From Patescibacteria group bacterium (GTDB lineage: Bacteria > Patescibacteriota > Patescibacteriia > UBA1558 > GWA2-36-10), in contig JAHJQF010000001.1 of assembly GCA_018819405.1 (NCBI GenBank), forward strand, positions 753,469-817,468: a stretch of DNA of 64,000 nucleotides, in the 5' to 3' direction. Positions 1-64,000 of the stretch are shown here, one piece after another. A program made the position numbers and the translations under genes. The notes under the pieces were generated by a model that made no database searches, was not told the DNA's origin, and saw only the letters and a program-made list of their open reading frames with translations. Each line of letters opens with the position of its first letter. Within the stretch, counting starts at the first letter, position 1.

Positions 1-620
1 TAGATATTTTAAAAGAAAAAAATATCAAAGCTACTTTCTTTCTTGTTGGTTCACAAATACCAGCCAGAGAAAATATTGTCAAAAGAATTGTTGATGAAGG
101 CCATGAAATAGGAGTACATGAATGGTCGCAAGAAGGTCTACCAACGCCTGAGGCCATGAAAAATCCGCGTGAATACGCCAAAAGATTTATCGGTCCCAGA
201 CAAGATTTGGGGGATGTCAAAAAAACCAAAGACCTAATAACCAAAGTTAGTGGTCAAGAACCAAAACTAAGTAGAATGGCCGGAGTGCATGCGACTGTCG
301 ATAGTCTGCGTGAATTCCAAGCTATGAATCTGGATATCATACATGCCGATCCATACGATGTTTTGTTTATACCGCCAAGTAAAAAAATAGACTCCAAAAA
401 ATTACTCTCCCGAGCTCTAAAAAATAATGGCCACGGCAAAATCAGGCTCTTTCACATCGGGGCTATGACTGATCAAGGCATACCTTTGAGCAAAGACGAA
501 GTAGATATTGAAAATGGAGAAGTATATCCTCCAGAACAAACTCTGAAGATGATCAAAAGGTACATTGAAGACAGTCAAAGACAAGGTTATCAATTTGTGG
601 GTATAAAAGAATATATATAA
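1..620 (+). CDS. polysaccharide deacetylase (NodB/CE4 domain), 5'-partial; ORF continues upstream of window
   Basis: Frame beginning at nt 3 reads ...KATFFLVGSQ...DEGHEIGVHEW..., which are NodB-type motifs. The M at 156 is internal. Confidence 0.7.
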   Translation, partial: DILKEKNIKATFFLVGSQIPARENIVKRIVDEGHEIGVHEWSQEGLPTPEAMKNPREYAKRFIGPRQDLGDVKKTKDLITKVSGQEPKLSRMAGVHATVDSLREFQAMNLDIIHADPYDVLFIPPSKKIDSKKLLSRALKNNGHGKIRLFHIGAMTDQGIPLSKDEVDIENGEVYPPEQTLKMIKRYIEDSQRQGYQFVGIKEYI

Positions 621-622
621 AT

Positions 623-1117
623 ATGAAAAAATATACTTACCAGCAAAATAAAAAATACTATAACTCTTTGGATAAGAAGAGAATATCTGTTGGTACTTTA
701 TTTTTTGATAGCCAAGACAAACTCTTACTTGTAAAACCAACTTATAAAGATCATTGGGTTCTGGTAGGTGGCACTGTAGACAAAAATGAATCACCCCTGA
801 CCGCTGCCATTAGAGAAACAAAAGAAGAGTTAGACTTAACTGTCAAAAATTTGAGATTAATATCCGTAGAATACAAAAAATTTGATATCTACAAAAATGA
901 AGCTTTATTTTTTCTGTTTTATGGCGGCAGGTTATCAACCAAACAAATAAACAAAATAAAACTTCCCTATAGTGAATTATTAGATTTTAAATTTGTCAAT
1001 ATAAATAGTGCCAAAAAATTACTCAGCCTAACAATGGGCAGTAAATTGAACGCCTGTAGTAAAGCTATAAAAAACAAAACAATTGCCTATCATGAAAATG
1101 GTAAACAGCTAATATGA
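623..1117 (+). CDS. NUDIX hydrolase
   Basis: Nudix box GGTVDKNESPLTAAIRETKEELDL (GX5EX7REUXEEXGU). Confidence 0.75.
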   Translation: MKKYTYQQNKKYYNSLDKKRISVGTLFFDSQDKLLLVKPTYKDHWVLVGGTVDKNESPLTAAIRETKEELDLTVKNLRLISVEYKKFDIYKNEALFFLFYGGRLSTKQINKIKLPYSELLDFKFVNINSAKKLLSLTMGSKLNACSKAIKNKTIAYHENGKQLI

Positions 1118-2205
1118 TTTACAAAAAAATAATCAGACCAATACTATTTTTGACCCCAGCTGAGTTTGCTCATGATTTGGCGCTTTTTTATCTGTCAATT
1201 TATAATAAAGTAAATTTTTTAAATAATATTTTATTCCATGTCTTAGGTACGACCACACCGCGTTTGAGACAAAAATTATTTGGTTTGTATTTCCGTACTC
1301 CTATAGGGCTACCAGCTGGAATGGACAAAAATATCAAGGCCCCGCGTACCTGGTCTAGTTTTGGTTTTGCTTGGTGCCAACTCGGTTCCATTACTTATAT
1401 GCCCCAAAAAGGCAATCCTAAACCCAGACTATGGCGTCTAAAACAGGATAAAGGTCTAGTTATAAATTATGGCTTATCAAATTTGGGAGCCAAAAAATCA
1501 GCCGAGATTTTGGCTAATGTCAAAAAGAGTAGAGGACTATGGTCAATTAGTATTGCCAAAAGCAATGACACGCCTATGGAACAAGCAGCCCAAGATTATG
1601 AAAAATCATTTAATATCCTGGGGAAATATGCTGATATAATTACTATCAATCTGAGCTGTCCAAATGTCAAAAATTTTGGTGGCTTACAAAAGCCCGAACT
1701 CTTGGAACCAATTTTGACAAAAATCACCAAAATAAATACCCATAAAAAACCAATCTGGATAAAAATTGGCATTGACCTAAACAAAGATGAACTTGACGGA
1801 ATTATAAGTCTGGTTAAAAAATATAAAATTGATGCTATAGTAGCTACTAATCTTTCCAAAGATAAAAGCCAACTTACTTTGAAATCACCAAATCAGTCCA
1901 AGCCGGGCAGCGTCTCTGGTCTTCCTATTCAGCAAAAGGCCGATAAGATAATTGCCTATCTTTACCAAAACTGCGAAAATAAATTTAAAATAATCGGCAC
2001 TGGCGGGATTTTTGATGCTCAAGATGCTTATACCAAAATAAAAGCCGGCGCTTCGCTCCTGCAAGTAGCTACCGGATTTATCTACGGAGGGCCAACTACA
2101 ATCCGAAATATAAATTTGGGCCTGGATAAGCTCTTGGCTAAAAATAACTTTAAACATATTTCTCAAGCCGTGGGTATAGAAGCCAAAAATTACAAATATG
2201 AATAA
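1114..2205 (+). CDS. pyrD: dihydroorotate dehydrogenase (quinone-type)
   Basis: Motifs NLSCPNV and IIGTGGIFDAQDAYTKIKAGASLLQVATGFIYGGP. Length 363 aa. Start overlaps the upstream stop by 4 nt. Confidence 0.8.
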   Translation: MIYKKIIRPILFLTPAEFAHDLALFYLSIYNKVNFLNNILFHVLGTTTPRLRQKLFGLYFRTPIGLPAGMDKNIKAPRTWSSFGFAWCQLGSITYMPQKGNPKPRLWRLKQDKGLVINYGLSNLGAKKSAEILANVKKSRGLWSISIAKSNDTPMEQAAQDYEKSFNILGKYADIITINLSCPNVKNFGGLQKPELLEPILTKITKINTHKKPIWIKIGIDLNKDELDGIISLVKKYKIDAIVATNLSKDKSQLTLKSPNQSKPGSVSGLPIQQKADKIIAYLYQNCENKFKIIGTGGIFDAQDAYTKIKAGASLLQVATGFIYGGPTTIRNINLGLDKLLAKNNFKHISQAVGIEAKNYKYE

Positions 2206-3718
2206 AAAATATCAGGATTATTATAAATACCGCGCCTTAGAAATATTACCAGGCTTTTTGGTTTGGACAACTTTTATAGTTGCTATATCCCTGTCTTTTC
2301 TAGCACCGCTCAAGGCTATTTATTTTATTATTGTTTTTGATGTCTACTTTGTCTTGAGAGTCCTTTATATGCTGATATTTTTGCTGATGAGCTGGTTCAA
2401 ATATCGCCAGGCAATCAGGACTGACTGGTGGAAATTTTTACAAACCACCCACAAACACTGGCCCGAGTATTATCATATTATATTTCTGCCGACAGCCGGT
2501 GAGCCTTTTGAAATAGTAGATACTACTTTTGACAACTTGGTCAACAAGACAAAATATGACCATAAAAAAATGATTATTGTCTTAGCCGGAGAAGAAAGAT
2601 ATGAAAACCAATTTAGAATAATTGCTGACCAAATAATCCAAAAATATTCTGAAAATTTTCACAAAATACTTGTCACTATCCACCCTGACAATGTAGAAGG
2701 GGAGATAAAAGGCAAGGGATCCAATTTATATTATGCTGGATATGAAACCAAAAAATATATTGATGATCAGGGATTTGATTATAAAAAGTTAATTGTTTCT
2801 ACTTTTGACATTGATACTATTTCTCATCCGGATTATTTTGCTTATTTGACCCATAAATTTCTAGCCCACAAAAACCCTTATAAAGTCAGTTTCCAGCCTA
2901 TGGCTTTTTATCACAACAACGTCTGGCAGTCTGATATTATCACTCGGGTGGTAGCCAACTCCACTACTTTTTGGTTGCTGACAGATCTAGCTCGTCCTGA
3001 CAGACTTTTTACTTTTTCTTCTCACTCTATGAGCTGGCAAGCACTAGTAGATATCGGATTTTGGCAAAACAATATTGTCACGGAAGACTCGCGTATATTT
3101 TTGCAGTGCTTGATAAAATATAATGGTGACTACAAAGTAGAGCCTATGCATATACCAGTTTCTATGAATACAGTCTATGTTGGCCAGATAAAACGCAGTT
3201 TGATAAATCAATATAAACAAATGCGTCGCTGGGCCTACGGAGTAGAGCATTTTCCTTATATGGTCTGGAGGTTTAGACAAAATAAAATGATACCCGCCAG
3301 TAAAAAATGGATATATGTGTGGAATCAAACTGAAGGAATATATTCTTGGGCAACAGTACCAATCCTTGTAATGTTTATGGGCTATTTACCGCTCTGGGTA
3401 GCTGAAAAGCAAAACCTGACTAATGTCCTGACCCAAAATGCCCCAATAGTACTGGAGCAAATTATGCGTTTTGGTATGATTGGTATTTTCCTAATCGCTA
3501 TTATGAGTGTTATTATATTGCCGCCCATGCCAAAAAACTTTGACAGAAAAATCAGTTCAAAAATTTTTAGATATTTACTGATGTTTGTCCAGTGGCTGAT
3601 ATTTCCGGTGACCATGATAATTTTTGGTTCTATCCCAGCTGTTGATGCCCAGACCAGACTGATGCTTGGCAAATATCTTGGTTTTTGGGTAACTGAAAAA
3701 AATCATCTTGATAATTAA
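2198..3718 (+). CDS. processive family-2 glycosyltransferase (membrane-embedded synthase)
   Basis: Multiple TM segments. Contains the TED motif (VTEDSRIF) and a Q(x)xRW motif (QYKQMRRWAYG), typical of processive GT2 beta-glycan synthases. Confidence 0.55.
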   Translation: MNKKYQDYYKYRALEILPGFLVWTTFIVAISLSFLAPLKAIYFIIVFDVYFVLRVLYMLIFLLMSWFKYRQAIRTDWWKFLQTTHKHWPEYYHIIFLPTAGEPFEIVDTTFDNLVNKTKYDHKKMIIVLAGEERYENQFRIIADQIIQKYSENFHKILVTIHPDNVEGEIKGKGSNLYYAGYETKKYIDDQGFDYKKLIVSTFDIDTISHPDYFAYLTHKFLAHKNPYKVSFQPMAFYHNNVWQSDIITRVVANSTTFWLLTDLARPDRLFTFSSHSMSWQALVDIGFWQNNIVTEDSRIFLQCLIKYNGDYKVEPMHIPVSMNTVYVGQIKRSLINQYKQMRRWAYGVEHFPYMVWRFRQNKMIPASKKWIYVWNQTEGIYSWATVPILVMFMGYLPLWVAEKQNLTNVLTQNAPIVLEQIMRFGMIGIFLIAIMSVIILPPMPKNFDRKISSKIFRYLLMFVQWLIFPVTMIIFGSIPAVDAQTRLMLGKYLGFWVTEKNHLDN

Positions 3719-3744
3719 AAATTTATAAATATTAATTTTAATAT

Positions 3745-5292
3745 ATGATTAAAATAAAACAAAAAGTCTTTATTTTTTCACTATCTTTTTTTGGCCTAAT
3801 AGTCTTTGCACAATTTGCCAAAGCCGTTACTGTTGCTATCGGTCCAAATGCCAGTGAGATAAAACAAACTTATGTCGGCAGTTTTTTGGTAGAGGACAAT
3901 AATTTCCAACACCGCTATTGGTATATTGAGCCCACTAGTCAAGAAAGGTATTTAATAAAAGATGGTGTCAGTGTCTCCAAACTACTCAAAAAAATCGGCG
4001 AAGCCACTCACAACATCGAGCTAGATAAAATATCATCTGACTACAACAAGGCCTATGACAATAGAGGTGAAATACTTATTCAAGTTGATGAAAAGGGTGA
4101 AGCTTGGTATATCAATCCTATAGATTTAAAAAAATACTATTTACAAAATGGTAAAGATGGCTTTGCTACTATCCAAAAATTAGCTTTAGATATTTCGACA
4201 GTCAAACTCAATGCTATACCAATTACCAAAGATCCTGAATTTGATTTAAACTCAGACTTTGATATTAATTTTGGCATGTATAACACTGTCAAAGAAACCC
4301 TAAAAAATAATTTTTTCAAACCTGATAAAGTAAAAGATTTGGATCTTTTTTATGGCTCACTAAAAGGCATGTCCGACTCTCTGGGCGATCAATATACCAC
4401 ATTTTATACACCCAATAAAAATACTCAATTTAAAGAAAGACTAGAAGGCCAGGTAGAGGGTATTGGCGCTATGGTTGACACCATAAATGGCCTATTTACT
4501 ATTATTAGCCCCTTAGAGGGCTCACCAGCTCAAAGAGTTGGGCTGTTGCCTGACGATCAAGTTCTATTTGTAGATGGTGTAGATATCAGTGGATACTTAT
4601 TAGAAGATGCCACCGAACTTATCAAAGGTCCCGCCGGCACTGAAGTAACTCTTAATGTTTATAGACCAAGTGAAAACAAATATTTTGATTTGACTATTAC
4701 CCGGGAAAAAATACAAGTTCAAAATGTGAGCGCAAAAATGTTAAACAATAATATTGCCTATATAAAGATAAATATGTTTTCGCTAAACACTAAGTCTGAA
4801 TTTGACAACATCAAAAATAATTTTATCAAAGATGATACTCGTGGAATTATTATTGACTTGCGAAATAACCCAGGTGGTTACACTGACCCCTCGGTAAATA
4901 TAGCCGATTACTTTTTGCCTGAAGGTGTACCAATATTTTTTGAAGAATTTCCAAATATAAGTTATCAATATACTTCACGTATAGACAAAGAAATAGATAT
5001 ACCAACTGTAATTTTGGTCAATGGCGGCACTGCCTCAGCGGCAGAAATATTTAGCTCCGCTTTACAGGAAAATGGCCGAGCTCAATTGGTGGGTCAGCTT
5101 ACTTTTGGTAAAGGTACTGGTCAGAGTTTACAAAATTTTGCTGATGGCAGCGCCCTCAAGTACACTATCTTTGAATGGTTAACCGCCAAAAGAAACTCTA
5201 TAGAAGATGTTGGCATTACTCCTGATTACATTGTAGAAAATAACCCTTATAGTGATTTACAATTGCAAAAAGCTCTGGATTTGCTAAAATAA
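3745..5292 (+). CDS. S41 family C-terminal processing peptidase with PDZ domain
   Basis: N-terminal signal peptide. PDZ-like GSPAQRVGLLPDDQVLFVDG. S41 motifs IIDLRNNPGGY and NGGTASAAEIFSSAL. Confidence 0.85.
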   Translation: MIKIKQKVFIFSLSFFGLIVFAQFAKAVTVAIGPNASEIKQTYVGSFLVEDNNFQHRYWYIEPTSQERYLIKDGVSVSKLLKKIGEATHNIELDKISSDYNKAYDNRGEILIQVDEKGEAWYINPIDLKKYYLQNGKDGFATIQKLALDISTVKLNAIPITKDPEFDLNSDFDINFGMYNTVKETLKNNFFKPDKVKDLDLFYGSLKGMSDSLGDQYTTFYTPNKNTQFKERLEGQVEGIGAMVDTINGLFTIISPLEGSPAQRVGLLPDDQVLFVDGVDISGYLLEDATELIKGPAGTEVTLNVYRPSENKYFDLTITREKIQVQNVSAKMLNNNIAYIKINMFSLNTKSEFDNIKNNFIKDDTRGIIIDLRNNPGGYTDPSVNIADYFLPEGVPIFFEEFPNISYQYTSRIDKEIDIPTVILVNGGTASAAEIFSSALQENGRAQLVGQLTFGKGTGQSLQNFADGSALKYTIFEWLTAKRNSIEDVGITPDYIVENNPYSDLQLQKALDLLK

Positions 5293-5324
5293 GATTAGCT
5301 ATCTAAAAAATTAATATTTTTTAT

Positions 5325-5918
5325 ATGAGCCTTGAACAAGTACCACTGGAAACAAAAAAATCTGAAATGGACACTTTACTCGATCAATTGCAGGCTTTAG
5401 ATAAAACTTCAGCTGATTATGAAAAGCAAAAATCCGCACTTTTAGAGCAAATGAAACCACTGTCTGAAAATATAGCCGAAGAAAAAAAGATGGCTGATTT
5501 GGGTGGGCGGGAAAAGGAATTTTATTTTGCAAATGTGCTTGATGATCTTCAAAGAATTGCCGATACCAAACTACCGAGAGCTGAAATTGAAAGCGAAGCT
5601 AGCGAAAATAAAGAAACATCTGCCGATCTATTACAATATCGTAAAAATATTTTAGAAAGTGTCCAAAGTTTGATAAATACTGGACACAAGCTCCAAAAAT
5701 TTTTAGAGGGAAGAGACTTTTTGATAAAAAAAAGATTTTCTGACGCTGATAAACAACTTATAGCAGGTAAAATACAAATTATTATTGACCAAGTATTAGC
5801 TGATATGTCTGACTACAACCCCAACGATATAGCTAGCGCTAAAAAAACTCATGAAAATATTCAACAGGCTTTTGCCCGATTTACTATCATAATGAAAACA
5901 TATAATTTAAAATACTAA
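5325..5918 (+). CDS. hypothetical protein (charged, coiled-coil-like)
   Basis: Long ORF, host-like AT-rich composition, no recognisable motif. Confidence 0.4.
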   Translation: MSLEQVPLETKKSEMDTLLDQLQALDKTSADYEKQKSALLEQMKPLSENIAEEKKMADLGGREKEFYFANVLDDLQRIADTKLPRAEIESEASENKETSADLLQYRKNILESVQSLINTGHKLQKFLEGRDFLIKKRFSDADKQLIAGKIQIIIDQVLADMSDYNPNDIASAKKTHENIQQAFARFTIIMKTYNLKY

Positions 5919-5948
5919 AAAAGAATCTGGAATGCCCTATGAACAAAT

Positions 5949-6893
5949 CTAACTAAATTTTTGAGACAAATATTTAAAGTAGCCGCGGACAAACTCTGCG
6001 GCTTTTAGTATCTTTTTATTAGCTGGCTGTAGTTCCAAAATTTTCAATGATTTTTCACTTGTACCAACTACCAAATCATTATTTATTTCACCAGGTGTCA
6101 AAGCAATATCTACTACTTCTGTTTTTAGTATTTTGATATCCAAATCTCCCAGCTTGGTATAAGCTGACGGCCAAGGATAAAATGCTCTGACTTGATTATG
6201 AATTTCTTGAGCAGATTTTTGCCAGTCAATACGCCCGTCTTCTTTGCTAATCATTTTACAATATGTTGCTTTATCGTCATCCTGAGGTAGGGGACTAATT
6301 TTACCAGCCAAATAATCTGGTAATTTTTCTGACAATATTTGAGCTCCTATGATAGCCAATCGCTGCGATAGTTCAATATAGCTCTCATTAGGGTCTATTT
6401 TGACCTGAATTTGGCCTAAAATTGGCCCGTGATCCATTTTTTTGTCCAGTTGCATAAGTGATAGCCCAGTGGACTCAAAACCTCTTAAAATAGCCGTTTG
6501 AATAGGACTAGGACCGCGTAGCTCAGGGAGCATAGAAGGATGAATATTAATAGCTGGCAACTGAGATAAATCGAGTATTTCTTGAGGAATAATTTTACCA
6601 TAAGCTACTACCAAAAAAGTAGCCGGCAAATATTTCTTGAGAGCATTAGTAAAAGATTGATCCAGTTTTTCTGGTTCCAAAATAGCTATATTGTTTTCCA
6701 AAGCATATTCTTTGACAGGGGAGCTAGCCATTTTTTTACCACGTCCGGTCTGACGATCAGGTTGAGTAATGACCAAAGACAAAAATCCCAAATCATGAAC
6801 AGATTTTAAAGAAGGCAGCGCAAACTCTGGCGTGCCCCAAAAAATTATTTTTGTACTAAGTGAAGTTAAAGTGTTATTTTGATTGAGCATCAA
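5949..6893 (-). CDS. fmt: methionyl-tRNA formyltransferase
   Basis: IIFWGTPEFA, TQPDRQTGRGKK and INIHPSMLPELRGPSPIQ motifs. Located downstream of def. Confidence 0.9.
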   Translation of the reverse strand: MMLNQNNTLTSLSTKIIFWGTPEFALPSLKSVHDLGFLSLVITQPDRQTGRGKKMASSPVKEYALENNIAILEPEKLDQSFTNALKKYLPATFLVVAYGKIIPQEILDLSQLPAINIHPSMLPELRGPSPIQTAILRGFESTGLSLMQLDKKMDHGPILGQIQVKIDPNESYIELSQRLAIIGAQILSEKLPDYLAGKISPLPQDDDKATYCKMISKEDGRIDWQKSAQEIHNQVRAFYPWPSAYTKLGDLDIKILKTEVVDIALTPGEINNDLVVGTSEKSLKILELQPANKKILKAAEFVRGYFKYLSQKFS

Positions 6894-7449
6894 TTTTCTT
6901 TTTTAGATCATCTAATATTTCCTGACCTTTGGTAATTTTACTAGCCCGATCAATAAATAATATTCCGTCCAAGTGATCTACCTCGTGCTGTATGACTACC
7001 GCATCCATACCTTTTACTTTTTCTTTGACAACATTACCATCTAGGTCTTGATATTTTACATGAATTTTTTTAGGACGAGATACAAAGCCAAATATTTGAG
7101 GCAGCGACAAACAGCCCTCTTCACTACTAGCCTTATCTCTAGAGCGATAGGTGATTTCAGGATTTATATAAGACTTATATTTTCCTTGACCAAGACCCAA
7201 TACAATTATTCTTAGGCTTTTAGACACCTGCGGACCAGCTAGGCCAATACCATCGTCTTGATACATAGCTTCAGACATTTGCTCAGCCAATTTTTTCAGA
7301 TCATCATTAAATTCACTAATTTCCTTAGCTCTTTTACGTAAAATTGAATCTGGATATTTAGCAATATTTAGCATATCTAATACTATAATATAAAATTGCT
7401 TTTTTGTCAATCCTAAACAACTATTTATATGACTTACAGGACAGACCAC
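6874..7449 (-). CDS. def: peptide deformylase
   Basis: GIGLAGPQV, EGCLSLP and HEVDHLDG motifs. Overlaps the fmt start by 20 nt, the classic def-fmt pair. Confidence 0.9.
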   Translation of the reverse strand: MVCPVSHINSCLGLTKKQFYIIVLDMLNIAKYPDSILRKRAKEISEFNDDLKKLAEQMSEAMYQDDGIGLAGPQVSKSLRIIVLGLGQGKYKSYINPEITYRSRDKASSEEGCLSLPQIFGFVSRPKKIHVKYQDLDGNVVKEKVKGMDAVVIQHEVDHLDGILFIDRASKITKGQEILDDLKKKIDAQSK

Positions 7450-7486
7450 TAATGACTAAAAAACATTTATTTGCTAATATATTAAT

Positions 7487-7738
7487 ATGCAACAAATAGC
7501 TGATATATTCAAAGATAAAAAAGACATAAAAAAAGCCCCGGCCTACCAGTGGCAAGATTTTGCTCTCAAAATTATAGAGGAATTGGGCGTGCCAAATTTC
7601 AAACGCAATTCGGTCTTTAAAATTTGCAAAGACTATGACCGAGTATTTGTAGAAAAATGTCTAGATGACACCAAAGAGTTGGCACAAGGAGGCGACAAAT
7701 GGAAATATTTTTTTAAATTAATTGCTAATAAAAAATAA
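7487..7738 (+). CDS. hypothetical protein
   Basis: 83-aa ORF, host composition, directly followed by the next ORF. Confidence 0.4.
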   Translation: MQQIADIFKDKKDIKKAPAYQWQDFALKIIEELGVPNFKRNSVFKICKDYDRVFVEKCLDDTKELAQGGDKWKYFFKLIANKK

Positions 7739-8047
7739 ATGACTCAAGAACAAGAACGAAAAATTTTAAAAATAATCTGGTATTTATTAATTAGTTTAGT
7801 CCTTGGTATTTTTCCATACCTGTTAATAAGGCATTTTGAAATTTTTGATTGGTCTGAAATGGGGCCTTTTACAAAAGTTCAACTGGTGATTCTAATTTTG
7901 CAAATTTTTCTCATTATTCCTCTTATAAAAACATATGACCGAAAAATGCATGATCAATTAAGTATTGATAAGCTACGAGCTAACGTCGTTATTAGTTTTC
8001 TGGTCGCAGTATGGGTTTTTCTTTATATTTTACTTTTTGATTTTTGA
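7739..8047 (+). CDS. hypothetical small membrane protein (3 predicted TM)
   Basis: Hydrophobic stretches LLISLVLGIFPYLL, VILILQIFLIIPL and VISFLVAVWVFLYILLF. Confidence 0.45.
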   Translation: MTQEQERKILKIIWYLLISLVLGIFPYLLIRHFEIFDWSEMGPFTKVQLVILILQIFLIIPLIKTYDRKMHDQLSIDKLRANVVISFLVAVWVFLYILLFDF

Positions 8048-8059
8048 AATTATATTACC

Positions 8060-8093
8060 AAAAAACCCGCCGAGCTTCTCTCGGCGGGTTTTA
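8060..8093. terminator. bidirectional rho-independent terminator
   Basis: aaaaaa-CCCGCCGAG-cttctc-TCGGCGGG-ttttaaatt. A GC hairpin with an A-run on one side and a T-run on the other, lying between convergent genes. Confidence 0.7.
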
Positions 8094-8095
8094 AA

Positions 8096-8884
8096 TTAGA
8101 ATTTAAAATGCTCAACTAAATATCCTATACCAAACGGCGCTTCATAGCTCAGTTTTTCCGGTTGATAGTTGAGCTCTTTTATTATTCCCAAAAGTATAAT
8201 CAAAGATCTAAGTCCACATTCACCAGCCTCTTGGATAAGCTCAGGGTCTATATGTATCACACCACTTATATCTTTTTCTTCCAAAAGTTTGATAAGTGTT
8301 TGATCAAATTCTTGCGCCCTTGGTGAATAACCAGCCGGAGAATCCTGATGAAGCCTGTGAGACAAATCACCAGAAGCAATTACAGCGATTCGTTTATCAG
8401 ATAGATTAATCTGACGACGAATTATTTCTCCAAACTTTATATGGTCTTCATATGACAAGCTAGAATATCCCACACTAACTATTTTTACTCCGGGTAAATG
8501 TTGAGCCAGATAAAACAGTGGCACAGAACTTCCATAATCAAGATCCCTATCGGCAGTCAAAATCAAAGGAAAAAATTCTTCACATGATTCTTTAATTTTA
8601 TAGCCAAAGCCAATCTCATTGCCAAAATCTATTTTGGTCACCAAATCACCAAAGTCCTTAAAATTGACTGTTAAATTTGGATACTGATTGATAGTAAAAA
8701 AATCTCCACCTTTTTTGTTGGCATGTGGGGATATTACCAATAAAACATCCGGTTTTACAGAATACAAATCATTCTCTAGATGCTTCAAAGACTCTATAGT
8801 ATCTTTTAATTTATCAATGTTTTCTTTGCCCACCTCTGGGATCAAAACCGGAGAATGAGGGACAAAGGCTGCAAAACTAATCAT
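8096..8884 (-). CDS. LigB-family class III extradiol dioxygenase-like protein (YgiD/DODA-like)
   Basis: N-terminal FAAFVPHSPVLIP (HxSP) motif and ~260 aa length are typical of 4,5-DOPA-dioxygenase-like proteins. Confidence 0.5.
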   Translation of the reverse strand: MISFAAFVPHSPVLIPEVGKENIDKLKDTIESLKHLENDLYSVKPDVLLVISPHANKKGGDFFTINQYPNLTVNFKDFGDLVTKIDFGNEIGFGYKIKESCEEFFPLILTADRDLDYGSSVPLFYLAQHLPGVKIVSVGYSSLSYEDHIKFGEIIRRQINLSDKRIAVIASGDLSHRLHQDSPAGYSPRAQEFDQTLIKLLEEKDISGVIHIDPELIQEAGECGLRSLIILLGIIKELNYQPEKLSYEAPFGIGYLVEHFKF

Positions 8885-8889
8885 TAAAT

Positions 8890-10377
8890 TTATTTAACAG
8901 AGGTTAATTCTTGACTTGGTAATGGCTCACCAATTTTGTGTAAATTCATCAGTTTGGTGGATACAGTTTTAACATTAACCCAAGAATAGCCTAGTTTTTC
9001 AAAAGTATAAGCATCAGGTATCCAACGTTTATAGCCATCTGATATTACATATACACTGCTGTCAGTATCTTTTTTAATCAAGGTGCCATCAGCCAGTTTT
9101 ATTGGGGTAGATAATGGAGTTTCTTCCAAAGTCTTAGCAGTCACTACTTTTATTTCCAGTTCTGGATAGTTCAAACCTATTATTTCCGCATCTATTATCT
9201 GGTGTTTTTTACCGTCCTTTACTAAATAATAAGTTTCACTGTCCATGGCCTGCCATATTTCTTCAAACGGACTGGCGTTAGTTGCTAGATCTTCACCGTT
9301 TTGATAATAAGCTAATTCAATATCAGTGACTGGTTCTACCTCAGCTGGATTAAAACCTAGTTGACGGAAAGCTTCGTCAGACACTATCAAGCGTTTAGTC
9401 AAACCATCTATCAAATATTTTTGACTAGCTGGTGATTCAAGTACAGAATAATTAGCATGGGCAATAGGGGCTCCGTTTTCATAATTGTTTAGATCCTGCC
9501 CGTCAATCAATAAGACTTTGGCTGGGTCATATCTGGAGATAAGCGAGCTCATATCAGCAAAGGCTCTTTTCTGGCCATCTTCAATTAAATATATTGTGCC
9601 GTCCTGGCTATCTTTGGCTTTTACCAAAGCCCCGTCAGGGAAAATACCAAGTAATGTTATGATTGGAGGAATTATTTCACCTGGCTCACCACCAAAACCA
9701 AACTGAGACCATAAAGTGGCAAACAAACTATTGCCATGCACATGCGGAGTGTAAAGATACATAGCGGCTGTGATGGCATTTGCCGGAGTGACTACTGTAC
9801 CTTTTGAAGTACAGGGCAAAAATGGATTTGGGTCATCAGCACAAGCCGGCTGACCAGGTTTCCAGTTGTAACTATAGATATTGTCTACAAACCACCTAAA
9901 TTGTTGAGCAGCTGCTCTGACTTGTTTACCAAATCCGCTAGTACGAAAGTCACAACCTCCACTATCAGGACAAGCATAACCCATAGCATATTTAAGTTGG
10001 TTTTCCACAATATCATGGTCGGTTATCAAACTCATTTCTTTTTCTAGCATAGTCAAGAGAAATTGTGGATTTACTTTTGACTCTTGGGCAGAATTATATA
10101 TAATCTCGGCCGCTGTCCTAGTCTTAAAATACTTTTTATCAGGATCAAGTGCCAGTTGACTAGGTGAAGGATTATTACCCATATATGTATAATCAGCCAA
10201 ATAACTATTTTTTGACTCTAGCCAAGTTTGTATATCATCAGTATCCATTGTCTGATAATTGTTGAACTCGGCATCTGAGACAATATTATTATAATCTACT
10301 GCCGCTTGAGCAAAAATAGGAAATATAAAGAAAAACAAAGCTAAAATTGGTATTTTCTTCTTGAAAAAATAAGTCAT
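8890..10377 (-). CDS. secreted hypothetical protein
   Basis: Signal peptide KKKIPILALFFFIFPIFAQA. 495 aa with no recognised catalytic motif. Confidence 0.5.
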   Translation of the reverse strand: MTYFFKKKIPILALFFFIFPIFAQAAVDYNNIVSDAEFNNYQTMDTDDIQTWLESKNSYLADYTYMGNNPSPSQLALDPDKKYFKTRTAAEIIYNSAQESKVNPQFLLTMLEKEMSLITDHDIVENQLKYAMGYACPDSGGCDFRTSGFGKQVRAAAQQFRWFVDNIYSYNWKPGQPACADDPNPFLPCTSKGTVVTPANAITAAMYLYTPHVHGNSLFATLWSQFGFGGEPGEIIPPIITLLGIFPDGALVKAKDSQDGTIYLIEDGQKRAFADMSSLISRYDPAKVLLIDGQDLNNYENGAPIAHANYSVLESPASQKYLIDGLTKRLIVSDEAFRQLGFNPAEVEPVTDIELAYYQNGEDLATNASPFEEIWQAMDSETYYLVKDGKKHQIIDAEIIGLNYPELEIKVVTAKTLEETPLSTPIKLADGTLIKKDTDSSVYVISDGYKRWIPDAYTFEKLGYSWVNVKTVSTKLMNLHKIGEPLPSQELTSVK

Positions 10378-10540
10378 GTTTTTAGGTTATTTATTATTTT
10401 TAGTTTATTTATTATAGCAAAAAAATCAACATCTGACCATTGATTTTTAAAGGCCAATAAGCTAAAATCAAAGTATGTCCAGTAAAAAATTCTAATACTA
10501 GCTAATACTGGGATAAAATAAAATAACTATTGATTTCTAA

Positions 10541-11098
10541 ATGGGCATGGAAAACAAACGACTTTTTATATCTTTGCCCCTAGACCCGGTACTTGCCAAA
10601 GATATTAGCAAAAAAATACAAAACCTAAATCTGCCTGGGGATAAAATAAAATTTATACCTGAAGAACAGCTACATTTAACTCTCAAATTTTTGGGGGATA
10701 CACCACTACAAAATATACCGGCCTTGATAGACGTTTTGGAAAATATAGAGACAAATTTTGAATTTTTAGAATTAGAAATAGAAAAAACTATAATATTTAA
10801 CGAACGCCAGCCAAAAATACTGGCTATATCCCTAAAAGAAAATGAAAATCTCACTAGATTATACCAAGAGATAGAGGAGCGCCTTTTTGACGCTGGCTTA
10901 GCTCACAAAGAAATCCGAAACTTTAGACCCCATGTTACTGTCGCTCGTGTCAAAAAAAGTGCTGATTTTTCTGAATTTGAAGATTTTTTGAGCTGGCAAA
11001 TACAAAAATCTTTTAATTGCTCACATTTTGATTTACAAGAAAGCTCCCTGAGTCGTTTGGGACCAGAATATACTGTCTTACAAAGTTTTAATTTATAA
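10541..11098 (+). CDS. thpR: RNA 2',3'-cyclic phosphodiesterase (2H phosphoesterase, LigT/ThpR)
   Basis: Two H-x-T-x motifs (HLTLKFLG and HVTVARV) in a 185-aa protein. Confidence 0.75.
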   Translation: MGMENKRLFISLPLDPVLAKDISKKIQNLNLPGDKIKFIPEEQLHLTLKFLGDTPLQNIPALIDVLENIETNFEFLELEIEKTIIFNERQPKILAISLKENENLTRLYQEIEERLFDAGLAHKEIRNFRPHVTVARVKKSADFSEFEDFLSWQIQKSFNCSHFDLQESSLSRLGPEYTVLQSFNL

Positions 11099-11136
11099 AC
11101 ACACAATTTTAATTAATTTTTAACTGCTCTAATTAG

Positions 11137-11892
11137 GTGAAAGAATATAAAATCTTAGATATAAAAGTTCAGACTATACCAGAGCACATATTAAAAATAA
11201 AGCTCCAGGATTTTTTGACTTCTTACCAGCAACATCAGATAGTAACCGCCAATCCGGAATTTGTGGTGGCTAGTCGCAAAAATGACCAATTCAAAGATAT
11301 TATAAACAACGCCAGTCTCAGCACAATTGATGGTTCTGGTATTATTATGGCCCTGCAGTTTTTGGGATATGATATTTCTTTAGACGACAGACTGACTGGT
11401 GTCAGACTCAGTGAAATATTGATTGACATGGCCGTAAATAAAAATTATAAAATTTTGTTTTGTCTGTACAGTAAAGGCATGACCAAACCCGACAAATTTT
11501 TTATGAAAATAAATGAAAAATACCCAGCCTTAGATTTTCAAGTAGCTGATGAAAAAACTGCCCTGGACAAAGCCAGATTATTCGGCCCACAAATAATCCT
11601 AGTAGGCTTCGGGGCACCAAAACAGGATATTTGGATAAATAAAAACATCTCAAAAATTCCTAGTGTCAAAATAGCAGTAGGTGTAGGCGGGACATTTGAT
11701 TATATGTCTGGTAAAATAAAGCGGGCACCCAAAATTTTTCGTAGTCTAGGACTAGAATGGTTTTGGCGATTACTTCGCCAACCTTCGCGAATTTTTAGGA
11801 TAAATCGTGCAGTAATGGTCTTTCCTTATCTTATAATAAAAGACAGAATTTTAAAGAATAAACAAAAAAAACATGGAAAAAGTACGAACTAG
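11137..11892 (+). CDS. WecB/TagA/CpsF family glycosyltransferase (GT26)
   Basis: GSGIIMALQF, GAPKQDIWI and GVGGTFDY...GLEWFWRLLRQP motifs are characteristic of WecG/TagA. Confidence 0.75.
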   Translation: MKEYKILDIKVQTIPEHILKIKLQDFLTSYQQHQIVTANPEFVVASRKNDQFKDIINNASLSTIDGSGIIMALQFLGYDISLDDRLTGVRLSEILIDMAVNKNYKILFCLYSKGMTKPDKFFMKINEKYPALDFQVADEKTALDKARLFGPQIILVGFGAPKQDIWINKNISKIPSVKIAVGVGGTFDYMSGKIKRAPKIFRSLGLEWFWRLLRQPSRIFRINRAVMVFPYLIIKDRILKNKQKKHGKSTN

Positions 11893-13297
11893 ATTTGCCC
11901 CCAGCCCAACTGGATTTTTACACATCGGCGGCTTGCGCACTGCCCTATACAATTTTTTATTTGCCAAAAATCAACAGGGAAAATTTTTCTTGAGAATAGA
12001 GGATACTGACCGCGAGCGCTTAGTAGAAGGCGCCCAAGAAAAATTAATTGAAGTCCTAAAAAATATGGGCCTTGATTTTGATGATGAAATAGTAGTCCAA
12101 TCCACTAGATTAAAACTATACCGCAAAGCCACCGATAAGTTAATTGAAAGCGGCCAAGCCTACTTGTGCTTTTGCTCACCAGAAAGATTGGAAAAATTAC
12201 GTGAAGATCTCAGCGCCAAAAAACAAGTACCAAAATATGACCGGGCTTGCTGCAATCTGACTAGCGAACAAATTCAACAAAAAATTAATTCCGGAATAAA
12301 GCCAGTAGTAAGGTTCAAAATACCTGACAAGCAGATTGTGGAAGCAACAGATAAAGTATATGGCAAAATTTCTGTGAAAACTCAAGATTTAGATGATTTT
12401 GTAATACTAAAATCAAATAATTTCCCGACTTATCATCTGGCCAATGTAGTAGATGACCATGATATGAGAATTACTCATGTTATTCGCGGTGAAGAATGGC
12501 TACCTTCTTTGCCAAAACATGTTTTGCTATATAATGCTCTAGGCTATGAAAAACCAAATTTTGTCCATTTACCGCTTTTGCTCAACCCTGACAAAACAAA
12601 ACTTTCCAAAAGACAAGGTGATGTGGCAGTAGAGGACTATCTGAAAAAAGGCTATCTGCCGGAAGCGCTATTAAATTATGTTTCTTTGTTAGGTTGGAAC
12701 CCCGGTAACGACCAAGAGATTTTTGTGCTCAGTGAGCTAGTGAAAAATTTTTCTTTGGATAAAGTAAATAAATCTGGCGCTATATTTGATGTAAATAAAC
12801 TAAATTGGTTTAATGCCGAATATATTCGCCTGATTATCAAACAAGCTGGCAAAAGATACGAACAGCTACTAGAGCAAACTGCTAATTTTTTGGACCATCC
12901 TGATCGTAGCAAGGATATTTTAAAATTATTTGGCAGCCGTATAAACAATCTTGCCGAACTTGGCAATATGTCCAAATTTTTATTTAAATTGCCAGAATAT
13001 CAAACCGAGCTTTTGGTATTTAAAAAAAGTGACTGGGAAAAAACCAAAAATGGACTCAATTTATCGCTGGGCGTATTGGGTAAAATATCTCACAGTGACT
13101 GGTACTTAGATAATCTTAACAATGCCTTGGAAAATATAGCCAAAAAACATAATCTTTCACCCGGTGATATTTTCTGGCCAATTAGGGTGGCTACATCAGG
13201 CTTAGACAAAAGCCCGTCGCCAACCGAGATATTAGAATTTTTGGGCAAAGAGGAAAGCTTGTCTAGGATAAAATTAGCCATAAAAAAAATGTCCTAG
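11873..13297 (+). CDS. gltX: glutamate--tRNA ligase
   Basis: Class I HIGH-type motif in RFAPSPTGFLHIGGLRTAL. The KMSKS-equivalent is KLSKRQGD. Confidence 0.9.
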   Translation: MEKVRTRFAPSPTGFLHIGGLRTALYNFLFAKNQQGKFFLRIEDTDRERLVEGAQEKLIEVLKNMGLDFDDEIVVQSTRLKLYRKATDKLIESGQAYLCFCSPERLEKLREDLSAKKQVPKYDRACCNLTSEQIQQKINSGIKPVVRFKIPDKQIVEATDKVYGKISVKTQDLDDFVILKSNNFPTYHLANVVDDHDMRITHVIRGEEWLPSLPKHVLLYNALGYEKPNFVHLPLLLNPDKTKLSKRQGDVAVEDYLKKGYLPEALLNYVSLLGWNPGNDQEIFVLSELVKNFSLDKVNKSGAIFDVNKLNWFNAEYIRLIIKQAGKRYEQLLEQTANFLDHPDRSKDILKLFGSRINNLAELGNMSKFLFKLPEYQTELLVFKKSDWEKTKNGLNLSLGVLGKISHSDWYLDNLNNALENIAKKHNLSPGDIFWPIRVATSGLDKSPSPTEILEFLGKEESLSRIKLAIKKMS

Positions 13298-13343
13298 AAA
13301 ATATCAGTAGAATGTGTTATAATATAAACATGCTGATAAAACC

Positions 13344-14600
13344 ATGCTACAGACAAAAATAAAAACCATTAATATTATTTACTTTGGCCTAGCCATTTTT
13401 TTGGCTGGTGTTATTTTTTTCCCAAAAAACAACACTTTAGCGGTTGAATATACTCTAGATAACCTAGAATCTGTGGAAACTTGGCAAATTAACCAGGATA
13501 TCAATGAAAAAAGATCTGAAATACAAGAGCTAAAACGACAGGTAGAAATTTATGAAAAAAATATAGCTGCCAAACAGCGTGAAATTGGTAGCCTTTCCAA
13601 CCAAATAAGCACCCTAAATGACAGTATTGCTAAAATAAATTTAGAGATTGATGCTGCAGAATTAGAGATTGAAACTTACAATCTAAAAATAGAAAATACC
13701 GAGTTAAAAATCCAAGCCAAAGAAAATGAAATCAACGAACAAAAAGAAGTATTGTCTGAGATATTGAGACAGCTCCATCGCCAACAGCAAAAAAATTCTA
13801 CTATAGAAATTTTAGTCCTAAATAATAGCTTTAGCGATTTTTTGGCTGATTTGGATCGTTTGGAAAATATGCAGGATAACATTGTATCCGGAGTAGAGGA
13901 CTTAAAAAAAATAATGATAGCCTTAGATACTGATAAGCAGAATTTGGAAGGTGAAAAATCAGAACTTGACGCTCTAAGAGGTATACTAGAAAACAAAATA
14001 GGCTCTTTGGATGACCAAAAAGTTGCTAAAAATCAGCTGATGATTGCTACTCGCGGACAAGAATCAAAATATCAACAATTATTACAACAAGCCAAAGAAG
14101 ATCAGGATCAAGTAAATAACGACATTGTTTATTTAGAAAAAGTAGCCCGAGAAAAACTTAATCGTCAATTACAACTTGAAGGTATCAGTAGTGATGGCCT
14201 GATGTGGCCGGTTGCTTCACGACGTGTGACATCTTATTTTCATGATCCAGATTATCCATACCGTAATCTTTTTGAACATCCGGCTATTGATATTGCCTCT
14301 CCACAAGGAACACCTATCCGAGCAGTGGAGTCAGGCTATGTGGCCAAGACAAGGGACGGCGGAAAGACCGGCTATAGCTATATTATGCTAGTCCATGGTA
14401 ATGGTTTATCATCTGTATATGGACACATAAATATTATATCTTGTACTGAAGATCAATTTGTATCCAAAGGTGATATCATAGGTTATAGTGGCGGTATGCC
14501 AGGCACCAACGGTTCTGGACCTCTTACCACCGGGCCTCATCTTCATTTGGAAATTCGTTTAAATGGCGTACCAGTCAATCCACTTAATTATCTACCATAA
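13344..14600 (+). CDS. M23 family metallopeptidase with N-terminal coiled coil (EnvC/NlpD-like)
   Basis: HPAIDIASP...GYSYIMLVHGNGLSSVYGHI...GPHLHLEIR, i.e. HxxxD and HxH LytM motifs. Long coiled-coil N-terminus. Confidence 0.85.
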   Translation: MLQTKIKTINIIYFGLAIFLAGVIFFPKNNTLAVEYTLDNLESVETWQINQDINEKRSEIQELKRQVEIYEKNIAAKQREIGSLSNQISTLNDSIAKINLEIDAAELEIETYNLKIENTELKIQAKENEINEQKEVLSEILRQLHRQQQKNSTIEILVLNNSFSDFLADLDRLENMQDNIVSGVEDLKKIMIALDTDKQNLEGEKSELDALRGILENKIGSLDDQKVAKNQLMIATRGQESKYQQLLQQAKEDQDQVNNDIVYLEKVAREKLNRQLQLEGISSDGLMWPVASRRVTSYFHDPDYPYRNLFEHPAIDIASPQGTPIRAVESGYVAKTRDGGKTGYSYIMLVHGNGLSSVYGHINIISCTEDQFVSKGDIIGYSGGMPGTNGSGPLTTGPHLHLEIRLNGVPVNPLNYLP

Positions 14601-14622
14601 ATTTACTTAATATAAAGAAAAG

Positions 14623-14650
14623 AAAAGCCCTTGACAAAGGGCTTTTTTTA
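14623..14650. terminator. bidirectional rho-independent terminator after the M23 peptidase gene
   Basis: aaaag-CCCTT-gacaa-AGGGC-ttttttta. Confidence 0.65.
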
Positions 14651-14857
14651 TGGTACCTTACTTTTTGCTCTGACTCTTCAGGGCAATGTCAACGTTCGTT
14701 TCGGGTGCAAATCTTTGTGGCTCGTGCTATTCTCCTATAGACCTTCTGAATTTGTTCAGAAGACAAACTGTAGCTAGAATCGCGGCTTGACGAGGATTCA
14801 CCATAATCCCGCTTGCGGGACGCCAACATCTTTGTCTGACATCAGTCACACGGATGT

Positions 14858-14889
14858 GCTGGGAGAGTGCGTAAAGCTCTCCCTATTTT
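14858..14889 (+). terminator. rho-independent terminator (+ strand) inside a non-coding region
   Basis: GGGAGAG-tgcgtaaa-GCTCTCCC followed by tattttttt. Confidence 0.55.
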
Positions 14890-14904
14890 TTTGCTAAATT
14901 TTGA

Positions 14905-14945
14905 TATAAAAAAAGGGGGGTCGCGATCGAGATTGACTCGTTCGC
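14905..14945 (-). terminator. rho-independent terminator (- strand), 11-bp GC stem
   Basis: On the minus strand: GGGGGTCGCGA-acgagtcaatctcga-TCGCGACCCCCC followed by ttttttt. Confidence 0.65.
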
Positions 14946-15098
14946 GACCCCCAAGTCAGGTCGTCATAGGCACACCTTCCTAGTTTGCCCTTCAGACAGG
15001 ACTTGTGATTGCTCTGACCTCGAGACCTCTTAGAACCATTTGGTTCCAAAAAAGGACCATCAAAGGTCCACAGCTTATATATTTAAGCATATATTATA
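14946..15098 (-). ncRNA. candidate small non-coding transcript (unclassified). Promoter-like element at 15098-15070, ending at the 14905-14945 terminator.
   Basis: On the minus strand: TTGACA(15098-15093), 17 nt, TTAAAT. ~160 nt of moderately GC-enriched sequence with hairpins (GGACC-atcaaa-GGTCC, caagtc...gacttg), then a strong terminator. No ORF. No tRNA, tmRNA, SRP or RNase P signature recognised by eye. Confidence 0.25.
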
Positions 15099-15138
15099 AT
15101 ATTTGTCAAATTTATAATCCTATTTTAGCTAGAATTAG

Positions 15139-16095
15139 CTATTTTTTAAGAGGGTGAAACTTAGTGTGGACCTTCTCAGCATATCTATCTGAGGCATGAA
15201 CATAGCGAGTAGTAGTGTCGAGTGACTCATGACCTAGTAGTATCTGAATTGCTGCTGGATTGGCACCATTTTCTGCCAAATAGGTAGCAAAAGCATGTCT
15301 GAGCGAATGAGCTGAAATTGGTATATTGATAGAGAGGAGTTCGCGATAGCGTTTTATTTTGTACTGCAAATAGTTGGTAGATATTTTTTTGTGTTTATCA
15401 CTATTATTGCGGCCGCGGTAGGGTATAAATAGATATGGCGCGTCGTCATGACGAGTTTTAAGATAAGCATTAATAAAATTTATGGCTCGAGCTGTCAAAT
15501 AGACAAAACGCTGTTTCTTACCTTTACCCATAATATAAATTCGTCCAGTTTGATCAAGCTGCTGACGCTTGAGAGACAATAATTCTGAGATACGCATTCC
15601 AGTAGCAAATAGAGTTTCTAGCATGGCGCGGTTACGCAAAGCAATATTGGCATCTTTTTCAAATTTGGATGGAGCTTCTATCAATTTAATAAGCTCGGCC
15701 ATTTCTGGCACCTGACCGTGTTTTTTTTCAGTCTTAAGAAGCTTGATAGCATCAGCGGTCACTGGTACTTTATAATCCATGTCCACCAAAAATTTTAAAT
15801 ATGCGCGCAGAGATGACAAAATTCTATTTATACTATAACTTGATAATTGTCCGTGACCCTTATGGTCTAAAGCGGTATGACGAGAAGTAGAGGAGAGGTA
15901 GGCTTTGAATTTTAGTATTTCCCTTTTGCTAATTTTATTAAAAGCACAATTGACATCGTCTGACAAAAAATTTTCAAAAGTATTTAAGTCCCGTTCATAA
16001 TTGTAGACTGTCTCAGCAGAGTAGTTGTTGCTCTGAATATTTATCAGAAACTCGTCCAAGAGGGGAAGGGTGTGTTTGTTTTTCTTGTTTGCCAT
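15139..16095 (-). CDS. tyrosine-type site-specific recombinase (XerC/XerD/phage-integrase family)
   Basis: C-terminal catalytic region HSLRHAFATYLAENGANPAAIQILLGHESLDTTTRYVH (R..H..R/H..Y). Confidence 0.85.
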   Translation of the reverse strand: MANKKNKHTLPLLDEFLINIQSNNYSAETVYNYERDLNTFENFLSDDVNCAFNKISKREILKFKAYLSSTSRHTALDHKGHGQLSSYSINRILSSLRAYLKFLVDMDYKVPVTADAIKLLKTEKKHGQVPEMAELIKLIEAPSKFEKDANIALRNRAMLETLFATGMRISELLSLKRQQLDQTGRIYIMGKGKKQRFVYLTARAINFINAYLKTRHDDAPYLFIPYRGRNNSDKHKKISTNYLQYKIKRYRELLSINIPISAHSLRHAFATYLAENGANPAAIQILLGHESLDTTTRYVHASDRYAEKVHTKFHPLKK

Positions 16096-16181
16096 GTTTA
16101 TATTATATATTAGCAGTTTTACTATGTCAAATTGAGTGTAAGAGTTATTATACTCAGTTCATAATATCAATAATAAAACAG

Positions 16182-17006
16182 CTATTTAAAATAAACCTTA
16201 TCCCCGAAGCGTATGTCTATATAATCTATATCTACACCTGCTATATTTTCTGTCAGTACTTTATTCAAATTATCCAGCTGTCCAGCTATGTCTTCGTCCT
16301 TATCTACTTTGACATAAAAACCAAGCTTGGTATACAACTCTATAGACCAATCATTATATATAACAATTTTGTTGAGTTTGATATTGGCATCTATTATATC
16401 ATTCCAGCCCAAATATAGCTGATTAACAATATCTACCTCCTGGTCTGTAAATATTTTATCATCAAGCGGCCTATAATCACGTTTATCCTCTAAAATAAGG
16501 TATTTTTCATCCAAAGCGTTTATTTGGCGATTTAAGATGCCTTTGGCATCCAATAGGTATAATGAGTCATCTTTGGACCAAATAAAGTATGAAATTTTCT
16601 CTTTAACCGTTACCAGTAGCTTGTCCGGAAACTTTTTTTGAACTGTTGCTTGATCTAAATTAAATTTTTCTATTAGCTGTCCAGCTAGCGGCTCGGTATT
16701 TAATAAAAAATAATTATTATTTTTAAAAAATAAAAACTTATTACCAGATAATGCCGGTTCTAATGCTTCTGAGACCTCGTCATAGCTCAAATCATTATTA
16801 CCGCTTAGTTCTATATTATCTATTTTTAAATATGGGGCTTGAAAAATACTTTGGATAAGTAATATTACCAGAATTATCCAAATAATTTTGACAACTTTTT
16901 TACGACTGACATTTTTTTGCTCACTATAATAGCCCCGTTGGACCCTACTAGGACGCCCTGGTAAATGCCTTTGCCATGTTTTTTTTGTCTTAATTTGACC
17001 TACCAT
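16182..17006 (-). CDS. FtsQ/DivIB-like cell-division protein (single TM + POTRA-like region)
   Basis: Basic N-terminus, one TM (IIWIILVILLIQSIF), then IDNIELSGNNDLSYDEVSEAL resembling the POTRA domain of FtsQ. Weak. Confidence 0.4.
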   Translation of the reverse strand: MVGQIKTKKTWQRHLPGRPSRVQRGYYSEQKNVSRKKVVKIIWIILVILLIQSIFQAPYLKIDNIELSGNNDLSYDEVSEALEPALSGNKFLFFKNNNYFLLNTEPLAGQLIEKFNLDQATVQKKFPDKLLVTVKEKISYFIWSKDDSLYLLDAKGILNRQINALDEKYLILEDKRDYRPLDDKIFTDQEVDIVNQLYLGWNDIIDANIKLNKIVIYNDWSIELYTKLGFYVKVDKDEDIAGQLDNLNKVLTENIAGVDIDYIDIRFGDKVYFK

Positions 17007-17057
17007 CTTACTCTCCTCTGAAATTAGTCATTATATATGTGTCGTAAAACATTAAAT

Positions 17058-18152
17058 TTAAACTATTATGCGCGGTAATTTATTATTTATTTTAGTGACC
17101 ACTTCATAATTAATAGTCTGAGAATGTTTGGCAATATCTTCAGCACTAATACTTTGTTGACCGTCTACACCCAAAACCGTCACTATATCCCCTATTTTAG
17201 CCTCTAAGCCACTAATATCAACCATACTTAGATTCATACATATATTACCTCTTATGAGGCATTTATGACCATTTACTAACATTTGCCCCTGATTAGATAA
17301 TGAGCGACTATAACCTTCGTTGTAGCCAAAGGGCACGACAGCAATCTGGCAATCTTTGTCGCATCTGTATGTACGATTGTAGCCGATTGTATCCCCAGCT
17401 TGTAAATCTTTTATTTGAATTATTTTTGTCTTTACTGACATAACTGGCTTGAGCTCTAATCCTAGTTTTTTGCCACGCTGATAAGTAGCCTTGCTTGGCC
17501 ATAGACCGTAAGTAGACAGTCCAAGTCTGATAATATCAGCTTGACTATGAGGCATACTAATACTAGCAGCCGAACAAGCAGCGTGAATTTTCAGACCTGG
17601 TGCAGATTGAGATATTGATGACAATGTGTTCCACTGCTCATTTGAAAAGGCCAAATCTTCTGATTCTGATTCTGCAAAGTGGGTATATATACTATTTAGC
17701 TTAAGATTTTTTTTATTTTTAATATAATCAATTGCTTTATTTGCATCGTTCTCTAAAAATCCTAAACGCGATGTCCCAGTGTCAATTTTTAAATTAACTA
17801 AAAATTCTTTAGCGAAGCTATCGAGATAATCAATAGTTTCAAAATCATAAATTGGTAATGATATTTTATATTTACTAGCCTTTACTAAATCTGCCTCTAC
17901 TCTATCAAAATAACTAAGCACCATAACCGGTTTATCAGAAATGTTTTTTACTTCCAATGCCTCGGACAAATTTACCACCATGAATCCGGTGGTAAATTTG
18001 TCTTTATCTAAAAGGCTGACTATTTCTTTGAGGCCGTGACCGTAGGCATTACTTTTTACTACTGGCCATATTTGAGAATCAGGAGTTATTTTTTTAAACT
18101 GAGCTATATTATGATAAAGATTTTCTTTGTTTATTTCTACCCAATTTATCAT
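17058..18152 (-). CDS. alr: alanine racemase
   Basis: PLP-lysine motif VVKSNAYGHG. 364 aa. Confidence 0.85.
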   Translation of the reverse strand: MINWVEINKENLYHNIAQFKKITPDSQIWPVVKSNAYGHGLKEIVSLLDKDKFTTGFMVVNLSEALEVKNISDKPVMVLSYFDRVEADLVKASKYKISLPIYDFETIDYLDSFAKEFLVNLKIDTGTSRLGFLENDANKAIDYIKNKKNLKLNSIYTHFAESESEDLAFSNEQWNTLSSISQSAPGLKIHAACSAASISMPHSQADIIRLGLSTYGLWPSKATYQRGKKLGLELKPVMSVKTKIIQIKDLQAGDTIGYNRTYRCDKDCQIAVVPFGYNEGYSRSLSNQGQMLVNGHKCLIRGNICMNLSMVDISGLEAKIGDIVTVLGVDGQQSISAEDIAKHSQTINYEVVTKINNKLPRIIV

Positions 18153-19399
18153 TATTTTTTAAAAACTTTTTTATTCAGATATTTCTGCAAAACTTTTGGC
18201 ACTTCAACACTACCATCTTTTTTCTGATACTGCTCCAAAATTGCCGGAAAGATTCGACTGGTAGCCAAGCCAGAGGCATTCAAAGTATGGACAAATTTAT
18301 TTTTGCCATCTGCATCTTTGAATCTAACATTACCTCGTCTAGCTTGATATTCTAGGGCATTGGATACACTGGAAACTTCTTTATATATGCCCATGCTTGG
18401 TATCCACACCTCTATATCAACGGTTTTAGCCATGGCTGAGCTACAGTCACCAGCTGCCAACTGGACTGTATTGTAATGAAGACCTAAACCTTCTACCAAC
18501 TGTTCGGCATAACTTACTAGCTCGTCAAAAGATTTCCAAGAATCTTCTGGTCTGGTAAAGTGAAACATTTCAATTTTGTTGAACTGATGACCACGGATCA
18601 TACCCCTCTCCTCTGTCCGATAAGCTCCGGCCTCACGTCTAAAACAAGTTGAAAATGCAAAATATTTTTTTGGTAAATCTTTGACCTCTAATATTTCTCC
18701 GACATGATAATTGCCAAGCATCATTTCACTAGTTGCATTGAGGCACAACTTATCGTCCTCTGTCCAAAACAAATCTTCTTTGAATTTTGGCAAATGACCT
18801 GAAATAAAAGCGGAATCTTTATTTAATAGATATGGCGGAATCATAAAACTGTATTCTGGATGACTACGATGAAAATCAATAAAATAATTTAGAAGCGCCC
18901 ACTCAAGAAGTGCTCCATCTCCAGTATAAGCCCAAAAACCAGCCCCAGACATTCTGGCGGCTCTTTTATAATCTATCAGGCCTAAACTAGTGGCTAATTC
19001 TACATGGTCTTTTATTTCAAAATCAAATTTTGGTTGTTTTTGAAAAGTCTTTATAATTTTATTATTTTCTTTACCACCAGATACTACATCATCGGCTGGT
19101 AGATTTGGTAAAGCGGACAAACGTTCGGTTAGTTCATTTTCTAGTTTAGCCAAATCATCATCAAATTTTTTTATTTTAATACCCAATGATTTCATCTTCT
19201 CAATAGTATTTTTATCAGGCTTTGTCTTTGAGGCCTGATTACGCTTGGCTTGTAAATCTTCTTTGTCCGCCAAAAGCTGTCGGCGATTTTCATCAAGTTT
19301 GATAATAGTATCCAAATCCAGATTTTTTTTGTCCATACGCTTAAGTAGGGCTATTTCTACAGCTTTTTTATTTTCAGCAATATACCTTATATCCAACAT
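18152..19399 (-). CDS. serS: serine--tRNA ligase
   Basis: N-terminal coiled coil. Class II motifs FRREAG and GLATSR. Confidence 0.9.
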   Translation of the reverse strand: MLDIRYIAENKKAVEIALLKRMDKKNLDLDTIIKLDENRRQLLADKEDLQAKRNQASKTKPDKNTIEKMKSLGIKIKKFDDDLAKLENELTERLSALPNLPADDVVSGGKENNKIIKTFQKQPKFDFEIKDHVELATSLGLIDYKRAARMSGAGFWAYTGDGALLEWALLNYFIDFHRSHPEYSFMIPPYLLNKDSAFISGHLPKFKEDLFWTEDDKLCLNATSEMMLGNYHVGEILEVKDLPKKYFAFSTCFRREAGAYRTEERGMIRGHQFNKIEMFHFTRPEDSWKSFDELVSYAEQLVEGLGLHYNTVQLAAGDCSSAMAKTVDIEVWIPSMGIYKEVSSVSNALEYQARRGNVRFKDADGKNKFVHTLNASGLATSRIFPAILEQYQKKDGSVEVPKVLQKYLNKKVFKK

Positions 19400-19404
19400 A
19401 AATT

Positions 19405-19974
19405 TTATCTTATTATTATTTTTTTTATATAATCTCCTTGAGTGATTTTATCTACCACATCCTGACCTTCAATCACTCGTCCAAATATAGTGTGTTTGCC
19501 ATCAAGCCACGGCGTAGCTTTGTGGGTGATAAAAAATTGTGAACCATTGGTATTTGGTCCAGTATTAGCCATAGATAGTACACCTGGCCCATTGTGCTTG
19601 AGATTTGGATGAAATTCATCAGCTATAGTATAACCTGGTCCGCCAGTGCCAGCGATTGGCAAACCACTATCATCTGGAGTATAAACAAAATCTTTACCCG
19701 CTTTACCTTTTGTTTGGGGGTCGCCAGTCTGAATCATAAAATCTTTTATCACCCGATGAAATTTGACATCATCATAAAAACCTTTGTCAGCTAACTTTAC
19801 AAAATTTTCTACCGTAACAGGTACTTTATCATAAAACAAAGCTACCTTAATGTCACCTTTGTTAGTTTTTATAATTGCTTCTTCCATAGTGATTTTTCGC
19901 CCAGGGTAGGCCATCATCAAAAGTATGGCTACTAAAACTGCCCCAAATATTATATATGTATTTCGTTTATCCAT
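19405..19974 (-). CDS. ppiB: cyclophilin-type peptidyl-prolyl cis-trans isomerase
   Basis: [15 protein letters not shown] and [20 protein letters not shown]. Confidence 0.9.
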
Positions 19975-20572
19975 ATTTTAATTTTTTAATTACCTTCTCT
20001 AGTGCTTTTCCGCGGTGACTCAGTCTTGATTTTTCCTCTGGCGTCAATTGAGTAAAAACTTTGTCACTACCTTCTGGATAAAATATTGAACTCCAGGGTA
20101 CACCCGGCTTAATTGGACAGACCAATTCTGTAGCAATTATACCTTGGCACTCCCCTCTTTCTGTAATTATTTCCTGACCATCATAAACTGCTACTACATC
20201 TACAAACTTTGCTATTCTTCTTTCAGTCGGAATATCTTTCATAGCAACAAACATTTTGTCTATGAGCTCCTGGTCACTCAGTCTCTGACCGCCCCAGCGT
20301 CTAGATTCTACTCCAGGCTGACCACCCAAAGCATCTACCTCCAATCCTCCGTCATCACTTAATACTGGCATTTTTGCCAACTGATAATAATATTTTACTT
20401 TAAGCAAAGCATTATCTTCAAAAGTTTGGCCGGTTTCTTCAGGGTCTTCATTAATATCTAAATCATTTAATGATAATAGTTCAATATTTAAAGAACTAAG
20501 TTGTTTTTTTATTTCTTCAAATTTTCCGGAATTGTGGGTGGCAATGAGTAGTTTATTTATTTTCATTATCAA
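19967..20572 (-). CDS. rdgB: non-canonical purine NTP pyrophosphatase (RdgB/Ham1)
   Basis: [19 protein letters not shown] and [16 protein letters not shown]. Confidence 0.85.
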
Positions 20573-20990
20573 AAGGATTAATGCCTAGTTTCATAAAATT
20601 ATCTACAGGTATCATACGAGGATACGGTAATTTATCCCATTCATACCAATCCCAACCACGGGCTTTATGAGGCTCCATATCCTTGACTTCTCCGCCAGCA
20701 TAATCACATACCAAGAAAATTGTAATAAAATGATCTGAATTATTAGGATAAATATCGTTAGTCAAGGTTAAAATTTTTACATTTTTAACATCAACATTAG
20801 TTTCTTCCTTTACCTCTCTGGCGGCACAATTTTCTATAGTTTCGCCAATTTCTATATTACCTCCCGGAAAATGCCAAAGATTTTTTCCAGGATCCTTTAA
20901 CCTTTCTGAAAATAAAACTTTACCATCTTTTCTCACAATTACTGCCGTGCCAACACCCGGTCTTAAATTTCCTTTTTGGTCTTTATTCAT
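20553..20990 (-). CDS. NUDIX hydrolase
   Basis: Nudix box GGNIEIGETIENCAAREVKEETNV. Confidence 0.8.
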   Translation of the reverse strand: MNKDQKGNLRPGVGTAVIVRKDGKVLFSERLKDPGKNLWHFPGGNIEIGETIENCAAREVKEETNVDVKNVKILTLTNDIYPNNSDHFITIFLVCDYAGGEVKDMEPHKARGWDWYEWDKLPYPRMIPVDNFMKLGINPFDNENK

Positions 20991-22476
20991 TTTTTGGTCT
21001 CATTGTTGGAAATAAAATAACTTCTTTTATATTTTCAATATCGCCCAACATCATGACTAATCTGTCTATTCCAATACCTAGTCCGGCGGTCGGTGGCATA
21101 CCGTGCTTCAAAGCTTCTACAAAATCATCGTCAGCACCCTGTGCTTCTTCGTCACCTGCTTCTCTAAGCTGTTTTTGTTCGGCAAATCTTTTTTCTTGAT
21201 CTAGCGGATCATTGAGCTCAGAAAAAGCATTGCAAAGCTCTGCTGTCTTAACAACCAATTGAAATCTTTCTACATAATTTGGTCTATCAGGAATTTTTTT
21301 GGCTAGTGGGGAAATCTCTAACGGATGATTAATCAAAAATACAGGCTGAATCAATTTGGTGCGTACAAACTTTTTATACAATTCATCAAGCAGTTTTCCT
21401 CTGCCCCAAGTTTTGTCAGGCTTTAGGCCAGCTTTTTTGGCTATATCAAAGAGCTCTTTATCATCAGTTTTTTCCAAATCAATCTTTAGAGCTTTTTCCA
21501 GTGACTCTTTAAAATCAATTCTCGGATATGGAGCTTTAAAATCCAGAGTGTCTTGGCCATTTTTTATTTTGGTACTATTATTATTTATTTTCTTGACCAG
21601 CCAAGCCATAAAATTTTCTACCATGACCATATAATAATTGTAGTCTTTGTAAGCTTCATAAGCTTCAATCTGGGTAAACTCAGGATTGTGCTGATGGTCA
21701 ATACCTTCATTTCTAAAGCAACGGGCAATTTCATAGACTTTGTCATAACCGCCAATTATTAGTCTCTTGAGATACAATTCTGGTGCCACACGAAGGTACA
21801 AAGGAATATCCAAAGCATTGTGGTGCGTGATAAATGGCTTGGCAGTTGCTCCGGAGGCGATGTGCTGCAAAACAGGAGTATCTACCTCGGTATAAGCCAT
21901 ATTGTCAAAATATTCTCTGGTATATTTTATGATTTTACTCCTCAAATCAAAAACTTTTTTGACCTCTGGATTGACTAATAAATCAAGATATCTTTTGCGA
22001 AATCTGGTATCAGGGTCTTTGAGACCATAATACTCATTTGGCATTGGTTTTAAGGCTTTGGAAAGTAAAGTAATTTTTGATACCAAAATAGTCGGCTCTT
22101 TTGTTTTAGTTTCAAAAGCACAGCCAGTCAGCTCTACAAAATCTGCTTCATCAATATCTGTTTTGAAAAAAGCATATTCTTTTTCACCAACATTGTCTTT
22201 TCTTAAAAACGCCTGAACAGTTGCACTGCCATCACGAAAATGAAAAAATGAAGAACCACCCTGAATTCTGAGACTGATTATTCTACCACTTAGAATAATC
22301 TTTTTTTGCGATTTTAAAAGCTTGGTAAAATCATCCAAAAATTCTTGGGTGGACATATTGACTGAAGTCCTGGCTGGGTATGGCTCCAAACCAGCTTTTT
22401 TTATAGCTGATAGTTTGGACAAACGCAGTTTATATTGATCATTGATATTTGGGCTTTTTTCTTGATTTTTCAGCAT
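20983..22476 (-). CDS. lysS: lysine--tRNA ligase (class II)
   Basis: IARCFRNEGIDHQHNPEFTQIEAY and GLGIGIDRLVMML motifs. Confidence 0.9.
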   Translation of the reverse strand: MLKNQEKSPNINDQYKLRLSKLSAIKKAGLEPYPARTSVNMSTQEFLDDFTKLLKSQKKIILSGRIISLRIQGGSSFFHFRDGSATVQAFLRKDNVGEKEYAFFKTDIDEADFVELTGCAFETKTKEPTILVSKITLLSKALKPMPNEYYGLKDPDTRFRKRYLDLLVNPEVKKVFDLRSKIIKYTREYFDNMAYTEVDTPVLQHIASGATAKPFITHHNALDIPLYLRVAPELYLKRLIIGGYDKVYEIARCFRNEGIDHQHNPEFTQIEAYEAYKDYNYYMVMVENFMAWLVKKINNNSTKIKNGQDTLDFKAPYPRIDFKESLEKALKIDLEKTDDKELFDIAKKAGLKPDKTWGRGKLLDELYKKFVRTKLIQPVFLINHPLEISPLAKKIPDRPNYVERFQLVVKTAELCNAFSELNDPLDQEKRFAEQKQLREAGDEEAQGADDDFVEALKHGMPPTAGLGIGIDRLVMMLGDIENIKEVILFPTMRPKNE

Positions 22477-22537
22477 AATATTAAAAAATAATTACATGAT
22501 AATAATACCCAAAATCGGGTTAAAAATCAAGGCAAAA

Positions 22538-23347
22538 TTAAGCCACTTTTGGCAATTTTTTACCTTTAAATTTACGAAGGTATTTTATAAAACTTATAAC
22601 ATGATTTCTGGCTGATTTGGAAAATAAGGTCTTTGGCAGACTTTCCGAAGCTGATTGACGACGATGAAGATGGATTACTTCGGCCTGACCAATATAGGCA
22701 ACTTTATAATTGTTTTCCCAAAAACGTCTAGACCAATCAAGATCTTCCATATACATAAAATATCTTTCATCCAACAAACCGACAGTTTGTAAAGCCTCTT
22801 TCCTAACAATCAAACAAGCGCCAAAAAGAGCCGGCACATAGCTATTTTTACTGTGATCCAAATCTTTCATCAGATATTTGTGAAGCCATTTTTGACCAGA
22901 CTTGGTATCTCCAAGAGAAGTACGTCTGTACAAAGGCAATTTCCAGTCAGGAAACTCTGTGCAAGAGTATTGAACAGACTTATCCGCATTAATTAGCCTA
23001 GGTCCAGCCAGTCCTACCTCAGGATGTCTTTCCATATACTGATACATCTTATCAATTGCATCTGATAATATTGCCAAATCAGGATTCATAACTAAAATAT
23101 ATTTTCCACTAGCTCTTTTGATACCCAGATTGTTGCCGGCTGCAAAACCTCCATTAATATCAGACTGCACAAAATGGACTTCAGGAAACTTCTCCTCTAT
23201 AATTTCTTTTATACCATCATAAGAAGCATTATCCACTACGATTATTTCATATTCATAGGGAATATTGATCTCATGAATAATATTTTTCAAGAGCTCTTTG
23301 GTTAAATTTTTATTATGATAATTTAAAATTATTATTGATAAATCCAT
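22538..23347 (-). CDS. family 2 glycosyltransferase
   Basis: N-terminal LSIIILNYHN...VVDNASYDG (GT-A DxD-type) pattern. Confidence 0.75.
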   Translation of the reverse strand: MDLSIIILNYHNKNLTKELLKNIIHEINIPYEYEIIVVDNASYDGIKEIIEEKFPEVHFVQSDINGGFAAGNNLGIKRASGKYILVMNPDLAILSDAIDKMYQYMERHPEVGLAGPRLINADKSVQYSCTEFPDWKLPLYRRTSLGDTKSGQKWLHKYLMKDLDHSKNSYVPALFGACLIVRKEALQTVGLLDERYFMYMEDLDWSRRFWENNYKVAYIGQAEVIHLHRRQSASESLPKTLFSKSARNHVISFIKYLRKFKGKKLPKVA

Positions 23348-23349
23348 AA

Positions 23350-24348
23350 TTATTTTTCAAACCATTTATAAATATCGTCTGCCTCAATTTTTCTATGTTT
23401 GGCAATATATTTTTTTTTGTCTTTAATTTTTGGTATCATTTTTATATACTCTGATAATCCTGACAATGTAGATCTTTCAAAAAACAAAAGATACATAAAT
23501 TTTTTAAACTCATACCATTTTATATATGGCCAGTCACGCCACAAATTTTTTAAATATGAATTTTTATATATTGTCAAAAAATGATTACGATAAGAAAGTT
23601 TATTGGCCATGCCCCTACTCTTTCTGCTCTGGCGCAAATCTTTACCTTTGGATACAGAACGATGATGATATGCTTTGGTAGTAGCAATCAACCAATTTTG
23701 CCAGCCAAAAAGCCTGAGGCGCCAAGCCAAGTCCACATCTTCCTTATAAGCGAAAAAAAAATCATCAAAACATTCTAAATGATTATCCTTGGCCTGCCAA
23801 GCAACCTGATCAATAGACCGACGACGATACAAAGTAGCTGCCGCTGACAAACCAAACACCTCCTGACTAGGTAAACTAAAATCCTCTTTACCCTGATAAG
23901 CATCAACTACTTGCCTCTTTCTGTCTATTTTGAGGCCGTATGAATCAATTATTTTGGTCTTTAAACCATTATCAAAATCCCAATACATTAATTTTCCCGC
24001 ACAACTGGCTGCTTTGGTATTAGTATCTAAAAATTCAACTAATTTACTCAGATAATCGGGCTCCAAAATAATATCTTGATTTATGACAAAAACATAATCA
24101 GAGTCTGACCAATTGATAAGCAAGTTATGCCCTCTGGCAAAACCAAGATTCTTTTTTTGTTCTATTATTCTGGCGTGCGGATGATGCTCCCTGACTATAG
24201 CCACAGAATTGTCACTTGAGGCATTATCTAATACCAAAAGATCCCAGTCCTTAAAATTTTGCTCATGCAAACTTTTTAGAAGCCATGGTAAATAACGCTC
24301 GCCGTTATAGGTCAGTAAACTAATAATAACTTTTTTTTTCTTTTGCAT
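23350..24348 (-). CDS. family 2 glycosyltransferase
   Basis: ISLLTYNGERYL...LVLDNASSDNS pattern. Confidence 0.75.
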   Translation of the reverse strand: MQKKKKVIISLLTYNGERYLPWLLKSLHEQNFKDWDLLVLDNASSDNSVAIVREHHPHARIIEQKKNLGFARGHNLLINWSDSDYVFVINQDIILEPDYLSKLVEFLDTNTKAASCAGKLMYWDFDNGLKTKIIDSYGLKIDRKRQVVDAYQGKEDFSLPSQEVFGLSAAATLYRRRSIDQVAWQAKDNHLECFDDFFFAYKEDVDLAWRLRLFGWQNWLIATTKAYHHRSVSKGKDLRQSRKSRGMANKLSYRNHFLTIYKNSYLKNLWRDWPYIKWYEFKKFMYLLFFERSTLSGLSEYIKMIPKIKDKKKYIAKHRKIEADDIYKWFEK

Positions 24349-25765
24349 ATGTAGTAAATATAACTATAGAGATCATTAATAATCCCAGACCCAAAGGATG
24401 ATTTATATAAGGAGTAAAAATATGAATTATTATTAGGCTAGTAATAGCACTCAATATAGAAAGCACGCTTATTGGATCCTTATTGAGTATTTTATACCCT
24501 CTCTGATATATTTGCCAGAGCCATATAAAAAATACAAGGATAATACCCAAACCTGCTTTGAGCCACATATCGAGCCAGCCCCATTCAAAAGCATAGGTGG
24601 TATATGTGCCGTCAGGATTATTGTCATTTTTGATCCTAGGGTCAGATGACTGATAGGTCAATTCACGGCCAAAACCAGAGCCAATAATAATATTTTCCCC
24701 TATCGCCTTTTTCATAGGACCCAAAAGCTGACTACGACTACTAGCTGCTGCCTCGCTACTATCTACAGTCCTCTGATAAAATATATTAAAGCCGTGATAT
24801 TTTGGTGTATTATAAAAAAATAAAACTATCAAGCTACTTGAAATAAGTAAAACAAAAAGCCAAACAAAAATATAAACCGATAAATGTTTTTTTTGGTAAA
24901 AGAAAATATTGATCAATAAAAACACCAGTCCAACAAATGCACCCAGCCAAAAACTACGCGATAGACTTATTAATAATGCCGCCGAAATCAAACTAAGTAA
25001 CAAAAAATTTGTTTTGTTTTTAAAATCTTTTATCTGATACAAAAACATATAAAACCAGGCCAACAAAAGATAAAATTGTGATTGGAAAAATATCCTAAAA
25101 AATCCCTGCCCAAAAGGTGTAATCTCACCTGTCCTAGTATCACGGATCCACTTGTATATCAAATTGGTATTCAAAAAAGAATAATCTGCCACAAAAATAT
25201 TAAAAATAATAACAGTCTTTAGGGCTATGATAATGGCCGCCGCTTTTATAATCTCAAAAAACTCTGCCACAAAATTACTTTCAAAAATCTGATACCAAAC
25301 TGGTAAATAAAAAAGATATAAATAAGCATTGGCATCAAAAAATATATTGGCTATTGGATAAGACTTCAAGTAGCCATTTAAAACTCCGGCGGCAACAAAC
25401 ACCAATAAAAATAAAAAAATAAATAATAAGGTTCCGTCTTTTAGTATTTTCCAATTTCTAAAATTTATATTTTTGACAAACCAGACAAAAATAACCGCCA
25501 AAAATATAGACAATCGTAAATTAAAATAACCATATTCAAAGCCGTGCCCTAATGAGCCCCAGGCTAACTCGGCAATCGGTATATAAAAATAATATCTAGA
25601 ATCTTTGAAACACAAAATCACAGTGACTAGTGCCGTCAAAATTAAAATATAAAGATTAAGCTGGCTAAAATTATAGGCCAGCCAAGACAAAAATTCCAAA
25701 ATTATAAATCCGGAAAGATAGTATAGATATTTATTATTTGTATTTATTTTTGAGAAAAATGACAT
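24320..25765 (-). CDS. polytopic membrane protein, O-antigen polymerase/ligase (Wzy)-like
   Basis: About 10-12 hydrophobic segments. Sits between glycosyltransferases and a flippase. No diagnostic motif, so the call is by context. Confidence 0.4.
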   Translation of the reverse strand: MSFFSKINTNNKYLYYLSGFIILEFLSWLAYNFSQLNLYILILTALVTVILCFKDSRYYFYIPIAELAWGSLGHGFEYGYFNLRLSIFLAVIFVWFVKNINFRNWKILKDGTLLFIFLFLLVFVAAGVLNGYLKSYPIANIFFDANAYLYLFYLPVWYQIFESNFVAEFFEIIKAAAIIIALKTVIIFNIFVADYSFLNTNLIYKWIRDTRTGEITPFGQGFFRIFFQSQFYLLLAWFYMFLYQIKDFKNKTNFLLLSLISAALLISLSRSFWLGAFVGLVFLLINIFFYQKKHLSVYIFVWLFVLLISSSLIVLFFYNTPKYHGFNIFYQRTVDSSEAAASSRSQLLGPMKKAIGENIIIGSGFGRELTYQSSDPRIKNDNNPDGTYTTYAFEWGWLDMWLKAGLGIILVFFIWLWQIYQRGYKILNKDPISVLSILSAITSLIIIHIFTPYINHPLGLGLLMISIVIFTTYAKEKKSYY

Positions 25766-26603
25766 AAAAAACTGTCAACAAAATATTTATAGGTATAATC
25801 AACAAAATAATTAACCACTCTATGAAAGGTTTGTGTTTGAAAAAATATCTGAGTATACTTTTATTAAATATTATCTGTTTGCGCAAACTGTTTCTCTGGC
25901 TAAAACTTTCTCCACCCTTGTGAATGATAGTGGCATAAGGTATATATTTTATCTTGAGTCCAGCTTGTACAGCCCGCAAACAAAAATCAACCTCTTCAAA
26001 CCATATAAAAAATTTCTCATCAAATTTTCCAATCTTTTCAAAGACATTTCGCCTGATAAGCATTGCCGCCCCCATTATCTGCTCCACCTCCTGCTCCTTG
26101 CTATAATTAAAATCATTGGCTAAATAATTGGACAATAACTTATTGTCTACCAAAATATTTTTGAGCTTTAACATAATTAATATCTGAGACAATAAATCAG
26201 GAAAACGCCTAACTGAGGACTGATTAGATCCATCAGGGTTGATAATTTTTGGCCCTACTATATCTACACTAGGATTATTTTTAAAATATTTTAATGCTTC
26301 CTCAAAAAAACCATCAGTAACTTCTGTATCTGGATTGAGCAAAAAAATTATATCCGCATGCGCCTGCTCTAAAGCTAAATTATTGGCCGCGGCAAAACCA
26401 ATATTTTGTGGTAGAGCTATCATTCTGATCATTGGATATTCCATCATTACCATCTCTGAAGTACCGTCTGCAGAATCATTGTCTACCACTATTATTTCTA
26501 ATTGCTTGTTGCCAGTCTCAGCCAAAATAGAATTGAGACATTTTTCTAATAATGCCCTGACTTTCCAATTAACTATGATTATTGATACATCCGGTCTTGT
26601 CAT
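25734..26603 (-). CDS. family 2 glycosyltransferase
   Basis: VSIIIVNWK...IVVDNDSADGT pattern. Confidence 0.75.
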   Translation of the reverse strand: MTRPDVSIIIVNWKVRALLEKCLNSILAETGNKQLEIIVVDNDSADGTSEMVMMEYPMIRMIALPQNIGFAAANNLALEQAHADIIFLLNPDTEVTDGFFEEALKYFKNNPSVDIVGPKIINPDGSNQSSVRRFPDLLSQILIMLKLKNILVDNKLLSNYLANDFNYSKEQEVEQIMGAAMLIRRNVFEKIGKFDEKFFIWFEEVDFCLRAVQAGLKIKYIPYATIIHKGGESFSQRNSLRKQIIFNKSILRYFFKHKPFIEWLIILLIIPINILLTVFYVIFLKNKYK

Positions 26604-26605
26604 AT

Positions 26606-27775
26606 CTAATTTAGCTTATTGTCTATAAGATCCAACATTTTTGATACTGTATTAAACCAAGAAAATTTCTTTACGAATTCCTGACGAACAGCTTGTTTTT
26701 CTGCATTGTCTGATGACAACTCATCATTCATTTTTTGATTAAAATCAGCATAATCTTTGGCGGTTGAAATTATTTCTTGGACATTTTCTGTACCAATATT
26801 TTCGGTAGCCACCACTGGCTTGCCACAAGCTAAATATTCATACATTTTCATAGGATTGGTACTAGCTGAAAATCCGGCTGTCTTGTGCGGTATAATACCC
26901 ACATCAAATTGCTGTATATATATAGGGGCATCACTATATTTTTTGTAGCCCAAAAAAAATATATTTTCTTCTTTTTCAAGCTCTGCTTTTTTGCTTTCCT
27001 GTTCAGCCCAGACCGGACCGACCAATACAACAGATTTGTCCCGATTATGCTCAGCTAAATATTTTACCAAATCAAGATCTACCTTATCCTGAATCACGCC
27101 TAGATAACCAATTATTGGCTTTTTTATATCAGCAATATCACGATTAATCAGAGCAAATTTTTTATTGTAATGTTTGATATCAACTCCGTTTGGCATCCAA
27201 TATACATTTGGCTGATCATCAAAAAAATTGGTCAGATTTTTTGACACTACAAATATCAAATCAGCTGAATCCTTGATTGTCTCATAAGATTTTTTGAGTT
27301 TATCTGTATATTTGTTATAAGAAGAATGAAGTAACCAATTGTCAACTGCATCAAAGACTGTCAGCTTCTGACCAAAATTGTCCCAATGTGGAGCAATGAA
27401 AGGATAATATGACCACAACACTAAATTACCAAAGTTGAGGTCAATTGCCATTTTTTTGACACGCTTGATAGTATTTTTTGGTCTAAGCCAAAAATCAATA
27501 TCAGTATAAATATATAATTTTTCAGAAACCTTAGAAACTTTGTAAGTTAAACCCCTTTTTATTGTTTTTGAATCTTTAATATTGAGTACCAAATCTTCTT
27601 TGTAAGCCCGGATTGATCGCTTTAGATTCAAGGGCAAATAATCAACCGCCAATATCTTGCCAATTTCTTCACGGTTACTAAGCTCACATAAAATATGATA
27701 ATTACGGTTGGAAACGCCCTCATCCCATTCGGAATAATTGGACATATTAAATATGACTAAATCAAATTTTTTCAT
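26606..27775 (-). CDS. GT-B fold glycosyltransferase (GT4-like)
   Basis: C-terminal EX7E-type region FLGYKK...PHK...MKMYEYLACGKPVVAT. Confidence 0.65.
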   Translation of the reverse strand: MKKFDLVIFNMSNYSEWDEGVSNRNYHILCELSNREEIGKILAVDYLPLNLKRSIRAYKEDLVLNIKDSKTIKRGLTYKVSKVSEKLYIYTDIDFWLRPKNTIKRVKKMAIDLNFGNLVLWSYYPFIAPHWDNFGQKLTVFDAVDNWLLHSSYNKYTDKLKKSYETIKDSADLIFVVSKNLTNFFDDQPNVYWMPNGVDIKHYNKKFALINRDIADIKKPIIGYLGVIQDKVDLDLVKYLAEHNRDKSVVLVGPVWAEQESKKAELEKEENIFFLGYKKYSDAPIYIQQFDVGIIPHKTAGFSASTNPMKMYEYLACGKPVVATENIGTENVQEIISTAKDYADFNQKMNDELSSDNAEKQAVRQEFVKKFSWFNTVSKMLDLIDNKLN

Positions 27776-27778
27776 ATA

Positions 27779-28879
27779 TTATTGTAAAATCTGCTTTAAA
27801 ATGTCGCTTTTTCTGCTAACATTATTAAAATTTTGTATTATTTGATAAGCTCTATCTGACAGTTTATCAGCTTCTTTTTTATTTTTCAACAAATATCTCA
27901 AATGTCTGTTTAGCTGACGAACATCAGCATTTTCAACCATCAATACATCATCTGGACTAAATATTTCTGTCACTCCGCCTCTGGCTCCGCAAATGATGGG
28001 AATATGCATATTGGCCGCTTCCAAATAAACAATCCCCAAACCCTCTATATCACCTTCTTCTGACCTATGAGGCATCACAAATACATCAGACATTTTATAA
28101 AAATATATTTTTTCCTGATCTTTAATATTTTCAAAGAGAAAAACTTTTTTATTCAAATTTTTTTCTTTTATCAATTTTTTAATATTATCTTTTTCCGGAC
28201 CAGAACCAACAATAAAATATTTTATGTTATATTCGTCTTTTAACTGACTGATAGCATCTATGACTAAATCATGCCCCTTTCTCTTGACTAAGCGGCCAAC
28301 TGTCAACAATATTTTTTCACCATCTTTGATATCCAATTTTTTCCTAAAAGCCTCCAATACCCTAGTATCATACTTATCAACCAAATCAACACTGGGATAA
28401 ATAAGGCTTATCTTTTTTTCATCCAGATCAAGACCTTTTAGCGACAAAGCTGTACTCTGACTATTTACAATAATGTGTTTTGCATTGTGCAATATCTTTT
28501 TGGTTAATTCTGGCTTATTTTTTAAAGCCAAATTTATATCCAGACCATGCAAAGATATGATGTAAGGTATTTTCAGAAAATATGCTACGCTGCCGAGTGG
28601 CAAAATATTTGGCGTAAAAATTTGTTCTATACTATTTTCTTTTATAATTTTTTTTAATTTCAAAATAGATAATCCCCAACTTGGTTTGACTAGCGGCCAA
28701 CGCAATCTCGTGTTTATAATATTATCATGTGACTTTACTTCTTTATGATCTGTTAATACCAAATAATCATCTTTATTATAATCCTTAAATAAATTATAAA
28801 CATAGCGGGCCACTCCCCCTTTGAAAGGATAATATTCGTGAGTTAAAACCAAAGTTTTTTTCATTCCCTTAAAAATCAT
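27779..28879 (-). CDS. GT4 family glycosyltransferase
   Basis: LLTVGRLVKRKGHDL...VFVMPHRSEEGDIEGLGIVYLEAANMHIPIICGARGG. Confidence 0.75.
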   Translation of the reverse strand: MIFKGMKKTLVLTHEYYPFKGGVARYVYNLFKDYNKDDYLVLTDHKEVKSHDNIINTRLRWPLVKPSWGLSILKLKKIIKENSIEQIFTPNILPLGSVAYFLKIPYIISLHGLDINLALKNKPELTKKILHNAKHIIVNSQSTALSLKGLDLDEKKISLIYPSVDLVDKYDTRVLEAFRKKLDIKDGEKILLTVGRLVKRKGHDLVIDAISQLKDEYNIKYFIVGSGPEKDNIKKLIKEKNLNKKVFLFENIKDQEKIYFYKMSDVFVMPHRSEEGDIEGLGIVYLEAANMHIPIICGARGGVTEIFSPDDVLMVENADVRQLNRHLRYLLKNKKEADKLSDRAYQIIQNFNNVSRKSDILKQILQ

Positions 28880-30321
28880 GAAGTCTTAAAAAATGATTTT
28901 TTCAAACTCATTATATCAGCTTGTGACATGGTCTTAGTTGTAAACATAATAACTATATAAACCAACGCCCCTAGGACAATTGTAAAATACCAACTCATAA
29001 AATCTTTTAAATATATAACTACAAAATACATTATCAAAGAAGACAAAAATGAGCCTAAAATAGGCAAAAAATAACGCCATTTTAACTGAGCAATATGCGC
29101 CACAATAAATAAATTTAGAGAAAATAATAATACTGTACTCATGGTAGAAGCCAGACTAGCCCCCCAGATACCAAAGCGTGGGATGAAAAATAAATTTAAA
29201 ATTACATTAAAGGCCATGACTAAACCCAAATTCCTAGTATTTGTTTTTTCACGTCCTGAGGCATTCAAAAAACTGGACAGAGAAAAATTGATAAACAAAA
29301 ACGGAATGGAGGCAATAAGCACCTGTAGTGGAAAAACAGAAAAGCTAAACTCGGAAGTATAAAGATATGGCACTATCTGATGAGCTAAAGCAATAATGCC
29401 AAAGCTAATGGGCAAGGAAATGAAGGCTAAATAATTAAAAGCTTTACTAAAAACTTGCCTTAGTTTGGCCTGATCATTTTTGAAAAAATCTGTAAAAGCC
29501 GGGTAAAGAGCGGCCACAAATGCCAGTGGTATAAATTGCAAAGCAAAAGTTATCTTGTAGGCAATACTATAGAAACCTACTTCTTCATCACCAAGATATA
29601 TTTTCAACAAAAATGTGTCCATATAAGCATAAATCTTGGCAAAAATTGCCGCTAAGGCAAAAGGCAAGGCTACCTTGATAATTTTTTTGGCCAATCCTTT
29701 GTCAAAATATATTGCTGGTTTGACATGGAATTTATTCAAAAGTATCAGGAAGGAATAAATCATATTAAACAAACTAGCTGTCAACAAAACTGTGAGTAAT
29801 ATAAAAACATCAGTAGTAAATTGCAATAAGCTAAGACCCATCACAATCACAATAACTTGAAAGATTATAGTACCCCATGATTCCCATTTTAGACTTTGCT
29901 TGCCTCGAATATACGCATAAAAAAATAAAGTAAAACTATCTATCACAATAATTGCCGTAGTCAGATAAATAAGGTTTCTGACAGCGTCATTATAAAAAAT
30001 AATAGTATCTAAAAAATAAATCACAATGACCGTCACTAAAGCAAGCAATAACTTAAAAGTAAAAATCTGATCAAACCACCTTTTGGTATCATTATTTTCT
30101 TTGGCAGTCTCTCTGATAAGTAGTGGCGACATACCTAGATCAGAGATAACTGCAAACATAGTAGCAAAAGAAATAGCAAAAAAATACTGCCCAGTAGCCC
30201 CAACTCCCAGAGCTCTAGCTAAAAGAGTAAAATACACAAAAGACAGCACCTTTTGCAGTATAAGAGCTGTCATAAAAAAACTAGTGTTGGCAGTGATTTT
30301 TTGGGCGCTTACCATACCCAT
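28876..30321 (-). CDS. oligosaccharide flippase (Wzx/MOP superfamily)
   Basis: 481 aa with about 12-14 TM segments. First gene of the glycan operon. Confidence 0.65.
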   Translation of the reverse strand: MGMVSAQKITANTSFFMTALILQKVLSFVYFTLLARALGVGATGQYFFAISFATMFAVISDLGMSPLLIRETAKENNDTKRWFDQIFTFKLLLALVTVIVIYFLDTIIFYNDAVRNLIYLTTAIIVIDSFTLFFYAYIRGKQSLKWESWGTIIFQVIVIVMGLSLLQFTTDVFILLTVLLTASLFNMIYSFLILLNKFHVKPAIYFDKGLAKKIIKVALPFALAAIFAKIYAYMDTFLLKIYLGDEEVGFYSIAYKITFALQFIPLAFVAALYPAFTDFFKNDQAKLRQVFSKAFNYLAFISLPISFGIIALAHQIVPYLYTSEFSFSVFPLQVLIASIPFLFINFSLSSFLNASGREKTNTRNLGLVMAFNVILNLFFIPRFGIWGASLASTMSTVLLFSLNLFIVAHIAQLKWRYFLPILGSFLSSLIMYFVVIYLKDFMSWYFTIVLGALVYIVIMFTTKTMSQADIMSLKKSFFKTS

Positions 30322-30440
30322 TAGGCAATTAATTATTGAGTATATTTAAGACATTTGTCCCATTAATTTTCTAACGGGATATAGCCACATTATATCAGAA
30401 AACCCAACAAAAATAAATCTTTTTGGTGTTTTTATCTCTA

Positions 30441-30469
30441 TTGACAAAAATGATATATTATGATATAGT
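30441..30469 (+). promoter_or_regulatory. near-consensus sigma70 promoter (island 1)
   Basis: TTGACA(30441-46), 17 nt (aaaatgatatattaTGa), TATAGT(30464-69). A TG sits at -15/-14 (extended -10). Confidence 0.6.
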
Positions 30470-30570
30470 ATAGATGATATCTATCGGCGGAGACACCCTC
30501 CTCCTAAAATTGTTCACCGCAACGGAAGGTACGTGTCATAAAAATCGGAACCGTACTTCTCATTACCAAC

Positions 30571-30780
30571 GTGATCTCTGGAGCCACCAACTTCATCTGT
30601 GCCTGCACCCTGTGCAAGATGATTATGTCCACGGACAAGATCGATAAACCGCTGGAGAATTTCCTGAGCATCCTGATCATGGTAATGCTTATGGGTGGTA
30701 TCACGAGCATCATCCACTCGATTATCTGGGTCCTCCAGGACACCATCGGCAAGGAAAATCGTACTCACAACGGTGGCTAA
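30571..30780 (+). CDS. small hydrophobic ORF (one TM). GTG start at 30571, or ATG at 30619. GC-rich foreign composition.
   Basis: Third codon positions are overwhelmingly G/C in this frame and poor in the overlapping frame. ILIMVMLMGGITSIIHSIIWVL is a TM helix. No SD was found before either start, so the start and even the translation are uncertain. Confidence 0.35.
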   Translation: MISGATNFICACTLCKMIMSTDKIDKPLENFLSILIMVMLMGGITSIIHSIIWVLQDTIGKENRTHNGG

Positions 30781-30802
30781 TCCACCAGAAGGGAAGTATA
30801 CA

Positions 30803-31288
30803 ATGGAACTGAAATTCGGACCCCGATCCCAGGCCTCGTTGTTCCTGACCTCCTTCGGCATCGGCAACATATTCTGGCAGCTGCCCTGGTGGGTCAACGC
30901 CATCCTGATCGTCTTCGGCCTCCTGCTCGGCGCCGCCTACCACATGAGCAACGAGAAACGCTACATCCTGTGGCCCCAGGCCATCAACAACCCGCACACG
31001 GGTAATGTAGCCCCCAGCGCCAAGTTCGACTTCTCTGGCCTAATGAAGGTCGAGCGCGAGCACCTAGCAGCTCGGATCGTCAGATACTGCCGCCACAATG
31101 GAAACAGCTGGGCGCATTTCACCTATGACGATCTGATCAAGTTCGTCAAATCTACGGAAGGTGCTTCTGCCTTTCCTCGGGTCAGTGTGACTGACCTGGA
31201 CTGGATGCAGAGCTATGGTCTGCTCAACCGCGTCTGCGGAATGTACGTTGTTAGCGACGAGTTCGTCCGCCGCTACTACCGAGGATAG
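30803..31288 (+). CDS. hypothetical membrane-anchored protein, 161 aa (GC-rich island 1)
   Basis: SD AAGGGAAG sits 6 nt before ATG 30803. Strong GC3 codon bias. N-terminal TM (WWVNAILIVFGLLLGAAY) plus a ~110-aa soluble domain. Stop TAG 31286-88 is followed immediately by terminators. The track ORF start at 30695 was rejected because its N-terminus has poor GC3 and overlaps the small ORF. Confidence 0.55.
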   Translation: MELKFGPRSQASLFLTSFGIGNIFWQLPWWVNAILIVFGLLLGAAYHMSNEKRYILWPQAINNPHTGNVAPSAKFDFSGLMKVEREHLAARIVRYCRHNGNSWAHFTYDDLIKFVKSTEGASAFPRVSVTDLDWMQSYGLLNRVCGMYVVSDEFVRRYYRG

Positions 31289-31312
31289 CCTCCACCATCG
31301 AGGCCTCCGACT

Positions 31313-31346
31313 GCCGCCCCGGCATCACAACTGGGGCGGCTTTTTT
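31313..31346 (+). terminator. rho-independent terminator (island 1, first)
   Basis: GCCGCCCC-ggcatcacaact-GGGGCGGC followed by tttttt. Confidence 0.7.
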
Positions 31347-31357
31347 AACCCCCTAAA

Positions 31358-31382
31358 TCCCCCTTTACAGGGGGACTTTTTG
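31358..31382 (+). terminator. rho-independent terminator (island 1, second, tandem)
   Basis: CCCCCT-ttac-AGGGGG followed by actttttg. Confidence 0.55.
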
Positions 31383-31386
31383 AAAC

Positions 31387-31440
31387 TAAAAACCTCCCCT
31401 GTTAAGGGGAGGCGCCGAGCTTAGCTCGACGGAGGGGTTA
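31387..31440 (-). terminator. rpsI terminator (- strand), two hairpins
   Basis: On the minus strand, after the rpsI stop: CGAGC-taa-GCTCG, then CCTCCCC-ttaaca-GGGGAGG-ttttt. Confidence 0.65.
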
Positions 31441-31442
31441 AT

Positions 31443-31856
31443 TTAACGTTTTGACCATTGTGGAGCACGACGGGCTTTACGCAAGCCTGGTTTTTTTCTT
31501 TCTTTGATTCTGGAATCACGAGTCAAAAATCCTTCTTTTCGTAAACTGGTACGTAATTCTTCGTCAGTGGCTAAAAGTGCCTTGGCAATACCATGTCTAA
31601 TGGCGTCTACTTGCCCTCGCACTCCTCCACCATGGGTTTTGATTGAAATATTAATATTTTCACGTCCAGCTAGTTTTAGAGGTTTGAGAATCTCTTCTTG
31701 CCACTCAATATAATTTAGGTATTCTTTATAGTCTTTATCATTGATGGTAATTTTGATACCTTTTGAATTATCTTTCATAATCCTAACTCTGGCAATAGCG
31801 CTTTTTCTTTTACCAGTAGCTGGGGTGAAATCTTTATTTTCTTTCTTAACTGCCAT
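31443..31856 (-). CDS. rpsI: 30S ribosomal protein S9
   Basis: C-terminal ...RRAPQWSKR. 137 aa. Follows rplM. Confidence 0.9.
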   Translation of the reverse strand: MAVKKENKDFTPATGKRKSAIARVRIMKDNSKGIKITINDKDYKEYLNYIEWQEEILKPLKLAGRENINISIKTHGGGVRGQVDAIRHGIAKALLATDEELRTSLRKEGFLTRDSRIKERKKPGLRKARRAPQWSKR

Positions 31857-31858
31857 AG

Positions 31859-32206
31859 TTAGTTTATTTTTAATCTTTTAATCATATGTGGCCTGAGTTT
31901 GTTCTTTGGGAGCATATCATAAACCATGCTCTTTAAAACTGCGGCTGGTTCATTAGCCATCATGTCCTTGAGATTTTTGGTACGAATTCCTCCTGGATAT
32001 CCAGTGGTTCTATAATAAACTTTGGTTTCCAATTTTTTGCCAGAAAACTTCATATCTTTGACATTGTCAATTTCTACAATATCACCGCCATCAATATGTG
32101 GCTGATAAGAGGCTTTATTTTTACCTTGTAGCAAAACAGCAATCTGGCTGGCTAATCTACCGGCAATCTGGCCACTGGCATCAATTTTGTGTGTCATTCT
32201 TTCCAT
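31859..32206 (-). CDS. rplM: 50S ribosomal protein L13 (compact, 115 aa)
   Basis: GRLASQIAVLLQGKNKASYQPHIDGGD...KVYYRTTGYPGG. Shorter at both ends than the ~142-aa E. coli protein. Confidence 0.85.
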   Translation of the reverse strand: MERMTHKIDASGQIAGRLASQIAVLLQGKNKASYQPHIDGGDIVEIDNVKDMKFSGKKLETKVYYRTTGYPGGIRTKNLKDMMANEPAAVLKSMVYDMLPKNKLRPHMIKRLKIN

Positions 32207-32221
32207 ATTTTTACACTGAGT

Positions 32222-32572
32222 TTATACAAATTCAATTTGAGACATAGGAGCTCCGTCACCTTGGCGAGGTCCAATTTTTATTATTCTAGTATATCCGCCT
32301 TTTCTTTCTTTATATCTTGGTCCCAAGACATCCAAAATCTTTTGAGTAGCCTTGGTATCATGCAAAGTTTTGTTGATTTGTTGCTTATTGTGGACGGATT
32401 TTACTTTACCACGGGTAATAAGCTTTTCTACAATTGGTCTGATTTCTTTGGCCTTGGCGTCGGTAGTAACTACCTTTTCATAAAGAACCAAAGAAGTAGC
32501 CAAATTATCCAACATAGCTTTTCGTGGTGCTTTTTCTCTACCAAATTTTCTACCTACTTTATTATGTCTCAT
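32222..32572 (-). CDS. rplQ: 50S ribosomal protein L17
   Basis: MRHNKVGRKFGR...RGYTRIIKIGPRQGD. Confidence 0.9.
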   Translation of the reverse strand: MRHNKVGRKFGREKAPRKAMLDNLATSLVLYEKVVTTDAKAKEIRPIVEKLITRGKVKSVHNKQQINKTLHDTKATQKILDVLGPRYKERKGGYTRIIKIGPRQGDGAPMSQIEFV

Positions 32573-32595
32573 ATTATACTGAATTTAACAAACTA

Positions 32596-33369
32596 TTATT
32601 TTTCTTCTTCTTTATCTTCTTTAGCTTTAGCTGTTTTTTTGGCAGCTTTTTTTGGTTTTTCCTCTACCACTTCCACCTCTTCAGTTTGAACAAAAAAATT
32701 GAACTGTTCACGAAGTATATCAGCGGCTCTAGAGATTGCAGTAGCGGCATCAATGGTACCATCAGTCAGCATATCCAAAGTGACTTTTTCATAATTGGTC
32801 ATTTCTCCAACCCGAACGTGAGCCATCTCAAAACCAACGTTCAAAACTGGTGAAAAACTGGCATCAATAGCTATAGTACCAATTTCCAATTTCTCTTGCT
32901 CATCACGCTGCTCTACAGTGACATAGCCTCTACCTTGCTCTACAGTAATTTCCATTTCAAATTTGGCAGATTTTTCAGTAATAGTAGCAATGACCAAATC
33001 AGTATTTACAATCTCTACATCTGAATTCTTTTTTATGTCTTGGGCAGTGACTACTTTTTCTCCTTTGACATCAATAGATAATTTTATTGGTTCTTCAGAA
33101 AAACATTTTAGCCTAAGTTGCTTCAAATTTAGCATTATTTCGACCAGGTCTTCCTTGACGCCATCAACAGAATCAAATTCGTGCTGTGCGCCTTCAATCT
33201 TGAAGGCAGTGACAGCTGCACCTTCTAATGATGACAAAAGCACTCTACGAAGAGCGTTGCCTACAGTCACACCAAAGCCTGGAAAAAAAGGTTCAATCAC
33301 TACTTGGTAGCGATTATCTTTGAGGTCTTTGATATTGACTTCCTCTGGTAAACTAATTTGTTTGATCAT
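32596..33369 (-). CDS. rpoA: DNA-directed RNA polymerase subunit alpha, N-terminal domain only (no alpha-CTD)
   Basis: NTD motifs GFGVTVGNALRRVLLSSLEGAAVTAFKIEGAQHEF. The protein ends at 257 aa in a Lys/Glu-rich tail (EEKPKKAAKKTAKAKEDKEEEK) instead of the ~80-aa helix-hairpin-helix CTD. Confidence 0.85.
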   Translation of the reverse strand: MIKQISLPEEVNIKDLKDNRYQVVIEPFFPGFGVTVGNALRRVLLSSLEGAAVTAFKIEGAQHEFDSVDGVKEDLVEIMLNLKQLRLKCFSEEPIKLSIDVKGEKVVTAQDIKKNSDVEIVNTDLVIATITEKSAKFEMEITVEQGRGYVTVEQRDEQEKLEIGTIAIDASFSPVLNVGFEMAHVRVGEMTNYEKVTLDMLTDGTIDAATAISRAADILREQFNFFVQTEEVEVVEEKPKKAAKKTAKAKEDKEEEK

Positions 33370-33389
33370 AGCCCTATTTTTAGTTTTTA

Positions 33390-33998
33390 TTAACGTGAAT
33401 AAAAGTCTACTATTAATGGGGTATCAATATTTTGTGGCAAATCATCTTTGTTTGGCAAGCTATTTACAGTAATAGACACGGCTTTTCTGTCCAGTGCCAA
33501 CCAAGCAGCTGGCTCAACATTATCTATCTTTTCAGCCAATGTTTTCCAATACCCTTTATTTAATTTATTATCTTTTACTTTGATTACTTGACCAACTTTG
33601 ACACGAAATGACGGAATATCAGTCTTGTTGCCATCTACAGTAAAATGTCCATGATTGACAAGCTGTCTAGCCAATCTTCTGGTCTGAGCCAAACCAGCAC
33701 GGTATACTACGTTGTCCAAGCGACTTTCCAAAAGCACTAGAAAGTTTTGTCCCAAATCACCCGACATTTTATGAGCATCATCAAAAGTCAGTTTAAATTG
33801 TTTTTCCAAAATACCATAAATGGCTTTGGCTTTTTGCTTTTCAATTAATTGACGTCCATATTCAGAAGTCTTGGCAAAGGTCTTTTTTTGACCATGCATG
33901 CCTGACGGATAATTTTTCCTTGGATCTTTCAAAGTATCGGCTACGTTTTCGCCAAATCTTCTACTTGCTTTGTGTCGGGGTTTTAGATTTCTTGCCAT
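33390..33998 (-). CDS. rpsD: 30S ribosomal protein S4
   Basis: MARNLKPRHKASRRFG...LESRLDNVVYRAGLAQTRRLARQLVNHGHFTVDG. Confidence 0.9.
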   Translation of the reverse strand: MARNLKPRHKASRRFGENVADTLKDPRKNYPSGMHGQKKTFAKTSEYGRQLIEKQKAKAIYGILEKQFKLTFDDAHKMSGDLGQNFLVLLESRLDNVVYRAGLAQTRRLARQLVNHGHFTVDGNKTDIPSFRVKVGQVIKVKDNKLNKGYWKTLAEKIDNVEPAAWLALDRKAVSITVNSLPNKDDLPQNIDTPLIVDFYSR

Positions 33999-34082
33999 CT
34001 TAATTAATAGGTTAATAGCTTAATTGATTAATAGGATAATAGAGCAATTAATCAATTAGCCAATTATGCAATTATACAATTA

Positions 34083-34469
34083 TTAAACTCTTCTTGTTTT
34101 CTTAGGTCTGCAACCATTATGTGGAATAGGAGTGACGTCTTTGATTGAACCAATAGTCAAACCATTGGCATGCAAAGCACGAATAGCAGCCTCACGACCA
34201 GCACCTACACCTTTGACAAAAACATCTACTTCTTGAAGTCCAAAATCTTTGGTTTTTTCAATAGCGTTTTTGACAATAATACCAGCGGCATAAGGAGTAG
34301 CTTTTTTAGGACCCTTAAAACCGTTCATACCGGCAGATGACCAGGCCAAAGTATTGCCCTGAGCATCAGCTAAAGTAATAATAGTATTATTATAAGTAGC
34401 CTGGATATGAGCCTGGCCTTTCTTAACACTCTTTTTAACTTTTTTCTTGGATTTTACTTTTGTTACCAT
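34083..34469 (-). CDS. rpsK: 30S ribosomal protein S11
   Basis: ...[21 protein letters not shown]...[10 protein letters not shown]. Confidence 0.9.
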
Positions 34470-34496
34470 ATTATAAAAATAATCTATAATCTAAAA

Positions 34497-34886
34497 TTAG
34501 GTCTTTTGAGCAGATGGCGCACGTCCACTACCCATGGTCAGACGTTTGTTGCCGCGTACTGTACGAGAATTAGTCTTGGTCCTCTGACCTTTGACTGGCA
34601 AACCTTTGGCGTGTCTGACGCCTCGATAAGCTTTTATTTCTTTTAATCTTTTTATATTTGCGGATTTTTCACGACGTAATTCACCTTCTACTCTCATAGA
34701 TTCAATAAGCTTACGAAGTTTGTTGACTTCTTCGTCTTTCAAATCTTTAACGCGGGAATTTTTGTCTATACCAGCTTGTCTGATAATTTTTTGAGAAGAA
34801 GTAAGACCAACACCATAAATATAGGTAAGGGCTATTTCTACTCTTTTATCATTTGGTATGTTTACACCTGAAATTCTTACTGCCAT
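34497..34886 (-). CDS. rpsM: 30S ribosomal protein S13
   Basis: MAVRISGVNIPNDKRVEIALTYIYGVG... Confidence 0.9.
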   Translation of the reverse strand: MAVRISGVNIPNDKRVEIALTYIYGVGLTSSQKIIRQAGIDKNSRVKDLKDEEVNKLRKLIESMRVEGELRREKSANIKRLKEIKAYRGVRHAKGLPVKGQRTKTNSRTVRGNKRLTMGSGRAPSAQKT

Positions 34887-34896
34887 AAAAATATAT

Positions 34897-35010
34897 TAAC
34901 CTTGTCTTTGTTTATGTTTAGGGTTCTTACAAATACAAACTACACGATTTTTCCTACGGGTAATCTTGCAGTCTTTACACATTTTTTTTACTGATGCTCT
35001 AACTTTCATA
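34897..35010 (-). CDS. rpmJ: 50S ribosomal protein L36
   Basis: A 37-aa ORF below the track's size cut-off: [37 protein letters not shown]. Has the C-x2-C...C-x-C zinc ribbon. Sits between infA and rpsM as in the standard operon. Confidence 0.8.
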
Positions 35011-35012
35011 TT

Positions 35013-35249
35013 TTATTTCCTATATGTTACTCTTCCCTTGGTCATATCATAAGGGCTCATCTCAATAGTTACTTTATCACCTGGCAAAATACGAATTTTG
35101 TACATCCGAAGCTTACCGGCTAGGTGAGCCAAAATCTCATGGCCATTATCTAAGACCACCTTGAAATTGGCATTGGGCAAAAGTTCAATAACCTCCCCAT
35201 CCATTTCTAGAAACCCTTTTTTGTTTACTTTTGGCTCTTGTTCTGCCAT
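35013..35249 (-). CDS. infA: translation initiation factor IF-1
   Basis: ...[43 protein letters not shown]. Confidence 0.9.
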
Positions 35250-35541
35250 TTATTTTATAAAAAAAGAAATTCATCTATGACTCTTAATAAGTCATTAGAA
35301 TTTTCTTTAAAATCAGCAAAAATGCTTATTTATTGATATATAATTAACGCCCCTATATTATACAGATTTTTTTCAAAAAGTCAATGATTTATAGGTCAAA
35401 ATCTATTTTTTGATATTTTTAGCTAATGTTAGCCTCTTTTAGAAATTTAATAACAACTAATCTAAACTAATATCTATAAACTGATGAACAACTATTTTGC
35501 TTCTAGATATAAAAAATTACTAAAATTAATTTCTAATAGGC

Positions 35542-36462
35542 TTAGATAATAAGTTGGACTTCTTCCATTAATTGAATGCCATACTTATCACGAACCTGTT
35601 GTTTGATAAAAGAAATAAGCATAATAACTTGCTCGGCTGTAGCTGAACCCAAATTAACAATATAATTACCGTGTATTTCTGAAATTTGAGCATCCCCTAT
35701 CTTGTGCCCTTTTAAACCAGCTCTTTCTATCATGTAAGCGGCTGGTATTTTTTTGTACTGGCTAAATTTTTCAATATCTATATTTCTAGCTTTCAAGGCT
35801 TCTAAGTCTACATCTTCAAAACGGATATTTTTAAAAATACAACCAGCTGATGGCAAATTTGGTTGGGTATCTTGTCTATATTTTAATCTCTCAGCTACTA
35901 GTGCCCGTGCGGCCGCCACATCACCTTTTTTAAGATTAAGCTCAGCTTCTACTATAATATAAGGATTTTCTTTAAAAATACTATGCCTATAGGAAAAATT
36001 GGCTTGGTCTTTTTCCATTTCTTTGAGTTCAAAGTTTTGGTCTATATATTGTATTTTATTGACCACACTGTCCATAGCCAGGCCATAAGTGCCAGCATTA
36101 CCACGGATTGCGCCGCCCACTGTGCCCGGTATACCGGCGGCAAACTCCAAACCTATCAAATTATTATCCAAGGCTTGATTGAGTAAATAGGCCAAGACTA
36201 CCCCAGAACCAACTATAATTTTTTCTCCATCAAACTCCAACTTGTCCAAAGTCAGCTTAAGCACCAGACCTTTTAAGCCTTGATCAGAAATCAACATATT
36301 ACTACCTCCACCCAAAACTTTGACCGGCTGATTATTTTCCTTTGCCCATTTGAGAGCTTCAGTCAAATCTTTTATAGTTTTTGCATTAACAAAAAATTCT
36401 GCCGGACCGCCAATTTTAAAAGTTGTATATTTTTTTAAGACTACGTTTTTTTCTAATTTCAT
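35542..36462 (-). CDS. murB: UDP-N-acetylenolpyruvoylglucosamine reductase
   Basis: FAD-binding LGGGSNMLISD and GAIRGNAGTYG. Lies in the cell-wall cluster. Confidence 0.85.
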   Translation of the reverse strand: MKLEKNVVLKKYTTFKIGGPAEFFVNAKTIKDLTEALKWAKENNQPVKVLGGGSNMLISDQGLKGLVLKLTLDKLEFDGEKIIVGSGVVLAYLLNQALDNNLIGLEFAAGIPGTVGGAIRGNAGTYGLAMDSVVNKIQYIDQNFELKEMEKDQANFSYRHSIFKENPYIIVEAELNLKKGDVAAARALVAERLKYRQDTQPNLPSAGCIFKNIRFEDVDLEALKARNIDIEKFSQYKKIPAAYMIERAGLKGHKIGDAQISEIHGNYIVNLGSATAEQVIMLISFIKQQVRDKYGIQLMEEVQLII

Positions 36463-36480
36463 AAAATAATATTTTTATAT

Positions 36481-36600
36481 TTGTCATTCTGAACTTGTTT
36501 CAGAATCTCTAATTTATTAGCCTTCATCATCTGGAGATGCCGAAGTACCCGCCTGCCATGAATACCGTCAGGCATGTCGGGCAGAAATTCGGCATGACAA
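36481..36600. repeat. hairpin repeat element copy 1 (TTGTCATTCTGAAcTTGtTTCAGAATC ... ATGACAA), 19 nt upstream of murB
   Basis: ~120-nt unit bounded by TTGTCAT / ATGACAA. Internal palindrome TTCTGAA-cttgt-TTCAGAA. Related copies at 41909 and 58844. Confidence 0.6.
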
Positions 36601-36614
36601 AAGCTTAATACTGA

Positions 36615-37211
36615 TTATTTTTCTATCACTATAAATTCTCCTTCTTGCAAAGCATGGATGGGTAAATTTTTGTCACCATAGCTCTCAAGCTCCTGATACG
36701 CCTTGTCCCAGTCCACAGGCCCGCGAGGGTCATCTATACCATAATCTGATTTATAATGCGGTATAAACCTAATTGGCAAAATCCCCAAACCGTCCATACA
36801 TTGTCGCCAATCGCAAGTCCAAAAATGTTTGACCAAGACATCAGCGCCAGCCGAAGAACCAGCTACTACTTTGCCGACAAATAAATTTTTTAGATCAAAC
36901 TTTGACAACCAATATTTGACCAAAGTATCATCACCTCCGTGTATGATAATTGCCTGATTATTTGCAACTTGTTTTTCAAACTGATCTGGGGTCGCCATTT
37001 CAAAAGTTGCTTTTATGCCTTTTGGCATAAGCTGAGCCAATGATTCTGATTTTTCAGCAAAAGAAATTTCCCAGTCTTCTCTTTTTTGCGCCCAAAAGCA
37101 TAATAAAATTTTTGGCTTGTTACCCAAATCTTTGACTATTTCTGCTAAATATTTTTTGTGCTTGTCCGGATTGTTTCTCAGGCCACCGGAATTGATAATA
37201 TATTTGGTCAT
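36615..37211 (-). CDS. peptidase S51 (PepE)-like / class I glutamine-amidotransferase-like protein
   Basis: IIIHGGDDTL...KVVAGSSAGADVL pattern resembles dipeptidase E. Weak. Confidence 0.4.
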   Translation of the reverse strand: MTKYIINSGGLRNNPDKHKKYLAEIVKDLGNKPKILLCFWAQKREDWEISFAEKSESLAQLMPKGIKATFEMATPDQFEKQVANNQAIIIHGGDDTLVKYWLSKFDLKNLFVGKVVAGSSAGADVLVKHFWTCDWRQCMDGLGILPIRFIPHYKSDYGIDDPRGPVDWDKAYQELESYGDKNLPIHALQEGEFIVIEK

Positions 37212-37996
37212 AATTTATTTTTTATCCACTTGTCAAAAATATGATAAATTTCTTCTAGATGCTTTGACTCTCTGAAAGTATGACTACTACCTTGGATAAT
37301 ATGCAATTCTTTGTCACTATTTATCTTATCATAGATAATTTTCTGATATTTGGGAATCATCAATGGATCTTCGCTGCCGACTATCATTAGTATTGGTATA
37401 GTCACTTTTGGTAATATTGGTAAAATGTCATATAAAACTATGTCATTTTTAAAATTATGCCAATTTAACTTCAAGCTGACTTCCGGCTGGTTGGGATCTT
37501 TAGAAATATAATTACCAATATGCCAACCTGTTTTTTCTACTTCGGCTACTTTGTCTGGCGGCAAAAATCTTTCCAAAACTTTTTGACCGTTGTAAGCTAC
37601 AGCTAAGGGCGCTATGGCTTTTACTTTTTTTGTATAATTATCAAGATAGATCATAACACTGGCCGCTCCTGCGCTATGTCCCACCAGGACAAAAGGCTCC
37701 TCGTACCACAATTGTTTACTAGTCCAGTTAACTACATCTTCCAAATCCTGATAATAAGAAGTCTGCGTCGCCGTAGAAAAATCACCTTCGCTCTCCCCAA
37801 TGCTGTCGGCGGCATCAAAGATAATAGTAGTATAATTATTTTCTATAAACGCTTTATTGATAATTTGGACATGAGATTGTTCTTTAAAACCTCCCAATCC
37901 ATGACAAATGAAAACTAAGCCTTTTTGATTTTTGGCTATCTCTACAATGACTGATAATTTTTCTCCTTGACGATTTTTGATAAATAATTTTTTCAT
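37208..37996 (-). CDS. alpha/beta-fold hydrolase
   Basis: Nucleophile elbow GHSAGA. About 260 aa. Confidence 0.6.
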   Translation of the reverse strand: MKKLFIKNRQGEKLSVIVEIAKNQKGLVFICHGLGGFKEQSHVQIINKAFIENNYTTIIFDAADSIGESEGDFSTATQTSYYQDLEDVVNWTSKQLWYEEPFVLVGHSAGAASVMIYLDNYTKKVKAIAPLAVAYNGQKVLERFLPPDKVAEVEKTGWHIGNYISKDPNQPEVSLKLNWHNFKNDIVLYDILPILPKVTIPILMIVGSEDPLMIPKYQKIIYDKINSDKELHIIQGSSHTFRESKHLEEIYHIFDKWIKNKL

Positions 37997-38598
37997 AAAC
38001 CAAGTTTTTCTTTTATAATCTCAAACATTAATTTATGTCCATCTGCGTTGGGATGTAATCCGTCGTGTAATAATTTTTTATAATCTTTTTGTTTTAAAAA
38101 TTCAGAATATATATCTATATAACTTAGATTATTTTGCTTACAAATATCTTTTATAATTTTATTATTATTCTCAATACGATTATTATTATAATTTCTATTA
38201 ATGTGCCACGGTATTGGATTTGTTTTTGTTTCATCAACAGGCGTACAACTTAAAAATATTATTTTATTAGTAAAATATTTAGCCTGGGAAATCAATTCTT
38301 TAATATTATTTTTAAAATCCAGATTAGATACTCTAACTTTCTTTTCTTTATTTAAATATTGACTATCATTTATACCAATAGCAAAAACTATAATATCTGG
38401 ATTCCTAACCTCTGCTTCTGCTTTAAATCTATCTAGGACTTCTCCTGATATGTCACCGGAAATACTCATATTATAAACACGATGATCTCTATCTTGTTTT
38501 CGCAAATATGTAGTCAATCTACTAACCCAGCCACCAAGTTCCATATCACCGGCTCCATAAGCTATACTATCTCCCCAGATGCAAATTTTTTTGCCCAT
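37993..38598 (-). CDS. SGNH/GDSL hydrolase
   Basis: N-terminal ICIWGDSIAYGAGD (GDS block I) and a C-terminal DGLHPN (DxxH) block. Confidence 0.7.
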   Translation of the reverse strand: MGKKICIWGDSIAYGAGDMELGGWVSRLTTYLRKQDRDHRVYNMSISGDISGEVLDRFKAEAEVRNPDIIVFAIGINDSQYLNKEKKVRVSNLDFKNNIKELISQAKYFTNKIIFLSCTPVDETKTNPIPWHINRNYNNNRIENNNKIIKDICKQNNLSYIDIYSEFLKQKDYKKLLHDGLHPNADGHKLMFEIIKEKLGL

Positions 38599-38603
38599 AA
38601 TAA

Positions 38604-39959
38604 TTAATCAATTATTTCTCTAGCTAGATTATCAATATCCCCTGCTCCAATAAACAAAATCACACTGTCAGTAGGATTGATGGTTTTCAAAATATTTTTT
38701 ATTTCTTTGAAATCACGGGCAAAATATTTTTTTGAGTTGAGCATTTTGTCAATTATATCCTGACCAGATACTTTATCTATTTTTTTATCCTCCCGGCCAG
38801 CCACATGATAGACCTCAGAAATTATCACCTGATCAGCTAGATAAAATGCCTTGGCAAACTGATCCAGAAGTGTCTTGGTTCGATTGTGATGATGAGGTTG
38901 AAAAACAGCAATTATTTTTTTGTCCGGATAAAAATCTTTGGCTCCGCGTAGCAAACCAACGATTGCATCAGGATGATGAGCATAATCTGATACCACAATA
39001 TTTGATTTTATATTTCCAATTATTTCAAAACGCCGCCAAGTACCTTTGAAATCACTCAAACAATTCCAAATCTGATGTTTGTTTACATTCAGATAATCAG
39101 CCACTGCTGTAGCTGACAGGGCGTTGTAGACGTTGTAGAGTCCTGGCACTGACAATTCTAATTTTTCTAACTTATTAGTATCAAATATTTGTTTGCCATC
39201 CTCTATCTCCAAATTTTTGAAAAAGTAATCAGCTTTTTCTGATTTACCATAGGTCAAAGTCTGACCGCTATATTTTATATTTTGACTATTTTTGTCATCA
39301 ATATTTTTGACTAGCAAGCCGTCAGGCGGCAACTTGGCCACAAATTTTTGAAAATGTTTTTTGATATCCGACAAATCTTTATAATAATCCAAATGATCTT
39401 CGGCAATATTGGTAATAACAATTATATTGGGATCAAGCTCTAGCATATGAGCTTGCCATTCGCAGGCTTCAACTACCAATATATCAGACTCTCCCAGCCT
39501 AAAATTACTACCCCACTGTGGCACTAAAGAGCCAACAATCACCGTTGGATCCAGACCGGCTTTTTCCAAACAAAGTCCCAACATAGCAGTAGTTGTGGTC
39601 TTTCCGTTGGTACCGGACACGGCAATAGTCTTATAATTTTTTGATAGCCAGCCCAAAAACTGAAAATAAGTCATAACAGGAATTTTGAGATTTTTAGCTT
39701 TGGCCAGTTCAGGATGATCGTCAGGCAAAGCTGAGGAATAGACAAATAAGTCAATGTCTTTTGGTACATTAATGGCCTTTTGCTTGAAAAAAATATTTAC
39801 TCCCGCATTTTCCAAACGTTTGGTCACTTCTGATTTGACCAAATCTGAACCAAGAACTTGTTTTTTTTGTCCCAAAAAATAATAAGCCACTGCAGACAAT
39901 CCAATGCCGCCAATGCCAGAAAGATATACCTTATTTATTTTTTGTAAATCTATGGTCAT
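38604..39959 (-). CDS. murC: UDP-N-acetylmuramate--L-alanine ligase
   Basis: GIGGIGLSAVA and AVSGTNGKTTTTAM Mur ligase motifs. Confidence 0.85.
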   Translation of the reverse strand: MTIDLQKINKVYLSGIGGIGLSAVAYYFLGQKKQVLGSDLVKSEVTKRLENAGVNIFFKQKAINVPKDIDLFVYSSALPDDHPELAKAKNLKIPVMTYFQFLGWLSKNYKTIAVSGTNGKTTTTAMLGLCLEKAGLDPTVIVGSLVPQWGSNFRLGESDILVVEACEWQAHMLELDPNIIVITNIAEDHLDYYKDLSDIKKHFQKFVAKLPPDGLLVKNIDDKNSQNIKYSGQTLTYGKSEKADYFFKNLEIEDGKQIFDTNKLEKLELSVPGLYNVYNALSATAVADYLNVNKHQIWNCLSDFKGTWRRFEIIGNIKSNIVVSDYAHHPDAIVGLLRGAKDFYPDKKIIAVFQPHHHNRTKTLLDQFAKAFYLADQVIISEVYHVAGREDKKIDKVSGQDIIDKMLNSKKYFARDFKEIKNILKTINPTDSVILFIGAGDIDNLAREIID

Positions 39960-39967
39960 TTTTTTAC

Positions 39968-40891
39968 TTAAGAATAAATTAAGTTTATTGGCTTATTATT
40001 CAAATATGCCTCAATATTATCAATCATGATTTTATTACCAAGCTTGTCAGTATAATCTGTATTATAGGCAATGTGGGGTGTAGCTAATATCTTTGGATGA
40101 TTTAATAATTTTTGATAATATTCATCATCAGTAGCTCCGGCTGGCATAGTGCCTTCGTCTATAGCCGCTCTATATATTTTTCCATTGTCTAAGGCTTTAA
40201 ACATTGACTTAGCATTATATACTGTATTATTACTTACAGATACAAAGAATATCCCTTTTTCCAAGGCATTAAAAAAATTTTCATCCAACAAATTGACAGA
40301 ACTATCATTAGCGCTCAAACAATTCACAATTATTTCTTGTCCCTTAACTTTATCTATCAAATTATCCCCTCTTTTGAAAAAACTTACTTTCATTTTTAAA
40401 GCTTCACATATCTCTCCCACTCTTGTGCCAATATTACCTTTCCCTAAAATTAATATCTTTCTGTCAACCAAACTGCGTGTTGCTTGTGGAGCCTTATCTT
40501 TTGGTAAACTATTATTATCTACAAAAAATAAAAGATCTCTTAATAAATTAATAACCATACCAACAATCCATTCAGCTACAGCATCTTTATTACACCCTGG
40601 ACTATTAGCAACTTTAATATTATTTTTTTCTAAAATTTCTTTATCCAAATAAGAATAGCCTACCATAGGAAGTGATATAAATACATTTTTTAAATCTTTA
40701 TAACCGTCTTTTAATCCTGATATGCCACTACAAATAATATTAGCTCCTTTAACCCTTTCTAACCACTCATCAACTGAACTTGGCCTACTGTCATAAACAA
40801 CGACATCGCCAAGAGATTTTAATCTTCCCATATCTTCAGAAGACAGACCTAAATCATGTGTAATAACTATTTTTTTCATATCATTTATCAA
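39968..40891 (-). CDS. D-isomer-specific 2-hydroxyacid dehydrogenase family protein
   Basis: Rossmann GKGNIGTRVG and the overall pattern of NAD-binding 2-hydroxyacid dehydrogenases. Confidence 0.6.
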   Translation of the reverse strand: MINDMKKIVITHDLGLSSEDMGRLKSLGDVVVYDSRPSSVDEWLERVKGANIICSGISGLKDGYKDLKNVFISLPMVGYSYLDKEILEKNNIKVANSPGCNKDAVAEWIVGMVINLLRDLLFFVDNNSLPKDKAPQATRSLVDRKILILGKGNIGTRVGEICEALKMKVSFFKRGDNLIDKVKGQEIIVNCLSANDSSVNLLDENFFNALEKGIFFVSVSNNTVYNAKSMFKALDNGKIYRAAIDEGTMPAGATDDEYYQKLLNHPKILATPHIAYNTDYTDKLGNKIMIDNIEAYLNNKPINLIYS

Positions 40892-41915
40892 CTATCTTAT
40901 CAATTAGTATTATATAATCATTAACTGCGTTTTTTGGGAAGAGGCCTGACAAATTGCGACCCAAGCCAAGGCGCAACTCCTCTTTGGTCAAAATCTTGTC
41001 CAAATACCTATCCATAATCTGCGGATTGCCTTCGCGAACCATCAAAGAAGCATTACGCTTGGCCAAAAAGCTGGCATTTCTCTCCTGATGTGAATGCGGC
41101 ATGGGGATGAGTATCAAAGCTTTTTTTAAGGACGCGGCTTCTGAAATAAGCGACATCCCAGCACGCGATATTATAATATCAGCTTGAGACAAAAGATTGA
41201 CCATGCCCTGTTCTATGAATTTATAAGGAAGATAATTATCAAATTTTAATCTCTGATCCCAATTACTAGCGCCCAAGACATGATGCACTTCATAATACTC
41301 AAGCAGCTTGGGTACAAAAGGGGCTACAAACTTGTTTAGACCACGAGCACCAATTCCTCCGCCAGTAATCACTACTACAGGTTTTTGTCTGGTCTCTGTT
41401 TGATTTTCAATCGTCGGATTGCCAGTCACTACTACTTTGCTGTGCTTAAAATCTTTTTCCTGCTCTTTAAAAATCACACTAATTTTTTTGGCTACTGGCG
41501 CCATGAGTTTGTTGGCCAGACCAACAGTGATATCTTGCTGATGGACAATAACTGGCACTCTCAGCAACCAAGCAGCCCAAGCAACTGGCACGGCCACAAA
41601 ACTACCAGCAGTAAGTATAATATCTGGACGAAACTTTATAATTATTTTTATACTCTGAAAAAATCCTAATTTTATTTTGAAAATATCTACAAAATTCTGC
41701 CAAGAAAAATAGCGTCTAAGCTTACCACTTTTAATGGCTACAAAATCAATATTATGTTTAGCAATTATTTTTCTTTCTGGCCCATTTTCAGTACAGACAA
41801 AAAGATAATCAGCCAAATATTTGTCGGCTACTGCCAAAAGCGGACTGACTGAACCCAGTGTACCACCACCTGCTAATATTATTTTTTTTCTTTTATTTTC
41901 CATTTCTATTGTCAT
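40881..41915 (-). CDS. murG: UDP-GlcNAc:lipid I N-acetylglucosaminyltransferase
   Basis: GGGTLGSVSPLLAVA N-terminal motif and a C-terminal GT-B region. The first ATG coincides with the terminal ATGACAA of a repeat element, so an alternative start at MENKRKK (41903) is possible. Confidence 0.8.
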   Translation of the reverse strand: MTIEMENKRKKIILAGGGTLGSVSPLLAVADKYLADYLFVCTENGPERKIIAKHNIDFVAIKSGKLRRYFSWQNFVDIFKIKLGFFQSIKIIIKFRPDIILTAGSFVAVPVAWAAWLLRVPVIVHQQDITVGLANKLMAPVAKKISVIFKEQEKDFKHSKVVVTGNPTIENQTETRQKPVVVITGGGIGARGLNKFVAPFVPKLLEYYEVHHVLGASNWDQRLKFDNYLPYKFIEQGMVNLLSQADIIISRAGMSLISEAASLKKALILIPMPHSHQERNASFLAKRNASLMVREGNPQIMDRYLDKILTKEELRLGLGRNLSGLFPKNAVNDYIILIDKIVDK

Positions 41916-41990
41916 TCTGAATTTGATTCAGAATCTATATATTTTACTAAGATCCTAAAATAAATTCAGGACGACGAATTGATTTATCAA
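41909..41990. repeat. hairpin repeat element copy 2, overlapping the murG start codon
   Basis: TTGTCATTCTGAAtTTGaTTCAGAATC...AAATAAATTCAGG, with a divergent 3' end. Confidence 0.55.
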
Positions 41991-41991
41991 A

Positions 41992-43146
41992 TCATCTATT
42001 AGTATATTTAGAAATATTTGCCAAAATACCCATAGCCAATAAAGTAACCACTAAGTTGGTGCCACCTAGTGATATAAATGGCAGCGGCACTCCGGTAAGT
42101 GGCATCAGCTTGAGCATGCCAGAAATATTTATAAAAATCTGCAAAGATACCCATATAGTAATACCAATGGCAATTAACTTGGCAAAACTATCATCAGAAT
42201 TTTTGGCAATCTGAAACCCGCGATACATCAATACAGCAAACAATATAATAAGAGCCAGAGTAAATATAAAACCAATTTCTTCGGAAATGACCGCAAAAAT
42301 AGAATCATTGGCCGGCTGAGGTAAGTATGATTTTTGTCTAGATGCACCAAGTCCCAAGCCAAACCATCCACCAGAACCAATGGCGATCAAAGACTGCTTG
42401 ATTTGCCAACCAATACCCTGAGGATCAAGGTCAGGATTTATCCAAGCACTAATTCTACTCATCCTATAAGGAGCAGCCTTGACCATGGCCACAAAAGCCA
42501 AACTAGCAACTGAAATAATTGTCAAAAAATGTTTCCAACTAGCACCAGCTACAAAATACATAGCCAGTGAAGTCAAAGCAATGATACTAAGCGTACCAAT
42601 ATCTGGCTGTTTGATAATCATCAGACTAATAATCAATAAAATAACCACAAAAGGTATAGTAGTAGAAAGATTTTTTATGTCTTTACCCTTTTTACTAAAC
42701 CAGCCAGCCAAAAACATAATCATAAAAAGCTTGACCAACTCAGAAGGCTGAAAAACAAAACCACCCAATCGAATCCATGATTGAGCACTATACTCACCAT
42801 CTAGGCTAGTAAAAAAAACCAAAATTAACAAAAGAAAAGAGCCAAATAACCCCAACCAGGCAATACCCAGATAGCGTTCATATTTTATCCTAATAGCTAT
42901 ATAAAAAAGAAATAACCCTGGCAGCAAACCATGTATAATCTGCTGTTTTACAAATTTATAAGTATCACCATATTTGTAAAAACCCAAAGTAGAAGAAGCT
43001 GATGATAAAAATATCATACCAAAAAATAAAAGTAATCCCACACAAACCAAAAGCACAAAATCAGGCTGGTGATCATGTCCACGATTGGAGAGAAATGGCT
43101 TTATCAGCCAATGTAAAAAATTATTTCTTCTTTTTTTTATCAGCAT
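41992..43146 (-). CDS. ftsW: SEDS-family peptidoglycan glycosyltransferase (FtsW/RodA)
   Basis: About 10 TM segments. C-terminal ...GVPLPFISLGGTNLVVTLLAMGIL. Confidence 0.8.
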   Translation of the reverse strand: MLIKKRRNNFLHWLIKPFLSNRGHDHQPDFVLLVCVGLLLFFGMIFLSSASSTLGFYKYGDTYKFVKQQIIHGLLPGLFLFYIAIRIKYERYLGIAWLGLFGSFLLLILVFFTSLDGEYSAQSWIRLGGFVFQPSELVKLFMIMFLAGWFSKKGKDIKNLSTTIPFVVILLIISLMIIKQPDIGTLSIIALTSLAMYFVAGASWKHFLTIISVASLAFVAMVKAAPYRMSRISAWINPDLDPQGIGWQIKQSLIAIGSGGWFGLGLGASRQKSYLPQPANDSIFAVISEEIGFIFTLALIILFAVLMYRGFQIAKNSDDSFAKLIAIGITIWVSLQIFINISGMLKLMPLTGVPLPFISLGGTNLVVTLLAMGILANISKYTNR

Positions 43147-44533
43147 TTATCAGGCTATCAAATTGTCGAGCCCTATCAAATTCATTGACAAACATATTAA
43201 AACTGGCCGCAGCCGGAGAAAACAATAAAACATTATTGCAAACACTCTTGGTCATAGCCAGTTGATAAGCTTGTTTAAGACTTTTAATATTAAAGACGGC
43301 TCTTTTTTTATTAAAATTTATTTTTTTGAGTTCTTTGATAAGTTTTTGACTGCCGCTACCCTCTAGCAATAACAGAAAATTTACTTGTTTTTTTATTTTC
43401 TTGGCCAAATTTTTATAATCGAGATTTTTGTCTTCACCACCAGCTATTAGTATTACATTTTTATCCTTAAAAGAATCAATAGCCACTATAGTAGCGTCTG
43501 GTGTAGTAGAGGTAGAATCATTATAAACATCTAAATCATTTATGCTAGCCTTATATTCCAAACGATAATCAATCCCCCAAAAATTTCTAACTGCTTTGAT
43601 AATATTTTCATTTTTGATACCCACAATCTTGGCCACTGTGATAGCGGCTAACACATTGGATAGATTATGCTGCCCTGGCAACTTGATATCAGAGACAGGC
43701 ATTACAACTTGCCTTCCCTTTCCTTTGGAAAAACAAATATTGTCCTTATCAATATAAGCGCCCTTAACTTTCTTTTTGAGGGAATAAAAATATACTTTAC
43801 CTGGACAATGTTTTCTAAAAGAATAACTGTGCGGATTGTCAGCATTTAATACTGCCTTATCGTCTTCTAGTTGAAAATTTACTATATTTTGTTTGGCTTT
43901 TTTATAGGCATAAAAATTACCATATCTATCAAGATGATCTACAAGTACATTTGTCACCACAGCAATATGTGGTGAGACTTTGTAATCACCCATCCTCTCC
44001 AAATGCCAACTGGAGAGCTCTACTACAGGCAAGGATTTTACTTTTAGCTTGCCCAAGACCTCAAACATTGGATTGGTGGCAATATTGCCGGTCACTACAT
44101 TAGATTTTATTTCTGTCTTCAAAATCTTGTGTATCAGGCTGGCAGTAGTGGATTTACCACGAGTACCTGTCACACCAATTGATGAGCCTGGATAAAGACC
44201 AAAAAACATCACCGCTTCATTGACAATTGGAATATTATTTTTTCTGGCGGCCAAAAGATAAGGTGAATTAGTGGCCACGCCAGGATTTTGGACTATCAGA
44301 TCTTGATCTTTAAAATCAACAAGATTGTGTCCACCTAATCTATATTTTATATTTAGAGAATTGGGAAATTTTTTAATTTTTTCTAAAGTAGGGCGTAGTT
44401 GACGGGCAGTTTTGATGTCAGTGATAGTTAGTATTGCCTTGTGTTTTAAAAGCCACTTAACCACAGCCAAAGCACCACCGTGAAGACCCAAACCCATTAT
44501 TAATATTTTTTTATCTTTAAATCTTTTTACCAT
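43121..44533 (-). CDS. murD: UDP-N-acetylmuramoylalanine--D-glutamate ligase
   Basis: GLGLHGGALAV Rossmann-like N-terminus and GVTGTRGKSTT P-loop. Confidence 0.8.
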   Translation of the reverse strand: MVKRFKDKKILIMGLGLHGGALAVVKWLLKHKAILTITDIKTARQLRPTLEKIKKFPNSLNIKYRLGGHNLVDFKDQDLIVQNPGVATNSPYLLAARKNNIPIVNEAVMFFGLYPGSSIGVTGTRGKSTTASLIHKILKTEIKSNVVTGNIATNPMFEVLGKLKVKSLPVVELSSWHLERMGDYKVSPHIAVVTNVLVDHLDRYGNFYAYKKAKQNIVNFQLEDDKAVLNADNPHSYSFRKHCPGKVYFYSLKKKVKGAYIDKDNICFSKGKGRQVVMPVSDIKLPGQHNLSNVLAAITVAKIVGIKNENIIKAVRNFWGIDYRLEYKASINDLDVYNDSTSTTPDATIVAIDSFKDKNVILIAGGEDKNLDYKNLAKKIKKQVNFLLLLEGSGSQKLIKELKKINFNKKRAVFNIKSLKQAYQLAMTKSVCNNVLLFSPAAASFNMFVNEFDRARQFDSLINADKKKKK

Positions 44534-45579
44534 AAACTCAAATCAATAACCGCTAAGATAAGACCTAATACGGCAAAAACTCCAGCGATTACCCAAAAAC
44601 GCATAACTACTTTTGTTTCTGGCCAACCTTTGGCTTCAAAATGATGATGAAGAGGGGCTGATAAAAATACTTTTTTCTTGCGGATTTTTTTTGATAATAT
44701 TTGAATAATAACTGACAAGGATTCCAAAAGCAGCAAAAAACCGATAATTGGCAAGAGCAAAGGATATCCGGTCAACATAGCGACTATACCAAGTGCTATC
44801 CCCAAAGACATTGCACCAGTATCGCCCATAAAAAATCTAGCTGGATTTATATTGAACCACAGAAAAGAAAGTAAAGCTCCTGATATCACTCCGCAAAAAG
44901 CTGCCAAATTGTAATCACCTTGGATAAAAGCAATAGTGCCATAAGCAGCAAAAGCTGCCAAAACTATACCACCGGCCAAGCCATCTAAACCATCAGCTTC
45001 ATTGACTGAAAAAGCTGTGGCAACAAGAATAAAAATAAAAAATGGAATAAACCACCAGCCCATTTCAAAAACTCCTAAAAAAGGTACTCTGACAACATCC
45101 CATTCCAATTTGTAATAAAACCACCAGGCACCAAACATAGCAATCAAAGTATAGATAAGCAGACGATGTTTGACGGTCAATCCTCCACCTTTACCTCCAC
45201 CCTGACGAGTGACATTGAACCAATCGTCAACCAAACCCACTAGAGCAGAAGCCACCAAAGCACCCAAAGGCAGATATGTTTCTCGACGGGTCAAAAAATT
45301 GAATGAAGCCAAAATAGAATCTGGCCAAACTTGGGAAATAATAAAAAATACTCCTGCCAAAATCAGCACTGTCATCCAAATCAGCACTCCGCCCATAGTT
45401 GGCGTACCGGCCTTGGTCTGATGCATTTGTGAAAAAATTGGTGTAGCTCCATCTTGACGGATATTTTTGACAAGTTTAAATTTATACAAAAAATGAGTCC
45501 AAGCAGGAGTGAGCATCATCGCTAGAGCAAATGATATAGTAGTTAGTGTCAAAACTTTGATAATGTCTAAAGCGGGCAT
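44527..45579 (-). CDS. mraY: phospho-N-acetylmuramoyl-pentapeptide transferase
   Basis: Polytopic. GLVDDWFNV and ADGLDGLAGG motifs. Confidence 0.85.
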   Translation of the reverse strand: MPALDIIKVLTLTTISFALAMMLTPAWTHFLYKFKLVKNIRQDGATPIFSQMHQTKAGTPTMGGVLIWMTVLILAGVFFIISQVWPDSILASFNFLTRRETYLPLGALVASALVGLVDDWFNVTRQGGGKGGGLTVKHRLLIYTLIAMFGAWWFYYKLEWDVVRVPFLGVFEMGWWFIPFFIFILVATAFSVNEADGLDGLAGGIVLAAFAAYGTIAFIQGDYNLAAFCGVISGALLSFLWFNINPARFFMGDTGAMSLGIALGIVAMLTGYPLLLPIIGFLLLLESLSVIIQILSKKIRKKKVFLSAPLHHHFEAKGWPETKVVMRFWVIAGVFAVLGLILAVIDLSLW

Positions 45580-45599
45580 GATTTATTTTTATTTAAAAA

Positions 45600-45947
45600 T
45601 TATAAAATATTATACAAATAAAAAAATAAAAAACTGTGGCAAATAAAAATGGTAAAAATCAAAAAATAACTCAGAATACGAAAACGGGTCCACAGAAAAA
45701 CTGCTAAAAATATGTTGATAAGAGCCAAGACTAAAAAAATACCCGGGATAATATAAAGCCAATACCAGTAGCCCAAAATATCAATACCAGAATATACATT
45801 GTAGTGCAAAACAGATAGTTGATCTCTGGCCACTTTTCTAAATAAAAACAAACTCCAGTTGGCTAAAATAGACAAAATAGAGACATTTATCAGCCAAAAA
45901 GCTAGTTTGTCTTTATATAAGACCTTAGCCGTACGTAGTATTGCCAT
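45600..45947 (-). CDS. hypothetical membrane protein
   Basis: 115 aa, 3-4 hydrophobic helices. Confidence 0.4.
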   Translation of the reverse strand: MAILRTAKVLYKDKLAFWLINVSILSILANWSLFLFRKVARDQLSVLHYNVYSGIDILGYWYWLYIIPGIFLVLALINIFLAVFLWTRFRILSYFLIFTIFICHSFLFFYLYNIL

Positions 45948-46046
45948 ATAATATATTTATTTTACCACAAAATACTATAAAAAACCACCCCGCTATTTCA
46001 GCAATTATCAACAAAAAAGTCAATATTTTAGATTGTTTATTTATCA

Positions 46047-46075
46047 TTGACAAAATTACTAAAATATGATATAAT
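46047..46075 (+). promoter_or_regulatory. consensus sigma70 promoter (island 2)
   Basis: TTGACA(46047-52), 17 nt (aaattactaaaataTGa), TATAAT(46070-75). Confidence 0.65.
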
Positions 46076-46163
46076 ATTACATTCTGAGCTTAAGTTTTGC
46101 TCGGAACCACCGCTCTCCACTTTGGAGGGCACGCACACTACAACACATTCGAGGAGGAGCCTC

Positions 46164-46835
46164 ATGGCCCAGCGCACGATTATCAAGCCGACCATCGAGA
46201 CCATCACCGATCTCAACCAGATCAAGCACAGCAAGCCCTGGCACATCCATACTCTCGAGAACATCGTCATCCTGCAGCGCCACTGGCCCCACACGGCCAA
46301 CGTCAGCCGGCGCCGGTACATCCGCCTGGCCCGCAAGATCGGTGCCATGATGGACTATCTGCCGCTCGCCTGCGCGATGTCGAGCCCCGAACCCCGCGCC
46401 ATCGAGGCGGCGCTCGCCTTCCAGAACAAGCACACCAAGCGCGTGCCGATCCGGACCGATGACCGCCTGGGTGCCTTGTCCGGCGCCGATCCCGAACTGC
46501 TGGCCCAGATCAAGGCCGGCGCCAAGAGCCTCGGCGTCACCCCCGAGACCTTCATCCTGGAGAGCGTCGAGCTCACCGACCTGCGCAAGCAGCGTGGCAA
46601 CGAAGGCGCCGAAGCGGTTCTGGAGATGGTCGACGGCCACATGGGCAAGACCTTCCTGGTCACCAGCCACGGTGGCTCGCGCCTGGAGCTCACGATCGCA
46701 GCGCTCGTCGGCCGCGATCAGTGTGGCTACCCCTGCCAGATGCCCGAGGGCGCCATCTGCTTCCTCAGCTTCGACGACAAGCAGAACATCAACTTCGAGC
46801 ACTACCTGGTCTTCGACAACCGCCTCCTCCGTTAG
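46164..46835 (+). CDS. histidine phosphatase superfamily (branch 1, PGM/SixA-like) protein, 223 aa, GC-rich foreign composition
   Basis: SD GAGGAGGAG sits 4 nt before ATG 46164. High GC3. Three ordered motifs: ILQRHWPHTAN (RH...N), AMSSPEPRAIEAALA (SSPxxRAxxTA-like) and FLVTSHGGSRLELTIAAL (VSHGG). The track ORF start at 46047 is the promoter TTG and was rejected. Confidence 0.5.
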   Translation: MAQRTIIKPTIETITDLNQIKHSKPWHIHTLENIVILQRHWPHTANVSRRRYIRLARKIGAMMDYLPLACAMSSPEPRAIEAALAFQNKHTKRVPIRTDDRLGALSGADPELLAQIKAGAKSLGVTPETFILESVELTDLRKQRGNEGAEAVLEMVDGHMGKTFLVTSHGGSRLELTIAALVGRDQCGYPCQMPEGAICFLSFDDKQNINFEHYLVFDNRLLR

Positions 46836-46863
46836 CCGCCCCTCATCGGCGGTTGACAAACAA

Positions 46864-46903
46864 GCGGCGGTTCGCAAGTGTGCGAACCGCCGCTCTTTCT
46901 TTT
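46864..46903 (+). terminator. rho-independent terminator (island 2)
   Basis: GCGGCGGTTCGCA-agtg-TGCGAACCGCCGC followed by tctttcttttg. Confidence 0.7.
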
Positions 46904-46986
46904 GCCAATTTTGCCCAAGAGTGTAACGATTGGTGCAAAATTGAGCATCCCGCGAAGCAAAGCAAAGCGGGATTTTTTATTTTTTA
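46899..46986. repeat. repeated terminator-like element, copy A (TTTTGCCCAAGAG..CGATTGG..GCAAAAT.GAGCATCCCGCGAAGC..GCGGGAT + T-run)
   Basis: ~65 nt is ~85% identical to 54421-54486. Ends in an ATCCCGC...GCGGGAT hairpin followed by ttttttatttttt. Confidence 0.6.
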
Positions 46987-47204
46987 GATTTCTTAAATAT
47001 CATAGCTGACAAAATAAAAGCAATGGTAAAAAATATTGCTCCATAAAAACATGGCTTCAAAAATGGATTGGTGATCCCCGGTGTACAGCCAAACTCATTA
47101 TTTTGATCAGCTAACCAAATTTTTAATTCGTAGCCAAAATTTCCCCAAGCAAATAATGTGCCTGCCAGTAGGATGTAAAATTGTGTGATAATTAATTTTT
47201 TCAT
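46977..47204 (-). CDS. small hydrophobic membrane protein (last gene of the PEP-utilizer operon)
   Basis: 75 aa, two hydrophobic helices, directly downstream of 47209..48666. Confidence 0.45.
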   Translation of the reverse strand: MKKLIITQFYILLAGTLFAWGNFGYELKIWLADQNNEFGCTPGITNPFLKPCFYGAIFFTIAFILSAMIFKKSKK

Positions 47205-47208
47205 TTGT

Positions 47209-48666
47209 TTATTTTAATCTTTTTATTATTCCCTGATTTGCGTCTACTTCTACTATATCACCATCCTTAAATACTTTTGTTGCAATTCTGGTGCCTATCA
47301 AACACGGCTTTTTCATTTCCCTGGCAACTATTGCCGCATGGGAAGTAATACCTCCTTGCTCTGTCACAAATGCTGCTGCTCGCTTCATAGCTGGTAATAG
47401 ATTAGGGTCAGTATAAATAGCCACCAAAATATCGCCCTCCTCTACTTTGTCTAAATCCTTGGGACCGTTGACTATTTTAACCACACCAGTCACTTTACCA
47501 AGAAAAGCCGCCTGCCCTTTGAGCTGATCACTGTCCTCTATCTTATCCTTAATAAAATCTTTCCTCAATATATCTAATTCATTTTTTGATAAAATAGATA
47601 ATTTGTCTGCCTCATAATACTGACAAAAAAAATCTTTTCTTTTTAAAATATTTTTATAATCAGACAAATTGCCAAATACTAAATCTTTGATTTCATCTTG
47701 GCCGGAATAATAAAAAGCGAGTTTTGGTATATCTAACTTTTGACTAAACTCCTCAAATAGTAGGTTTATCACATAACAAAAATAATATCTAATTCCTACA
47801 CGATAATTTTTAACATATGAAAAATCCCTAGCTACCGCAAAAGCAAACTTTTGATTTTTTTCCAATACTAATTGTTTTTCCAATTTTTCACGATCTTTTT
47901 TTATATTTAATAAATAGTCTTCATGTTCTTCTAGACTTTTGTCTGGATCTCCTTTGGATAATATTTCCTGAGCCCTTAAGACAAAATCATCTTCAGTCCA
48001 AGATGGCCCAATATATCCAAAGTTTATCCAATTATATTTTTTGGTATGTTTTTTAAATTCTATAGAATTTTTGAGATCTTCTATTTTTGAATATTTAACT
48101 AATAAAGCTATAAACTCTCTTTCTTCTTGCCAAAATATATTGGATTTTTCACTGGTAATCAGTTGATTTAATGTTTTAGAAATTTGATCCTGGCTGATTT
48201 TGTCTTTGAGAATATCTTCCAATCTGCTAGTCAAAAATCCGTGTTCTACATCACTTATTACTGCTACAAAACCTAATTCATTTAATTTTAAATAATTATA
48301 TACAACCTCATCAAACCAAATATTAAAATCGCTGGCTTTTAATTTACTAAAATCTTGTTTTATGATTTTGTCCAAACTACTTATTATTTTCTTACCATAA
48401 AACAAATGCTCATTTACCAAAGCATCTAAATCAAAAGTATTATTGAAGATATTATCAACTAATTTTGAACCCAGATTATTCCAGGCTGGCAAATCAGTAG
48501 CCCAATTGCCATCGCCATTTTCATAATAAACCAATTGATTTTTATAAGCTTTGCCCAGATATTTTTTTAAAATTTCAGAGACTGTAAAATCACGGCAAAT
48601 TGTCCACCAGACAAAATAATTAACTTCCTTTTCTTCAATTATTAATTTGAACTTGTTGTTTTTCAT
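47209..48666 (-). CDS. PEP-utilizing-enzyme mobile (phosphohistidine swivel) domain protein, paralog 1
   Basis: C-terminal ~90 aa: GKVTGVVKIV...GDILVAIYTDPNLLPAMKRAAAFVTEQGGITSHAAIVAREMKKPCLIGT...GDIVEVDANQGIIKRL (PF00391-like, His in TSHAAI). The N-terminal ~390 aa carries no recognised motif. Confidence 0.7.
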   Translation of the reverse strand: MKNNKFKLIIEEKEVNYFVWWTICRDFTVSEILKKYLGKAYKNQLVYYENGDGNWATDLPAWNNLGSKLVDNIFNNTFDLDALVNEHLFYGKKIISSLDKIIKQDFSKLKASDFNIWFDEVVYNYLKLNELGFVAVISDVEHGFLTSRLEDILKDKISQDQISKTLNQLITSEKSNIFWQEEREFIALLVKYSKIEDLKNSIEFKKHTKKYNWINFGYIGPSWTEDDFVLRAQEILSKGDPDKSLEEHEDYLLNIKKDREKLEKQLVLEKNQKFAFAVARDFSYVKNYRVGIRYYFCYVINLLFEEFSQKLDIPKLAFYYSGQDEIKDLVFGNLSDYKNILKRKDFFCQYYEADKLSILSKNELDILRKDFIKDKIEDSDQLKGQAAFLGKVTGVVKIVNGPKDLDKVEEGDILVAIYTDPNLLPAMKRAAAFVTEQGGITSHAAIVAREMKKPCLIGTRIATKVFKDGDIVEVDANQGIIKRLK

Positions 48667-50153
48667 AGTTTTTTAATTATTCCTCGGTCAGCATCCACCT
48701 CTATCATATCTCCGTCTTGTAAAATTTTAGTAGCAATTTTTGTCCCTACTACACAGGGAATATCCAATTCTCGAGAAACTATAGCTGCATGGCATGTAAT
48801 CCCCCCTTCATTAGTGACAATAGCAGTCGCTTTTTTAATTGCTGGCATTAAATCAGGGGTTGTAGCCTGTGATACCAGCACATCACCTTTATTCATTTTT
48901 TTCATATCTTCCATTTTATCTACAATTTTTACCCGCCCTTTTACCCGCCCTGCTTTAGCTGGCATACCTTTTATTTCTGATATATTTTTGTTTATTTTTT
49001 TATCTTCAGGAAACTCAAACAACTTCATTTTTTTGATTGCTGCCTGATCATAGTATTCCTCACGCTCGCCACTTCTATGAACAATCAAAAAATAATTAGC
49101 TATTCTTTTTTGAGCCAATGTTTTCAAATCTTTTTTATTTTCTATTTCATCTGAATAAAGATTCATAACTTCCAGAGTGGACAAGTTTAATCTTTCTCCT
49201 AGCTCTTTATAAATAAAACTAATATTATAACAAGCTTCCTGAAATTCATATTCTCTAATCCACTTATAATAACCAATATCAGCCACTAACTTAAAAATTC
49301 TTTCCTCCTGTTTATTAAGACCCAGTTCCGATACAGCCTTGACAAAATTATTCTGACTATATTCATCATAATTTTTTAGGTAGTCCAATCTTTTGAATAT
49401 ATTTGTGTTTAATTTCTCCAAAATCATATTGATATAATGATCCAAGTCCCAGCCCAACTCTCCAGCAAAATTGTAAGATAAATATCCGTGTTCTTGATGT
49501 ATTTGATTCAATTGATTTTCAAAATTATCCAAAATATCCTTAGCTTCTGCAAAATTTTTATCCTTGGCGATTTTGGCTAGCTCCAAAATTTTTATTTCCA
49601 AGTCTTGTGTCTTCATTTTATCCAATGGGCTAGTCAAATACATAAGATAATCAGCGAACCCGGACGGATTATCCTTGGTTTTATCTTTTAATATATTTTC
49701 CATTTGTTGATAAATAGGTGCCTGGTCAGTATAACCCATTAAAGTCGGCACCGTGCCGTATTTATAAAAATCAACAAACTTATTATCAAATTGGCGGCAA
49801 TAATCTACCAAATCACTTATATTTTTATCAGCCAAATTATTTTGCAAAATATTTTTTGTTAGAATATTCAATTCTTTGGCTTTTTTGTAAGCTGTTTTAA
49901 AAATATTATACAAGAAATCCGAATCTTTTTGCGAGCGCCTAAATAAATCGTCCATAGTACTTATTATCTCTTTCATGGAATAAATATAAGCTGAACGACC
50001 ATTTTGAAAAAAACTTATAGATTTCGTCATTTGATTGTCAGGAAAAACCTCGGTAAAATCTCTGACTGTCCCCAAACCAACTACATACATAAGATTTGGA
50101 GTGTATGGCCTGTCTTTAAAAATATAAATATATTGTTCTCTGTTTTTAGTCAT
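48663..50153 (-). CDS. PEP-utilizing-enzyme mobile domain protein, paralog 2
   Basis: GRVKGRVKIV...[41 protein letters not shown]...GDMIEVDADRGIIKKL. ATGA start/stop overlap with paralog 1. Confidence 0.7.
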   Translation of the reverse strand: MTKNREQYIYIFKDRPYTPNLMYVVGLGTVRDFTEVFPDNQMTKSISFFQNGRSAYIYSMKEIISTMDDLFRRSQKDSDFLYNIFKTAYKKAKELNILTKNILQNNLADKNISDLVDYCRQFDNKFVDFYKYGTVPTLMGYTDQAPIYQQMENILKDKTKDNPSGFADYLMYLTSPLDKMKTQDLEIKILELAKIAKDKNFAEAKDILDNFENQLNQIHQEHGYLSYNFAGELGWDLDHYINMILEKLNTNIFKRLDYLKNYDEYSQNNFVKAVSELGLNKQEERIFKLVADIGYYKWIREYEFQEACYNISFIYKELGERLNLSTLEVMNLYSDEIENKKDLKTLAQKRIANYFLIVHRSGEREEYYDQAAIKKMKLFEFPEDKKINKNISEIKGMPAKAGRVKGRVKIVDKMEDMKKMNKGDVLVSQATTPDLMPAIKKATAIVTNEGGITCHAAIVSRELDIPCVVGTKIATKILQDGDMIEVDADRGIIKKL

Positions 50154-50751
50154 TGAGCAAACTGGTCAAATATTTTCTAAAATCCTTAAAATTTTTATAC
50201 AGATAAGTATGAATACCCAGCTTCTTGGCATTTGGCAGATTAAAATACTGATCATCTACAAAAAATACCTCGTCTGCTTTGACTTTGTATTTTTTCAAGA
50301 CATACTTAAAAGTCTTAGCAGATCCTTTTGATAATTTTAGATCATAAGTGTTTATCAAATCAAAATGTTTTTTGAGCTGATATTTATTTACGACATATTT
50401 GAACTGACCGGTTGTATTTTTAGAAAGAAGTAGTATTTTATATTCCTTATTTTGAAGTGATTTAGCAAAATTAAAAACTGACTTATTGATATGTTGAAAA
50501 GAAAGATGTTTAGATCTAAATATTTTCCAATCTTCTTTCATACCAATTTCTTTGGCGGCTAGCTCAAAGGATTGTCTTTCAGTTATCTTGCCGAGGGATG
50601 CCGGAGTAAAATATTTGTGATAGACAATATCATAGCAAATATCAAAATCTATTTTGTATTTGCGACTAATCCACCGACAAGTTTCCTTGTAGCTGCCGAC
50701 ACTCATCACACCATATAGATCTATAATAATTAGCTTTATTTTTGGTTTCAT
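50146..50751 (-). CDS. HAD-superfamily hydrolase
   Basis: Motif I IIDLYGV (DxYG, haloacid-dehalogenase-like), motif II SKNTT, motif IV FFVDDQ. Confidence 0.55.
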   Translation of the reverse strand: MKPKIKLIIIDLYGVMSVGSYKETCRWISRKYKIDFDICYDIVYHKYFTPASLGKITERQSFELAAKEIGMKEDWKIFRSKHLSFQHINKSVFNFAKSLQNKEYKILLLSKNTTGQFKYVVNKYQLKKHFDLINTYDLKLSKGSAKTFKYVLKKYKVKADEVFFVDDQYFNLPNAKKLGIHTYLYKNFKDFRKYLTSLLND

Positions 50752-52178
50752 ATTTTTTTACAAAGTCCTGTTTTTATATCAATTTTTATTTTATCACCTG
50801 TCTTAAAAATTTTAGTTGCATTTTTTGTAGCCACTACACAAGGTATACCTAATTCACGAGAAACAATAGCAGCGTGAGAAGTAAGTCCTCCTTCATCTGT
50901 GACAATAGCTTTAGCTTTTCTCATAGCCACAATAAACTCCGGAGTAGTTATCGTAGTAATCAAAATTTCTCCTTGCTTCATTTTATTTATTTCTTTAATA
51001 CCAAACAATATACGAGCACGACTACTTACATTACCTCGGCCTCTGCTAATTACCAAACCTTTGACTGAATCAACTCCCTTAATAGTCTGTTCTGCTAAAA
51101 AAGGCTTGATAATTTTTAATGCCTGTTTCCCGTCTATGTGCTTATAACCGTTATTTTCTTTATAAATTGATAACAAGGCCATTTTCCTTTTTTTTGTATC
51201 AACAACCTTCCCTTTCTTAAGAAGAGTAATTAAATCAGGATAACTATAATAATATAAATCTTGGAGAGAAATTTTTAATCTCTTAGATATTTCTTTTATA
51301 AATTCATTTATAAAATAATCTGAAATAAGTATATACTGCTTGCGATAATCTTGCCACCACAAACAATATGCCACACCATTTGCTATTGATACAATTTCTG
51401 AATTTATTTTGAATTTTTTTATAACATTTTTTTTGTCGGATTTTATTTTTTTACTATAATTTTCAATTTCTTTTAATTTTTTACGAGCGCCGGCTTGTGA
51501 AATCTTACTTAATCTATTCTTAAAATATTTTTTATCTAATACTCTTACTTCAAAATAACTATTGGCCAGCCAGTAATATTTTTTGGCATGTCTTACCAGA
51601 GCAATTTCAATATCCTTTTTATTTTTAAGTAGTTTTATTTTCAATAGACTAAACTCTTCTTTTTGATAAAAAGACGATTTTTCTGGAGCTGGCAAGCTTT
51701 CTAAAATTTCCAAATAATTTTTTGGATATCTTTCCAAAACTTTATTTTTTAATAATCTTTCCCCTCCCCAGTTGCCAAGTTCCGGTAGCCATGATTTTAG
51801 CCAAAACTCTTCATAAAAATCATACCAGCTAATAAAAAATTTTATGAATTCCTTGTTAGAATAATTATCAAATCCTCTGTTTATTATTTTTTCATAATAA
51901 TTAAATTTTTTTAAAATTAAAATCCAATCTTTATATAATTTTTTTAACCTTTTTTTATTTAAGACATATTTTATAAATAATTTTTCTCCATTATCTCTCA
52001 ATTTTTTATCTTCGGCCAAAAATAAAAGTCGTTTATCTTTGAAATACAACAAAAAATCAGGCCAGCCTACACCAGCTATTTTTGGATATTTCTGAACAGC
52101 ATACATTGTGAGATCTGCATAAATAATTCTAGCATCTGCCGGTCCCCACCTAAATAATTCTTTTTTATAATCTACCAT
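50748..52178 (-). CDS. PEP-utilizing-enzyme mobile domain protein, paralog 3
   Basis: GLVISRGRGNV...[41 protein letters not shown]...GDKIKIDIKTGLCKKI. Confidence 0.7.
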   Translation of the reverse strand: MVDYKKELFRWGPADARIIYADLTMYAVQKYPKIAGVGWPDFLLYFKDKRLLFLAEDKKLRDNGEKLFIKYVLNKKRLKKLYKDWILILKKFNYYEKIINRGFDNYSNKEFIKFFISWYDFYEEFWLKSWLPELGNWGGERLLKNKVLERYPKNYLEILESLPAPEKSSFYQKEEFSLLKIKLLKNKKDIEIALVRHAKKYYWLANSYFEVRVLDKKYFKNRLSKISQAGARKKLKEIENYSKKIKSDKKNVIKKFKINSEIVSIANGVAYCLWWQDYRKQYILISDYFINEFIKEISKRLKISLQDLYYYSYPDLITLLKKGKVVDTKKRKMALLSIYKENNGYKHIDGKQALKIIKPFLAEQTIKGVDSVKGLVISRGRGNVSSRARILFGIKEINKMKQGEILITTITTPEFIVAMRKAKAIVTDEGGLTSHAAIVSRELGIPCVVATKNATKIFKTGDKIKIDIKTGLCKKI

Positions 52179-53010
52179 TTTTCTTTTGATTTATCATAGC
52201 TACCAACCACTTTATATGAAATTCAAAATCTTTTTCCGTGCGGCTATTATCTTCATAGTAATGAGATAAACCTAACTTAGTACCAATTAGCAACTTACCA
52301 CCAGAAGCTAAAATCATCCTAAACATCTGATTACCGACCATACCATTTGGTGGAATCAATAAATTATAACCTTCTTCTATAGCTATATTTGAATCAATAG
52401 ACCAATTTTTGACAATTAATCTTTCTTTGTTTAGTTTTTTTACTATCCACTGGGCGTCAGAATAAGTTTTGTTTAACTTGGCAACAATACCACTTTTTAT
52501 ATTTCTTTTACGCTTATAAGTATCATGCCTTACTCCGCTGAGCACACAAATTCTAGGTTTAATATTAAACCCTATCATCATATTGGCCGTAATAAGTGCT
52601 TTAGAAAAACGATCTTCTTTTGTCCAAGCCTCTGGATTACTGACAAAAGCAATAAAAATTTTATTTTTATTGGGCAGCTGCATTAACACAGGATTAGCTA
52701 ATGTATTTTCTCCTGTTAATTTTCTGTAAACTTCGTAAGTTTTAAAATCATCAATTGTTCCTCTTACCATTCCTTCTACCTCTCCATTTACCAACATTTC
52801 CACCAATTTCTTTTCGGGATTATTACTAATATTTAATTTGAATCCTTTTATACTGCTTATTTTCTTTGGACCAACAATATTAATATCCGCATATTTATGA
52901 GATTTTCTTAAACTGGTTAAAATGAGCTCATCAGGTTTATCAAGGCCAAAAGCTATTTTAGGATGTCGTAATTTTAATAATTTTTCTATTTTTTGGTCAA
53001 ATTTATCCAT
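52165..53010 (-). CDS. phosphate acyltransferase family protein (Pta/Ptb-like)
   Basis: LVEMLVNGEVEGMVRGT (compare Pta GEADGMVSG) and a C-terminal LLIPPNGMVGNQMFRMILASGGKLLIGTKLGL resembling the PTA_PTB C-terminus. Confidence 0.5.
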   Translation of the reverse strand: MDKFDQKIEKLLKLRHPKIAFGLDKPDELILTSLRKSHKYADINIVGPKKISSIKGFKLNISNNPEKKLVEMLVNGEVEGMVRGTIDDFKTYEVYRKLTGENTLANPVLMQLPNKNKIFIAFVSNPEAWTKEDRFSKALITANMMIGFNIKPRICVLSGVRHDTYKRKRNIKSGIVAKLNKTYSDAQWIVKKLNKERLIVKNWSIDSNIAIEEGYNLLIPPNGMVGNQMFRMILASGGKLLIGTKLGLSHYYEDNSRTEKDFEFHIKWLVAMINQKKNGRL

Positions 53011-53013
53011 ATA

Positions 53014-53526
53014 TTATCTTTTAAACAAATTTTTAAAAAATTCAGTCCTGTCCACATTGGCTACATGAGTAAACCATTCATCTTGAAATTTGTAAGCCAA
53101 GATAAACAACCAAATCCAGACAATATTTTTCTTGTACCACTGGGCTGTCTTTTCCCGCCCTTTGAACAACTCGGCTGTAGCGTAAATTAAAAATAATGGT
53201 TCTACCAGATTAGGAAAATAAAACAGCATCATTTCATCGCGAGTAAAAAAGAAAGAAAATTGTCCGATTGTCCTAATCAAAAATGTGACAATGACTTCTT
53301 TTTTTATCACTCTCTTCCAGCCCCAAATAACTATAAAAATATAAGTAGTATAATCAGCTATTTTATCTATTAATTGATATTTTTTATCTTCCAGTCCCAG
53401 AGGAATAAGTATATCTCCATCTACTGAGTCCAAAATAAAATTGGCCCAGCCGGCAAAAAATGGAAATTTCAAAATCAAAACCGGGAAGGCAAATTTTAAT
53501 AATATTATTAAGACTATAAAAAACAT
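53014..53526 (-). CDS. CDP-alcohol phosphatidyltransferase-like membrane protein
   Basis: LDSVDGDILIPLGLEDKKYQLIDKIAD approximates the D-G-x2-A-R...G-x3-D-x3-D motif. Several TM helices. Weak. Confidence 0.35.
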   Translation of the reverse strand: MFFIVLIILLKFAFPVLILKFPFFAGWANFILDSVDGDILIPLGLEDKKYQLIDKIADYTTYIFIVIWGWKRVIKKEVIVTFLIRTIGQFSFFFTRDEMMLFYFPNLVEPLFLIYATAELFKGREKTAQWYKKNIVWIWLFILAYKFQDEWFTHVANVDRTEFFKNLFKR

Positions 53527-53548
53527 ATACTATATATTTATTAAAAAT

Positions 53549-53833
53549 TTAAACCGCCCGAACTTCTTTTACCTCGGGCATAGCCCCTCTGATTTCTGCT
53601 TCTATCAAATGCTTTAGAGTCACATCAGCTAAAATACAGTGAGCACAAGCGCCTTGTAGTACAATCTCTACAATCCCCTTTTTCTTGTCATAACTCACTA
53701 GTTCCAAATTGCCATTGTCACGCATCAAAGCCGGACGAATACGATCTAGTATTTTATTTAATTTGTCCTCATCACTGAGTTTTTTTGACGCGGCCTTAGG
53801 CTTTGCCTTGGCTTTTGTTTTTGCTTTTGGCAT
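53549..53833 (-). CDS. NifU-like (Nfu) Fe-S cluster scaffold domain protein
   Basis: ILDRIRPALMRDNGNLELVSY...GACAHCILADVTLKHLIE (CxxC). Lys-rich N-terminal tail. Confidence 0.7.
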   Translation of the reverse strand: MPKAKTKAKAKPKAASKKLSDEDKLNKILDRIRPALMRDNGNLELVSYDKKKGIVEIVLQGACAHCILADVTLKHLIEAEIRGAMPEVKEVRAV

Positions 53834-53837
53834 ATAT

Positions 53838-53912
53838 GTAAATTTACCCTGTTAAATATTTTGCCCCGCAAAATACTGCTTTGCAGTATTTAACAGGGTG
53901 AATTAATTTTTA
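53838..53912. repeat. palindromic intergenic element (ACCCTGTTAAATAtt..gc ... gcAGTATTTAACAGGGT); a partial copy at 63521-63553
   Basis: ~17-bp inverted repeat around a ccccgcaaaatactgc core. A 25/26-nt match (TTTAACrGGGTGAATTAtTTTTATA) occurs at the 3' end of the partial rmlB. Confidence 0.5.
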
Positions 53913-54389
53913 TAAAAATTTTTAAACTGACTTATTATTTCTTCTTCACCGTTATTATTATATAAAGTATAGCAGTCTATCTTTGGTTCTTCAAATATTT
54001 TTTCTAGCTCATCAGCATATTTTTTGGATACAAAATGCTGTCTACCAACAAGACGTTTGGCCATTATATCTTTATCAGCCTTGAGTAAAATAAATTTTGC
54101 TTCTGGAAAATTGTCCAACATCATTTGACGAAACTTTTCTTTTATAAAAGCTTGACTAACAATTATATTTTTATATTTTGGTTTTAATTCATTTATTTTA
54201 GCTATAACAATGTTATAAAAATCTTCTCTGTTCTTATCAGTGGCTATATCATTTTTTTTTAATTTTGTCTATCAAATACTGAGGAATATCGCTATCAGCA
54301 TCATAATGATAAAAATCAAAATTTTTGGCTATCACATCGCCCACAAAATTTTTGCCTGCGCCAGGTTGTCCAAATAGAAATATGATCAT
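53903..54389 (-). pseudogene. gluconokinase/GntK-family P-loop kinase, interrupted by a +1 frameshift in an A9 homopolymer (coding strand) at 54252-54260
   Basis: N-terminus MIIFLFGQPGAGKNFVGDVIAKNF (Walker A) runs from 54389 to the A-run and stops after KKK. Removing one A restores a 162-aa ORF joined to the track ORF 53903..54124 (...ILLKADKDIMAKRLVGRQHFVSKKYADELEKIFEEP, GntK-like). Confidence 0.6.
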
Positions 54390-54424
54390 AATTTCTTTAT
54401 TATACCATTATTGGCATCAACTTC
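54386..54424 (-). pseudogene. 13-codon remnant of a PEP-utilizer paralog C-terminus (...[13 protein letters not shown]), stop overlapping the kinase ATG (ATGA)
   Basis: 45 nt nearly identical to the 3' end of 55854..57194 (…[13 protein letters not shown]). Upstream of this the sequence becomes repeat element B. Confidence 0.55.
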
Positions 54425-54486
54425 TGCCGATTTTGCCCAAGAGCGCAGCGATTGGCTGCAAAATCGAGCATCCCGCGAAGCGGGAT
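54421..54486. repeat. repeated terminator-like element, copy B
   Basis: CTTCTGCCGATTTTGCCCAAGAGCGCAGCGATTGGCTGCAAAATCGAGCATCCCGCGAAGCGGGAT. Homologous to 46899-46973. Contains the ATCCCGC-gaa-GCGGGAT hairpin. Confidence 0.6.
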
Positions 54487-54495
54487 ATAGCTATT

Positions 54496-55857
54496 CTAAT
54501 GCTTACTTAATTTTTTAACTATGCCGCGGCTAGCGTCTACCTCAACCATATCGCCATCTTTTAAAACTTTAGTAGCATAATTAGTACCAATTATACAAGG
54601 CTTTCCCAATTCCCTTGAAACAATAGCCGCGTGACAAGTAATGCCGCCTTCATCGGTAATTATAGCAGCAGCTTTTTTCATTAGAGGTACATATTCCGGC
54701 CTAGTCATACCTGTCACTAGTATCTCGCCTTTTTTAAAACTCTCTGTCTCTAAAAATACATTGGTAATAATTTTTACCTTGCCCTTGGCGTATCCAAGAG
54801 AACCCGACTGTCCTATTATTTTATTATCAAACTGATAATCTGTTCCAATATTATCATAAAATCTATATTCAAATTTTTTTGCTCCATCAGGGTATAACAA
54901 AACTGAAAAACCATTTTTCCTTTTTGCTATTTCTGTAATATTACTTCTTAAATATTTTGTCCCTTTTTCTATTTCCTCAAACAAACAAAAATTTATCAAA
55001 TCTTTGGACAGATTAGCCGTCTCAAAAATATGTTCGGCATATCGACCCATGATTGACAGAAGCATGCCAAAATAATCTTTTCTCTGATCACGCTTGTCTA
55101 TAGCCCATTGAAAAAAATCAGTCATTCTTCTCTCCTTTTCAGATAAATCATTTTTCCAACTAGTACTTTTGCCGTTTACTTTTTTATGTATTAATAAATT
55201 TTTATACTTTTCTTGTAGTTGTTTTTTAGTAAACTCAAAACTTAATATCCGGTCATAGGCTGCCTCCAAATACTGACATTTTTCAGTTATTTGATCCCAA
55301 TTATAATCTGCCTCCACTAATCTCTTTAATTTTTTTGATCCGCGATCATAAAAAGATTCCGTATTTAAAATTGAAGCCTTGTTCCAGAAAGAATCGTCTA
55401 GCTTACCAAAACGATCAAATACATCTTTATCTAAACCAATAGTAAAAAACGTCAAAGCACTCAAACTCCAAGCATTATCAACTATGCTATTTAAGTCTTC
55501 TCCTAAATCATTATTATTTTTTATATATTTATAAGTTAATTTACTATAAATATTTTCTATCTTTTGAGAAAACTTTTTAAAATTATCCTCCATTTTAGAC
55601 AAATGTTTTTTGTCTTCCCAAACCGAATACATTGTTTCCAAACAAGCTGCTTTTGAGTGACCTAAAGAAATATACATTAGACCAATATCTCCTTTGACCG
55701 AAATTAATAAAGGAAAAGAATAATTATTTTTATAAAGAGATCTAAAATATTTACTCTGATTCCACCCCCGTGTTTGATATATCAAAGCTGAATTCAAAAT
55801 AGGAGGAGATATCTCTAAACCATCTTGAGCTTTTAAGTATAAATCAACAATACTCAT
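54496..55857 (-). CDS. PEP-utilizing-enzyme mobile domain protein, paralog 4
   Basis: [10 protein letters not shown]...[49 protein letters not shown]...[16 protein letters not shown]. Confidence 0.7.
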
Positions 55858-57194
55858 AATTTCTTTATTATACCATTATTGGCGTCCACCTCTACCATAT
55901 CACCATCTTTTAAAACTTTGGTAGCATAATTAGTACCAACCACACAGGGCACTTTTAGCTCACGACTGGTTATGGCGGCGTGAGAAAGCATACCACCTTC
56001 ATCAGTCACAATAGCCGCTGCCAGACGCATGGCTGGAGTATAACGCGGATCAGTCATTTGAGCGACCAATATATCCCCCTTTTCAATTTTTGAAATTTCT
56101 TTATAAGAATTAACAATCTTAACTTTACCCTTAACTACGCCCCTCGTAGCTGATATGCCTTGAAGCTGATCAATATAATTAATTTGTTTTTTGACAATTT
56201 GTTTTATCTTTTCTATCTGAACTTTATCTGTGACAATATTTAATGACCCATCATAGTAATAAAGAAAGTTTTTCTCTCTTTTGGCCAAGTCAATTGCCTC
56301 AGGTAATTTAGCTTTGGTTAAAATGTCTTCAATTTCTTCATAGCTCAAATTCGCCACTGCTTTTAAACTAATATTTTCAAATTTATCCTTAAGATACTCA
56401 AAAAATCTACTAATAATAAACAAACTATGTTTCCAAGAATCCACACGATCATTTCTTAAAAATATATATTCATGAAATAATATGCATTTGGCTTTTATTT
56501 CTTCATCGTCTAGCTTGGAAATAAAATTATCAAACTCTTTTTTATGTCGAGAAAATTGAGCAAATATTTTTTCTACCTTATCTCTATCCAGCTCTTTGGA
56601 CATCTTCTCTAACTCCTCAATAGTATATATTCCCTCACCAATGTAATAGCTTTTTAACCAGCCGTACTTTTCCAAGGCCATTTGTGGCCCTTCCTCCAAA
56701 AGCATTTTTTCCATCAATTGATACTGAGTCGGTTTATCAGAGTTAATAATTTTTTCAAAATCTTCGGGGAACAACCTAATTAGCTCCGGCTCGGCATATT
56801 CTATCAAAGCAAAGGGTATAAGGATGTAATCAAAAAAATCATAAACTGAGGAAATGTAATTTTTAAATAATACAAAAAGTTCTTTATCCGATACCTTGCC
56901 TACTCCCTGAGATAATATTTTCGAACTCTCCAAAATTCTGTCCCTGGCCGGAATATAATCAGTCAAATGACTCTTGTAGTTTGATAATACTCTTTGGTAA
57001 GTTTTTTTTAAAACTTTTTTATATGAAGGCTCATCAAAATAATATGAACCCATCACACCATCCTCTTCTGGTATGACCACAAAAAATTTCATACCAGCAT
57101 CATAAATTGCTTTTAGATAATAAAATTCTCTGGCTATACCATAAGGACGGGTAGCCCATTTAAAAAATTTGTATTTGAAAAATTTATCTTCCAT
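55854..57194 (-). CDS. PEP-utilizing-enzyme mobile domain protein, paralog 5
   Basis: [11 protein letters not shown]...[49 protein letters not shown]...[20 protein letters not shown] overlap with paralog 4. Confidence 0.7.
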
Positions 57195-57912
57195 TTTTCC
57201 TTAATTTAGCAATAGTGTTGCCAGCTTCCAGTAAGGCATCAAAAGTACCCGTATCCAACCAATAATGATCATATTTTTTGACATCAAGTTGCCCCTCTTT
57301 GAGATATAGATTGTTGATATCGGTAATTTCCAATTCTCCTCTGGCTGATGGCTGGAGACTCTTGGCTTTGTCTACCACAGTATTATCATAAATATAAAGC
57401 CCAGTTACCGCAAAATTGCTCTTTGGCTTGGTTGGCTTTTCTTCTATAGAAATTGCTTTGCCACTAACATCAAACTCTACTACACCAAATCTATTGGGAT
57501 CAGGCACTTCTTTAGCAAAAACACGACCACCTGATTGAAAACTCCTGATAGCCTCATCAAGAAAATCACCGTCACCGACAAACAGGTTGTCACCAAGTAT
57601 CAAAGTAACGTTGTCGCTACCTACAAAATTTTCTCCTAGTAAAAAAGCCTGAGCAATGCCCTCTGGTTTATCTTGCACTTCATAAGTGATCTTGACGCCA
57701 AAATCTTTGCCACTAGCCAGCAACTTGGAAAATTTGTGAATATTGTCCGGATCAGAGATTATCAGTATATCTTTGATACCACCGTCAATGAGAGTCTCTA
57801 AAGGATAATAAATCATCGGCCTATCATAAATTGGCAAGAGTTGTTTTGATGTCACTTTAGTAAGTGGATGAAGTCTAGTGCCGGCTCCGCCAGCAAGTAT
57901 AATTCCTTTCAT
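57184..57912 (-). CDS. rmlA: glucose-1-phosphate thymidylyltransferase
   Basis: MKGIILAGGAGTRLHPLTKVTSKQLLPIYDRPMIYYPLETLIDGGIKDILIIS. Start placed at MKG (57912). The track's upstream extension to 57951 runs through the inverted-repeat element. Confidence 0.75.
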   Translation of the reverse strand: MKGIILAGGAGTRLHPLTKVTSKQLLPIYDRPMIYYPLETLIDGGIKDILIISDPDNIHKFSKLLASGKDFGVKITYEVQDKPEGIAQAFLLGENFVGSDNVTLILGDNLFVGDGDFLDEAIRSFQSGGRVFAKEVPDPNRFGVVEFDVSGKAISIEEKPTKPKSNFAVTGLYIYDNTVVDKAKSLQPSARGELEITDINNLYLKEGQLDVKKYDHYWLDTGTFDALLEAGNTIAKLRKNGR

Positions 57913-57927
57913 ATAGTTTATTGTTGC

Positions 57928-57995
57928 GTCATTGCGAGCGTAGCGAAGCAATCTACAAGCTTTTGGATTGCCACGCCCTTCGGGCTCGCAATGAC
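57928..57995. repeat. 12-bp inverted repeat GTCATTGCGAGC...(44 nt)...GCTCGCAATGAC between rmlD and rmlA
   Basis: Perfect 12-bp arms. Shares GTCAT...ATGAC termini with the TTGTCAT..ATGACAA family. Lies 16 nt upstream of the rmlA start. Confidence 0.55.
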
Positions 57996-58004
57996 ATTTT
58001 TAAT

Positions 58005-58838
58005 TTATTTTTTATTATCTGCGTATTTTTTTATAGTGTCCTCTACTGCTTCTTTGACTGGACGCATTTTGATACCCAGCTTTGGAAGATTAAGAGAAGT
58101 CATAATATTATTTGATCTTTTTTTGTCAGCCAAACCAAGCCTGACCAATTCTTCTTCCTTTATCCATTCATTTTTGTGATTAGGATCTATATATTTTTTA
58201 TACAGTGCCAGGATTTCTTTGTGTTTGATAGAGCCTGGATTGGTCACGTGGTATATGCCCTCTGCTTTTTTTTCTAAGAGCTGATAAAAGACATCTATCA
58301 TGTCTGGTACAACGGTCAAAGAATTTTCTACATCCACTATTTTTTCGTATTTTGATAATTTATCAATCAAATTGGCTGGATGAGGCCTGTCATCAAGTGG
58401 CATGCGGATACGGGCAATACCGACATTTGGCATTTTGGCCAAGACCAAATCAGCTGCATATTTACATCTAGTATAGACTGCCACTGGATTGGCATAATCA
58501 TCTTCTGTCCAGGCCTGACCATCAGGAGCCTGACCATAAAATATACAGCCAGTGCCCATATGAAGAAGATATACTCCTTTTTTCTGACAAGCCTCGGCAA
58601 TGATAAGTGGCAGTATGGTATTGCCCTGATAGGTTTCCAATTGGTGAGTTTCACACCAATCTACATTTGGTTTACCAACAATTCCGGCTGCATTTAAAAT
58701 TGCGTCGGGTTGGTGCTCGTCTATTAATTTTTCGACATCTTCCACAGTTTCAACAATCTTGTCAGTTATGACTGCGTCGTTCCAGCTCTGGGCACAACGA
58801 ATGCCTAAATATCCTTTGCCTATTATAAGTATTTTCAT
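58005..58838 (-). CDS. rmlD: dTDP-4-dehydrorhamnose reductase-like NAD(P)-dependent sugar reductase
   Basis: N-terminal Rossmann MKILIIGKGYLG. About 277 aa. Neighbouring rmlA. Confidence 0.55.
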   Translation of the reverse strand: MKILIIGKGYLGIRCAQSWNDAVITDKIVETVEDVEKLIDEHQPDAILNAAGIVGKPNVDWCETHQLETYQGNTILPLIIAEACQKKGVYLLHMGTGCIFYGQAPDGQAWTEDDYANPVAVYTRCKYAADLVLAKMPNVGIARIRMPLDDRPHPANLIDKLSKYEKIVDVENSLTVVPDMIDVFYQLLEKKAEGIYHVTNPGSIKHKEILALYKKYIDPNHKNEWIKEEELVRLGLADKKRSNNIMTSLNLPKLGIKMRPVKEAVEDTIKKYADNKK

Positions 58839-58843
58839 TTATT

Positions 58844-58915
58844 TTGTCATCCTGAACTTGTTTCAGGATCTAGCTAATAATTAATGGAGATGCTGAAATA
58901 AATTCAGCATGACAC
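58844..58915. repeat. hairpin repeat element copy 3, 6 nt upstream of the rmlD start
   Basis: TTGTCATCCTGAACTTGTTTCAGGATC...GCTGAAataaatTCAGCATGACAC. Confidence 0.6.
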
Positions 58916-58937
58916 TATTTTAACTTAATTTTTTATA

Positions 58938-58966
58938 TTGACATTTTTATCTAAATATGATATAAT
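58938..58966 (+). promoter_or_regulatory. consensus sigma70 promoter (island 3)
   Basis: TTGACA(58938-43), 17 nt (tttttatctaaataTGa), TATAAT(58961-66). Confidence 0.65.
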
Positions 58967-59020
58967 CATACAATATTCGTTCCGCCTTGACAACACCAAT
59001 CTTAGGGAGGTTTCCAAGAA

Positions 59021-59461
59021 ATGAAGATAATCAAGGTCTACTCTGTCGGCCAGTTCTGGCACGACATGTATCCCCTCTGCCCGACCGGTTACACCCTACA
59101 GGTTATCATCGACATCCGCGGTGCCATTGCTGATCTCCTCGAGGAGATTGGCCCGATCGACGGCACCGAGAAGGTCTGTCAGGATCACATCATGTCAGCT
59201 CCCGGCTACGCCGAATGGCTGGAGCGCACCAACGACTGGCTCTACACCAACTACCTGAAAACGTTCCTGAAAAATAAGCAGTTCGAATGCCTCAATATCA
59301 TCTTCGTGTGCACTGGGGGCTTCCAGCGCTCGGTCACGACGGCCATCAAAAGTGCTGAGTACTTGCGCATACACTGCGCCGGTAAGGCTGAGGTCGTGGT
59401 CAAGCACCTGACCATGGAGATGACCAGGGGGCTGGCCAAGGAGATAACCAACAAGGGCTGA
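59021..59461 (+). CDS. Cys-X5-Arg P-loop protein, putative cysteine-dependent (DSP/LMW-PTP-like) phosphatase, 146 aa, GC-rich foreign composition
   Basis: SD GGGAGG sits 10 nt before ATG. High GC3. IIFVCTGGFQRSVTTAIKSAEYL matches the (V/I)xFVCxGxxxRS(x)T...AYL signature of PTP-fold phosphatases. A candidate general-acid Asp lies about 26 residues upstream. Confidence 0.4.
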   Translation: MKIIKVYSVGQFWHDMYPLCPTGYTLQVIIDIRGAIADLLEEIGPIDGTEKVCQDHIMSAPGYAEWLERTNDWLYTNYLKTFLKNKQFECLNIIFVCTGGFQRSVTTAIKSAEYLRIHCAGKAEVVVKHLTMEMTRGLAKEITNKG

Positions 59462-59479
59462 CAAATCCTTCGACCCTTA

Positions 59480-59523
59480 CGAGGTCCGTTCGCGTTTATA
59501 CGCAACTGGCCTCGTATTTTTTT
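59480..59523 (+). terminator. rho-independent terminator (island 3)
   Basis: CGAGGTC-...-GGCCTCG stem with an inner GCG/CGC stem, followed by tattttttt. Confidence 0.55.
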
Positions 59524-59526
59524 AAA

Positions 59527-61056
59527 TTACAATTTTCTTACCATTCTCTTTTCAGCATCCACCTCAATTATGTCTCCATCTTTAAATACTTTGGTAGCAA
59601 ATTTTGTACCGACCACGCAAGGCGTAGATAATTCCCGAGCCACAATAGCCGCATGGCAAGTCAACCCGCCTTCGTCAGTGACAAAGGCGCTGGCTTTTTT
59701 CATAGCGGCTATAATATTTGGTGTAGTACTGACTGATACCAATATATCATTGTATTCCATCTTTGCCATATCAGCTGGATTATTGATTATCTTGACTGTG
59801 CCTTGGACTTTGCCAGGGCAAGCAGTTGTGCCTCTCAATTCTTTGATATTTTTTATTTCCTGTTCTTCTTCACGATGGATAGCTTTTTCAAATTCTTCTG
59901 CTTCTTGACCAATCAAGATAGACACTGTCTTATCCTGATTTGGTATTATAATGTGATATTTTTTAATACTATTTATAATTTTATTATCTGGTTCTTTACC
60001 ATCTACCAAACATTCTTTTATCATATCAAATGGCGTATTTCTAACCTGCTCGAGAGAAAGATGCAGACGCTTGCTTATTTCCGATTGCAATTTCTTAGCA
60101 TGATAATATGACTTGGCCTGATAATCTTTTCTCCGAGGCTTACCCCAGACAAATTTGCCGGCTAGATTCAACATATTTTTTTCACGTTCTGTCGGCTTAT
60201 ATTTCTTATAAAATTCTTGTTTCCTTTTTTCTAGATTTTTTCTTTTACTACCCAAATTTTTTAGTAGCTTCTCTGGGTGTTCCAACTTTATCAAATAATC
60301 ACGTATAAAACTCAAAAAATCCTCTTCGGTTGACTCTGGACCATTGTAAGCATAATAAACCCAGGCATGTTTATTAGTATGTTCTTCCAAATCTCTATAA
60401 AAATCTTTATGCAGTTCCTTTAGATCATCTAGACTTTTTGTCTCTATATCTTTACGCCAATTGTCATAATCCCAATACTTAACCATTATATTTAACAAAG
60501 CCTCTTCCTGATCCTGAGCAAATGAATTGGCTGGTGGTTCAGTAAATAAAGTATAGTAATCCTGATACTCTTTTTCGTTTACATTTTTTTTCAAATAATC
60601 ATTTAAAAAATTTTCTACATAAGTAAATTTTTGCCAATCAAGAACTGGTAAGGCTGTACCTACAGCATAAATTTTACCCTGATAATTATCAAATTTTTCT
60701 AAAAGCAATATCAATTCTTCCCCAGATAGTTTACTCAAATCAGGTTTATAAATATTATTTTCAGTCCAATTATTGAATTTCTCACCCATCTGATGAGATT
60801 GGTCAATTAAATTTTCAAAAAAATCTTTATCCTCCAGCGCCTTAGTTTTTAACTCCTCGTGAAGTTCCTGCCAAATCTTCATGTCAGCCAGGTATTCTAA
60901 ATCATTGTTTTTGGATATTATCCCCGCTACCAAAGTATTTTTTGTACCATTTACCTCTGGGTAATGAAAAAGGCCTTTGGTCCAAATATAATTTCTAAAA
61001 AAAGGAGAGTTGTAATCCCGGCCGACTATTTCCCAATTGTAATTTTTGTAACTCAT
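59527..61056 (-). CDS. PEP-utilizing-enzyme mobile domain protein, paralog 6
   Basis: PGKVQGTVKII...NDILVSVSTTPNIIAAMKKASAFVTDEGGLTCHAAIVARELSTPCVVGT...GDIIEVDAEKRMVRKL. Confidence 0.7.
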   Translation of the reverse strand: MSYKNYNWEIVGRDYNSPFFRNYIWTKGLFHYPEVNGTKNTLVAGIISKNNDLEYLADMKIWQELHEELKTKALEDKDFFENLIDQSHQMGEKFNNWTENNIYKPDLSKLSGEELILLLEKFDNYQGKIYAVGTALPVLDWQKFTYVENFLNDYLKKNVNEKEYQDYYTLFTEPPANSFAQDQEEALLNIMVKYWDYDNWRKDIETKSLDDLKELHKDFYRDLEEHTNKHAWVYYAYNGPESTEEDFLSFIRDYLIKLEHPEKLLKNLGSKRKNLEKRKQEFYKKYKPTEREKNMLNLAGKFVWGKPRRKDYQAKSYYHAKKLQSEISKRLHLSLEQVRNTPFDMIKECLVDGKEPDNKIINSIKKYHIIIPNQDKTVSILIGQEAEEFEKAIHREEEQEIKNIKELRGTTACPGKVQGTVKIINNPADMAKMEYNDILVSVSTTPNIIAAMKKASAFVTDEGGLTCHAAIVARELSTPCVVGTKFATKVFKDGDIIEVDAEKRMVRKL

Positions 61057-62057
61057 ATTTTCCTTATTATTCCCTTTTCAGCATCCACCTCTACCATATC
61101 ACCGTCTTTGAAAACTTTGGTAGCAAATTTTGTGCCAATCACACAAGGAATTTTAAGCTCTCTAGCTAATATTGCAGCGTGACAGACTATACCACCCTCA
61201 TCGGTGACAATGGCTGCAGCTTTCTTCATGGCCGATACAAAATCCGGCGTGGTCATAGGAGATAGCAAAATATCACCTTCATTAAAATCTACTATTTTAT
61301 TTTTCTTTTTCAAAATTTTTATTTTGCCTTTAGCATAACCTCTGAAAGCAACTTGACCTTTTACATATTGATTATCATCAAAATTTTCAAAAACAAATTG
61401 ATAATTTTTGTTTTGCAAGGCAAAGTCTTCCAAAGAGACAATTGAAGCAAATCTACCCATGTCTACCACAAAATTATGACTTCTTTTTTCCATTTCCTCT
61501 CTTGTCGGCATATTATCTACATCTTCTATGGACAAAGTATTGGCCAGTCCCTTGGATTGAGGATAGATAAATTCTATTGATCGGCGAACAAAATTGTCTA
61601 CTTTGTCAAAAAATACATCCTTATTACGTATCCTGTTGGCTATTTTCAATATTTTTTTATCATTTCTATCATCCATGGCTGTATAATAGAATATAACAAA
61701 ATACTTCATACCAGTAGTGGCCAAATTGATAAAATTTTTCAATAGCTCTACAGAATCGCTTTTGTCCTGAGACCAGATATTTTCCAGTTTACCAAGTAGC
61801 CCCTCATATTCATCCATTCTGGAAGCAAACCAATTTTTGTCGCTATTATTTTTTCTAAAGATCTCTTCTTTGTACCAATTGATGGCTTGTCTATTTTCCC
61901 AGACCTCCATCATGCCGTCGTTGATATAATAAATATTTTTTACTTTGTGCGGATTTTCATTATCATATAGACCAAAACTCAATGCCTTATCCCACATCTG
62001 TTCAATAATCAAAGGATAATCTCTGGTATATTCTTTTTCCAAAACTATTTTTTTCAT
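61053..62057 (-). CDS. PEP-utilizing-enzyme mobile domain protein, paralog 7 (short, 334 aa)
   Basis: RGYAKGKIKIL...[49 protein letters not shown]...[20 protein letters not shown] overlap with paralog 6. Confidence 0.7.
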   Translation of the reverse strand: MKKIVLEKEYTRDYPLIIEQMWDKALSFGLYDNENPHKVKNIYYINDGMMEVWENRQAINWYKEEIFRKNNSDKNWFASRMDEYEGLLGKLENIWSQDKSDSVELLKNFINLATTGMKYFVIFYYTAMDDRNDKKILKIANRIRNKDVFFDKVDNFVRRSIEFIYPQSKGLANTLSIEDVDNMPTREEMEKRSHNFVVDMGRFASIVSLEDFALQNKNYQFVFENFDDNQYVKGQVAFRGYAKGKIKILKKKNKIVDFNEGDILLSPMTTPDFVSAMKKAAAIVTDEGGIVCHAAILARELKIPCVIGTKFATKVFKDGDMVEVDAEKGIIRKI

Positions 62058-63511
62058 ATTTTTCTCACTACTCCCTTATCAGCATCTACCTCTACCATAT
62101 CCCCGTCTTTAAAAAATTGCATAGCTTTTAAACATCCTACTATACAAGGAATCTTTAATTCTCTAGAAATAATAGCAGCATGAGATGTAATACCACCTTC
62201 ATCCGCTATAATAGCTGCAGCTTTTTTAGCTACAACCATCATATTTGGCTGAGTCATGCTAGTTAAAAGTATTTCATCTTTTTTAAAGTTTTTAATACTC
62301 TCTTGAAGCATGTCTAGATTACCGGCTATAACTTTTCTTATCCTCCCGCGAGCAAATCCATGCATAGCAACCTGTCCTTTTATCAGACTATTAGTATTTT
62401 TTATTTTCTTGATTCTTTGATTAAAAATTTTTCTTGATTCTTTCGATCCAATTATTTCTAATTTTTCGTTAGAATAAATATTAAGTGCAAAAGATTTTTT
62501 ACGATCATTAACAATATCTTTTATATTACTAATTTTTTGTTTATTTAATAATTTTTCAGTTTCTAGTGGAGTCATAAATCCCAACAAATCTTCCAGTGGT
62601 ATATTTATTTCATCAGCTATTTTTAGCCACATTTTTCTAGCTAAATAATAAGATCCTGACCAGTAAGCTTTAATATTCATTCTTTCAACTGCTTGATTTT
62701 GAAGAAATATTGCTAAATATTTTGCTTCATTACTATCTTTATTAAATTTAATAAAAATCTTTTTCTGTTGATTTTTTAAATCATTTTTTAGTTTTTTCAA
62801 CCTATTTAATTCTTTCTTAAAAATATTTTTTTCTTCTTTTGCTCTAGTTTTTAAGAACTTCAAAATTTTATTATCATCGAATTGACCAAAAACAAGCCAC
62901 GGGTATTTTGAAATATGTTTTAAATAATTTAAATCATTCTCTTTTTTAGAAAGTAATCTTAGCCAGTCTATATTTTCTTTTTGTATATCGTCTAAAGATA
63001 CAGCCGTTGTTAAAATTCCAAAAATATCTAACCATTTATCCTTATAATACTTCTTAGTTATCTCCTTTAATCTCTGTTCTGCTGCGTAAGTAAATTCCAT
63101 GCGTGTACTACCAAAATAAGCAATAGAGTCTATAGAGTATTCAATAAATTTTTTATGATCTATAATAATATTTGAATTTTTTCTTTTTGAATAATCTATT
63201 TTTTCTATTTTTCTAATCCACTTCCACCAGTTGATAGATTCTTTTTTATATTTAATTTTATATTTTTTATAATAATGGGGATTTAAATATTTTTCTCCTT
63301 CTTTTTTAAACTTATCTAACTGACTTTCCTGCATATAAGCAGTGATAATTTTGCCATCAAAATAACAAAAAATTTTACCAAAAGAGTATATATCTCCTCT
63401 ATACAAAAGAGCTTTAGAGGTAGCCCAATAGTTAGACATTATTGGAATACTACTCCACATAAAAACCCAATTATCTTTCTTACTTTTTAATATATATACA
63501 TAATGATTCAT
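62054..63511 (-). CDS. PEP-utilizing-enzyme mobile domain protein, paralog 8
   Basis: HGFARGRIRKV...DEILLTSMTQPNMMVVAKKAAAIIADEGGITSHAAIISRELKIPCIVGC...[20 protein letters not shown] overlap with paralog 7. Confidence 0.7.
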   Translation of the reverse strand: MNHYVYILKSKKDNWVFMWSSIPIMSNYWATSKALLYRGDIYSFGKIFCYFDGKIITAYMQESQLDKFKKEGEKYLNPHYYKKYKIKYKKESINWWKWIRKIEKIDYSKRKNSNIIIDHKKFIEYSIDSIAYFGSTRMEFTYAAEQRLKEITKKYYKDKWLDIFGILTTAVSLDDIQKENIDWLRLLSKKENDLNYLKHISKYPWLVFGQFDDNKILKFLKTRAKEEKNIFKKELNRLKKLKNDLKNQQKKIFIKFNKDSNEAKYLAIFLQNQAVERMNIKAYWSGSYYLARKMWLKIADEINIPLEDLLGFMTPLETEKLLNKQKISNIKDIVNDRKKSFALNIYSNEKLEIIGSKESRKIFNQRIKKIKNTNSLIKGQVAMHGFARGRIRKVIAGNLDMLQESIKNFKKDEILLTSMTQPNMMVVAKKAAAIIADEGGITSHAAIISRELKIPCIVGCLKAMQFFKDGDMVEVDADKGVVRKI

Positions 63512-63529
63512 ATTATGATTTAAATTTAT

Positions 63530-64000
63530 TTAACGGGGTGAATTATTTTTATACCACTCTATAGTCTTGTCCAGACCCTCGTCAAAACTGACAGTCGGCT
63601 GCCAGCCTAGTTCTTTTTTTATTTTAGAAAAATCTATGGCATACCTGTAGTCATGGCCTAATCTGTCTTCTACACGTTCTATCATCGACTCATCTTTGCC
63701 CAATTTACTGACCAAAAGCTTGGCAATATCTATATTTCTTTTTTCGCTGTCACCGCCTACCAGATATGTCTCACCAATCTTACCACGATGCATTATCAAA
63801 TCTATGGCTCGGCAATGATCTTCTACATAGAGCCAGTCACGAATATTTTTGCCTTCACCATAAAGAGGTACTTTTTTATTTTGCAGTAAATTGGTAATAA
63901 AAAGTGGAATAAATTTTTCTACGTGTTGGTATGGTCCATAATTATTACTACAATTAGAAATTGTAATTGGCAGTCCATAAGTAGCGTGATAGGCTCGGAC
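63530..64000 (-). CDS. rmlB: dTDP-glucose 4,6-dehydratase, 3'-terminal part (gene continues beyond the window end)
   Basis: ...ETYLVGGDSEKRNIDIAKLL...RLGHDYRYAIDFSKIKKELGWQPTVSFDEGLDKTIEWY is the conserved RmlB C-terminus. The reading frame stays open upstream to nt 64000 (…NCSNNYGPYQHVEKFIPL…). Confidence 0.75.
   Translation of the reverse strand, partial: VRAYHATYGLPITISNCSNNYGPYQHVEKFIPLFITNLLQNKKVPLYGEGKNIRDWLYVEDHCRAIDLIMHRGKIGETYLVGGDSEKRNIDIAKLLVSKLGKDESMIERVEDRLGHDYRYAIDFSKIKKELGWQPTVSFDEGLDKTIEWYKNNSPR

Follow-up and report, generated by a model that had tools for sequence, protein, structure and literature searches.

The interval between positions 50146 and 54389 of the 64-kb window (the whole stretch of 64,000 nucleotides analysed) is, in the reading favoured here with moderate confidence, a composite and not a single pathway, the core of which is formed by a MtxX-like gene and the third of eight PF00391 paralogs within a two-component small-molecule dikinase system of the RPH family. 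Systems of this two-component type are found widely among Patescibacteria and DPANN archaea. The first-pass annotation had placed five accessory genes in the interval and had joined them with adjacent phosphohistidine carriers into one coordinated phosphotransfer or activated-precursor pathway. All five genes are present on the minus strand and the family guesses made for them were borne out at the superfamily level, whereas the single pathway holds only in part: the MtxX-like and HAD genes are linked, while the kinase, NifU, and membrane-protein genes look like bystanders. The host is a tiny-genome Patescibacteria bacterium with a genome of episymbiont type, 1.04 Mb in size.

All PF00391 paralogs lie on the minus strand. 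Paralogs 1 (47209-48666) and 2 (48663-50153), each with a PF00391 E-value of about 1e-25, are located downstream in the overlapping gene chain that also contains paralog 3 (50748-52178; 476 aa, PF00391 E 2.9e-26); paralogs 4 (54496-55857) and 5 (55854-57194) follow RmlA, and paralogs 6 (59527-61056), 7 (61053-62057), and 8 (62054-63511) are found between RmlB and RmlD. Paralog 3 consists of an RPH-type substrate-binding helical domain and a phosphohistidine swivel domain with His435 in the motif TDEGGLTSHAA. Its AF2 model (pLDDT 93.5) retrieved RPH-Lm as the top Foldseek match (5fbu, 5fbt, and 5hv1; E 1.8e-13, TMq 0.59), with the alignment spanning both the RIF-binding and the swivel domains. 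Six fused relatives of the paralog-3 N-domain, selected for an extra N-terminal segment of about 285-330 aa and measuring 746-1147 aa, all carry an N-terminal PPDK_N and a C-terminal PEP-utilizers domain. The supposed phosphohistidine carriers are the substrate-binding and swivel-His halves of two-component RPH-family dikinases. The full T/SxxGGxxxH swivel motif, as defined in PMC12167813, is retained in seven of the eight paralogs, with Ala at the first position in paralog 8.

Precedents for a split between an ATP-grasp protein and a RIF-binding/swivel protein are HpeHI, CreHI, and PpsAB (PMC12167813). Like these systems and RPH, the present one pairs an ATP-grasp component with a protein in which a swivel domain bearing T/SxxGGxxxH comes after a RIF-binding-like helical domain; the paralog-3 model superposes on RPH-Lm, the fused relatives display the three-domain RPH layout, and related loci have PPDK_N (about 313 aa) as a gene of its own. 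However, the known examples are single gene pairs of aromatic catabolism or antibiotic resistance in free-living bacteria, in contrast to the up to eight tandem, translationally coupled substrate modules found here in a roughly 1-Mb genome, the N-domains of which are at most 27% identical; paralogs 1 and 2 reach no more than this value against the other paralogs in the N-domain but 43-70% in the C-domain. Unlike HpeHI, CreHI, and PpsAB, the system is tied not to carboxylases but to MtxX-like proteins, SixA-like phosphatases, and M29/FGase hydrolases, and the window contains no ATP-grasp gene.

The MtxX-like gene (52165-53010, minus strand; 281 aa), the stop of which overlaps the paralog-3 start by 14 nt, had been described as Pta/Ptb-like. 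Its best profile match is TIGR03270 (MtxX/Mmp4, methanogen marker 4; E 1e-19), with near-full-length homology (residues 63-259 against profile positions 4-192 of 204), and a PDB search retrieved MTH_231 (9nzy, E 1.3e-7). The score of 70.6 bits against a cutoff of 190 places the protein in a separate subfamily from TIGR03270. No PF01515 match was obtained in the Pfam profile search, and the phosphate acetyltransferase match in the PDB was weak (E 1.4). MtxX has a PTA fold in its crystal structure, with a conserved Ser-Arg pair and a cleft whose character matches an acidic plus hydrophobic ligand; the catalytic Asp of PTA is reported not to be conserved, and activity has been demonstrated in no organism (PMC12978539). 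The earlier guess was therefore right at the fold level but not at the family level; the GEVEGMVRG noted earlier is present. With MTH_231 the protein shares the GxxxGxVRG motif and the Ser-Arg pair (S256-R257), its DNSR aligning to DTSR of 9nzy; with PTA_PTB/PlsX proteins, which act on acyl-phosphates and would suit a partner making phosphorylated small molecules, it shares the fold superfamily, an N-terminal G-E/A-D/E-G-x-V-x-G motif, and the C-terminal Ser-Arg, although it is shorter. Its 94 homologs at 45-58% identity belong to Patescibacteria and DPANN rather than to methanogens, in which MtxX neighbours uppS, mmp2, mmp12, or mtxAH (PMC12978539), and the neighbours here are instead PF00391 and PPDK_N genes.

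The association between MtxX-like and PF00391 genes is far beyond chance. Among 22 MtxX loci, a PF00391 gene lies on the same strand within 40 nt of the MtxX-like gene in 16 and within 1.3 kb in 19, and the adjacency spans Patescibacteria as well as DPANN archaea, the flanks being otherwise unrelated. The commonest neighbour, present in 15 loci, is subfamily 0, the paralog-3 type; in two loci (L010 and L013) the flanking sequence available contains no PF00391 gene. Seen from the dikinase, the partnership is optional: paralog-3 orthologs also occur in four DPANN loci with no MtxX gene within 8 kb. These four loci, and L010 and L013, tell against the favoured reading. The Pfam families that recur among 124 neighbour proteins of these genes, drawn from 19 MtxX loci, are PPDK_N (8), Peptidase_M29 (5), His_Phos_1 (5), and FGase (3), whereas no recurrence was seen for HAD, NifU, P-loop kinase, or CDP-alcohol transferase. 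A recurrent 290-aa neighbour matches the SixA phosphohistidine phosphatase (E 4e-6) as well as His_Phos_1. The phosphotransfer theme of the first-pass annotation survives with mostly different partners, namely an ATP-grasp protein, a phosphohistidine phosphatase, and a metallohydrolase. No paper describing a link between MtxX and dikinases was found, and this neighbourhood is the first gene-neighbourhood clue to the role of the uncharacterised MtxX family.

Within a narrower clade, the HAD hydrolase (50146-50751, minus strand; 201 aa) is a partner as well, as a lineage-specific accessory. Its assignment was confirmed by PF13419 (E 4.5e-11) and NCBIfam HAD-IA matches, and the DxYG motif I noted earlier is IIDLYGV, in which DLYGV lacks the Asp+2 general acid; the motif is kept in four relatives. 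The gene is translationally coupled, overlapping paralog 3 by 4 nt and paralog 2 by 8 nt, and all four relatives at 50-66% identity reside in PF00391 operons, three of them also with PPDK_N. Taken together, the five genes do not form a conserved set: the MtxX-like gene keeps its neighbourhood widely, the HAD gene within its clade, the kinase and NifU genes only in the closest syntenic relatives, and the membrane-protein gene in none of the other genomes examined. The earlier statement that these are not random neighbours therefore holds for two of the genes and is unsupported for the remaining three.

Briefly, the favoured mechanism would start with a stand-alone ATP-grasp protein (PPDK_N, about 313 aa) that uses ATP to phosphorylate the swivel-domain His of each paralog, after which the swivel domain would hand the phosphoryl group to a small molecule held in the paralog's own, highly divergent helical domain. 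Since each paralog has its own such domain, the array would comprise eight substrate modules with one conserved phospho-carrier interface. Much as PTA and PlsX act on acyl-phosphates, the MtxX-like protein may bind or convert the phosphorylated product in its Ser-Arg cleft, and the HAD protein, with DxYG and no general acid, could be an add-on that removes or accepts a phosphoryl group. The SixA-like histidine phosphatases of relatives probably return the phosphohistidine to its starting state. Besides these phosphatases, related loci encode hydrolases of the M29 or FGase type.

The location of the ATP-grasp partner bears on an alternative that is unlikely but deserves weighing: the array may have no such partner here, with phosphate swapped between metabolites or drawn from another donor, or it may be decaying into pseudogenes following the substitution of a foreign cassette for PPDK_N. 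Neither PPDK_N nor any other ATP-grasp gene occurs in the 64-kb window or the 10 kb past its right end (74 kb in total), which weighs against the favoured reading, whereas PPDK_N, standalone (about 313 aa) or fused, is present in eight MtxX loci, the P0050 locus, and L030-L032. By comparison with L030/L031 and the P0050 locus, the PPDK_N slot is filled by a 64% GC cassette (46046-46958, plus strand) that consists of a perfect sigma-70 promoter box, a His_Phos_1 gene (46164-46835), a strong terminator, and a 60-nt element. HpeH alone transfers phosphate from 4-phosphoacetophenone to acetovanillone (PMC12167813), a Woesearchaeota array (L036) has seven paralogs with no PPDK_N within 8 kb, and the locus contains a frameshift and a paralog remnant. 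Against this, none of the eight paralog ORFs (334-509 aa) is disrupted, each keeps the catalytic His, and PPDK_N may lie elsewhere in the 1.04-Mb genome.

It is improbable that all the accessory genes are pure bystanders, adjacency being a record of insertion as the array grew by tandem duplication and unequal crossing-over in a pre-existing cell-envelope operon. Syntenic relatives do share the backbone RmlB-RmlD-RmlA-(MatE)-NifU-MtxX-PEPut-PPDK_N-…-MraY with only one or two paralogs, the 72-nt 3′ ends common to the paralogs (61-86% identical, repeat family D2) could drive recombination, and a 43-nt junction remnant is present. However, the MtxX-PF00391 adjacency holds across entirely different flanks in archaea and bacteria, and HAD and PF00391 genes are also adjacent in L032, where the arrangement differs and the GC content is 39%. 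Under the composite reading, bystander status would apply to NifU, the membrane protein, and the kinase, as parts of an ancestral RmlBDA…MraY backbone that gained its dikinase paralogs through insertion and duplication.

The NifU-like scaffold (53549-53833, minus strand; 94 aa, GACAHC) is an Nfu-type NifU domain protein, as its PF01106 match (E 2e-20) confirms. Its recurrence is confined to the closely syntenic Rml-to-MraY backbone (L029, L030/L031, and the P0050 locus); the other 20 MtxX loci lack it, and it is probably a bystander belonging to the syntenic backbone. The polytopic membrane protein (53014-53526, minus strand; 170 aa), earlier called CDP-alcohol phosphatidyltransferase-like, merits that name only by motif and fold, with no match in the Pfam profile search. 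It resembles the CDP-alcohol phosphotransferases (PF01066; PDB 7pow, 5d92, 4mnd, 6h59, and 4o6m) in the invariant D33xxD36G37-x16-D54xxxD58, which has their canonical spacing, and in its predicted all-helical polytopic structure (AF2 pLDDT 90.6), for which the top 14 PDB matches in Foldseek are all such enzymes, albeit weak (E 0.6-5, TM 0.4-0.5). It differs in lacking Ala-Arg and the second Gly, in its small size, and in forming its own highly conserved multi-phylum family of 330 homologs with no annotated function, 50-66% identical in Patescibacteria, Chloroflexi, and Latescibacteria; in the other genomes examined, its homologs have neighbours unrelated to PF00391. Separated by 3 nt (MtxX-like gene to membrane protein) and 22 nt (membrane protein to NifU), the NifU and membrane-protein genes are probably co-transcribed with the MtxX-like gene here, and a local functional link to it is conceivable.

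The GntK/shikimate-kinase-like P-loop kinase (53903-54389, minus strand) is of the family proposed but not intact: a +1 frameshift at an A9 run (54252-54260) divides it into a 46-aa P-loop ORF (54389-54249), which ends after the run, and a remainder at 54124-53903. Removal of one A yields 161 aa that align over their full length with the ortholog in L029, which is intact (34 nt here and 33 nt there across the site), and that match AAA_18, SKI, and the gluconokinase profile TIGR01313 (E 1.2e-12, below cutoff). The kinase recurs only in this one close syntenic relative, where it comes after a MatE gene. That all five genes and the phosphohistidine carriers form one pathway is very improbable and already largely refuted by the neighbourhood test, despite the tight same-strand packing from NifU through paralog 1 (overlaps or gaps of at most 22 nt), the plausible handling of phosphoryl or phospho-ester groups by four of the five products, and a contiguous kinase-NifU-HAD-paralog order in L029, given that the kinase is frameshifted and in L029 follows MatE and not a paralog, that, beyond the closest syntenic relatives, 20 MtxX loci lack it, NifU, and the membrane protein, none of which recurs in the set of 124 neighbour proteins, and that membrane-protein homologs elsewhere have unrelated neighbours.

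The kinase had also been proposed to be originally coupled to a now-deleted paralog. The remnant of a paralog 3′ end is real (54386-54428, minus strand; 43 nt, 91% identical to the paralog-5 3′ end at 55854-55896, repeat family D3) and its TGA overlaps the kinase ATG; it may mark either a deletion or a junction duplication, and the L029 kinase, as noted, lies behind MatE. The frameshifted kinase, the paralog remnant, and the foreign cassette are signs of decay or rearrangement at the locus and count against the favoured reading. Just 3′ of paralog 4 lies a copy of the 60-nt repeated element (54421-54487, minus strand) with the hairpin ATCCCGC…GCGGGAT and a terminator-like site (54487-54469), the second copy being at 46899-46958 (copies 86-96% identical, families D6 and D16).

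Eight paralogous genes with a PEP-utilizers domain (PF00391) occupy the minus strand, as do the embedded genes discussed with them, between 47209 and 63511 of this window, which has a low GC content (~0.35) and comes from a Patescibacteria (CPR) genome. Starting at the window's right edge and running toward MraY, the gene order is RmlB, paralogs 8, 7, and 6, an oppositely oriented RapZ_C-like gene, RmlD, and RmlA, then paralogs 5 and 4, the pair of a 60-nt element and a 43-nt paralog remnant, a frameshifted kinase gene, and a NifU gene. These are followed by the genes for a 170-aa membrane protein and an MtxX-like protein, paralog 3, a HAD hydrolase gene, and paralogs 2 and 1, and finally by a 75-aa gene, an oppositely oriented His_Phos_1 gene of high GC, a 115-aa gene, MraY, MurD, FtsW, and MurG. 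From MtxX through paralog 1, successive genes overlap by 4-14 nt, while gaps of 22 and 3 nt separate the membrane protein gene from NifU and MtxX, respectively. The eight modules are inserted at three sites of a backbone in which relatives have one or two modules. A comparable tandem array, with seven paralogs, was found in one Woesearchaeota genome (locus L036, 6628-16083), where start and stop codons overlap by 4 nt and a RimK-type ATP-grasp gene lies upstream; neither MtxX nor the ATP-grasp domain PPDK_N (PF01326) was found within 8 kb of it.

All eight paralogs match PF00391 (E 1e-24 to 1e-27) and retain the catalytic His in GGxT[SC]HAA, the T/SxxGGxxxH motif being present in seven and bearing Ala at its first position in paralog 8. 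Their C-terminal swivel domains are 43-70% identical to one another, whereas the N-terminal 230-400 residues share at most 27% identity, with many pairs escaping detection by BLAST, ruling out the N-domains as recent duplicates. Paralog 3 (50748-52178, 476 aa, swivel His435), the one paralog modelled, gave an AF2 model with a pLDDT of 93.5 and a pTM of 0.91. In Foldseek this model matched the Listeria rifampin phosphotransferase (RPH; PDB 5fbu) with an E of 1.8e-13 and a TMq of 0.59 over ~565 aligned columns, across both the RIF-binding and swivel domains; in paralog 3, a RIF-binding-like helical domain thus lies N-terminal to the swivel. The modelled layout is exactly that of HpeH, CreH, and PpsA, the proteins that bind the substrate in two-component small-molecule dikinases and have a separate, free-standing ATP-grasp protein as their partner (PMC12167813). 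An ATP-grasp concealed in the paralog N-termini was ruled out, as PPDK_N matched none of the eight and the modelled N-domain of paralog 3 is helical and RPH-like. An exhaustive HMMER search with this N-domain returned 1199 cluster representatives at E <=0.001, the best 150 of which are mostly ~470-490 aa long with the domain at the start. In six relatives chosen for 285-330 extra N-terminal residues, the additional part was PPDK_N in every case (E 1e-69 to 1e-101), and these fusions are Rosetta-stone evidence for an ATP-grasp partner of the split proteins.

No PPDK_N was found by tblastn in the window, nor in the 10 kb past its right end, while 11 related loci encode one. When the window was searched by tblastn for homologs of PPDK_N, NicX/M29, SixA-like, and FGase proteins, nothing credible emerged (best E 0.006, in an unrelated region). 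PPDK_N lies directly upstream of the m115-MraY pair in the related loci L030/L031 and P0050; the equivalent slot of the window (45948-47208, against 6612-8033 of L030 with the order HAD-PPDK_N-m115-MraY) instead holds a 75-aa membrane ORF and a His_Phos_1 cassette. The latter, at 64% GC, comprises a perfect TTGACA-17-TGnTATAAT promoter, the His_Phos_1 gene, a strong terminator, and the 60-nt element. The missing PPDK_N, together with the kinase frameshift and the scars at the locus, would fit an array that works without a partner or is decaying, and HpeH alone has been reported to shuttle phosphate between compounds (PMC12167813). However, all eight paralog ORFs are intact, and such a state of the array is judged unlikely.

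Among the genes embedded in the array, the one at 52165-53010 (NCBI KKH39_04160, on a contig of 1,035,872 bp) had been called Pta/Ptb phosphate acyltransferase-like in the first-pass annotation. The GEVEGMVRG motif cited for this is present, but the family is MtxX: Pfam PTA_PTB (PF01515) was not matched at E<0.1, leading to rejection of PTA_PTB membership, and comparison with PDB entries gave only an E of 1.4 for Pta (7t88) and 0.27 for the PTA domain of MaeB. Against TIGR03270 the protein scored 70.6 bits (E 1.1e-19), under the curated cutoff of 190, and it is homologous to MtxX/methanogenesis marker 4 without being an equivalog. It aligned with MTH_231, an MtxX of solved structure (PDB 9nzy, E 1.3e-7), with its DNSR opposite DTSR, and S256 and R257 of DNSR are invariant in the 27 sequences aligned. 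The MtxX crystal structure (2026) revealed a fold resembling that of PTA and PlsX, and a Ser-Arg that is conserved (PMC12978539), so the Pta guess was right at the level of fold; a role for this Ser-Arg (DTSR) motif in the cleft has been described (PMC12978539).

The neighbourhood of MtxX was compared over 22 loci, namely 20 distinct loci, the DNA-less P0050 locus, and the window; two of the contigs are archaeal (archaeon GW2011_AR5 and a Nanoarchaeia MAG). At 16 of the 22, MtxX has a PF00391 gene no more than 40 nt away on the same strand, and at 19 there is one within 1.3 kb, while the flanks are otherwise unrelated; the three loci lacking a nearby PF00391 gene are L010, L013, and L021, the last of which is truncated. 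By N-domain clustering this neighbour usually carries the paralog-3 type of N-domain (subfamily 0, 15 loci) and otherwise belongs to subfamily 1. The pairing is consistent and often translationally coupled. It is frequent and not obligatory, as four DPANN loci with paralog-3 orthologs contain no MtxX inside 8 kb. A Pfam scan of 124 other proteins encoded near MtxX at 19 of the 22 loci identified PPDK_N (8), Peptidase_M29/NicX-like (5, or 7 by clustering), His_Phos_1 (5), and FGase (3) as recurrent families; HAD, NifU, P-loop kinase, and CDP-alcohol transferase showed no recurrence among them. One His_Phos neighbour of 290 aa matches the SixA phosphohistidine phosphatase (TIGR00249, E 4e-6), which fits a phosphohistidine system, and on sequence grounds the SixA-like phosphatases of ~290 aa are candidates for resetting phosphohistidine. 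Histidine phosphatases of this length with an RHG motif were seen in MtxX/dikinase clusters at L001 (14448-15329), L016 (12321-13205), L019 (2825-3658), and L032 (896-1774). At L012 (3535-7056), two tandem genes of the BPG-independent phosphoglycerate mutase type (iPGM) lie just upstream of the cluster, adding a further phosphotransfer enzyme to its surroundings.

The HAD-family hydrolase at 50146-50751, recognized earlier by its DxYG motif I, was confirmed with PF13419 (E 4.5e-11, 43.6 bits versus 23.8) and with TIGR01509, where it scored above the cutoff (33.7 bits versus 29.4). Motif I reads DLYGV, with the Asp+2 general acid replaced by Tyr, and DLYGV, LLLSKNT, and FVDDQ are conserved in the four relatives recovered by a metagenome scan at 50-66% identity. 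All four lie within PF00391 operons: MatE-kinase-NifU-HAD-paralog-1 ortholog at L029, RmlA-NifU-x-PEPut(622 aa)-HAD-PPDK_N-m115-MraY at L030/L031, and, with the genes otherwise arranged and the GC at 39%, PEPut-HAD-HisPhos-PEPut(626 aa)-PPDK_N at L032 (PEPut being a PF00391 gene). The HAD is therefore a genuine accessory of a narrower clade. A model in which the embedded genes are bystanders, unlinked to the paralogs, fails because the MtxX and HAD associations persist in unrelated contexts, and we consider it very unlikely.

The remaining three genes behave differently from this pair. The NifU-like scaffold (53549-53833) proved correctly named, with an Nfu domain (PF01106, E 2e-20, 73 bits versus 27) and a GACAHC motif; beyond the closely syntenic Rml…MraY backbone, neither it nor the kinase recurs. 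The kinase (53903-54389), proposed as GntK-like, is a P-loop kinase of the GntK/shikimate-kinase type but falls below family cutoffs, and its ORF is not intact: a run of nine A (54252-54260) causes a +1 frameshift after 46 codons. Removal of one A yields a protein of 161 aa, colinear with the intact ortholog of L029 (5189-5674), in which the frameshift site measures 33 nt versus 34 nt in the window. With TIGR01313 (cutoff 113.75) the repaired kinase scored 47.9 bits and the L029 ortholog 60.8 bits. The frameshift could be an assembly error, a pseudogene mutation, or a slippage site. The kinase had also been described as once coupled translationally to a paralog since deleted. The remnant is real (54386-54428, matching paralog 5 at its 3' end with 91% identity) and its TGA overlaps the kinase ATG, but the kinase of L029 follows MatE, which makes a deleted coupled paralog one possibility; another is a junction duplication arising from insertion of paralog 4 and the terminator element.

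For the membrane protein (53014-53526), described previously as CDP-alcohol phosphatidyltransferase-like, motif spacing and fold matches point to a resemblance, but the protein is probably not a member of CDP-OH_P_transf, as no Pfam domain matched. An alignment of 35 homologs showed an invariant D33xxD36G37-x16-D54xxxD58 with the spacing of CDP-alcohol phosphotransferases, but relative to the signature D1xxD2G1xxAR…G2xxxD3xxxD4 the protein lacks the A, R, and G2. The top 14 PDB matches of its model (pLDDT 90.6) were all CDP-alcohol phosphotransferases, with weak E values of 0.6-5. Modelling makes it plausible that the protein is a distant relative of these enzymes and not a member of the family. 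Its own family, 50-66% identical, extends to Patescibacteria, Chloroflexi, Latescibacteria, and Anaerolineales; some 40 residues are invariant, including DxxDG…DxxxD, FPNxxEPLFL, and YKxQDE, and none of the listed homologs (P0216-P0334) has a Pfam domain. At four loci of other genomes, in three distinct contexts, its neighbours are unrelated, which ruled out that it travels with PF00391 genes; an inositol-monophosphatase-family gene adjoins it at L027/L028.

A single phosphotransfer or activated-precursor pathway comprising all five embedded genes thus fails the neighbourhood-conservation test proposed with it and is likewise very unlikely. The claim that the genes are no random neighbours holds for MtxX and the HAD, which keep their link to PF00391 genes, and is not supported for NifU, the kinase, or the membrane protein. 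The reading that we favour, with moderate confidence, pairs MtxX with paralog 3 as the core, within a two-component dikinase system that has the HAD as an add-on and the other three genes as bystanders; our confidence in any specific chemistry is much lower. Briefly, an ATP-grasp protein and ATP would phosphorylate the swivel His, a step to which the architecture, the fusions, and precedent all point. The swivel domain would then move to the helical pocket of its own module and phosphorylate a small molecule, the divergence of these pockets suggesting a different substrate for each module. The Ser-Arg cleft of an MtxX-like dimer may next take up the phosphorylated, probably amphipathic, product and transfer or exchange the phosphate-bearing group as PTA and PlsX do. 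The HAD and, in relatives, the SixA-like phosphatases might strip phosphate from the product or the carrier His, and the M29- and FGase-type metallohydrolases found in relatives are a hint that substrates may contain amides.

None of the components is new in kind: they are RPH-family two-component dikinases, MtxX, and HAD. Searchable literature yielded no description of the conserved MtxX-dikinase pairing in Patescibacteria/CPR and DPANN, of PPDK_N, SixA-like phosphatase, and M29/FGase hydrolase as its accessory set, or of tandem arrays with multiple modules in the genomes of CPR and DPANN. Two-component small-molecule dikinases were previously known from aromatic catabolism. For MtxX (methanogen marker protein 4) the structure has been solved while function and ligand are not known; its pairing with one split RPH-type dikinase subfamily across both bacteria and archaea offers a lead that is concrete and testable, with the phosphorylated product of the dikinase partner as the obvious candidate ligand. 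Seven to eight tandem and highly diverged substrate modules are unexpected in genomes of ~1 Mb. Eight genes make up a noticeable share of the coding capacity where metabolism has mostly been shed, which suggests an important scavenging or activation role for the array in the episymbiotic lifestyle. For annotation, the lesson is that only part of a tidy 'themed' cluster survives a neighbourhood-conservation test.

A more speculative extension, which we regard as rather improbable, is a dikinase hub in the ultrasmall symbionts of Patescibacteria and DPANN, in which one ATP-grasp would serve many interchangeable modules that trap host metabolites, once scavenged, by phosphorylating them, MtxX would process the phosphorylated products, and the paralog-3/MtxX module, the most conserved one, might act on isoprenoid or polyprenyl-phosphate precursors of lipid carriers. 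In methanogens, uppS adjoins mtxX (PMC12978539). The dikinase locus of the window abuts MraY. At the DPANN locus L034 (6161-11525), a paralog-3 ortholog lies within a compact UbiX-UbiD-[PEPut]-AcnX(large)-178aa-AcnX(small) operon with GHMP-kinase and AA_kinase genes close by, a gene set that we take to be that of the archaeal modified mevalonate pathway, and at L035 (7219-9512) the start of another ortholog overlaps the stop of BacA/UppP (undecaprenyl-diphosphatase). These four arrangements are the isoprenoid hints; in the scan of neighbour families at 19 MtxX loci, no isoprenoid family recurs. If true, this reading would provide the first functional context for methanogen marker protein 4.

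Three one-gene islands of 54-64% GC stand out from the genome (~31-35% GC), encoding an unknown ORF (30434-31500), the His_Phos_1 protein (46046-46958), and the RapZ_C-like protein (58937-59500). Upstream of two of them lies a 30-nt AT-rich box, almost the same in both, with the perfect TTGACA-17-TGnTATAAT promoter, two such matches being found in none of 100 shuffles, and the third has a similar box; the islands look like recently acquired, promoter-equipped cassettes. The two copies of the 60-nt element (46899-46958 and 54421-54481, 86-96% identical) lie directly 3' of a minus-strand stop, contain the hairpin ATCCCGC…GCGGGAT, and border the high-GC cassette and the paralog remnant, respectively. 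Rfam at the gathering threshold and ARAGORN found nothing in the whole window, the 60-nt repeat and hairpins matching no known RNA in Rfam. The gap between the kinase and NifU is occupied by an inverted repeat (53832-53913) with 27-nt arms, 81% complementary, which might mark a transcriptional boundary or act as a regulatory hairpin.
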